From the IMG/VR virus record IMGVR_UViG_2690316269_000012: a DNA stretch of 35,124 bases. One strand, written 5' to 3'. Shown here piece after piece: positions 1-35,124 of the stretch; positions within the stretch are counted from its first letter, which is position 1; every line of letters starts with the position of its first letter. The stretch comes from a virus. Taxonomy: Duplodnaviria; Heunggongvirae; Uroviricota; Caudoviricetes. Below the pieces are notes generated by a model. That model did no database searches. It was not told the origin of the DNA and saw only the letters and a program-made list of their open reading frames with translations. The position numbers and the translations under genes are program-made.

Positions 1-1002
1 TTACCCTCTATTGTCAAAAGGGTTCAATTCAACAGCAGCCTCTAAATGACCTGGAGCAAAATGCGCATAACGCATAGTCATTTTTATATCGCTATGCCCC
101 AGTATTTTTTGCAACACAAGAATATTTCCGCCCCGCATCATAAAATGACTGGCAAACGTGTGACGTAGCACATGAGTTAATTGCCCATCAGGAAGCTCGA
201 TCTTCGCTCTCTTAATTGCAGCGTCAAAAGCCTCATAACATGGTGAAAATAGCGCTCCTCGTTTTTGAGGAAGCATAGCCTGCAATTGAGGTGAAATCGG
301 TACAGTGCGGTTCTTCTTTCCTTTAGTTTTAACAAATGTGATTCGACCGGGCAGTACTTGAGATTGCTTTAATCCTTCAGCTTCACTCCACCGAGCACCA
401 GTCGCAAGCCCAATACGGACAACAACCCCCAAATCTTTATTCCGTGACTCATCACACGCAATCAGAAGGCGTTCAATCTCATCTACATACAGAAACGCCA
501 GTTCCTTTTCTTCCTCACGAAACTTGCGAATACCAGTCAGGGGGTTTTCACCAGACCACTCCCCAAGGCGCTTCAGTTCGGCAAAAACAGCATGTAGATA
601 TGACTGCTCGCGATTAACGGTTGCTTCACTAAGTTTTTTCTTCCCCTTGGGATTCCATTCTCCTGATAGCCTTCTTTCCCGATAAGTAGCAAACATATTT
701 TTGTCAAACTGAGAAGCAAATGGATCCCCCAGCCTGGAACAAATCGCCTCAAGTTTGACTTTGCGCTCTGCACCAGAGGACAAGGTTTTACCGTACATCT
801 CAAACCAACGAGCAATCAACTCAGAAAGACGAGGACCAGAACCATCTTGAAACTCGTCTCCAACTCTACTATTCATTAAACGGCGCTCATAAGAGAGCGC
901 CTCACTTTTTGTCGCAAACTGTTTACGAATGCGTTTTCCCGATGCCCCGTAGGGATAACATTCGCAAAGCCATTTACCTGATGGAATCTTACGAACCGAC
1001 AT
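1..1002 (-). CDS. int: tyrosine site-specific integrase (P2-type)
   Basis: 333-aa ORF with C-terminal tyrosine-recombinase motifs (GARWSEA, HVLRHTFASHF, LGHSDIKMTMRYAHF); terminal gene of the repressor-led minus-strand operon, as in P2. Confidence 0.93.
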   Translation of the reverse strand: MSVRKIPSGKWLCECYPYGASGKRIRKQFATKSEALSYERRLMNSRVGDEFQDGSGPRLSELIARWFEMYGKTLSSGAERKVKLEAICSRLGDPFASQFDKNMFATYRERRLSGEWNPKGKKKLSEATVNREQSYLHAVFAELKRLGEWSGENPLTGIRKFREEEKELAFLYVDEIERLLIACDESRNKDLGVVVRIGLATGARWSEAEGLKQSQVLPGRITFVKTKGKKNRTVPISPQLQAMLPQKRGALFSPCYEAFDAAIKRAKIELPDGQLTHVLRHTFASHFMMRGGNILVLQKILGHSDIKMTMRYAHFAPGHLEAAVELNPFDNRG

Positions 1003-1007
1003 TTTAG

Positions 1008-1355
1008 TTACTTATCACATAAATCAAATGCAGCCTTAGTGACATCCCCCAGACTCTTTTTTAACCCTGGGGCGGCATCATTATCTAGCCAAAATGGATT
1101 ATTGTTATCTAACGGTAACGCACCAAATGTTTTACCTTTTATTCGAGCTAAACCTGTAAGCGCATATAACTTATTATCGTCAAAATTCATCACATAAGGA
1201 TTACCATCAAGACACTGTAATTGAACCTCATCAGTATTAAATGGCCATACCCCATTGAAACTCTCACGTTCAATAGTTTTAAAAGGCATTGCGACGGCGG
1301 AAAAAGAAAACATAGATAAAAAAGTAACTAATAGTTGAACCTTTTTTACTTTCAT
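1008..1355 (-). CDS. small secreted/periplasmic protein of unknown function (cargo)
   Basis: 115-aa ORF with N-terminal signal-peptide-like segment (MKVKKVQLLVTFLSMFSFSAVA) and two Cys; lies between repressor and int where P2 has no gene. Confidence 0.55.
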   Translation of the reverse strand: MKVKKVQLLVTFLSMFSFSAVAMPFKTIERESFNGVWPFNTDEVQLQCLDGNPYVMNFDDNKLYALTGLARIKGKTFGALPLDNNNPFWLDNDAAPGLKKSLGDVTKAAFDLCDK

Positions 1356-1384
1356 ATCATTACCTCAATTTAGCTCAAGTAAGA

Positions 1385-2035
1385 TTACAAATTAAAAAAC
1401 ACCCTAGAAATGGCACCGCCTACCAAAACCCCTACGCAGATAAAGAATATTATTTCTTTTGGATAAAGTCGGATTAATTCTGAAGCACGAAGTCGAACTT
1501 CTGGTAAGGCCGAACTCTCTGTGTGACTTGATGCCGATTGTTGCTCTAACCACGACAATGCAGACTGTAACTGAGAACGAGTAAGATCGTTTAAACGTCC
1601 TGTACCGAAATTGATATGGCAATACCGCAGAAGTTTTTGTCGAAGTCCACAGTCTTCACTGTTACGTAGTAATAAACTTACAAGAGTCTTACAGGCATCA
1701 TGATCTTTACATCGCTCAAGCATTGCATGCAGAAAACTCTCCGCTGTTTTATATTGATTTACTGTCATATCATCAATACCAGCTACACCAATCTCCGCAT
1801 GTACTTTTTGCCAAATAATAAACGCTTCAGTATTGCTAGCTTCTGCAATAGCAGCAACCAAGCTATTTAGCTCCTTACGCTGAGCCTTAAGCAAAGGGCG
1901 ATCGTCATCATCATTATTCGAAGGGATTGCGATATTGACGGTATGAGAACCATCATATCGCTCTATCTGAATATTCTTTTCGTGAAAATCACGCCCAGCA
2001 ACGCGATTGTTTGAACCGTTTGAGTTGACGGCCAT
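1385..2035 (-). CDS. membrane-anchored protein of unknown function (cargo)
   Basis: 216-aa ORF; soluble N-terminal region and a single C-terminal hydrophobic helix (IIFFICVGVLVGGAISRVFF); 15 nt downstream of the repressor stop. Confidence 0.55.
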   Translation of the reverse strand: MAVNSNGSNNRVAGRDFHEKNIQIERYDGSHTVNIAIPSNNDDDDRPLLKAQRKELNSLVAAIAEASNTEAFIIWQKVHAEIGVAGIDDMTVNQYKTAESFLHAMLERCKDHDACKTLVSLLLRNSEDCGLRQKLLRYCHINFGTGRLNDLTRSQLQSALSWLEQQSASSHTESSALPEVRLRASELIRLYPKEIIFFICVGVLVGGAISRVFFNL

Positions 2036-2050
2036 GTCACCTCCCTACTA

Positions 2051-2455
2051 TCACCTACCCTTAGTTTCGTTATAGTCACGACCAGCGATACGGTTATTAC
2101 CACCAGAAATATTTAACTCACGTCCTGATGGCTGAGTTTCCTTTTCACTGATCGCACCTTTTAAAGCCCCGATCACCGCGTTTTTCACATCTAACGAAGC
2201 TGCTCGAAAGCGAGTAATCAACTCCTGCTCATCATCGTTATAAGTTTCAGGTGAGTGAATTCCCAACACAACATACTGAACATCAAGGCCAAAACGAGAC
2301 AGCGCTGCCAAATACGCAGCATCAGGAAAGCTATCTCCTTTCTCATATCTAAGCTGAGTTAGCTTTTTGACTCCACCAATGTCGCTCATGGCAACTTGAC
2401 TAAGTCCCAATCTTTCCCTTTCCTCACGCAACCGCTGACCAATATCATTTTTCAT
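2051..2455 (-). CDS. C: immunity repressor, HTH XRE-family (P2 C-like)
   Basis: 134-aa ORF; N-terminal Cro/C1-type helix-turn-helix (QRLREERERLGLSQVAMSDIGGVKKLTQLRYEKG); divergent from the early operon. Confidence 0.85.
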   Translation of the reverse strand: MKNDIGQRLREERERLGLSQVAMSDIGGVKKLTQLRYEKGDSFPDAAYLAALSRFGLDVQYVVLGIHSPETYNDDEQELITRFRAASLDVKNAVIGALKGAISEKETQPSGRELNISGGNNRIAGRDYNETKGR

Positions 2456-2464
2456 ACAAAAACC

Positions 2465-2493
2465 TTGACAGGTATCTTTTTTGATACCAAAAT
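2465..2493 (+). promoter_or_regulatory. candidate early promoter (TTGACA-N17-CAAAAT) with operator-like dyad GGTATC-N6-GATACC (2471..2488) in the spacer
   Basis: -35 consensus hexamer at 2465..2470; perfect 6-bp inverted repeat between -35 and -10; sits in the 75-bp gap between divergent repressor and early genes. Confidence 0.45.
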
Positions 2494-2530
2494 GATTTCA
2501 CGAGCTATTAGATGATCACAATATACCACT

Positions 2531-2737
2531 ATGAAACAAGTTCTTCACGATACCAGATCACGCATTCCGCGTAACACCGCCACAGGTCCAAGACTGGCAC
2601 TTCGGCTGTCCCTCGAGGAGCGAGCCGTCATTGATGAAATGGCAGCTAAAGAACAACGCTCATCCTCTAACATGGCGCGCATGATCTTCCTTCGCGGCCT
2701 AGAGCTAACCCAGAAAGAACAAAACAAATCTTCCTGA
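2531..2737 (+). CDS. ribbon-helix-helix (Arc/CopG-like) DNA-binding protein
   Basis: 68-aa ORF; beta-strand then two helices pattern (PRLALRLSLEERAVIDEMAAKEQRSSSNMARMIFLRGLE); first gene of the early operon. Confidence 0.55.
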   Translation: MKQVLHDTRSRIPRNTATGPRLALRLSLEERAVIDEMAAKEQRSSSNMARMIFLRGLELTQKEQNKSS

Positions 2738-2753
2738 TCAGGAGGCTAGTGGG

Positions 2754-2957
2754 ATGTCAGGTATAACCATCAATATCAATGTGAATGCCCCCTATGTATC
2801 CCTGCAGAAATATGCAGAGATAACAGGTATCCCTCTTAATACATGCAAAAAGATGTTGGCTGACGGTCGAATTATTATCCGCCCCAAACGCGCCAAAATG
2901 GAAAAGCCTGAAGTAAACCTTGTGGCGATGTTAAAAGACGCTTTGGCTAACAGCTAA
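2754..2957 (+). CDS. cox: Cox-like excisionase / lytic-switch regulator
   Basis: 67-aa ORF; HTH region (YVSLQKYAEITGIPLNTCKKMLADGRIIIRP) resembles P2 Cox from memory; AGGAGG RBS upstream. Confidence 0.7.
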   Translation: MSGITININVNAPYVSLQKYAEITGIPLNTCKKMLADGRIIIRPKRAKMEKPEVNLVAMLKDALANS

Positions 2958-2978
2958 AACAATGAACAGAGCATCATC

Positions 2979-3329
2979 ATGAAAAAAAACACTAATAATC
3001 CATACTCCAAATTTCGTAATGGCGTAGAACGCCATGTACACCACGTCGCTACCAGTGCATCACGTAGTAACAGCCGCTATAACCTGAACGAGACGCACGC
3101 AACACCAGATGGGCACGCTGTAAAACAAATCGGCGAACACACCTGGCTGATTGAGAAAGCTGGAATCGTGGTTCACAGATGCCCACACAATCCGTTTACC
3201 GGAAACCGCATTTTTGCATTAAGCAGCGGCGATAATCAGTTCGGGCAGGATTTCACATTGTACGAAGCACTACGCACAGTCGATCGTCTGCTTCGCGGGC
3301 AAAGTTTTATTAAACAGGCTGCTTTATAA
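2979..3329 (+). CDS. hypothetical early protein
   Basis: 116-aa ORF in the early operon; no recognised domain. Confidence 0.5.
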   Translation: MKKNTNNPYSKFRNGVERHVHHVATSASRSNSRYNLNETHATPDGHAVKQIGEHTWLIEKAGIVVHRCPHNPFTGNRIFALSSGDNQFGQDFTLYEALRTVDRLLRGQSFIKQAAL

Positions 3330-3339
3330 CAGGTGCTTT

Positions 3340-3618
3340 ATGACTAAAGACCATGCACAAGGTGTATTTATCCGCTTTATTGATTTTCGCGGTGAACTGT
3401 TATTACGCGCATCAGCTATTGACGGAGTAGTTCCATCTGAAAAAAACGCAGCTACCTACGTTTATCTGAACGGTACACGCCTGACTGTAGAGCTTCCGTA
3501 CCAGATCATTCGCGAAATAATTAGCGAAGCCGAAAAATCTCGTCAGGTTAATGGCGATGAACCCTATATCGAGATTATCTGCATGGATTCAGAAGCTGAA
3601 ATTCAGAAAGCAGATTAA
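3340..3618 (+). CDS. hypothetical early protein
   Basis: 92-aa ORF, tightly packed in the early operon. Confidence 0.5.
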   Translation: MTKDHAQGVFIRFIDFRGELLLRASAIDGVVPSEKNAATYVYLNGTRLTVELPYQIIREIISEAEKSRQVNGDEPYIEIICMDSEAEIQKAD

Positions 3619-3629
3619 AGGGTGTTGCG

Positions 3630-3872
3630 ATGGATAAAGAATATAAAACTCTCATCAACAAAGCACTTGAGCGTTTTTATTTTCGTTTAAGCGCATCCGG
3701 CGCTCATTCAGAACGTGCAGCCCGTGACTCATTGACCAGGGCTATCCGGAGTCTGTATGACGTAGCTTTTTACGCTGACGATCTGGATGCACTTAATGAA
3801 CTTTCTGAGCTTATCTGCGCCGCAGAATGCGGGGAGCATATTGAGCCGTACAAACTGGGAAATATCGCATGA
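3630..3872 (+). CDS. hypothetical early protein
   Basis: 80-aa ORF; stop overlaps the next start (ATGA). Confidence 0.5.
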   Translation: MDKEYKTLINKALERFYFRLSASGAHSERAARDSLTRAIRSLYDVAFYADDLDALNELSELICAAECGEHIEPYKLGNIA

Positions 3873-3982
3873 GTATATTTATATCCTGGATTGTTCTTAT
3901 TATTTCGGTGGTTTGTGCAATTGGTATTATGCGAATTATTAATTCAGTAAAAAAGATTGAACGCTTTTTCACTGGCGAATAA
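3869..3982 (+). CDS. candidate small hydrophobic peptide (37 aa)
   Basis: Not in the ORF track (under 60 aa); ATG at 3869 overlaps the upstream stop; translation MSIFISWIVLIISVVCAIGIMRIINSVKKIERFFTGE is one transmembrane-like helix; AT-rich. Confidence 0.35.
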   Translation: MSIFISWIVLIISVVCAIGIMRIINSVKKIERFFTGE

Positions 3983-4068
3983 CCGCATAAATAAAACCCC
4001 AGCTTAAATAAAAAAATGTGAACACAATCTGCATTCGCAGAGGTATTCACACACACCAAGGAGGCGTA

Positions 4069-4272
4069 ATGGCAATTAAGCATTTTCCTGTCGTTCGTTT
4101 CACCTCCAGAGGACGTGAATACGAAGTCGACGAACGTCTGATTACCACAATCGACAAACACCGCTCAGAAAAGGATGCACACCACATCTATCTCACTGAC
4201 GGCACTTACTTTTGCGCCACTAATGTGGCGCGGGTGAATCTTATCCGACAGGTACAGGATCCACGCAAATGA
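4069..4272 (+). CDS. hypothetical early protein
   Basis: Internal ATG at 4069 preceded by AAGGAGG RBS (67 aa) preferred over the track start at 4018. Confidence 0.5.
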   Translation: MAIKHFPVVRFTSRGREYEVDERLITTIDKHRSEKDAHHIYLTDGTYFCATNVARVNLIRQVQDPRK

Positions 4273-4487
4273 GTAGGAGAAGAATCACTCGCAGACATCA
4301 CCGAACACACCTGAGTTCCTCAGCAACGCTAAAGGCACTTATTCAAAGCGAGATCGGTGATTTCTTCGCGGGAGTTGGCTCACCAGGCGAACCAGAAACA
4401 CCAGAAGCGATGCAGCGTGAGCTCATGATACGCATAGATAACACTTTTGATTTCTTCTACAGCATGCACGGAATTAAACAGAAATGA
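4269..4487 (+). CDS. hypothetical early protein
   Basis: 72-aa ORF; ATGA overlap with upstream gene. Confidence 0.4.
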   Translation: MSRRRITRRHHRTHLSSSATLKALIQSEIGDFFAGVGSPGEPETPEAMQRELMIRIDNTFDFFYSMHGIKQK

Positions 4488-4595
4488 ACCTCAAGCCAGC
4501 AATAACTACTCGTAGAACGTCAATTCCTGTAACCGACCGCTTCTGAGTTTTTTGGCAGGAAGCCTTCGCACATCTGTAGTAAAGAGAATTGCAGC

Positions 4596-4985
4596 ATGAT
4601 TGACGCTCATGACTTCACAAGATGGGTGCGCACACAGGACACCCGTCTGGCTCCCGTTCTTCAGGGATTATTTGATCTCTACATCCGTGGTCGTGACAAC
4701 AGAGCACGCACCACAAAACCGGAGAATGCAGACACCCTTTATTTCACAGTAGACGACTGCTACCGCGTGGACTTCACACCACACGGGCTGGCGTTGCACT
4801 GCCTGACACCACACGGCGAATCACTGCTGGCGTATTACGACTCCCCGGCCTCCATATTTGCGGCAATGCTGGCGCATCGCACTGCTGGCGGGTGTGCCTC
4901 GCTGAGTGAATACTCCGCTGAATTTAACCGCCTTTCCGCCCTCTTCTCACAGGAGTGGCAGCGCGTGACGGGATACCAGCCATGA
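4596..4985 (+). CDS. hypothetical early protein (position of P2 B/orf8x genes)
   Basis: 129-aa ORF immediately upstream of and overlapping the gene A start. Confidence 0.5.
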   Translation: MIDAHDFTRWVRTQDTRLAPVLQGLFDLYIRGRDNRARTTKPENADTLYFTVDDCYRVDFTPHGLALHCLTPHGESLLAYYDSPASIFAAMLAHRTAGGCASLSEYSAEFNRLSALFSQEWQRVTGYQP

Positions 4986-7822
4986 GTGCGTTTGCATGGA
5001 GCTGGAATGAACCACGGCCAGCCATTGATCCGGCCAGATTTACGGAGCGCAGGCAGGAAACTGAAACCGACCTGCAACGCGCCATCCGTTACTACCTTGA
5101 GGCAAACAAAAGGGCACAGGAAGAACAGGAAGCGAAGGAAGAAGCCTTTTTCGCACAATCCACCGTGGGTAAAAAACTCATGGCATCCCTTGAGGAAGCC
5201 GGACAGCGTGAAAAGCTGGCACAAAGCATCATCAGCAAGCGTCAGGCAACAGAACAAGACCCGGTGGCCCGTGCTTTTGCCACACTGAAGGTGCTTCCCG
5301 TTTATCTGCGTGAACCTCTGAGCCGCCACCTCTCTTTTCTGCGCAAGAAGCAGGAAGCCGATCGTCAGAAAGGCAAAAAGAGCTGGCAGGCTGAACGCTA
5401 CGCGCGCGGAACCCTGCGCAAAATATTCGAACGTCTGGACCGCACCGACAGCCGCTGGCTGACACCGGGCTATCGCTCCCTTGCCGGACGCGAACGCCTG
5501 GACGATTTGCTTTACCTGCCGCAGCTCAACAAACACCAGATACAGACGCTGGCCACCATGACGGCGGCGATGTTCAGTGGCACTTTTGAAAAACTCTGCG
5601 ATGGCTTTGGCGCGACCGATGGCGAGCTGACCATGGATGTAACGCTGAAGGCGTATCAGATGCTGGCCCGCATGGCGTTACACCTGCACGCTATGCCTCC
5701 ACATTATGACGCTCTGACAACAGACAAAGACCGGAGGAATGAACCGGACACGGAGCTGCTGCCGGGCGCAATCCTTCGCCTGACCTGTGCGGAATGGTGG
5801 AAACGCAAACTGTGGCTGTTACGTTGCGAGTGGAGAGAAGAACAACTCCGCGCCGCCTGTCTGGTTTCCAGAAAAACATCACCCTATCTGAGCCAGGACG
5901 CGTTAAGCGAGTTTCGCGCACAGCGCGAGAAAACACGCGATTTCCTGAAAAGTTTCATGCTGGAAAACGAAGACGGGTTCACGATTGATCTCGAGACAGT
6001 GTATTACGCGGGAGTAAGTAACCCGATTCACCGTAAGGCAGAAATGATGGCCACCATGAAGGGGCTGGAACTTCTGGCCGAAGCCCGTGGCGACAGAGCG
6101 GTGTTTCTGACTGTCACCTGCCCGTCAAAATACCACGCCACAACAGAGAACGGTCATCCGAATCCCAAATGGAACGGGGCCACCATGCGCGACTCCAGCG
6201 ATTACCTGGTTAACACGTTTTTTGCGGCGGTCCGCAAGAAACTGAACCGCGACGGCCTGCGCTGGTATGGCATCCGCACGGTGGAGCCTCACCATGACGG
6301 CACCGTGCACTGGCATATGATGGTCTTTGCTCATCCGGAAGAAATCGACACCATTGTGTCCCACACCCGCGATATTGCCATTCAGGAAGACCGCCACGAG
6401 CTGGGCAATGATATTACTCCGCGCTTTAAGGTGGAGTATGTCGACGGCTCAAAAGGCACGCCAACCAGCTACATCGCCACCTACATCGGAAAGAACCTGG
6501 ACAGCCGCGCCGTGGATGGCATCGACCCGAAAACGGGCAAGCCACGCGTTGACCACGAAACCGGAAAATCAATGGCCGAGAGCGTGGAACGCGCCATCGG
6601 CTGGGCACGCCTTCACCGGGTCCGCCAGTTCCAGTTCTTTGGCATCCCCTCCCGTCAGGTATGGCGTGAACTCCGCCGCCTTGCCAGCCAGATGGCACGC
6701 AACCCGGAAGGCCCACAACGGCTGAAGGATGATGCAATGGATGCGGTACTCGCTGCCGCTGATGCCGGATGTTTTGCCACCTACATTGAAAAACAGGGTG
6801 GCGTACTTGTTCCGCGCAAGGACTACCTGATTCGCACAGCCTACGACCTCGCAGATGAGCTGAACGATTACGGCGAACAGAGTGTACAGATTTACGGGAT
6901 CTGGTCGCCATTCATCGGGGAATCCTCCCGTGTGTGCACGCATCCGGATAACTGGAAGCTGGTAAGACGTAAACCGGAAGCGGAAGACAGCGCCCGCGAA
7001 AATGGTTTTGACCTTCAGGGCGGCCCTGCCGCCCCTTGGACTCGTGGCAATAACTGTCCCCGTGTACAGGAAACAGGCAACAACGGGACAGAACAGCCGG
7101 AAGAACGGCCAGCACCGTGGCCGCAGCTTCCTGACGGCGTTGAAGTAAATGAATGGATGCGCTCACTGAAACGGCACGAACGCCGGGCGCTGATGCGTTC
7201 GCTTCGTGACAAACAGGCAAAAAACAGCAGCGATGAAATGCAGAACTGGACACAGAGCCGCAAACAGCAGCGGCCTTTGCCTGATAACCACGAGTTACTC
7301 GCTAAAGAATGGCGGGAGTCTGCTGAATCTCTCGGCCTGCATATCGGTGAACAACAGATGCAGCACCTGTTACGGGGCGGCAGTCTGTACGTTGACGGCA
7401 GCATCATTGCACCGCAGGGATTTGAAATTGTACGCAAACCGGATACCCGCCCGGACAGCCGAATCACGCAGCTCTGGCAGCGTCTGAGCCGTAATCATGG
7501 CGTAAGCAGCACGGAGATCCGCCATAACCCGGTCGCCAGCTATCTGGCACAGCTGGGGGCATCAGACCCTGAAGCCGCCGCACGCCTGGCATCCACACTT
7601 CAGCAGGACCAGAACACCATGAAAACACCCGTTACCGTGCTTTCTGACATGCTGCGCGCCATCCGCGACGCAGAGCACGCACAGAGAATCAGTGAAACCA
7701 CTGAACGCGCCAGCCGCAAAGCAGACCTGCTGCGGGGTGGCCTGACCAGTGGAAACAAAAAACAGACAGAAACGGGACTCACGAATCCCGTAAATGAGCA
7801 AAAAACGCGCAGCGATATATGA
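4982..7822 (+). CDS. A: rolling-circle replication initiator endonuclease (P2 gpA family)
   Basis: 946 aa from ATG at 4982; HUH-type motif (GTVHWHMMVF) and overall resemblance to P2 gene A product; longer than P2 A (about 761 aa) with a C-terminal extension. Confidence 0.88.
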   Translation: MSAFAWSWNEPRPAIDPARFTERRQETETDLQRAIRYYLEANKRAQEEQEAKEEAFFAQSTVGKKLMASLEEAGQREKLAQSIISKRQATEQDPVARAFATLKVLPVYLREPLSRHLSFLRKKQEADRQKGKKSWQAERYARGTLRKIFERLDRTDSRWLTPGYRSLAGRERLDDLLYLPQLNKHQIQTLATMTAAMFSGTFEKLCDGFGATDGELTMDVTLKAYQMLARMALHLHAMPPHYDALTTDKDRRNEPDTELLPGAILRLTCAEWWKRKLWLLRCEWREEQLRAACLVSRKTSPYLSQDALSEFRAQREKTRDFLKSFMLENEDGFTIDLETVYYAGVSNPIHRKAEMMATMKGLELLAEARGDRAVFLTVTCPSKYHATTENGHPNPKWNGATMRDSSDYLVNTFFAAVRKKLNRDGLRWYGIRTVEPHHDGTVHWHMMVFAHPEEIDTIVSHTRDIAIQEDRHELGNDITPRFKVEYVDGSKGTPTSYIATYIGKNLDSRAVDGIDPKTGKPRVDHETGKSMAESVERAIGWARLHRVRQFQFFGIPSRQVWRELRRLASQMARNPEGPQRLKDDAMDAVLAAADAGCFATYIEKQGGVLVPRKDYLIRTAYDLADELNDYGEQSVQIYGIWSPFIGESSRVCTHPDNWKLVRRKPEAEDSARENGFDLQGGPAAPWTRGNNCPRVQETGNNGTEQPEERPAPWPQLPDGVEVNEWMRSLKRHERRALMRSLRDKQAKNSSDEMQNWTQSRKQQRPLPDNHELLAKEWRESAESLGLHIGEQQMQHLLRGGSLYVDGSIIAPQGFEIVRKPDTRPDSRITQLWQRLSRNHGVSSTEIRHNPVASYLAQLGASDPEAAARLASTLQQDQNTMKTPVTVLSDMLRAIRDAEHAQRISETTERASRKADLLRGGLTSGNKKQTETGLTNPVNEQKTRSDI

Positions 7823-7869
7823 AGCGCGCACAAAACAGGCAAAAACGGGATTTCAGAATCCCGTAAACG
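7769..7869. repeat. two copies of a dyad-containing repeat, AAACGGGA-N-TCCCGTAAA (7769..7796 and 7843..7869)
   Basis: Copy 1 is inside the 3' end of A, copy 2 in the A-parM spacer; each holds a 6-8 bp inverted repeat; flanked by CAAAAAAC-like A-tracts. Confidence 0.5.
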
Positions 7870-7898
7870 ATTAATTAATCAACATAAGGAAAACCGAC

Positions 7899-8858
7899 AT
7901 GAAAATTTACATCGACGACGGCTCCACCAACATCAAGCTGGCATGGACTGAGAACGGCGAACGCCGCAACGCCATCAGCCCGAACAGCTTCAAGTCGGAA
8001 TGGTCTGCGCCGTTCGGTGGCTCGCAGCCTGCTAACTACATGCTTGATGGCGTGCGCTATGGTTTTGATCCGGTCAGCGATCGCTTTGTCCAGACGACCG
8101 ACACGCAATACCAGTACAGCGATGTGAATGTCATTGCCATTCATCACGCGCTGGTCAAATCAGACATCACGCCACAGGAAGTGGATGTGGTTGTTACCCT
8201 GCCACTGAGCGAATATTTCGACACAAACGCACAGCCGGACATGGCCAACATCAACCGCAAAAAAGCGAACGTCATGCGCCCGGTGGAGTACCAGAACGGC
8301 GAAGCATTCACTATCCGTAACGTACGGGTTATGCCTGAATCCATTCCGGCTGGCTTTAAAGCACTGGCTGACATGAGTCCGTTTGAATCCCTGCTGATTG
8401 TGGATTTGGGCGGAACCACGCTGGATGTGGCAAAGGTTCAGGGGCAACTGGCAGGTATCAGCCAGGTGTTTTGCGATCCACACGTAGGCGTTTCTCTTAT
8501 GGCCGATGCCGTACTGTCGGTGATGGCCACTAACGGTATGCGCACCAGTCACCACATCGCCAATACCATTATCGAACATCGCCATAATGAAGCCTGGCTG
8601 CGCCAGCACATCCACAATGACGCGCATTACGCCAGCCTGATGGCGGTTATTCGTGAAAAGGAAGAAACACTGAAACAACGCGTGATCCGCGCGCTGGCGG
8701 TTTTTTCGGGTTACGGGCGGGTGATGGTTGTCGGTGGCGGGGCGGAGATTGTGGCACCCGCTATCCGCGAAGCCTGCGGAGTTAATGCGACTTTCATCGC
8801 GGACGGGGTGCCACAGTTTGCTCTGGTTAATGGGCTGTACGCAATGGACAAGGAGTAA
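7899..8858 (+). CDS. parM: actin-like segregation ATPase ParM/StbA
   Basis: 319 aa; N-terminus MKIYIDDGSTNIKLAW and later blocks (YSDVNVIAIHHAL, VMPESIPAG, LIVDLGGTTLD, VVGGGAEI) match plasmid R1 ParM closely from memory. Confidence 0.88.
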   Translation: MKIYIDDGSTNIKLAWTENGERRNAISPNSFKSEWSAPFGGSQPANYMLDGVRYGFDPVSDRFVQTTDTQYQYSDVNVIAIHHALVKSDITPQEVDVVVTLPLSEYFDTNAQPDMANINRKKANVMRPVEYQNGEAFTIRNVRVMPESIPAGFKALADMSPFESLLIVDLGGTTLDVAKVQGQLAGISQVFCDPHVGVSLMADAVLSVMATNGMRTSHHIANTIIEHRHNEAWLRQHIHNDAHYASLMAVIREKEETLKQRVIRALAVFSGYGRVMVVGGGAEIVAPAIREACGVNATFIADGVPQFALVNGLYAMDKE

Positions 8859-8862
8859 ACCA

Positions 8863-9174
8863 ATGACGACACCAACCAGACGGATAAGTTTCTATCTGAA
8901 GCCCGCCGCCGTCAAGAACGAAGGAGAAGCATGCGCCTGGCTGGACAGCCTTACACCAGAAGCCCGCAAAAGCGGCCAACGCGTGGCTTTTCTGGCCGGG
9001 CTGGCACTTCTGAAGACGAATCCGGCAGAGGCTTACCGACTGGCCGCATGGGCTGATGATGAGATGTTACCTGTGACACAAATCAGCTCAAAAAAGTTTG
9101 AAGCACAGTCTGCACCAGTGGCTAAGATAACCAGCCAGATGGCTGGGAATATCCGGGCGTTATTTCCTGAGTAA
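8863..9174 (+). CDS. parR: ParR-like centromere-binding adaptor
   Basis: 104 aa from ATG at 8863; ISFYLKP...LDSLTPEARKSGQRVAFLAGLAL and C-terminal IRALFPE resemble R1 ParR; directly follows parM. Confidence 0.8.
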   Translation: MTTPTRRISFYLKPAAVKNEGEACAWLDSLTPEARKSGQRVAFLAGLALLKTNPAEAYRLAAWADDEMLPVTQISSKKFEAQSAPVAKITSQMAGNIRALFPE

Positions 9175-9302
9175 AAGCATCTGCGCGAAAAATGCTCACG
9201 TTTATAGAGACAGTATCATTCCATTTGGCACACTTACTTCAATAATCGATCTGTTAAACAAATAGATTGTCTATTATCTATCGATTAAAACGATCAATTA
9301 TC

Positions 9303-9331
9303 TTGACAGTAATGTGCCTTTTTGTAAGATC
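9303..9331 (+). promoter_or_regulatory. candidate promoter (TTGACA, about 16-nt spacer, TAAGAT)
   Basis: Consensus -35 at 9303..9308 in the AT-rich gap after parR; would give a long leader for the 9539..9808 ORF. Confidence 0.3.
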
Positions 9332-9372
9332 GTTCGCATTGTGAGCGACAAGATAATTGCGCGGCATTGTCC

Positions 9373-9471
9373 ATGCAAAACGCCCCAATAGCAGCAACTA
9401 TTGGGGCGTAAAACTCGGTCGGACTCACTTAACCTGATATGCGTGCCTTCCGAAGTAAATCAAAATGTGCG
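9373..9471 (-). ncRNA. candidate small RNA of about 100 nt, antisense to the leader of the 9539..9808 ORF
   Basis: Minus-strand promoter TTTACA-N17-TAAAAT (complement of 9478..9506) and an intrinsic terminator on the minus strand (11-bp GC-rich stem 9381..9391/9398..9408 followed by UUUUG); no ORF in the interval. Confidence 0.3.
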
Positions 9472-9538
9472 TCGTATATTTTATTGCTTACACGCACCTC
9501 TGTAAAGGCACGCATATTTTTCCTATGAGGTAAATAAA

Positions 9539-9808
9539 GTGCGGGCTAAAACAGGTATTTGCAAGAACCCTCATCGTTATAATCCAACATTTCTGTCTCT
9601 CCCTGAATATCAAGGACAAGAAGGTCGGCACAAATGCGCTGCCTGTGCTTTTGAGCTAGGCATAAAAGATGCGCTTGAAGGACGCGCTATGGCTCAGAAT
9701 GATTTAGTTTTAGCTAACATTCCGTTTAGCCAGGCTGGAACTGTAAGGCACAGAGATGCCTATGAAGCATATGTTCGTGGTTGGCGATTAATAAACAGCA
9801 ACAATTGA
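9539..9808 (+). CDS. small Cys/His-rich protein of unknown function
   Basis: 89 aa, GTG start with GAGG RBS; C8-x3-H12 and H31-x-C33-x2-C36 spacing suggests a zinc knuckle; own terminator downstream. Confidence 0.5.
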   Translation: MRAKTGICKNPHRYNPTFLSLPEYQGQEGRHKCAACAFELGIKDALEGRAMAQNDLVLANIPFSQAGTVRHRDAYEAYVRGWRLINSNN

Positions 9809-9816
9809 TACTTTTG

Positions 9817-9843
9817 AAGCGCCGATAAGGCGCTTTTTTTGTT
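9817..9843 (+). terminator. rho-independent terminator
   Basis: 7-bp stem AAGCGCC/GGCGCTT with GATAA loop followed by a T-run of 7, nine nt after the ORF stop. Confidence 0.65.
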
Positions 9844-10293
9844 TGCACGATAGTGCACAAGTTTGCACAATTTTTTTGAACGACTTTTTGTACTTCCGGC
9901 CCGCGTGGTGGCTGGATCCGTCAAGGATCCGTACGTGCACAAAAAAACGCGTTTTTTCTGCGCGCAGGTGACGGGGGAACAGCCCGCGTTTCAGGGGGTA
10001 AATAGCATCCCCTGAACGATGTCGCAGCGACACAACAGAATGGCTGTATTTCTCACGCTGAGCGTGAAAAAGACGTGAGGGCTTTTGATTTGATGGGTGG
10101 CAGATAAGGCCGTCAAAATCGCACTGAGGCGGCGAGAACATGCAGTCAACGCGGTGGGATTGCGTAAGAGTCTGACCGCCGATGATGACAATAAGCAGAA
10201 AAGCGTCGTGAAATTATCTGATTGATACAGGAGCTGGAGAGTCGGGGCATAAATTTTTTATGCCCCGGCGAAGCAGCAGACAAGCGAAGCGCG

Positions 10294-11340
10294 TCAGGAT
10301 GTGGGCTGGGTATCTAGCAGTGCGTAAGGGTTAAAGCGGATCACCTCTTCGCCAAGCCAGTCATTGATGTGCTTCATGGCCTCCATGACGGGCATCAGCT
10401 CGTTAATTGCGTAAACCCGCGCGGCCTTCTCCACATCACCAAACGCACTTTTTTCGCCCGGCATCGCCCCCATCAGTTGCGGCGGAACGCGGTGCGCAGC
10501 CAGCACATCATCACGGGATGCCGCCTTAACATTCATGAACTCATCCTTTGCAGTGATCTGCTGGAACGGCAAAATTTGCACACCTTCTTTGCCCCCGTTG
10601 GGCGCATGGATGAGTACGTTTTTAAACGCACCACCACCACGCGCGCCCTGTAACGTTTCTTTCAGGGAGTCCATGCTTTCGCGGTTTACCTGCGCTGCAC
10701 CGATGTAGATGATGCACCCGGCGTGGGATCCGTTGTCGTAGTACAGTTTTCTGAACATGTCCGCCGAATGAGAAAGGCTGGCCGAGAGTAATGCGCCAAG
10801 ATATTCCGGCATGCCGTAGATTTCCTGGTTAATATCCGGATTCATCAGGTGGCACACTTTGCCAGGGCGAAACTGGAACGCGTCCTTGCCATCCTGCACA
10901 TACCACCATGATTCAAGATCGCTTCCGCGTCGCATGTATTTCGCCAGGGCGTGCCGTAATTTAAGCGGTTCGCCGAGCATATTGCTTCTAAGCTCAAGGA
11001 ATGCGTTACCGAACACAAACCAGTCCAGCGCCAGCGCCGAGAAATCCTGCCGGGAAAGCAGCGGGTGCGGGATGTAGCAACCGAGTAATACATTGCGCTT
11101 AAAGTAAAGCGCAGACTGATGCCAGGACGTTTGCCGGGCTGCTCTTGCCAGACCGTACCAGTCCACCGGGGTTTCATACCACCGTCCGTTATCAGCACAG
11201 TACATATTGTCCAGCAGGTCATGCCCGGTCAGGCGATAAGGACCATCAAATGTGAATGCACTGAGCGATGATTCTTTCCTGAGCGCATCAGCGAGATCAA
11301 TGCGTGAACTCATGCGCACTTTTTTATTTTTTCTGCTCAT
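10294..11340 (-). CDS. Q: portal protein (P2 gpQ)
   Basis: 348 aa; size and sequence character of P2 Q; stop/start abuts gene P. Confidence 0.9.
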   Translation of the reverse strand: MSRKNKKVRMSSRIDLADALRKESSLSAFTFDGPYRLTGHDLLDNMYCADNGRWYETPVDWYGLARAARQTSWHQSALYFKRNVLLGCYIPHPLLSRQDFSALALDWFVFGNAFLELRSNMLGEPLKLRHALAKYMRRGSDLESWWYVQDGKDAFQFRPGKVCHLMNPDINQEIYGMPEYLGALLSASLSHSADMFRKLYYDNGSHAGCIIYIGAAQVNRESMDSLKETLQGARGGGAFKNVLIHAPNGGKEGVQILPFQQITAKDEFMNVKAASRDDVLAAHRVPPQLMGAMPGEKSAFGDVEKAARVYAINELMPVMEAMKHINDWLGEEVIRFNPYALLDTQPTS

Positions 11341-13091
11341 CAGAACTCCATAACCGTGAAACGCTCGTTTTCTCCTTCGCCGCCAATCGGTTCGTTAATG
11401 ACAGCAAGCATGGTTGCCCACGCAAGGTCGCCGTGGCTGATCCCCCTCGCGCGGTCCGTTTCGTAAGTGATAAAGCCGCCCGGTGTTTTCACCTTACGCA
11501 CGGCGTTAAAGGCCGCGACCAGCTCGCGTTCGGCGCGATCGTATTCCCACCGCCCGGCACGCATTATTTGCAGCATTTTCAGTACCAGCGACCGTTTTGA
11601 TGACAGCGTGAAGGTGTACGGAATAGCAGCAGGGAAAAACCGTTTCACTATCTGATAAACAGCCTCCCCGTTCCCGCCCGTCACATCAATGCCGATGTGT
11701 TCCACGTTGTAGCGATACGTGAACTCTTCAATGACTCTGGCCTGTTCTTCAAACTCCAGCCCCTGAACGCGTCGCGTCTCCACCGTTCGAAAACGGCCAC
11801 CAAGAACAGCCGGAGGAACCACCACGGACACAGCGCCGCTGTCGCCGTTGCCACTACTGCCGTTTGCGTCATACCCAATCCATACCGGACGATTCCCCAT
11901 CGGGCGGGGAGCAAAAGGTTTCCAGTCTTTCCAGTCGTCGTATCCGTCAACACCGCAGCCAATCAGGATATTCAGGTTAAATGCCGATTCCCCTTCGCGG
12001 ACAAACTCACACATATAGAGATTGAGGAACTCGTCTTCGGTGTTTTCATCACGAATTTCGTCGATATCGGTGTGTTTCCAGCCGTGATTGACCACATCTT
12101 CCAGCGTGACAATTTGCCGCCACGTCCGGTCAGGGCAGATAAGCCCGTTATGCAGAGTTTTCCAGTCCACAGAAAAACGCTGGCGTTTATGCGTGGCCTT
12201 TTTCTCGTTCCAGCGGTCGCCGTTCCAGTAGGCGTATGCCTCGTGCGTTTCGGTGGATGGCGTGGAGAAGTAGGTGCGCCGCAGTCCGCTGAGGGTTGCC
12301 ATAGCGCCAGCCACCTTGCGCAGTTCAGCAAAGCGACTGACCCAGAAAAATTCATCAAAATAAAAATTGCCCGTATAGGACTGTGCCGACGCAGCAGAAG
12401 TGCCGAGAAAATGCAGCTCTGCGCCGTTGGAGAGGATGATTTTATCGCCCCCTTTCAGCTCCACATCAACTTCAGCCGCGGCCTTCTGAATAATGCTTTT
12501 AAACTGGAACGCCTGACGACGCGACGCAGACAAAAAAATCTGGTTACGCTGGTAAGGTTGCGCCACATCGTCACGCAGCGCCATCAGCAGAGCTTCCTGT
12601 GCAAAATACCAGGTCGCCCCAATCTGTCGGGATTTCAGGATCATCCTGTTACGTATCCCGGCTTCCCTGCAAAGGGTCAGGGAGTCAAACCAGCCCCGCT
12701 GATGCCACTCCAGCCTGCTGATGATTTTTTCCCGCAGTGCGGCAATCTGTTCCGGCGTGAAATGATTTTTGAGTTTTTTCGCCCGGCCTTTCTTTCCTGT
12801 GACCGTCGCATCCGGCTGGCCATCATGCAGTTTTTTAAGCTGCCGGGTCAGCAGGTCTATTTCCTTAAAGTCACCGCCTGTTTTATTCTGTTTTTCAGTA
12901 AGCTGGATGAGGCGCGCATCGATGGACTGCGTGACACGCTGCACGGGTGGCGTTTCATCCCACTGGTCGCGTTTTTTCCACGCATAAATCGTGTTCGGGT
13001 TTATTCCCATCAGACGTGATATTTCTGCGGGCGGATAACCCTGCCAGTAAAGTTGCCGCGCACGCTGGCGCACAAAAGCGTCCTGAATCAT
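11340..13091 (-). CDS. P: terminase large (ATPase) subunit (P2 gpP)
   Basis: 583 aa; N-terminal MIQDAFVRQRARQLYWQGY... and length match P2 P. Confidence 0.9.
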   Translation of the reverse strand: MIQDAFVRQRARQLYWQGYPPAEISRLMGINPNTIYAWKKRDQWDETPPVQRVTQSIDARLIQLTEKQNKTGGDFKEIDLLTRQLKKLHDGQPDATVTGKKGRAKKLKNHFTPEQIAALREKIISRLEWHQRGWFDSLTLCREAGIRNRMILKSRQIGATWYFAQEALLMALRDDVAQPYQRNQIFLSASRRQAFQFKSIIQKAAAEVDVELKGGDKIILSNGAELHFLGTSAASAQSYTGNFYFDEFFWVSRFAELRKVAGAMATLSGLRRTYFSTPSTETHEAYAYWNGDRWNEKKATHKRQRFSVDWKTLHNGLICPDRTWRQIVTLEDVVNHGWKHTDIDEIRDENTEDEFLNLYMCEFVREGESAFNLNILIGCGVDGYDDWKDWKPFAPRPMGNRPVWIGYDANGSSGNGDSGAVSVVVPPAVLGGRFRTVETRRVQGLEFEEQARVIEEFTYRYNVEHIGIDVTGGNGEAVYQIVKRFFPAAIPYTFTLSSKRSLVLKMLQIMRAGRWEYDRAERELVAAFNAVRKVKTPGGFITYETDRARGISHGDLAWATMLAVINEPIGGEGENERFTVMEF

Positions 13092-13245
13092 TGCTCCCCC
13101 TGAGTAATTACAGGAAGATTACCCGCGCGCGAAACTGTTCTCCTTAACCCCCTGTTCTGGCCGTTTTCTTACAACAAAATCCCTTTGTATCAGCCTGTTA
13201 CGCTTTGCCATCATGACTGAAGAACCAGTCAGAGGGGCAAAAACT

Positions 13246-14082
13246 ATGGCTAATGAAAAAAAGACATCCCGCAAAAAGTTTCGCGTGGCTGTCTCCGGAT
13301 CAACTGTTGATGGCCGTGAAATCAGTCCGGTGCATCTGCGTGAAGCCGCCGAGAACTTCAACCCGGATGTTTACGCTGCCCGCGTGAACGTTGAGCACTA
13401 TCTCTCGCCATGCCCGTCAAGCGAATTTTCCGCAATGGGCGATGTCACCGCGCTGAGTACGGAAGATATTACGGAAGGCCCGCTGGCCGGACGTACTGCG
13501 CTGTATGCAGAAATCGAACCGACCGAGCGCATGAAGCAGCTTGTCGCTGACGGCAAGAAAATCTATTCCAGTATCGAACTGCACCCGCAGTTCTCCGTTA
13601 ACGGGCGTGCCTATCTGGTCGGGCTGGCGATGACCGACACCCCGGCAAGCCTGGGCACTGAGCGCCTGAAATTCACGGCACAGCAGCGTCAGGCGGTGAT
13701 GACGTTCAACAGTATCCAGGGTGAAGCACCGCTTATCTCCGAAGCCATCGAGTCTGAAATCATCGAAATGGCAGAACAACGCCAGGAAGAAGGCACCCAG
13801 TGGTTTAACCGCGTAATGGGGATTATTGGTCGTGGCCGCAAAGCGGATGACGCCAGTTTCTCCCGTATTCAGGAAGCGGTGGAAGGCGTTGCAACATCAC
13901 AGGCCGACATTATCGACCGTTTTAATGTGCTGGAAACCCGCCATCAGCAGGACCGCCAGAAAATCACGTCACTGACCACAGAGCTGACAGCACTGAAGGA
14001 AAAACTGCGCACGCAGGACGGCGATCCGCAGAACCGCTTCACCGCAACGGGCGCAGCCTCCGACCAGCTGGCTGACTTCTGA
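13246..14082 (+). CDS. O: capsid scaffolding protein (P2 gpO)
   Basis: 278 aa from the internal ATG (MANEKK...); contains YLVGLAMTDTPASLGTERL block as in P2 O; divergent from P. Confidence 0.88.
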   Translation: MANEKKTSRKKFRVAVSGSTVDGREISPVHLREAAENFNPDVYAARVNVEHYLSPCPSSEFSAMGDVTALSTEDITEGPLAGRTALYAEIEPTERMKQLVADGKKIYSSIELHPQFSVNGRAYLVGLAMTDTPASLGTERLKFTAQQRQAVMTFNSIQGEAPLISEAIESEIIEMAEQRQEEGTQWFNRVMGIIGRGRKADDASFSRIQEAVEGVATSQADIIDRFNVLETRHQQDRQKITSLTTELTALKEKLRTQDGDPQNRFTATGAASDQLADF

Positions 14083-14105
14083 TAAGACAAAGGAGCAAAT
14101 TTTTT

Positions 14106-15158
14106 ATGAATCTGGTGATGTCAGATATTACCCGCAACAAGCTGGGGTGCTATATGGCGCAGCAGGCGTCGCTTAACAATATCCCGGTATCTGCACTGGT
14201 ATCGCGATTTACCGTGGAACCCGCGGTGCAGCAGCGTTTTGAAAACGCCTCAAAGGAAAGTACCGAATTTACGAAAAGAATTAACGTGATCGGCGTGACC
14301 GACCAGAAAGGCGAAAAAATCCTCCTGGACACCACCGGGCCAATTGCGCGCACGAATAGCAGTTATGACGGCATCAAACGCCGTAACCCGAATAACGTGA
14401 TCGATATGAAGTCTCGTCAGTACCAGTGCGAACAGGTGAACTACGATACCTTTATTTCGTACCCACAGCTTGATACCTGGGCGGCCCACAGCGATTTTCA
14501 GTCCCGTATCAGTACACAGATCGCCCGGCAGGTAGCGCTTGATCGCATCATGATTGGCTTTAACGGCACATCCCACGCCTACGAGTCTGATTTTCACACC
14601 AACAAGCTGCTTCAGGACGTTAACGTGGGCTGGCTGGAGCACATCAGAACCGATGCCAGCGAGCGCGTAATGAATGACGTGACGCTGACCTCCCGCAACA
14701 TGGACAACACTGTGGCGCACGCGGGTAAGTATGCGAATGCCGATGCTCTGGTACAGGATGCGCGCTCATCCCTGCTGGATGAATGGCACAAGGAAGCTGA
14801 CGACCTCGTGGTGATTATGGGGCGCAACCTGTTTAACTCGCTGCGTCTGCCCGTGCTGAACAGCATCAGCGGCCAGAATCCCAATGCGGAATTACTTGCC
14901 GGGCAGCTCATCCTGTCATCGCGCACCATTGGCGGGCTGGGCGTGTTCCTTGCGCCGTTCTTCCCGGATGCAACGATGCTTATCACCTCGTTCAACAACC
15001 TGTCGATTTACTGGCAGAAAGGTTCAATGCGTCGTCTGATGAAAGACGAGCCGGAATACAACCGCATCGCCACCTACCAGTCCATCAATGACGCTTATGT
15101 CGTTGAAGACTATGGCAAGTGCGCGATGGTCACTGGCCTGAAGTTCGCCGACAGCTAA
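14106..15158 (+). CDS. N: major capsid protein (P2 gpN)
   Basis: 350 aa; position and size as P2 N. Confidence 0.9.
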   Translation: MNLVMSDITRNKLGCYMAQQASLNNIPVSALVSRFTVEPAVQQRFENASKESTEFTKRINVIGVTDQKGEKILLDTTGPIARTNSSYDGIKRRNPNNVIDMKSRQYQCEQVNYDTFISYPQLDTWAAHSDFQSRISTQIARQVALDRIMIGFNGTSHAYESDFHTNKLLQDVNVGWLEHIRTDASERVMNDVTLTSRNMDNTVAHAGKYANADALVQDARSSLLDEWHKEADDLVVIMGRNLFNSLRLPVLNSISGQNPNAELLAGQLILSSRTIGGLGVFLAPFFPDATMLITSFNNLSIYWQKGSMRRLMKDEPEYNRIATYQSINDAYVVEDYGKCAMVTGLKFADS

Positions 15159-15203
15159 TCAACTCACGGCGGGCATCATGCCCGCCTGTAACGGAGAGAA
15201 AAA

Positions 15204-16004
15204 ATGATTACTCCTGCACAACAACACTGGCAGAACGTGATGGCACAGCGCGCAGGCCGGGCGAATGAAGGTGTGGACCACGCCGCGTGTACCGCGCATG
15301 AAGAAGTGCTGTATCGTCTGCGTCTGGCACAGGCCAGGCTAAAGGCCATACAGGCCAGAAGCGCGAAAGCCGCCATCAAAAAAGAGTTGTTGCCGGACTT
15401 TTCCGGCTGGATTGAGGGAACGCTGGAGGCTGACGGCGGGCAACAGGACGAAGTAATTGCCACGCTGATGGTGTGGGCGATTGACTGCGGCGATCTTCCG
15501 CTGGCGCTGCGTATTGGTGCATATGTGGTCCGTCACAACCTCATCATGCCGGATAACTTTGGCCGTACTGCTGCCACGGTACTGACCGAAGAAATCTGCA
15601 ACCCGGTACTGACGCAGGCTGGGACGGATGCCGACGCGGATTTATCCGCCTTTATCGAACCACTGGACACACTTTGGGAAATTGTCGCCAACCAGGACAT
15701 TCCGGACGAAGTGCGCGCCAAATTATGCAAGGCGTGTGCCTTTGCCCGTCGTGGCCTGACCGATGCAGACAACATGGCCTCATCACTGAAGCTGCTGCGC
15801 GAAGCGATGCACCTGAACCCGAACGCAGGTGTGAAACGCGAGATTGCAACCCTTTCCCGCGCCCTGAAAAAAGCCGATTCCGCAGCCGAACCAGAAGACG
15901 CCAGCGCACAGCAGGCGCAGGACGAAAGCAGCAAAAATAAAAAGACAACGCGGAAGCCTGCAACACGAAAAACCACCGCGACGCAGAAGGCAAAGCGCGG
16001 TTAA
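15204..16004 (+). CDS. M: terminase endonuclease (small) subunit (P2 gpM)
   Basis: 266 aa; position after N; basic C-terminal tail. Confidence 0.82.
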   Translation: MITPAQQHWQNVMAQRAGRANEGVDHAACTAHEEVLYRLRLAQARLKAIQARSAKAAIKKELLPDFSGWIEGTLEADGGQQDEVIATLMVWAIDCGDLPLALRIGAYVVRHNLIMPDNFGRTAATVLTEEICNPVLTQAGTDADADLSAFIEPLDTLWEIVANQDIPDEVRAKLCKACAFARRGLTDADNMASSLKLLREAMHLNPNAGVKREIATLSRALKKADSAAEPEDASAQQAQDESSKNKKTTRKPATRKTTATQKAKRG

Positions 16005-16096
16005 CGACTGACCCCGTCAGCGGGCGGCGTGCGCGGTGTTCCGGTTTGACTCCGTGACCGTTTACACCGCGCACCCACCGCCCGATTTTTTCAGGA

Positions 16097-16600
16097 GTGA
16101 ACCCCATGAGTATGGTTGCCAGAACTAACCCCGGCCCCGCAGAGGACGACATCACCGATACCGATGATGGCGACACTCGCATTTCAGCGGGTGCATTCTG
16201 GCCGGATATTGTGCTGCGTGAGCTGCGTCTGGCGGTACGACTGCCGGGCCGCGTGACCACCTCCCGCCTGCTGCATACCGCCACCGGGGCCATAGCACAC
16301 GTTACCCGCGAGCTGGAAGCATGGCAGCAGGAACAACAGGCGGCTGGCTATCAGACGCTGGCCGATGTTCCGGCCCCTGTAATTAACGGAGAAAGCGTCA
16401 ATCTCTGGCACTGGCGCAATGCTGTTTATACCGCCACACGCGCCCTGATTCTGGAGCGTTACCGCGATGCGGACACAACGGACAAGGGCGACCGCCGGGC
16501 GGACGCACTGGATATACAGACATCGGATTTGTGGCGCGATGTGAGCTGGGCCATCTCTGACATTCTGGGACGACCGCGAATGTTTGCGGAGCTGTGCTGA
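16097..16600 (+). CDS. L: head completion/stabilisation protein (P2 gpL)
   Basis: 167 aa; position and size as P2 L. Confidence 0.82.
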   Translation: MNPMSMVARTNPGPAEDDITDTDDGDTRISAGAFWPDIVLRELRLAVRLPGRVTTSRLLHTATGAIAHVTRELEAWQQEQQAAGYQTLADVPAPVINGESVNLWHWRNAVYTATRALILERYRDADTTDKGDRRADALDIQTSDLWRDVSWAISDILGRPRMFAELC

Positions 16601-16800
16601 TGAAAGTGAAGGCACTGGAAGGCGACACCGTGGATTCGCTCTGTTTCCGGTACTACGGCACGACACGGGGCGTCACCGAAAAGGTGCTGGATGCCAACCC
16701 CGGACTCTGTCAGCAGGTATTTCTGGACGCCGGGCAGGAAGTGGAGATGCCGGAGCCGGAGAAGAAGAAACGAGAAATGATTCAGTTGTGGGGGGAGTAG
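16600..16800 (+). CDS. X: tail protein X (LysM-like)
   Basis: 66 aa; MKVKALEGDTVDSLCFRYYG...VLDANPGL resembles P2 X; ATG overlaps L stop. Confidence 0.8.
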   Translation: MKVKALEGDTVDSLCFRYYGTTRGVTEKVLDANPGLCQQVFLDAGQEVEMPEPEKKKREMIQLWGE

Positions 16801-16802
16801 CA

Positions 16803-17126
16803 GTGAGCACCATTCAAACAGGGATCACAGAGCAGGTTATTGCGTGGCTCTTTGACCACCTGCCAACGGTGTATGCAGTAGGCGCGGCTGTCAGCATTTC
16901 CGCGCTGATGAGTCTTTATGACGGACGAACACTGGTTCAGACCGTAACGGGATCGCTGGCGTGCGGCGTTCTTGCCATGGCCGTGGCCGGGTCGCTGCGC
17001 TTCTTCGGGATCCCTGAGGATGCAGTGACGTTTTTTGGTGCCTCAATCGGTTTTATGGGCGCAGAGAAAGCACGCGACAAGGTTATTGCAATATTTGATC
17101 GCAGGGTGAAGGAGAGGAACGAATGA
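16803..17126 (+). CDS. holin (candidate)
   Basis: 107 aa from GTG at 16803 with GGGGGAG RBS; three hydrophobic segments; first gene of the lysis cassette. Confidence 0.6.
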   Translation: MSTIQTGITEQVIAWLFDHLPTVYAVGAAVSISALMSLYDGRTLVQTVTGSLACGVLAMAVAGSLRFFGIPEDAVTFFGASIGFMGAEKARDKVIAIFDRRVKERNE

Positions 17127-17515
17127 GCAACACATTTAAATTCAGCAGCCGAAGCGAAAAGAATTTGCAGGGTGTAAATCCTGATCTGGTGAAAGTGACC
17201 CGACGGGCGCTGGAAATCTCGGAAGTGGATTTTGGTATCACCGAAGGATTGCGCAGTCGTTATCGTCAGAAGCAGCTCGTGACCACAGGCAAGAGCCAGA
17301 CCATGAACAGTCGCCATCTCACAGGGCATGCCGTGGATGTTGTGGCTTATGTTGGCAGCCAGGTGTCATGGGAATGGCCGCTGTACGAAAAAATCGCAGC
17401 AGCATTCAGACAGGCCAGCCGGGAACTGAATATTCCGGTGGAATGGGGCGGCGACTGGAAGACCCTGAAAGACGGACCGCATTTTCAGTTACCACACGGA
17501 GCCTATCCGGCATGA
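17123..17515 (+). CDS. endolysin, peptidase M15-type
   Basis: 130 aa; SRHLTGHAVDV and later His consistent with the M15 zinc-ligand pattern; between holin and spanins. Confidence 0.75.
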   Translation: MSNTFKFSSRSEKNLQGVNPDLVKVTRRALEISEVDFGITEGLRSRYRQKQLVTTGKSQTMNSRHLTGHAVDVVAYVGSQVSWEWPLYEKIAAAFRQASRELNIPVEWGGDWKTLKDGPHFQLPHGAYPA

Positions 17516-17919
17516 AGCTCTGGCCCACGCTTGGCGTCGCTTTCCTTCTGATTGCCGCATGGGGAACATCCATGCGTCTGTCGTGGTCGCTGGGCCGGGA
17601 GAACGCCAGAAACGAAGCGCAGGCCAGCACCCTGAAAAGTACCGTCGACACACTGAATATCATCAGCGCCGGGGTACAGGATATGCAGCAGGTGCTGGCT
17701 CAACTCCGCGCGGACAATCAGCAACGCAATCAGGACGGAGAGGTAAGACGTGAACAGCTACGCAACGATATTGCAAAAGATGAATGCGCCCACGCTTTGC
17801 CTGACGCTCGTTTTACTGACAGGTTGCGCAGGCACGCAGAACGCGCCACGGCCAGCGCCGTCAGTCCGGCTTATACCGCAGACGCTGACCATGCCGGTAA
17901 CGCCTCCCCCCTTCCCTGA
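17512..17919 (+). CDS. lysB: i-spanin (Rz/LysB-like)
   Basis: 135 aa from ATG at 17512 overlapping the endolysin stop; N-terminal TM helix then coiled-coil-like region. Confidence 0.65.
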   Translation: MKLWPTLGVAFLLIAAWGTSMRLSWSLGRENARNEAQASTLKSTVDTLNIISAGVQDMQQVLAQLRADNQQRNQDGEVRREQLRNDIAKDECAHALPDARFTDRLRRHAERATASAVSPAYTADADHAGNASPLP

Positions 17920-18061
17920 CCAACCCACATGGGGAAACCTCGGAATATGGGGCGACCGCCTTCTGGATGCACTGGAAACCTGTAACGCGGATAAACGGGC
18001 CATTGCTGAACTGGATAAGAGAATAGCCGAACTGACACACCAGACGGGAGTAACACAATGA
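17780..18061 (+). CDS. lysC: o-spanin lipoprotein (Rz1/LysC-like)
   Basis: Starts inside lysB in another frame; lipobox LLTGC; proline-rich. Confidence 0.6.
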   Translation: MNAPTLCLTLVLLTGCAGTQNAPRPAPSVRLIPQTLTMPVTPPPFPDQPTWGNLGIWGDRLLDALETCNADKRAIAELDKRIAELTHQTGVTQ

Positions 18062-18918
18062 CCAGTAAGAACTTTGCACTGATTACAGCCATGACACAGG
18101 CTGAACTGACTCAAAAGGTGAATGAACATCTTGCGAAAGGGTGGCATCTTCAGGGGGAGACGCGGGTTGCCTACGAACCCGGCACCCCGTGGTATCTAAT
18201 GCAGGCAATGGTGGCCGATGGCACTACAGACATCTCACCTGATTCCCCCCAGCACGGCAGCGTGCCGGAGTGGTATTACGTGGTGGTACTTGCTGGTCAA
18301 TCCAATGCCATGTCATATGGTGAGGGAATGCCGCTGCCGGATTCTTACGATGCGCCCCACCCACGCATTAAGCAACTGGCCCGTCGCAACACAGTGACTC
18401 CCGGTGGTAAAGCATGCGCATTTAACGACATCATTCCGGCAGATCACTGCCTGCATGATGTTCAGGATATGAGCGCACTGAATCACCCGAATGCAGACCT
18501 GAGCAAAGGGCAGTATGGCTGTGTCGGACAGGGCTTGCATATTGCCAAACGCCTGTTGCCTTACATTCCACAGAATGCCGGGATTTTACTGGTTCCATGC
18601 TGTCGTGGTGGTTCGGCATTCACCCAGACCACAGACGGCAAACTGAATCTGATGCATCACAAGAAAGCAGGAAACACAAAGTTGGGCGAGTTCGGGAATT
18701 ACAGTAACGACTGGCAGACGCTGGAGCTGGTGTTCACCGCCAGCAGTGCCACGGTTACTCCGAAACTGAATGGAGTGGCTGGCCCGGCATTCCAGGTCAT
18801 AAAAGACAGTCTGACACTGGGGCTGAATGCACTGACGCTGACGGATATTACCAAAAATGCAACGTATGGCGTTGAGATAGAAAGTCTGGTGCTGGAAATA
18901 AATAGTCCTGCAGCGTAA
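18058..18918 (+). CDS. DUF1737-like N-terminus plus SASA/SGNH-type esterase-like domain (NanS-p-like cargo)
   Basis: 286 aa; GQSN motif (VVLAGQSNAMSYGEG) as in sialate O-acetylesterase-type esterases; ATGA overlap with lysC; absent from canonical P2 lysis-R junction. Confidence 0.6.
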   Translation: MTSKNFALITAMTQAELTQKVNEHLAKGWHLQGETRVAYEPGTPWYLMQAMVADGTTDISPDSPQHGSVPEWYYVVVLAGQSNAMSYGEGMPLPDSYDAPHPRIKQLARRNTVTPGGKACAFNDIIPADHCLHDVQDMSALNHPNADLSKGQYGCVGQGLHIAKRLLPYIPQNAGILLVPCCRGGSAFTQTTDGKLNLMHHKKAGNTKLGEFGNYSNDWQTLELVFTASSATVTPKLNGVAGPAFQVIKDSLTLGLNALTLTDITKNATYGVEIESLVLEINSPAA

Positions 18919-18941
18919 GGAAGAACAGGAGAGCAAAACAG

Positions 18942-19409
18942 ATGCTTAAGACAAACAGCCTCCGGAAGGGCATGATTCATGGGTGTCGCTGGTGTCAGGC
19001 CAACCCGGAAAAATTCACCATTTTCGTGGAGAGCGGCAACATTGAAACGACCGGAGAAACGCCCTCGTTTGTTTACCGCTATCAGATGGTGATGTTTGTC
19101 ATGGATTACGCCGGGGAGCTGGACGACCTCACGCTGCCGCTACTGGCGTGGTTATCCGAAAATCAGCCGCAATTGTTGCTTAATCCGGAGCGTAATCAGG
19201 ACATCAAATTCTCCGCCGTTATCAATGACGATGACAGCGCCGATCTCCTGTTTACGCTCCCTCTGCGGGAACGCGTTCGCATCACGCGCAGCAGTCAGGG
19301 GGCACCGCAGGCAGAACACCTGCAGGAGCCAAAACCCCGTCTGCCATCTTCCGAAGGCGACTGGTCGCATGTATTCCAGGATGTGACGTGGGGTGAAAGC
19401 GATGGATAA
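18942..19409 (+). CDS. R: tail completion protein R
   Basis: 155 aa, same length as P2 R; position. Confidence 0.82.
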   Translation: MLKTNSLRKGMIHGCRWCQANPEKFTIFVESGNIETTGETPSFVYRYQMVMFVMDYAGELDDLTLPLLAWLSENQPQLLLNPERNQDIKFSAVINDDDSADLLFTLPLRERVRITRSSQGAPQAEHLQEPKPRLPSSEGDWSHVFQDVTWGESDG

Positions 19410-20037
19410 GGCATTCACCCGCGTGGATGAAACCTTTGAGGCTATCCGCGACAGCCTGAATCAGCAGGCCATCAATAACATCGCCAGAAAGCTGGCACAG
19501 GATTTACGCCGCGCCCAGCAGGCGCGTATCCGGTCACAGAAAGCGCCGGACGGGACCGCGTGGACACCACGCAGACGCCGCGTAACCCGGATACAGGAGC
19601 GCATTCGCTTTATCTGGAATAACGAAGCACGCACGCTGAAAAACTGGCATCACGACACGGGGAAATACGGGCGAACCATTACCGGGTGGGATGAGGATAA
19701 AAACAATATCCGCACGTTTTACCGGGATGACATCGACCGCTTTCTGGAAATACGCACCCGGCGCATCAACCAGGACAGCACAAAGCGCGTCCCCATGTTC
19801 GTAAAACTGCGCACCGCCCGCTACCTGAAAGCCCGTGCAGATGCTTCCGGTGTGACGGTGGGTTACAGCGGCGTGGCCGCACGTATTGCCCGCGTTCATC
19901 AGTTCGGTGAGCGCGATCAGGTTGCGCCGGGCATTTTCACCGATTACCCGGTACGTGAGCTGTTGGGCATCAGTCAGGCAGATGAACGCCTGATTTATAA
20001 CACGGTGCTGGGCCGGATTGCGGAGGCTGTACGGTGA
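19402..20037 (+). CDS. S: tail completion / virion morphogenesis protein S
   Basis: 211 aa from ATG at 19402 overlapping R stop; longer than P2 S (about 150 aa). Confidence 0.8.
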   Translation: MDKAFTRVDETFEAIRDSLNQQAINNIARKLAQDLRRAQQARIRSQKAPDGTAWTPRRRRVTRIQERIRFIWNNEARTLKNWHHDTGKYGRTITGWDEDKNNIRTFYRDDIDRFLEIRTRRINQDSTKRVPMFVKLRTARYLKARADASGVTVGYSGVAARIARVHQFGERDQVAPGIFTDYPVRELLGISQADERLIYNTVLGRIAEAVR

Positions 20038-20615
20038 GCGCAGAACTCATGCGACTGCTGAGCAACATCATCCGCACTGGGATCATCTCTGAAGTTGATG
20101 AGAAGTCCTGGTGCGTGCGCGTTCGCAGCGGCGAACTGGAAACAGGCTGGTTGCGCTGGAACACCACGCGCGCGGGAGCCTTCAATGTGTGGCTGCCGCC
20201 ATCACCCGGCGAACAGGTGGTAATTGCCTGCATTGGCGGCAACCCGGAAACCGCCATGATAATTGGCAGCCTGTGGAGTGATGCCAATCCGGCCCCCGGC
20301 AAAAGCCTGAAAGAAATCGTGGTCAGCGCGCCGGATGGCGCGGTGTTCCGCTACGACGCGGACGCAGGCGCACTGAGCGCCAGCGGCATGAAAACGGCCA
20401 CCCTGCAGGCATCCGTCAGTGTGACACTGGACACGCCCGTCGTGGAATGCACAGACCTTCTGAGAACGGCGACGCTTGACGTCACAAAAGGGGGAAAGAT
20501 GAGCGGCAATATCACGCACAGCGGCGGCAATTTCACCTCAAACGGCATCACAGTGCATACGCATAAACACGGTGGCGTGAAAGGTGGCAGCGATTCGACA
20601 GGAGGCCCGCAGTGA
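20034..20615 (+). CDS. V: baseplate spike protein V
   Basis: 193 aa; GTGA overlap with S; position. Confidence 0.82.
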   Translation: MSAELMRLLSNIIRTGIISEVDEKSWCVRVRSGELETGWLRWNTTRAGAFNVWLPPSPGEQVVIACIGGNPETAMIIGSLWSDANPAPGKSLKEIVVSAPDGAVFRYDADAGALSASGMKTATLQASVSVTLDTPVVECTDLLRTATLDVTKGGKMSGNITHSGGNFTSNGITVHTHKHGGVKGGSDSTGGPQ

Positions 20616-20962
20616 CAACCCGCTACACAGGAATGAACCCGGACGGAACGGGAAACCTGAACGATATGGAGCATCTGAAACAGTCAGTCAGGGACATCCT
20701 GACCACCCCGCTGGCAAGCCGGGTTATGCGACGGGAATATGGCAGCCTTGTGCCCGATTTAATTGACGAACCCATGAATAACACCACTCGTCTGCAATGC
20801 ATGAGTGCTGCCGTGATTGCGCTGACACGATGGGAACCCCGCATTGCCCTGGACGCCATCGACGTTGTCTGGAAGGCAGGAGGCCGCGCCGGGGTGACGC
20901 TGTCGGGCACTGTCATGCAGACCATGCAGAATGTTGAATTAACCATCACGCTGAGGGAGTAA
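20612..20962 (+). CDS. W: baseplate protein W
   Basis: 116 aa; size as P2 W. Confidence 0.82.
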   Translation: MTTRYTGMNPDGTGNLNDMEHLKQSVRDILTTPLASRVMRREYGSLVPDLIDEPMNNTTRLQCMSAAVIALTRWEPRIALDAIDVVWKAGGRAGVTLSGTVMQTMQNVELTITLRE

Positions 20963-20965
20963 ATC

Positions 20966-21862
20966 ATGCCTGCCGTTGACCTTTCCCAGTTACCGGAACC
21001 CGCCATCATCGCGGAGCCTGACTTTGAGGCAATTCTGGCTGACACAAAGGCCATGATGATTGCGTCCTATCCTGTCGAACAGCGTGAAGCCGTCTCCGCC
21101 GCGCTGGAGCTGGAATCGGAACCCCTGAACGTTATCGCCCAGACAACAGCGTTTCGTGAAATGCTGTTACGCCAGCGGGTCAATGAGGGGGCACGCGCCT
21201 GCATGTTAAGCCACAGCGCCGGGACAGACCTGGACAACCTCGCGGGCAATATGAACACAAAGCGCCTGACCATCACTCCGGCAACGGATACCACCGACGC
21301 AGTGATGGAAAGTGACACCTCGCTGAGACTGCGGGCGCAGCGGGCGTACGATGGCCTGAGTGTTGCTGGCCCGTCAGGTGCATACGAGTATTTTGCCCGC
21401 AGCGCCAGCGGTCTGGTGCGTGATGCGCGGGCTATCAGTCCGTCTCCGGCAAATGTGACGGTTTCCATCCTGTCCACTGAAGGCGACGGCACAGCAACGG
21501 AGGCGTTGCTTAATACCGTTCGCGCCGTTCTGAATGCAGAGGATACCCGCCCGGTGGCCGACCGCCTGACGGTACAGAGCGCCAGAATCGTGACATGGCG
21601 GCTGAATGCAAAACTGTACTTTTACCCCGGCCCGGAATCCGAACCTATTCTGGCGGCGGCTGAATCGTCGTTCAGGAAGTGGCTGGCTGAGCAGGGGCTT
21701 ATCGGTCAGGACGTGGCGTTGTCCGCCATTGCTGCCGCACTGCATGTGCACGGTGTGCAACGCGTGGAGATAATCGAACCCACACAGAATATGGCCATCA
21801 GCGACATACAGGCGGCGCGCTGTGAGTCGTTCACCATCAGCGAAGGTGGGCGCAATGAGTAA
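20966..21862 (+). CDS. J: baseplate protein J
   Basis: 298 aa; size as P2 J. Confidence 0.85.
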   Translation: MPAVDLSQLPEPAIIAEPDFEAILADTKAMMIASYPVEQREAVSAALELESEPLNVIAQTTAFREMLLRQRVNEGARACMLSHSAGTDLDNLAGNMNTKRLTITPATDTTDAVMESDTSLRLRAQRAYDGLSVAGPSGAYEYFARSASGLVRDARAISPSPANVTVSILSTEGDGTATEALLNTVRAVLNAEDTRPVADRLTVQSARIVTWRLNAKLYFYPGPESEPILAAAESSFRKWLAEQGLIGQDVALSAIAAALHVHGVQRVEIIEPTQNMAISDIQAARCESFTISEGGRNE

Positions 21863-22385
21863 TTCACTGTTACCACCATCAGCCAGCAGTTTCATGCGTT
21901 GTGCCGAAGCTGTCGGAACGCGCATTACAGACATCCCGGTAGACCTCAACACGCTGTGGTCGCCGGACACCTGCCCGGTGCACCTGCTGCCTTATCTCGC
22001 CTGGGCATTTTCCGTTGACCGCTGGGATCGCAACTGGCCGGAAGAGACAAAACGACAGGTGATTCGTGATGCATGGCTGATACACCGACACAAAGGGACC
22101 ATCAGCGCACTGCGCAGGGCCATTGAGCCGCTGGGATACCTCATTCGCGTGTCTGAGTGGTGGGAGTTCGGCGGAGAACCGGGAACATTTACCGTTGAAG
22201 TCGGCACACTGGACAGTGGCGTGACGGAGGAAATGTATCTGGAAATGGAGCGGTTGATTGCTGATGCCCGTCCGGTCAGCCGCCACATGACAGGGCTGAA
22301 TATCATTCAGGAAATTCCGGGGGATATTTTTGCAGCGGCGGCAACTCATGACGGTGAAGTTATTACCATTTATCCGGACGATTAA
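21855..22385 (+). CDS. I: baseplate protein I
   Basis: 176 aa from ATG at 21855, same length as P2 I. Confidence 0.82.
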
Positions 22386-22387
22386 GC

Positions 22388-24520
22388 ATGAGTACCACAA
22401 CACGAAAATTTAAAACCGTTATCACCGATACAGGTGCAAAAAAATTAGCTCAGGCAGCCGCGCCAGATGGTAAGCCTGTCCGCCTGACTCATATGGCCGT
22501 GGGCGACGGTGGCGGCGCGTTGCCCACACCAGACAGTAAGCAGACCCGTCTGGTGCATGAGGTGTGGCGACACACTGTTAATCGCGTCATCCTGGACGCA
22601 ACACATCAGAACCGCATTATTGCGGAGCTGGTTATTCCTCCAGAAACGGGCGGATTCTGGATCCGGGAAATTGGTGTGTTTGATGAGCACGGCGATTTAA
22701 TCGCGGTGGGCAATACTGCCGAAAGTTACAAGCCAGCCGTTGCCGAAGGGTCCGGACGTGCACAAACATTTCGCACCATTCTGACCGTATCCAGCACTGC
22801 CACTGTGGCGCTTACCGTGGATAACACCATGGTGATGGCCACAGTGGATTACGTGGATAACAAACTGAAAGAGCATGAACAGTCACGATGTCACCCGGAT
22901 GCCTCGCTGACCGCAAAAGGCTTTGTTCAACTCAGTAGCGCCACTAACAGCGATTCTGAAACGCTGGCTGCAACGCCGAAAGCGGTTAAGGTCGCGTATG
23001 ATCTTGCTAACGGAAAATATACAGCGCAGGATGCCACAACAGCGCGAAAAGGCCTTGTCCAGCTTAGTAGTGCAACCAACAGTACATCTGAAACGCTGGC
23101 GGCAACATCAAATGCAGTAAAAGCTGCCTATGACAATGCTGAAAAACGTCTGCAGAAAGCTAAGAATGGTGAGGATATCTCTGATAAAGACACCTTTACG
23201 AAAAATATCGGTGCCTGCCGTGCATATAGTGCAGAGCTGAATATTGGTGGAGATAGTGAAGCATGGACAACTGCGCAGTTGATTTTTTGGCTAGAGAGTC
23301 AGGGGGCATTTAACCATCCTTACTGGATGTGCAAAGGCTCATGGGCTTATGCAAATAATAAGGTCATTACAGATACAGGTTGCGGAAGTATTTGTCTTGC
23401 AGGTGCTGTTGTGGAAGTTATTGGCACCCGCGGCGCAATGACCATACGCATTACCACACCGAGTACATCCAGCGGTGAAGGCATCCCTAATGCTCAATTT
23501 ACTTATATTAATCATGGTGATGCTTATGCTCCTGGCTGGCGAAGGGACTATAACTCCAGGAATAAGCCAACAGCATCAGAGATCGGGGCGTTACCGTCAG
23601 ATGGGACAGCAGTATCGTCAGTTAATCTGGCTTCAAAAGGTCGGCTGACCGCTCTGACAGATAATATGCAGGGGGCCACAGGTCTGGAGTTATACGAGGC
23701 GTATAACAACGGATATCCAACAACGTATGGAAATATCATTCACCTGAAAGGGATGACAGCCGTTGGCGAAGGCGAATTACTCATCGGCTGGAGTGGTATA
23801 AGCGGTGCTCATGCTCCGGCATTTATTCGTTCACGACGGGATACGACCGACGCAAACTGGTCGCCGTGGGCGCAGCTTTACACCTCGGCTCATCCTCCTG
23901 AAGAGTTTTATCCAGTCGGTGCACCGATTCCGTGGCCATCAGATACCGTTCCGTCTGGTTATGCCCTGATGCAGGGGCAGACTTTTGACAAATCTGCATA
24001 CCCGAAACTTGCAGTCGCTTATCCGTCAGGCGTTATTCCTGATATGCGTGGCTGGACGATTAAGGGCAAGCCCGGCAGTGGTCGTGCCGTATTGTCTCAG
24101 GAACAGGACGGCATTAAATCGCACACCCACAGCGCCAGCGCATCCAGTACGGATTTGGGGACGAAAACCACATCGTCGTTTGATTACGGTACTAAAACGA
24201 CCAGTTCATTTGATTACGGCACAAAAACTACGAATAGCGCTGGAAATCATTCACACAATATACCTGTTGGTCACACTGGCGCGGGGAATGGTGTATCAGC
24301 CGGTTATAACGCTGCGTTAGGTACTGGTACCACGTCGAGCGCAGGCGAGCATGCTCACAATGTATATATCGGTGCCCATAACCACACTATCGGCATTGGT
24401 GCTCATGCCCATTCTGTCATTATTGGTCCCCACGGACACACCATCACCGTTAACGCTACGGGTAACGAAGAAAACACCGTAAAAAACATCGCATTTAACT
24501 ATATTGTGAGGCTTGCATAA
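22388..24520 (+). CDS. H: tail fibre protein H
   Basis: 710 aa; repeated [16 protein letters not shown] motifs and C-terminal His-rich repeats typical of tail-fibre tips. Confidence 0.88.
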
Positions 24521-25098
24521 TGACATTCAGAATGAGTGAACACTCACGGACCATAAAAATTTATAATCTACTGACCGGAACCAATGAGTTTATTGGTGAA
24601 GGTGATGCATACATTCCACCTCATACAGGTCTGCCTGCAAACAGTACCGATATTGCCCCGCCAGATATTCCGGCTGGCTTCGTGGCCGTTTTCAACAGTG
24701 ATGAGGCATCGTGGCATCTCGTTGAAGACCATCGGGGTAAAACGGTTTATGACGTGGCATCAGGGGACTCGTTATTTATTTCTGAACTCGGTCCATTACC
24801 GGAAAATGTTACCTGGTTGTCGCCGTATGGAGAGTATCAGAAGTGGAACGGCACATCCTGGGTGAAAGATGCAGAAGCAGAAAAACTGTTTCGGATAAGG
24901 GAGGCGGAAGAAACAAAAAACAGCCTGATGCAGGTAGCCAGCGAGCATATTGCGCCACTTCAGGATGCCGTAGATTTGGATATTGCAACGGAGGAAGAGG
25001 CATCGTTACTGGCTGCATGGAAGACATACCGGGTATTGTTGAATCGTGTTAATACAGCGGTAGCAGCGGATGTTGAGTGGCCAGTCGCCCCACAATAA
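24520..25098 (+). CDS. G: tail fibre assembly chaperone G
   Basis: 192 aa; ATGA overlap with H; position. Confidence 0.8.
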
Positions 25099-25104
25099 AG
25101 AGAA

Positions 25105-25134
25105 AAAGCCATCGATTGAAATATAGATGGCTTT
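25105..25134. terminator. bidirectional hairpin terminator between convergent G and acetyltransferase
   Basis: 9-bp stem AAAGCCATC/GATGGCTTT; T-run follows on the minus strand (TTTTTCTCT). Confidence 0.5.
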
Positions 25135-25141
25135 ATGTACT

Positions 25142-25747
25142 CTATTTATACAATACAACACCGCTCTTTTTAGTTATATATGTGCAGTTCGATGGTATAT
25201 CTTTATTTATAAAAGACATTGCACCTATTTTTACATTATCCCCAATTTTACGTGATAATCCAATGATGCAACAATTAGCTCCGATATCAACGTTACTACC
25301 AATTTTTACTCTTGAACCAGGCATGTCACCATCTATCTGTCCAATGGTAGTATTCTGTCGTAACACCAGATTTTCACCAGCATCAACAGCAAAATGAACA
25401 ACAATTCCAGCATGATGGGGAATTGTTAACCCTTTTCCAATATTTGCGCCCAATCCAATTTCACAACCAAATTTGTTAATTATTTTACTGTTTAACTTTT
25501 TGGCTGCTTTCTTATGTAATTTATTACCATTAATATACATTTCGTTAGCCAACCGCCACCAGAAAAGGAAATTCCGGTTACGCTGTTTTTTCTCTCTTAA
25601 AAGCCTCCAGATATCCATACGTTTCCGCCGAATTACTTCATATTTCCAGAAGTTTTTTAAATTAGTAGAGTCCCCAAATAAAACAAAGTGAATTGCCATT
25701 AAGTAAGACAGCACGATAATCTCCTTAATTATTATTTCAGACCACAC
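25142..25747 (-). CDS. hexapeptide-repeat (left-handed beta-helix) O-acetyltransferase, CysE/WcaB-like (cargo)
   Basis: 201 aa; tandem hexapeptide repeats (IGANIGKGLTI, IGSNVDIGANCCIIG, IGDNVKIGAMSFI); strongly AT-rich island 25100..25860. Confidence 0.75.
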   Translation of the reverse strand: MWSEIIIKEIIVLSYLMAIHFVLFGDSTNLKNFWKYEVIRRKRMDIWRLLREKKQRNRNFLFWWRLANEMYINGNKLHKKAAKKLNSKIINKFGCEIGLGANIGKGLTIPHHAGIVVHFAVDAGENLVLRQNTTIGQIDGDMPGSRVKIGSNVDIGANCCIIGLSRKIGDNVKIGAMSFINKDIPSNCTYITKKSGVVLYK

Positions 25748-25870
25748 ATATTATAAGGTTAAGAGATTATAAAATCCTGTTGTTTGTTATTCAAAAACAA
25801 TTTTCTGAGAAGGACATACAACAGCAAGTCGCCAGTCACCTTCATCAGGAAATTGGCGACATACGTTAAA

Positions 25871-26365
25871 TCAGAGCAGCCCCTTAACTGAGCTGGTCGC
25901 GCTATTAAGGGATGATGTCACCTTATCTTTGAAGCCGGACAACATATCGCTGAACGATGAGGATTGCAGGCGCTCCCGCAAATCCTCATCACAGCGTTCA
26001 AGAGTCAGTGAAAATTCTATCTTTTTCGCCTTACCGTAGCGATCAAACTCGGAGCGGGTCGTATTCGTTTCGGTCAGGACATACATGCCGTAAATCTGCC
26101 CGACGCCATCAATCAGAGGCCAGGGCCGTCCTGTATACGCCTGCGTGGTCAGCAGAGACAGCGACACTTCGCCACCTGTAATTTCAGGATAAAGCACACC
26201 AGAAAGAACGATGCGATCATCACCTGCACCGATATACTGCCAGCTTGCTGAACGGTTAACGCGTTCATTTTTCACATGCCGCCAGCTTTTGTTTTGCTGT
26301 AACTGCTGATGCGGCAGCGTGCGCAGCTCAAAAACAAACATGCCATAGATCATCATCATGGCCAT
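25871..26365 (-). CDS. U: tail protein U
   Basis: 164 aa; MIYGMFVF...LYPEITGG...WPLIDGVGQIYGMYV resembles P2 U. Confidence 0.88.
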   Translation of the reverse strand: MAMMMIYGMFVFELRTLPHQQLQQNKSWRHVKNERVNRSASWQYIGAGDDRIVLSGVLYPEITGGEVSLSLLTTQAYTGRPWPLIDGVGQIYGMYVLTETNTTRSEFDRYGKAKKIEFSLTLERCDEDLRERLQSSSFSDMLSGFKDKVTSSLNSATSSVKGLL

Positions 26366-26371
26366 GACTCC

Positions 26372-29215
26372 TCAATCTTTATCGTAAAAACTGCCACGCC
26401 CGGCACGGGCGCGCCGTTCCATTTCTGCCCTGACCATTTCACCGACCAGTTTCGCCAGTTCGCGGGGATTCTGCGTAACAACGTTATGCAGATGAACATG
26501 AATTTCACCGCCAAATCTGGAGACAGCAGGCTCCCGATTACGGGAAGCTGCAGGAACTGATGCCACTGGCGATCGTATGGCCTCCGCCACCGGGCGGGAG
26601 CTGGCCGCAACAACAGGGACCAGCGCCGGAGGCAGCGGAGCCGGGACTACGGGTGTGATATTAATTGCGGGGGCAGGCTTACTGACCTGCGCAATCTTCC
26701 GCTCCTGCCACTCCCCACGAACAGCAAGTGCGCGGGGCAGGTTCTTAAAGACAATATCGCCAGGGCCAATGCGTTTTTTCGTCTCATCAACCAGCTTACC
26801 TGTGTTATCAGCAATTTTGCTGAGTCTGCGTAGCGTCCCGGTATTGCTGTCTGTGAGCGGTTTGTTGTCTTTGGGTTTATCACCTCCGGTGCCATTGCCA
26901 TTTTCCACAGGCTTCGGCGGATTGATTTTCGCCAGGTCCCCCTGAAGTAAGGCAACCTTATCCTGAAGAATGGCCGCACGCTGTGCGTCTTCGATTTTCT
27001 TGCGCGCCCTTTCCGCTTCATCCGGAAGGACGCCAAGTTTTTCAAGTATCCACGCCAGCGTATCCAGTAGCATTTTTGCAGGTGTCAGAACAAGTTGTAA
27101 CGCACCGCCAAGAACGTTACCGAATATCTCGCCAGCACTGGTACATTTATCCAGCGTTTCCTTGCTGGACTCCATCGGTGACAGCAGCGATTTAAACCAG
27201 TTAAACACCTGGCTGATCCCGCTTCCGATTGCGTCAAAAACAGGGCCAAACCGTTCAAAGGTTTCACGCAACGGGTTCAGCCTTTCCATAATCCCGCTGA
27301 ACACCCCGGCAAAAAATGCCCTGATGGGATCCCAGTATTTCCAGATAAGGACGGCAGCTCCGGCAAGCGCAGCCACGATAAGACCAACCGGACTGAACAG
27401 CGCCCCGATAGCGCCTCCCAGTAAAGAAACGGAACCCGTCACCATTCCCCATAGTGCTGGCAGGACCCTGACAGCATTCATTGATCCGGTCAGGAGAGAA
27501 AAACCAAGACGCAGTTTTGCCAGCGGACCAGCAAGCACACCAATAGCCAGCGACAACGAGCCAACCGTTGCAGTCATTGCCAGCAACGCACCGCCTGCTA
27601 TCAGTAGCTGGCGCGTCAGTGCCGGATGGGCCTGCGCCAGCGCCGTCACCCTTGATACCACCCGCGTGAGCCACTGCGTGACAGAACGCAGCGGACCGTC
27701 AATCAGATCTGCAATGCGGATGCGCAACCCTTCCCATGCACTGCCGAGTGATTTCAGATCGCCGTCAAGGTTGTTGGCCATAACCTTTGCTGTGCGTTCA
27801 GCCTCACCGCGCGCGCCTTCAAGTTCTTTTCTCAGTTTGGGTAAGGAACCGTCACCCACTGCATCAACGAGCGCCATAAACGATGTGAAAGCCTCTTCTC
27901 CGGCAATGTCCTTAAAGAACGATACCCGGTCAACTTCCCCGTATTTGCGGGTGGCTTTATAAAGGTCGGCCAGCACATCCTCCATCGGGCGCATTTTACC
28001 CCCGGCATCCGAGACGGACACGCCCAGCTCTTTCAGAGCTTCTGCCGCCGCCTTTGGCGGTGATGCCAGACGAGCCAGGCTGGCACGCATTGCCGTCCCG
28101 GCATCACTCCCTCTGATGCCCATATTCGCCAGCACACCAGCCATCGCTGCGGCCTGCTCCAGCGATATTCCCAGCTTACCCGCCACCGGACCTGCATATT
28201 TCATGGTTTCGCCCAGTGCGCGAAGGTCAGTGTTGGTACGGGTAAACGCTGCGGTGAGTGTGTCACCGACCCGGTCCATCTGGTCAGCAGAAAGGCCGAA
28301 CTGCGTCAGGATATTTGAGCCAATATCTGCCGTCTCGCCGAGATCCATACCGCCAGCCGTTGCCATGCTCAGCACTCCGGGAAGCGCAGCCTGAATGGCC
28401 TGCGGTGTGAAGCCTGCCATTGCAAGAAATGCCTGCCCACTGGCGGCATCGCCTGCGGTGAACTGCGTTTCAGAGCCAAGTTTTAACGCCTGCTCACGCA
28501 GCGCCTTAAACTGCGGGCTGTTCTGGTCGATTCGCGTCAGCGCCTGAACGCGGGACATCTCTTTGCCGAACCCGATCGCGGGCTGCAAAAAACGCCCGGC
28601 AGCATAGCCGCCCGCCGCTGCCGCACCAATTGCCAGCGCACCACCTGTTTTCAGTTTTCCCGCGGTTTCCTGCGCGCGCGAATACCACTCACGCGCCCGC
28701 GTTACACGCGCAAGCGCCTGCCGTTCGCGTTCAAGCTGGTTGTTGTACTGTTCGGTGCGTCTGATGGCCTGCTGGATGGTGTTATCGCTGCCTGTCAGGG
28801 AAATGCCGTGGCGTTTCAGCTCTCCGCCAAGCTCCCGCATTTTCTGAATTTCCCGTGTGCGCGATTCATTCAGGCGTTCAAGCCGGGTGCTTAACTGCTG
28901 CATCAGCTTTTGTTGTTTTTCGCTGAGCACTGTACCCGTGCGTTGTAACTGATTAAGGGCGTTAAGCTGGCGTCGTGCTTTCACGATACCCGCATCCGCT
29001 TTACTGACAGCGTCGCGGGCGCGCTCAAATGAACGAGCCTGACGCTCGAGATTTTTAATCGCCCCCTGCGTTCGCTGGATGGAGTCACCAAACTGCCCCA
29101 TCAGGCGGCGGGCGTTTTCGGCAGGCCGGGTCAGCCTGTCAACGGCGCTGAAAGCGACCCGGATATCAAGAGTCTTCATTGTCTGCATTCCCGCTGCGAA
29201 GTGCCGCCCGCTCAC
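26372..29215 (-). CDS. T: tail tape measure protein T
   Basis: 947 aa; long, coiled-coil N-terminus and hydrophobic/Gly-Ala-rich central region; position. Confidence 0.9.
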   Translation of the reverse strand: MSGRHFAAGMQTMKTLDIRVAFSAVDRLTRPAENARRLMGQFGDSIQRTQGAIKNLERQARSFERARDAVSKADAGIVKARRQLNALNQLQRTGTVLSEKQQKLMQQLSTRLERLNESRTREIQKMRELGGELKRHGISLTGSDNTIQQAIRRTEQYNNQLERERQALARVTRAREWYSRAQETAGKLKTGGALAIGAAAAGGYAAGRFLQPAIGFGKEMSRVQALTRIDQNSPQFKALREQALKLGSETQFTAGDAASGQAFLAMAGFTPQAIQAALPGVLSMATAGGMDLGETADIGSNILTQFGLSADQMDRVGDTLTAAFTRTNTDLRALGETMKYAGPVAGKLGISLEQAAAMAGVLANMGIRGSDAGTAMRASLARLASPPKAAAEALKELGVSVSDAGGKMRPMEDVLADLYKATRKYGEVDRVSFFKDIAGEEAFTSFMALVDAVGDGSLPKLRKELEGARGEAERTAKVMANNLDGDLKSLGSAWEGLRIRIADLIDGPLRSVTQWLTRVVSRVTALAQAHPALTRQLLIAGGALLAMTATVGSLSLAIGVLAGPLAKLRLGFSLLTGSMNAVRVLPALWGMVTGSVSLLGGAIGALFSPVGLIVAALAGAAVLIWKYWDPIRAFFAGVFSGIMERLNPLRETFERFGPVFDAIGSGISQVFNWFKSLLSPMESSKETLDKCTSAGEIFGNVLGGALQLVLTPAKMLLDTLAWILEKLGVLPDEAERARKKIEDAQRAAILQDKVALLQGDLAKINPPKPVENGNGTGGDKPKDNKPLTDSNTGTLRRLSKIADNTGKLVDETKKRIGPGDIVFKNLPRALAVRGEWQERKIAQVSKPAPAINITPVVPAPLPPALVPVVAASSRPVAEAIRSPVASVPAASRNREPAVSRFGGEIHVHLHNVVTQNPRELAKLVGEMVRAEMERRARAGRGSFYDKD

Positions 29216-29695
29216 GCCAGCTAACCACTTCGCCGGGCGTCATCATGAAGATTTCGGCGGGCGACCAGTTAAAAATAACGGCAATATCTGCCACAAAGTC
29301 TTCTATGTGCTCAAAGCACACAACCGTGATCAGGCTTCCGTCGCCTGTTCGTTCTTCCCGCCAGAGTCCGCACCGCTCAAAAAATTTACGGCAACCACAC
29401 ATAACTGAATAAAGTCACGGGATGCCATTTTTTTGATCGTCACTTCATCCAGTCGCGGTGATGTCACGCGTGACAGCAGCGTAAACATGGATTCCGCTTT
29501 CAGATTCAGCACATCAGACAGCGACAAATCTCGCAAAGATCCAGCCTGCTCAATAGCCCCGGTGATCTCCACATACGTGATTTTTTCGCCGCCTCGCTCA
29601 ATTGGTTGGGTAAGTTTTACACCACGCTCACTGGTTTCTTTCACAGTGTCAGCAACTACCGTGTTTTCGGTATCGATGTTTTTCGTCTCTTTCAT
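29166..29695 (-). CDS. E+E': tail assembly chaperone E+E' (programmed -1 frameshift product)
   Basis: A -1 frame ORF (29166..29402) overlaps the 3' end of E and extends toward T; slippery heptamer T_TTT_TTG on the minus strand (complement of 29377..29383) lies in the overlap. Confidence 0.65.
29330..29695 (-). CDS. E: tail assembly chaperone E
   Basis: 121-aa ORF between FII and T; contains the slippery site near its 3' end. Confidence 0.8.
   Translation of the reverse strand: MKETKNIDTENTVVADTVKETSERGVKLTQPIERGGEKITYVEITGAIEQAGSLRDLSLSDVLNLKAESMFTLLSRVTSPRLDEVTIKKMASRDFIQLCVVAVNFLSGADSGGKNEQATEA
29377..29383 (-). other. slippery heptamer TTTTTTG for -1 ribosomal frameshift
   Basis: Codons AAT TTT TTG (N F L) of E in X_XXY_YYZ register. 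Confidence 0.65.
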
Positions 29696-29749
29696 CAGGA
29701 AACTCCTTTCAGTCAGAGGCGACGCACTGCGCCGCCTGCATATTACTTA

Positions 29750-30262
29750 TCAGCCAAGCCCGAGCGCGGAACGGATGCGATCGGGCACAATGTCCTTGCC
29801 GTCCTTCCGGTAAATGAAGTTCAGCAGGTCAATCTCCCACAACGGGCGATCGTTAACACTCAGCTTGTAGTAGGTGTTTTTAATGGCGTAAGTGTGTGAT
29901 GTGGCTTCGCCCTGTTTGGCTTCCCCCATATCAATTTCCGTCACACGTCCGCGCATTTCGACTTCATACAGGTCGCTTTCTGCATCGGTGTAATATTCAC
30001 CCGCAAAACGCAGCAGCGTGCCGTCAATCGTGCCGCCATACTTAAGGAACAGCTCACGAACTGCGCCCCCCATGACAAAGCTCGCATCAAGCGCGGAGTC
30101 GTCCAGACCGAGATCAATACTTACCGCACCCATCATGCCACCACCCCGGTAGCTGTCGGTTTTGCGCGTCAGCTTAGGCAGAGTGACGGACGTCACCTTA
30201 CCCACTTCGTTTTCACCATCCACAAACAGCGTAAAAAAGCGAAGATGTTTTGGTACAGCCAT
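29750..30262 (-). CDS. FII: tail tube protein FII
   Basis: 170 aa; size and position as P2 FII. Confidence 0.88.
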   Translation of the reverse strand: MAVPKHLRFFTLFVDGENEVGKVTSVTLPKLTRKTDSYRGGGMMGAVSIDLGLDDSALDASFVMGGAVRELFLKYGGTIDGTLLRFAGEYYTDAESDLYEVEMRGRVTEIDMGEAKQGEATSHTYAIKNTYYKLSVNDRPLWEIDLLNFIYRKDGKDIVPDRIRSALGLG

Positions 30263-31446
30263 CAGGCACCTCCCAGCACCGCAAATGCGGGTTCAAAGTA
30301 TTCATCAGTAAACGTCTGGTAAAGCTCCATGTCTTCCAGTGGCGGAACGGGCGTATATTTGTAGCGAATACGCACACGCCCCTGACGTAAATCCGTGGTG
30401 CTGTTATCCACCACGTCATACCAGCACTCCGCGCCAATCAGTTTCCCGGCAGTAACCAGCGAATCCAGTTTTGCCCTGATGGCACTGATAACATCCTTCA
30501 CGTTCGCAGGCGTCAGTGGACTGTCGATGGTTTCAAACTGCGCTTCCGCAATTGAATCAGCCAGCACCTGTGCGGTTCGGGTATACACCTCAAAGATGTA
30601 GGCGTTCGTTTCCGGTGTGCGGTTGCCCCAGAAGCGGAACCCGTTGCGACGAATAATGGTCGTGATTTCTTTGTTGTTGAGGCTGTTGGCATCACTGTCT
30701 TCGGCCTGCAACGACCAGAAAACATGCCTGGACATCCCCAGCACATTTTTAACAGGAACGTTGGACAGCGATTTGTGCCAGCCCTGCTCATGGTCAATGT
30801 ACGCACGAAGGCCGCACGCATAGGCAGGCGCGGGGAACGTTTCGTTTTTGCCACTTTTCGGGTTGTAGGCGATGAAGTCCGGCCATAAGAGCATCACCTC
30901 ACGTTCGTTGAATTTCTGGCGGTAGGTAATTGCCTCAGCCATCGTGTTACAGTCATGACATGAGGCATACACAAACGCGCGCAGTTTACCCGCAATCACG
31001 CACAGGGATTTTGTCACCGCCTCCGTGTCCAGCTCCGGCGCGGCCAGAATACGCGGACGGTATCCGATGCTTTCATCCTGCTCTGCAACAAGCAGCGCAT
31101 ACATCCCCGTATAGCTGCCGTCAGATTCAGAACCACCGATAACCAGTTGATCCTGCGTCTTACCGCCTTCTTCTTTGTGTTCAGCCACGCGAACGACGAT
31201 CACTTTTGTGCTCACCTGGTCTGCAATAGCCTTAAGCGCACGATAAAGCGTCCCCGTAGTCCCGCATTTTCCCAGCACGTCATTGACGCGGGTCAGCAGT
31301 GTGGGCTTGTTCAGCGGGAACAGCTCCGCGTCCGCATCATCCGCCGTTGCCACGATACCGATAACACTGGAATCAACATCATTAATCGCTGTTACCAGGT
31401 CGGTACTTTCCGTAACACGGGCACCATGAAAACGAGTTTCACTCAT
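30262..31446 (-). CDS. FI: tail sheath protein FI
   Basis: 394 aa; N-terminal region (ATADDADAELFPLNKP...TLYRALKAIADQ) resembles P2 FI. Confidence 0.92.
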   Translation of the reverse strand: MSETRFHGARVTESTDLVTAINDVDSSVIGIVATADDADAELFPLNKPTLLTRVNDVLGKCGTTGTLYRALKAIADQVSTKVIVVRVAEHKEEGGKTQDQLVIGGSESDGSYTGMYALLVAEQDESIGYRPRILAAPELDTEAVTKSLCVIAGKLRAFVYASCHDCNTMAEAITYRQKFNEREVMLLWPDFIAYNPKSGKNETFPAPAYACGLRAYIDHEQGWHKSLSNVPVKNVLGMSRHVFWSLQAEDSDANSLNNKEITTIIRRNGFRFWGNRTPETNAYIFEVYTRTAQVLADSIAEAQFETIDSPLTPANVKDVISAIRAKLDSLVTAGKLIGAECWYDVVDNSTTDLRQGRVRIRYKYTPVPPLEDMELYQTFTDEYFEPAFAVLGGA

Positions 31447-31603
31447 AGCTTCAGCCCCTTGTATCCGTTAAATGATTCGGCAACAATCATCACCCACCAC
31501 GCGCGTAATCTCACCCCTGCGCCGTTCTCCCGCCACGGCGACAACAAAAAGCAGTAACCCCCTATGCACGCACATGCGACCATGCCGCACAGGGAGGGAA
31601 CAG

Positions 31604-32704
31604 ATGACCGATACCACCATGCAATTGCTCAGTCAGAGCACAGACCCCGTGAAAATGCCGGATTTTGATATTCTCGCGGAGGGGGAAACACTGTCCGGCG
31701 TGGCAGAGCGCCTGATGAGCCTGTCACTGACCGACAACCGGGGATTTGAAGCGGACCTGCTCACCATCACGCTGGATGATGCGGATGGTCAGTTGCAGCT
31801 ACCGCCACGGGGCGCGCGCCTGACGGTTCTCATTGGCTGGAAAGGAGAACCGCTGACAGAAAAAGGCACTTACATTGTTGATGAAATCGCTCACGAAGGA
31901 CCGCCGGACAGGCTGACTGTTTCAGCCAGAAGCGCAGATTTTCGGGATGAATTTAACGTTAAACGTGAGGTGTCCTGGCATGATGTGACCGTTGAGCGCG
32001 TGGTATCCGCCATCGCTCATCGGTACGGTCTGAAACCACAAATCAGCGAAATGCTGATGGATATTGAAATCGACCACGCCGACCAGACCGAAGAAAGCGA
32101 CATGTCCTTCCTTACGCGCATGGCGGAAATGCTGGGCGCAATCACTACGGTAAAAAGCAGTAATCTGTTATTCATCATGCCAGGCGGTGGCGTGAACGCA
32201 CAGGGCCAGCCGTTGCCATCGTTCGCCATCACGCGCAGCAGTGGCGATCGCCATCAGTTCCGCATTGCTGACCGCGAAGCGTATACGGGGGTACGTGCTT
32301 ACTGGCTTGATCTTAATTACGGGAAAAAGAAAAAAGTCAGCGTGAAACGCCGCAAACCGAAAAAGGAGAAAAGCAGCAGCCGTGAAGGTGACTATATGGA
32401 AGGTGCGGAAGGCAACGTGTTTGTGTTACGCAAGACTTATCAGAACGAGCAGGCAGCAAGACGTGCAGCGGCGGCAAAGTGGCAGCAGCTACAACGCGGA
32501 GCCGCATCATTCTCCATCACGCTGGCGCGTGGACGCGCAGAACTCTATCCCGAAATGCATGGCACGGTGACAGGCTTCAAAAGTGACATCGATAATCAGG
32601 ACTGGATTATTGCAAAAGCCGAGCACACCATTGATAACAGCGGCTTTACCACACAGCTTGAGCTTGAAGCAAAAATCCCGGAATGGATAGCAGAAACAGA
32701 ATGA
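31604..32704 (+). CDS. D: tail protein D (late gene D)
   Basis: 366 aa from ATG at 31604 with AGGGAGGG RBS; size and position as P2 D. Confidence 0.85.
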   Translation: MTDTTMQLLSQSTDPVKMPDFDILAEGETLSGVAERLMSLSLTDNRGFEADLLTITLDDADGQLQLPPRGARLTVLIGWKGEPLTEKGTYIVDEIAHEGPPDRLTVSARSADFRDEFNVKREVSWHDVTVERVVSAIAHRYGLKPQISEMLMDIEIDHADQTEESDMSFLTRMAEMLGAITTVKSSNLLFIMPGGGVNAQGQPLPSFAITRSSGDRHQFRIADREAYTGVRAYWLDLNYGKKKKVSVKRRKPKKEKSSSREGDYMEGAEGNVFVLRKTYQNEQAARRAAAAKWQQLQRGAASFSITLARGRAELYPEMHGTVTGFKSDIDNQDWIIAKAEHTIDNSGFTTQLELEAKIPEWIAETE

Positions 32705-33103
32705 GCAAATTAGATGTATTGACTCAAACCAGAACTGACACACTCACAGCACAGTGCCAGACCCAATCTGGCAGCCCGCTTTGTGCCTAGAGCAGGTGTT
32801 GCTTATGTAACAGTTAATCCACGGATAGTGGTCATGAATGCTGGTTGAAGTTGTATTGCCATGAGTGGTCAATTAGGGACTCACTTATTATCGCGTGCTC
32901 ACCATTGATGGGTAAGATCATGCATTTCGGCTACTGTACTTCGCGAATCCTCCGCACACAGGCAACACCTGATTTAAGAACAGAGGGAGATGATGACGCA
33001 AGGAAGATTTATTATCGTGCATGTGGCAGATGATCTTTTAGCTGCCGGAGTGATAAATTACACCTATTTTCGATAAGTGTTTTTGTTATAGAACATTAAT
33101 TTC

Positions 33104-34243
33104 GTGGGAAACAATAAAGTGAAATTAGGAAGAAATGATAAGTGCTGGTGTAATTCAGGACTTAAGTATAAAAAGTGCCATCTTGGTCGAGATCGTGAAA
33201 CTCCGGTATCCAAAGCCGAGGCACTGAAATTTTCAAAGTCTCTCTCGCAGAGAAAGGCATGTTATGCGCCAGCATCCATGCACGAAGATTGTGATAAACG
33301 CATCGTTCAGGCGCATACGATATCTAAGAGCAGTAGCCTTAAGGCGATCGCCGACTCCAGCAATCACGTCATGGGGGTGATAATGAACTTAGCAAGCCTG
33401 ATGAGAAACAACGGAAAATGGCTTCCCGAGAAGATCGGTATCAATCAGGCATCCACTTTTACAGGATTTTGTGCAGTTCATGACAGAATCTTATTTTCAT
33501 GCCTAGAGAACGAAAAATTTACAGGCACGGACGAGCAGTGCTTTGCCTTAATGTTTCGTTCATTGTCTAAAGAAATTTATGCCAAAGAAGGGGGAGTGCT
33601 ATCTTCTGATTTTGCTAAAAATGCCGATAAAGGAAAGCTACAAGTTGAACAGTATTATATTCAGAAATTAATCGACCAGCACCAAAGTGGCTTAAATGCA
33701 GCAATAATTGAATTAAATAATCTTAAAACTAGCCTCGACCGCATCCTACTTAGCAGGCAATTTTCAGAAATTGAAAGTGTTATCTTCACTTTTGCAGAGC
33801 CTTTACCAATTGTAGTTTCGTCAATTCTTTCACCGGAGAGGGATTTCGATGGGACCAAAATTCAGGATTTGAGCGATCTTACAGTGTCGGCGGAACAAGT
33901 ATGTTTCAATGCTTTTTCCTGCGGAGGTAAGGGATATGTAGTGTTCAGTTGGCTGAGAACTTCAACAATTATCAGACGTTTTATACGGACACTAATTAAG
34001 ATCCCAGCTAACAGGATGTTCAATACCCTTCTGTATTTTTTCTTCACAAAGGCCGAAAATACATATTCATCCCCTGAGTGGTGGGACAGGCTCAGTGATA
34101 AACAGCGAGAGAATATCGGCAACATGATTATGTCAGGGGTTGAATTTTTTGGCATACCTACATCACAGGTTGATCATTCCGTTGATTATAACGCCGCTGC
34201 ACTTGAAGAGATAACATGCAGCAACAACGAAATTTGCAGCTGA
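33104..34243 (+). CDS. SEC-C-motif protein with uncharacterised C-terminal domain (cargo)
   Basis: 379 aa (GTG at 33104, or in-frame GTG at 33119); N-terminal LGRNDKCWCNSGLKYKKCH matches the SecA-type SEC-C zinc motif; remainder unrecognised; AT-rich island between D and ogr. Confidence 0.6.
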   Translation: MGNNKVKLGRNDKCWCNSGLKYKKCHLGRDRETPVSKAEALKFSKSLSQRKACYAPASMHEDCDKRIVQAHTISKSSSLKAIADSSNHVMGVIMNLASLMRNNGKWLPEKIGINQASTFTGFCAVHDRILFSCLENEKFTGTDEQCFALMFRSLSKEIYAKEGGVLSSDFAKNADKGKLQVEQYYIQKLIDQHQSGLNAAIIELNNLKTSLDRILLSRQFSEIESVIFTFAEPLPIVVSSILSPERDFDGTKIQDLSDLTVSAEQVCFNAFSCGGKGYVVFSWLRTSTIIRRFIRTLIKIPANRMFNTLLYFFFTKAENTYSSPEWWDRLSDKQRENIGNMIMSGVEFFGIPTSQVDHSVDYNAAALEEITCSNNEICS

Positions 34244-34532
34244 ATGTTTACATGCTGTTAGAAAAAGCGGGCTGAACAATCATTTCGGGATTGTAACAGA
34301 TAAGATGGCACTGCCCGCTTGCTTCCCGATATGCACCTCAGCCAATAAACTTATGTAAGCAACCGATTTCCATTTATGCGGAGGTTATCAAAGTTGTTGG
34401 AGTTGCGAACTTCCGCTCTTCGCACAAAGCGTACCGCTAGGTTTGATTGTATTCTGGCTGCGCAAACTGTCAGTTGGAGTCTGAGCTATTACAACTTAGA
34501 ATAGCGGCAGCACCACGTTAAGGGAGGTCGCT

Positions 34533-34793
34533 ATGTTCCGTTGTCCGCTTTGTGGCGCATCTGCCCGAATCCGCACCAGTCGTCCGGAAAACGATTCAAA
34601 CACTGTGCGGCAAAAGTATTACCAGTGTAACAACCTGGAATGCGGCGTATGCTTCTCAACACTGGAAGCTTTCCATAAATTCACATCAAAACACGCCTCC
34701 GGCGTTCACTCTTCGGAAGGTATCCCGTGGCATGAGCTGCCAGCTTCACACAGGGGAAACAATCAGATGAGTTTGCCTTTACCTCAGAATTAA
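34533..34793 (+). CDS. ogr: zinc-finger late-gene transcriptional activator (Ogr/Delta family)
   Basis: 86 aa; MFRCPLCGASARIRTSR...YYQCNNLECG matches the Ogr C2-C2 zinc-finger pattern. Confidence 0.88.
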   Translation: MFRCPLCGASARIRTSRPENDSNTVRQKYYQCNNLECGVCFSTLEAFHKFTSKHASGVHSSEGIPWHELPASHRGNNQMSLPLPQN

Positions 34794-34983
34794 CAGGCAG
34801 AATTGCCGGAGTAACAAAAAAACGATAGATTACCCGCGGGTGCCTTTCGGCTGATGGTCGGAGGAATACCCGAAGGCCGGATGTGGAAAGGCCCCGGAAA
34901 ACATTTCTGTTTAACCGAGGCCCTAACATATCTACCTTAAGCAAGTGATAGGTTAGCGCCTCTCCAACAAAGGAGCAAGCGCT

Positions 34984-35124
34984 ATGTCGCAAAAATCGCT
35001 TACAGCCATCACGTTCTGCGTGACGGTAATCCTCATCATCTGGATGCTACACGGTTCGCTGTGTGAAATACGGATGAGCTTCTGGGGAGCGGAGTTTGCG
35101 GCGTTCTTACAGTGTAAGCAGTAA
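34984..35124 (+). CDS. Hok/Gef-family type I toxin-like small membrane protein
   Basis: 46 aa; N-terminal TM helix then SLCEIR...AEFAAFLQCK, matching the Hok-family signature; stop codon is the last three bases of the window. Confidence 0.5.
   Translation: MSQKSLTAITFCVTVILIIWMLHGSLCEIRMSFWGAEFAAFLQCKQ

Follow-up and report, generated by a model that had tools for sequence, protein, structure and literature searches.

What does a single AT-rich gene contribute between two conserved late genes of a P2-like prophage, and does it represent, as a sequence-only reading of the locus had proposed, an undescribed anti-phage system? The window, i.e. the whole stretch of 35,124 nucleotides that was analysed, comprises an entire P2-like E. 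coli prophage with an integrase (1..1002, minus strand), gpA (4955..7822), the portal (10294..11340, minus strand), the large terminase gpP (11340..13091, minus strand) and gpU (25871..26365, minus strand). The left anchor of the locus is the P2 gene D encoding the tail/baseplate hub (31472..32704, plus strand; PF05954 Phage_GPD, E=1.1e-17), for which the longest ORF starts at 31472 and the RefSeq relatives at around window position 31604, and the product of which is annotated as 'phage late control D family protein' in E. coli relatives. The right anchor is the late-gene activator ogr (34533..34793, plus strand; PF04606 Ogr_Delta, E=5e-14). In a prophage of E. coli ST69 (L001) this junction is empty: with flanks that are 97% identical, window positions 31900-32714 and 34493-35000 are contiguous apart from a few bases of microhomology in the blastn alignment, and the D-ogr spacer measures 42 bp. 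Relative to this empty site the insert extends over ~32715..34492 (1,778 bp by blastn) and holds a single long ORF of 379 aa on the plus strand, with a GC content of 0.423 for the insert and 0.412 for the ORF versus 0.524 for the rest of the window, and a GC3 of 0.41 versus 0.58 for D. The initial description of an AT-rich stretch of about 1.8 kb that carries one 379-aa gene is thereby confirmed.

The ORF (33104..34243), which homology and dN/dS support as a gene, begins with GTG. A second GTG at 33119 (MKLGRN...) would give a product of 374 aa, matches the start in most distant homologs and may be the true start; every enterobacterial allele retains the GTG at 33104, and at the position of 33119 one E. 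coli allele reads GAG. As had been claimed, the N-terminus carries a SEC-C zinc-binding motif, GRNDKCWCNSGLKYKKCH (33131..33184, plus strand, aa ~9-27), with the residues C14, C16, C25 and H26, a match to PF02810 with E=2e-8 and 34.4 bits versus a cutoff of 20.4, and a match as well to the C-terminal SecA peptides 1ozb, 1sx0 and 1tm6. The remaining ~350 aa have no family match beyond SEC-C in Pfam, PADLOC, PHROGs or NCBIfam. The AF2 model of the protein is confident, with a fold that finds no counterpart in the PDB and no match at E<=0.001 in the viral structure library BFVD.

The protein is no orphan: its whole body is homologous to the lactococcal protein Rugutis. A tblastn search of a plasmid collection retrieved dairy plasmids of Lactococcus including pUCCL633A of strain UCCL633, the sole SEC-C protein of which is exactly 359 aa long (L010:2995-4074); from the strain and plasmid name, the exact length and the motif we infer that this ORF is Rugutis (pUCCL633_059). 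BLASTP aligns aa 5-347 of the prophage protein with aa 3-336 of the 359-aa Rugutis at 26% identity (E=3e-37), and hhalign assigns the pair a probability of 99.96% (E=7e-39). Judged by these alignments, the prophage protein is almost certainly a full-length member of the Rugutis family. Both are single-gene products of ~360-380 aa with an N-terminal SEC-C motif, end-to-end homology, carriage on mobile elements and a confident AF2 model without PDB counterpart, and Rugutis itself equally consists of SEC-C followed by a body without a known domain in the HMM libraries. The two proteins differ in the SEC-C site, which is CCCC in Rugutis and CCCH in the prophage protein, and in their carrier, a dairy plasmid as compared to a P2-like prophage in a Gram-negative host, and their identity amounts to only 26%.

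Rugutis is a validated single-gene antiphage system of Lactococcus (Grafakou et al., 2024, PMC11381338; Mosterd et al., 2025, PMC12184496). It confers phage resistance on L. cremoris without affecting adsorption and DNA injection, protects against unrelated virulent phages, and displays an Abi-like phenotype with protection at low MOI and collapse at high MOI, while its constructs were unstable in, or could not be introduced into, some hosts (PMC11381338). Mutations by which phage c2 escapes Rugutis fall in the large-terminase ATPase domain, and expression of the c2 TerL is more toxic in Rugutis-carrying cells, with mutant TerL still being toxic (PMC12184496). According to a 2026 review, the effector is unknown and the PDB contains no such fold, and a 2026 genome paper reports Rugutis in neither PADLOC nor DefenseFinder. 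Our PADLOC v2 scan, in which the prophage protein and Rugutis match only the SEC-C tails of E2/E1-E2 models, fits this reported absence. The gene is thus not of an undescribed kind, since its family has been described and tested in Lactococcus in 2024-2025, but the anti-phage role proposed for it is the preferred reading, given the full-length homology to a validated defence protein; by analogy with Rugutis, it probably acts as a defence gene in E. coli. By sequence, the Gram-negative, prophage-borne gene would accordingly count as a new member of a known antiviral family and not as a categorically new system.

Which part of the protein might carry the activity is indicated by an alignment of proteobacterial members, an alphaproteobacterial plasmid member, Rugutis and three relatives without SEC-C from plasmids of Klebsiella (pKPN5), Priestia and Bradyrhizobium. 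Invariant are C53, C63, H71, L79, I82, G112, F122, C123, H126, D127, F131, E135, R152, E157 and D247, near-invariant Q254, E318 and N319, and the prophage protein keeps every invariant residue of the family; C53, C63, H71, C123, H126, D127, E135, R152, E157 and D247 form the invariant core shared with Rugutis. Much of this set falls into the core segment 33260..33574 (plus strand; alignments A1 and A2), which in the AF2 model has C123 and H126 at the start of helix 124-135 and bears a C...C...AH ... GFCxxHD pattern, on account of which HNH/His-Me finger nucleases were considered; D247 and the near-invariant E318-N319 follow downstream of it. From these residues the segment is a candidate for a second metal site plus a catalytic or ligand site, with the function of the individual residues deduced from conservation; an enzymatic core with a second metal site is conceivable, at a confidence that stays somewhat short of even. 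As the distant relatives that lack SEC-C retain the core, the knuckle appears by sequence to be the accessory and the core the conserved unit. The SEC-C motif of the prophage protein also matches the C-terminal ends of the PADLOC E2/E1-E2 models PDLC00833, PDLC00865, PDLC00872 and PDLC00871 as well as the PADLOC candidate PDC-S12, and these matches suggest that immune proteins repeatedly make use of SEC-C knuckles as accessory modules.

The same motif is the starting point for a different reading, namely a non-defence moron, i.e. a lysogenic-conversion or housekeeping-like SEC-C protein with a role in the Sec machinery or in host metal handling. SEC-C, the sole recognisable motif, is known from SecA, YecA and YchJ, RefSeq labels the protein 'YecA family protein', and another hotspot of this prophage holds the non-defence cargo ParM/StbB. 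YecA and the C-terminal metal-binding domain of SecA, however, have only the ~20-residue zinc knuckle in common with the prophage protein; it is located at their C-terminus and at the N-terminus here, where neither a UPF0149 nor a SecA body follows and the rest is unrelated. Membership in the YecA family was rejected on these grounds, with the NCBIfam YecA-type model NF007704 matching only over its last 24 positions (profile positions 197-220/221; 17.9 bits versus a cutoff of 149). With SEC-C missing from distant members that keep the core, an entire body homologous to a protein of demonstrated anti-phage activity, and a gene that resides on mobile elements beside defence genes rather than in a conserved chromosomal operon, we consider a moron of this type improbable. 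A kinship with DUF4238 (Rst_DUF4238, PF14022) was likewise discarded, as there is no Pfam match and hhalign gives a probability of 0.18% against a Citrobacter DUF4238 protein.

Is the D-ogr junction a permanent residence of this gene or a site of exchange? A 3.1-kb span from D to hok was searched against 5,426 complete E. coli genomes, of which 1,287 matched the flanks and only 80 harboured the insert. Of 60 rows sampled evenly down the ranking, both flanks were present in 50, and 28 of these junctions were empty (~56%; matched span ~1.32 kb), four carried this gene and 18 carried one of seven other cargos, such that at least eight alternative single-gene cargos, the Rugutis-family gene included, use the junction. 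The other cargos (L002..L008) encode a GmrSD_N+HNH protein of 527 aa, a PIN_4 protein of 500 aa, a ParA/AAA_31 protein of 352 aa with a weak match to PADLOC PDC-M28B, a DUF3800 protein of 389 aa, and hypothetical proteins of 221, 295 and 384 aa, for which no Pfam or PADLOC match was obtained. Breakpoints cluster within ~100 bp on the left (window 32688-32795) and within 30 bp on the right (34465-34493). Four of the eight cargos have the same orientation as D and four the opposite one, and this mixed orientation implies that the cargos possess their own promoters. With conserved flanks, unrelated alternatives and empty sites, the D-ogr junction is a variable cargo slot, and the proposal of a single, horizontally acquired gene at a variable position is borne out.

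Cargo hotspots of P2 lie between gpA and the portal (old/tin) and at Z/fun (Rousset et al., 2022, PMC9122126); in the text searched of this paper ogr and gpD are not mentioned. A 2024 preprint refers to a 'third hotspot between a tail protein and CI', which would include the D-ogr interval, and a 2026 preprint to minor hotspots near att/int and within late genes, so that the D-ogr slot is at most loosely described in the literature searched. In common with the P2 hotspots, it is a short locus between conserved phage genes whose AT-rich cargo, mostly single genes of defence type, is frequently replaced and lies in either orientation; it differs by its location elsewhere, next to attR. The gpA-portal hotspot of this very prophage carries ParM/StbB instead of defence genes.

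Beyond E. coli the family is large and mobile. Around 300 homologs, most of 366-387 aa, are found in a collection clustered at 90%, with hosts among the Enterobacterales, Psychrobacter, Pseudoalteromonas, Aeromonas, Halomonas, Pseudomonas and others, and a profile search of 1.84 billion representatives retrieved 1,473 clusters (50% identity) at E<=1e-30 and 3,506 at E<=1e-10. In eleven contexts the neighbours are unrelated and a conserved partner is absent, with the gene flanked by intergenic DNA in most; the family gene is a lone gene in mobile contexts. A P4-like satellite of Salmonella (L011) has it just after the integrase and also carries PARIS (AAA_15/21 + DUF4435), and a Citrobacter island (L016) has it together with HEPN-RES, HEPN_Swt1, DUF6932 and DUF4238 genes. 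More distant members are located at the edge of a Klebsiella aerogenes prophage, by themselves amid housekeeping operons in Aeromonas, in the vicinity of a zeta toxin in Pseudomonas and of a resolvase in Pseudoalteromonas, on an AlpA/H-NS island of E. coli, on plasmids of Shinella, Sphingomonas and Lactococcus that are conjugative or mobilisable, and immediately upstream of the integrase in a P2-like prophage of Providencia. Among P2-like prophages the family occupies two hotspots. The unannotated records of the Listeria phages LM 4-11-1 and LM 4-14-1 (OR846759.1, OR848108.1) encode a protein resembling Rugutis, with 29% identity over aa 2-284 (E=2e-25), so that the family is phage-borne in Firmicutes, too. 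The relatives that share the core and lack SEC-C are more distant (L017:2992-4134 on Klebsiella pKPN5, L018 and L019); the gene on the IncR plasmid pKPN5 is preceded by genes for a P-loop NTPase and a 260-aa hypothetical protein and may represent a multi-gene variant of the system.

These contexts bear on the possibility that the gene serves as a weapon between elements, directed against P2-like phages or P4 satellites, or as an addiction-type toxin that stabilises its element, rather than in broad host defence. One and the same module resides in P2-like and in P4-like elements, the Lactococcus homolog senses the terminase, and packaging is the step contested by P2 and P4, as P4 uses the P2 terminase; the unstable or unintroducible Rugutis constructs hint at an intrinsic toxicity. 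An antitoxin-like partner, on the other hand, adjoins the gene in none of the contexts examined, Rugutis protects against unrelated virulent phages, and a weapon between elements would be a special case of defence and not a separate function. We regard this reading as unlikely, though a little less so than the moron.

That the gene could instead be an inactive relic, a decaying passenger without current function, might be concluded from the empty D-ogr sites in more than half of the related prophages and from the IS4-like ISVsa5 transposase inside the D-SEC-C-ogr span of the E. coli O111:H11 genomes NZ_CP077567.1 and NZ_CP077491.1, where the match is split in two. The ORF is, however, intact and 99-100% identical in the 80 complete E. 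coli genomes, many of them O103/O111-type strains, and the comparison with four diverged alleles (Salmonella, Citrobacter, a second E. coli and Pantoea; ~85-86% protein identity) yields a dN/dS of 0.13-0.16 at a dS of ~0.5, which argues that the gene is under purifying selection. This selection together with the full set of invariant residues excludes a relic for practical purposes, and only a very slight chance is left to it.

The gene does not travel alone. A mobile module of 5' flank, ORF and 3' flank (~32780..34390, plus strand, ~1.6 kb) recurs with 83-85% nucleotide identity on the Salmonella P4-like satellite (window 32798-34390) and the Citrobacter conflict island (window 32778-34309). 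The conserved 5' region (32798..33103, plus strand; alignment A3) presumably is promoter and leader; it has a pairwise JC distance of 0.21-0.33, which, being below the gene dS of ~0.48, suggests modest constraint. It is non-coding, as an upstream 62-aa ORF (32845..33033) is broken by a 12-13 bp indel in the Salmonella and Citrobacter copies and was dismissed as a gene. Of the suggestion that the upstream ~400 bp are a regulatory signal of the gene's own, the co-travelling of ~325 bp with the ORF is retained, but the scan of the plus strand upstream of the gene detected no consensus sigma-70 site, Rfam gave no match for a structured RNA or riboswitch, and the covariation term of RNAalifold, calculated from three sequences only, was unfavourable. 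The nested hairpins downstream, which had been read as further regulatory signals, fare worse. An imperfect inverted repeat does follow the stop codon (34265..34320, plus strand), with the outer arms AAGCGGGC at 34265-34272 and GCCCGCTT at 34313-34320 and the inner arms ACAATC/GATTGT, but its fold is not more stable than that of 200 shuffled sequences (z=-1.8, 10/200 as good), the repeat has no T-run, and of the outer 3' arm the Citrobacter copy retains nothing and the Salmonella copy a degenerate form, so that a terminator was rejected.

Taken as a whole, the insert is probably an anti-phage module of the Rugutis family that was acquired horizontally, is self-contained with its single gene and occupies a variable D-ogr slot. 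Following the Lactococcus work, the protein would be expressed in the lysogen from the 5' region of the module and, once phage DNA has been injected, would combine sensor and effector of an abortive-infection type in a single chain. Triggered by a late protein of the invading phage (the large-terminase ATPase domain in Lactococcus), it would arrest or kill the cell before progeny is released. TerL as the trigger in E. coli is put forward by analogy and tentatively, at less than even confidence. The toxic, perhaps metal-dependent, activity may with low confidence be placed in the conserved core, where C53, C63, C123 and H126 would form a probable second Cys/His metal site beside H71, D127, E135, R152, E157 and D247 in a fold without solved counterpart, and the N-terminal SEC-C knuckle would serve docking or regulation as an accessory that can be dispensed with. 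A bolder version, which we hold to be rather doubtful, considers the core, with its CCCH metal site and His/Asp/Glu/Arg cluster, an unseen enzyme or effector fold activated by the phage packaging ATPase, and SEC-C a recurrent immune docking module that guides such proteins to ribosomes or SecB, where they would meet new phage proteins. If the protein were indeed a sensor of the packaging ATPase, the terminase of the P2 prophage that carries it would have to escape recognition by this resident sensor. With terminase-sensing defence, i.e. the Avs family and lactococcal Rhea, the prophage protein would by analogy with Rugutis share a TerL ATPase-domain trigger and an Abi-type outcome, but it differs in that it has no STAND, NTPase or recognisable effector domain, and a sequence or fold relationship was not detected.

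So far Rugutis has been studied only in Lactococcus, with effector chemistry and fold unexplained, and a homolog on an E. coli P2-like prophage would open the problem to the best available genetic system for phage panels, selection of escapers and terminase genetics, with a portable module defined at 1.6 kb. The RefSeq label 'YecA family' is wrong, and this mislabel together with the reported absence from PADLOC and DefenseFinder renders the family invisible to defence censuses. The D-ogr slot is filled in ~40-45% of the sampled prophages, and most of the alternative cargos, i.e. PIN_4, DUF3800, ParA-like and hypothetical proteins, are uncharacterised single-gene defence candidates.

The prophage shows further peculiarities. 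P2 has the co-linear gene order FI…U-D-ogr, from which the arrangement here differs: the tail genes FI-FII-E-T-U (25871..31446) are on the minus and D and ogr (31472..34793) on the plus strand, and the sheath gene and D have divergent starts ~160 bp apart. Next to the integrase, the interval 1008..2035 (minus strand) contains a 216-aa ORF without Pfam match and a 115-aa ORF without PADLOC match, which are possibly further defence or moron cargo. At a Z/fun-like position after the tail-fibre genes, a 201-aa ORF (25142..25747, minus strand) with a weak hexapeptide-transferase match lies where the window is richest in AT (GC 0.34) and may be an acetyltransferase moron. The gpA-portal (old/tin) hotspot (7899..9174, plus strand) holds ParM (StbA_N + ParM) and a StbB-like partition gene and no defence system, and from these two genes the prophage may be maintainable as a plasmid. 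Just downstream of ogr, a Hok/Gef-type toxin ORF with an SLCEIR motif (34984..35124, plus strand) runs off the end of the window; it is annotated as Hok/Gef family in all RefSeq relatives and is kept even in records without D and ogr.

Follow-up and report, generated by a model that had tools for sequence, protein, structure and literature searches.

A probable hok/sok-type type I TA module, without a conserved mok, between ogr and attP of a P2/186-like prophage

Introduction

The hok/sok (parB) locus of plasmid R1 is the paradigm for modules of this kind. Its sok promoter reads TTGCGC-17-TATCCT. Most of the chromosomal hok loci of E. coli K-12 are said to be inert. The mechanism by which the two ends of the R1 mRNA pair through the tac and fbi elements has been summarised, and in this system the synthesis of Hok needs translation of mok up to the hok SD (PMC9841398). 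In prophages, experiments established hokW-sokW of the Stx2 prophage Sp5 as a type I TA system, which led to faster lysis and to about 2-fold more progeny after induction; this study, the only demonstration of a role of a prophage hok/sok module for its phage, also mentions a partial exclusion of T4 by R1 hok/sok (Takada et al. 2021, PMC8621323). More generally, hok was found to be enriched in prophages by a survey that does not analyze mok, sok, the mRNA elements or the position of hok in P2-like phages (Escalera-Maurer et al., 2026 preprint, bioRxiv 10.1101/2025.08.07.668861).

Here, we analyzed a 35,124-nucleotide stretch of DNA, called the window below, from the IMG/VR virus record IMGVR_UViG_2690316269_000012. 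An initial annotation had noticed a Hok/Gef-like gene at its right end and had left open whether this gene is phage cargo or the first host gene. We describe the peptide, the leader and predicted fold of its mRNA, a putative antisense RNA and the position of the locus relative to the attachment sites.

Results

The window stops at the hok stop codon

The window begins with the stop codon of the integrase gene int (1..1002, minus strand) and ends with that of hok at 35124, so that both att sites are missing from it. A tRNA scan of the whole window found no tRNA gene. The last codon of the window is the hok TAA, and the 3' UTR of the hok mRNA is outside. Because the module is cut at this codon, its 3' elements are only visible in an identical chromosomal flank. 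We thus took the 3' flank and the att mapping from the E. coli chromosome NZ_CP027577.1, which is 100% identical over the last 625 bp, and all 3' elements reported below were read in that chromosome and not in the window itself. Extending the sequence to the right in this way, as suggested in the initial annotation, gave access to the missing 3' hairpin, fbi box and terminator, located 10-121 nt beyond the window end, and to the att repeat. The same end was found in 19 of 80 related IMG/VR loci, whose contigs stop exactly at the hok stop, suggesting that the right end of the window is a gene-boundary cut made by a prophage caller. Prophage callers often truncate the module at this point, with loss of the fbi box and the terminator.

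The coordinates of the features are collected in Table 1. The initial annotation correctly placed hok immediately beyond ogr, the final core phage gene ahead of the hok module, with the window ending at the hok stop. Between the late-control gene D and ogr, an ORF of 379 aa (33104..34243, plus strand) carries an N-terminal SEC-C motif (PF02810); its RefSeq name is 'YecA family protein' and PADLOC matches it at the level of the SEC-C motif only. Since P88 and Chuche have no gene at this spot, the 379-aa ORF is a second cargo gene. The best-matching genome, NZ_CP051738.1 (strain SCU-105), is 100% identical to positions 1-25000 of the window in two pieces that span about 1 kb more than the query, indicating that its prophage has an insertion relative to the window.

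Table 1. Coordinates of ogr and of the elements of the hok module in the window.
Feature	Position	Strand	Remarks
ogr, late-gene activator	34533..34793	+	PF04606 Ogr_Delta, 52.4 bits; RefSeq: ogr/Delta-like zinc finger protein
Putative hok promoter	34803..34831	+	-35 TTGCCG (34803-34808), 17-nt spacer, -10 TAGATT (34826-34831); read from the sequence
hok mRNA 5' leader, 146 nt	34838..34983	+	RF01794 match begins at model position 1 at 34838
tac-like element	34838-34852	+	First 15 nt of the leader, GGGUGCCUUUCGGCU; invariant in 12 loci; predicted to pair with the 3' fbi box
Putative Sok-like antisense RNA, ~57 nt	34886..34943	-	Position follows from the promoter; ends inferred, +/- a few nt
Putative sok promoter	34950..34978	-	-35 TTGCTC (34978 down to 34973), 17-nt spacer, -10 TAACCT (34955 down to 34950)
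Predicted hairpin sequestering the hok SD	34955..34983	+	anti-SD CCUCU(C) 34959-34965 pairs with SD AAGGAG 34970-34975
hok CDS	34984..35124	+	ATG start, TAA stop, 46 aa, MSQKSLTAITFCVTVILIIWMLHGSLCEIRMSFWGAEFAAFLQCKQ; predicted Hok/Gef-family membrane toxin

The 46-aa peptide is a Hok of its own lineage

The identification of a Hok-family type I toxin gene of 46 aa, first made from the motifs SLCEIR and AAFLxCK, was borne out by profile searches. The peptide matches Pfam HOK_GEF (PF01848) from position 5 to position 42 of the 42-position profile, with 30.1 bits (E 3.7e-7) against a curated cut-off of 22, and PHROG 251 with 82.8 bits (E 2.5e-23), and BLASTP aligns it to R1 Hok with 39% identity over 31 aa (E 2e-7). 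The best NCBIfam model, the HokA equivalog NF007290, gave 35.8 bits, under its cut-off of 89, and the Hok subfamily NF007279 gave 23.6 bits, under its cut-off of 73. Taken with the Pfam, PHROG and BLASTP matches, the two missed NCBIfam cut-offs indicate a Hok-family peptide that forms a lineage of its own. The peptide shares a C-terminal ending of the AAFLxCK type with K-12 HokA, but the NF007290 score led us to reject it as a HokA orthologue. No match was obtained in a PADLOC scan of the Hok peptide. The PHROG 251 label, 'MokW-like host killing', is misleading, as it designates the Hok ORF itself and not a Mok.

As read from the sequence, a hydrophobic stretch spans residues ~6-22, followed by SLCEIR (25-30) and AAFLQCK (39-45). 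Seven residues, M1, C16, T18, L30, C31, E32 and E41, are conserved in >80% of Hok peptides (bioRxiv 10.1101/2025.08.07.668861); their counterparts in the 46-aa peptide are M1, C12, T14, L26, C27, E28 and E37, the register being shifted by four in our own reading due to a shorter N-terminus. Pairwise dN/dS values among relatives were ~0.2-0.45 in all pairs having any non-synonymous change, which points to purifying selection on the hok ORF. The hok SD is strong, with 8-nt spacing to the start codon. Between relatives where the ORF drops to 67% identity, the leader is still ~80% identical. In the Stx2a-converting phage Stx2_EH2011 (LC645443.1, locus L010), a small deletion creates a premature stop in the 46-aa hok (ATGCCGCAAAATAG), with the leader and the fbi box remaining intact.

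The module is real, and it is already known, annotated and catalogued, so that its presence here is an ordinary finding. The window peptide is identical to RefSeq WP_000078920.1 ('Hok/Gef family protein') and to the P88 peptide (gp52). Many E. coli chromosomes match the last 625 bp of the window at 100% identity, and in these the ORF is WP_000078920.1. With coverage of the 625-bp query set at 80% or more, the ogr-hok stretch was detected in 1179 of the 5426 complete E. coli genomes; at 93-97% identity, it also occurs in the P2-like phage records P88, Chuche, Shae_phiSM, PhiR44_2, 500465-2, P884B11 and 520873. In the classification of the preprint mentioned above, the peptide belongs to Hok cluster 72 (representatives 72_1621 and 72_1589), from which it differs in nothing material at the protein level; 72_1621 is one residue apart (V15A). 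According to Table S2 of that work, 72_1621 and the Stx-phage type 72_1589 are among the peptides cloned for the overexpression toxicity assay, in which 42 of 45 tested Hok peptides were toxic; three are named as non-toxic and the cluster-72 peptides are not among them (bioRxiv 10.1101/2025.08.07.668861). By elimination, rather than by direct reading of a table, 72_1621 would thus be toxic. Literature searches on phage P88 with hok, or on hok/sok with abortive infection and prophage, returned nothing.

The leader and the predicted fold of the mRNA resemble those of hok mRNAs

The initial annotation had also expected a structured hok-type leader upstream of the ORF, in agreement with a match to Rfam RF01794 at 34838..34994 on the plus strand (46.7 bits, E 8.9e-9, GC 0.52, model 1-157), whose score is under the gathering score of 59. 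All tested relatives of the same clade also scored under this threshold, at 35.6-50.5. As a control, an R1-type plasmid locus gave 87.2 bits on the hok strand, with a match ending at the hok ATG. This orientation indicates that RF01794 models the hok leader and that a match on the plus strand is the expected one. The Rfam label 'sok' is therefore misleading, the family being built in the hok-mRNA sense with matches landing on the toxin strand.

A generic promoter and terminator scan called just the terminator and the 3' hairpin and neither the hok nor the sok promoter, so both promoters were assigned by conservation instead. We aligned 12 loci from P2-like phages, Stx phages (module beside lom) and plasmids. 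The hexamers of the putative hok promoter, which has 8 of 12 consensus matches and went uncalled by the generic sigma-70 scan, are kept in these loci as TTGxxx ... TAxATT, and their distance to an invariant GGGTGCC does not change, with 6 nt between the -10 and this motif.

The consensus fold of the 12 loci pairs 98.1% of cells, as opposed to 37-43% after sliding of the partners, and 11 compensatory pairs are counted against 0-3 in the slid controls, bearing in mind that the loci are related and that a single alignment served both to predict the structure and to make the counts. Four of the compensatory pairs fall in a long-range helix between the Sok-target region and the 3' UTR and four in the 3' protective hairpin. 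The 407-nt transcript (locus L001 4339-4745 of NZ_CP027577.1) has an MFE of -175 kcal/mol (z -7.7). In the MFE fold, the partner of mRNA nt 1-15 is the GGCUGAAGUGGCACCC stretch, with its core GGCACCC located 59-65 nt past the window end; the fbi box occupies 50-65 nt past this end in the NZ_CP027577.1 flank. This end pairing (helices 1 and 2) is 98-99% paired in the 12 loci with one-sided changes only. Since the tac/fbi core helix is invariant and only its extension varies, one-sidedly, the helix provides no covariation evidence of its own, and the predicted end pairing is consistent with the model without being independently proven. Further 3' elements are a GC hairpin, GACGGGGG...CCCCGUC, 10-33 nt past the hok stop (helix 15, covarying) and an intrinsic terminator 87-121 nt past it.

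The hairpin sequestering the SD (helices 8 and 9) is 100% paired in the 12 loci, yet shows almost no variation, and is formed in the predicted folds of both the full-length and the 3'-truncated mRNA. Upon 3' truncation, the 5' end is predicted to refold into a local hairpin and nt 102-116 are freed. This predicted refolding and the covarying GC hairpin are an anatomy consistent with the R1 paradigm, in which exonucleases process the mRNA from its 3' end to an active truncated form and RNase III cleaves the duplex with Sok. When P2-like and Stx-phage copies are compared, the homology starts ~20 nt before +1 (~34817) and stops at the last base of fbi. These limits, from promoter to fbi, look like the footprint of a self-contained mobile module.

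A putative antisense RNA faces the leader

A sok-like promoter, which the initial annotation had proposed to look for, and a terminator were recognised on the minus strand as putative motifs conserved in the 12 loci. The complement of the promoter, AGGTTAGCGCCTC, is invariant in these loci and in 27 distinct IMG/VR leaders; the -35 is TTGACT in the Stx-phage copies. The predicted antisense RNA would be composed of a single-stranded 5' tail, a hairpin (GGGCCUCGG...CCGGGGCC) and a final UUUCC, with a folding energy of -26.2 kcal/mol (z -3.9) and a hairpin stem (helix 5) kept in the 12 loci. This layout agrees with that of R1 Sok as described in PMC9841398. Its 5' tail is complementary to mRNA nt 102-116, and the predicted freeing of these nucleotides on 3' truncation fits the R1 rule that Sok targets the processed mRNA.

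No mok frame is conserved

None of the plus-strand frames that open with ATG, GTG or TTG in the window runs across the hok start, and the homologue of the R1 mok AUG reads AUA (34928-34930), with stops after it. The mok-like overlapping frame that the initial annotation had proposed to search for is thus absent here, nor is it conserved in the clade. The check covered the plus frames of 13 loci and of 80 IMG/VR loci, the latter being 98-100% identical in protein and adding variants of context and leader rather than depth. A canonical-start frame across the hok ATG is missing in 53 of the 80, and in 19 such a frame starts at a leader ATG. We rejected mok as a conserved gene, as this minority read-through frame toggles with indels of 1-2 nt in the leader, a pattern unlike the evolution of coding sequence. 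This lack of a conserved mok is the sole departure from the R1 paradigm; combined with the R1 requirement for mok translation, it means that either translation control differs here, Hok being translated directly and Sok using a different route, or native expression is poor.

An invariant AUG in GGAUGUGGAAAGG at 34881, just 5' of the Sok-complementary region, opens a leader ORF (34881..34940, plus strand) of 19 codons in the window. This ORF is shorter in the Stx-phage copies and runs through the hok start in pC-Ec2-KPC. It may be a degenerate mok or simply conserved RNA.

Poor native expression would be expected if hok were an inert or decaying relic, in which the motifs persist and the peptide is never made from the native mRNA without mok. 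The lack of the frame that R1 needs, the SD kept in a hairpin in both predicted folds, and the existence of decayed copies (the premature stop of Stx2_EH2011 and a deleted remnant near attR in NZ_CP027577.1) are all compatible with this idea. However, we consider it improbable, since the dN/dS values hold across the clade, phages of two unrelated families and plasmids share the promoter, tac, fbi, SD, AUG and sok promoter either unchanged or with compensated changes, and the unit that has moved runs exactly from the promoter to fbi. The leader identity of ~80% in relatives whose ORF drops to 67% is a further argument against a relic. The strong, well-spaced SD, the frequency of the ogr-hok stretch among complete E. 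coli genomes and the presence of the V15A variant among the peptides cloned for a toxicity assay where only three other peptides were non-toxic argue in the same direction.

hok is located inside the phage, before attP

The initial annotation had placed attR within 34794..34983. This interval turned out to be that of the hok leader, together with the putative hok promoter and sok gene, and no repeat or tRNA supports an att core there. In NZ_CP027577.1, we mapped two direct copies of a 121-bp repeat, one at 106 bp from the int stop and the other at 942 bp from the hok stop, both on the outer side (L004 2094-2214 and L001 5568-5688). The repeat is composed of 66 nt of 3'ETS-leuZ and the 3' 55 nt of the tRNA-Leu gene leuZ, whose 3' end is the integration site of closely related prophages. 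The right boundary of the prophage is thus corrected to an attR at leuZ, ~0.9 kb further right. 3'ETS-leuZ is a known small regulatory RNA. As the att repeat covers nearly all of it, lysogens have a second copy of this sRNA sequence at attL.

Were hok the first host gene beyond attR, the prophage would end between ogr and hok, as could be imagined from a window that ends at hok and an ORF that follows the last core phage gene. This is highly unlikely: the repeat copies flank int and hok, and in the empty site of K-12, yecA is followed directly by 3'ETS-leuZ and leuZ, without hok. Moreover, the same 121-bp stretch is present in phage records, where that of mEp390 annotates it as attP, hok is found between ogr and int in the phage records P88, Chuche, 500465-2, P884B11 and 520873, and ogr is directly upstream of hok in 78 of 80 IMG/VR loci. 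The record of Chuche, a linear genome of a phage isolated from the environment, has the order D-ogr-hok-com/methylase-int, and in a P2-like element on plasmid pC-Ec2-KPC the gap between hok and int is just 366 bp. Since sequenced phages carry hok between ogr and attP/int, it is phage cargo. Of the two options left open by the initial annotation, the cargo one therefore stands and the host-gene one falls. Within the phage, hok is the final conserved gene ahead of attP.

Beyond it, the content varies. Homology between the NZ_CP027577.1 locus and P88 or Chuche ends at the hok terminator, and of the stretch between this terminator and attR, the att stretch alone matched phage records, indicating that the cargo in between is strain-specific. 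This chromosome also has a decayed second hok-like locus just inside attR and beyond the window (L001 ~5300-5480). It has a sequence resembling a promoter, TTGCCT...TAGATT, then a leader sharing ~72% identity with that of hok in Chuche and, after it, a fragment encoding ...GSLCEIRRS...; this locus was found neither in the K-12 empty site nor in the phage records.

Discussion

The locus combines a peptide of the Hok family, a leader related to those of hok mRNAs, a conserved and covarying predicted fold with pairing of the 5' and 3' ends, conserved antisense motifs and a location in the cargo region. It is very probably a self-contained hok/sok-type type I TA module that belongs to the accessory cargo of a P2/186-like prophage (Peduoviridae, Xuanwuvirus P88-like), where it sits between ogr and attP. 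That the small ORF is there by chance, in a region encoding nothing but a regulatory RNA or in a structured terminator or 3' UTR of ogr, has next to no probability: short ORFs are common here (21 of at least 20 aa overlap 34000-35124), but the family-profile matches come from three independent libraries and the frame is kept at dS up to ~1.3 behind a strong, correctly spaced SD.

The module resembles R1 hok/sok in several respects. Both have a small single-helix toxin with an SLCEIR core, and an mRNA of about 400 nt with pairing of the 5' end to a 3' fbi, a protective 3' hairpin and a hairpin sequestering the SD, these features being predicted here. Both leaders match the same Rfam model, here under the gathering threshold. 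The putative antisense promoter is of the same form and lies between the target region and the hok start. Unlike R1 Hok, the peptide has 46 aa instead of 52, with a shorter N-terminus, and unlike R1 hok/sok, the module is phage-borne instead of plasmid-borne and has no mok frame, the homologous start codon being AUA and the frame closed. HokW of Sp5, suggested as a direct homologue by the PHROG label, was rejected, since the primers of the hokW-sokW study show a HokD-like peptide (PMC8621323). HokW, HokD-like (cluster 35) by these primers and by the table of Escalera-Maurer et al., is a peptide of 51 aa that starts with MKQQKAM and ends with ...DYESEK, and is encoded at another Sp5 locus; the 46-aa relatives in Stx phages adjoin lom, a different site from that of hokW.

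By analogy with plasmid R1 hok/sok, we propose the following mechanism, in which the ends of the transcripts, the instability of Sok, the processing at the mRNA 3' end, the trigger and any benefit for the phage are inferred. A weak constitutive promoter would produce a stable mRNA of ~407 nt starting at 34838. In the full-length mRNA, the first 15 nt would pair with the fbi box, its Sok-target region would pair with the 3' UTR, and burial of the SD and AUG of hok would leave the molecule inert. Slow 3' trimming back to the protective GC hairpin would then remove fbi, upon which the 5' end would snap into its local hairpin and leave nt 102-116 single-stranded. The short, presumably unstable antisense RNA (~34943 down to 34886, minus strand) would bind these nucleotides, and the hok mRNA would be silenced or destroyed. 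If antisense synthesis stops, the Hok peptide would be made, insert into the inner membrane and kill or lyse the cell. Possible triggers are loss of the prophage, shut-off of transcription by an infecting lytic phage, and prophage induction. Regarding the role of the module, and as a rough apportioning, prophage retention or exclusion of competing phages seems to us the probable one; help with lysis at induction would be a distinctly less likely role, and the least likely of the three is that the module has no current role.

The lack of a conserved mok leaves room for another form of control. We tentatively suggest, while considering it somewhat less probable than its opposite, that hok loci of cluster 72, in P2-like phages, in Stx phages beside lom and on some plasmids, have lost mok and that Sok acts on them independently of it. 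IstR-1 acts on tisB by occluding a ribosome standby site. Similarly, Sok could occlude nt 102-116 if these serve as a standby or entry site for ribosomes bound for the buried hok SD; alternatively, it could block the invariant AUG at 34881, which opens the leader ORF of variable length. The lack of a conserved mok is the only point of this locus that may merit follow-up, as a regulatory variant. If control is indeed mok-independent, this clade would be a natural variant of the textbook translational coupling of hok/sok.
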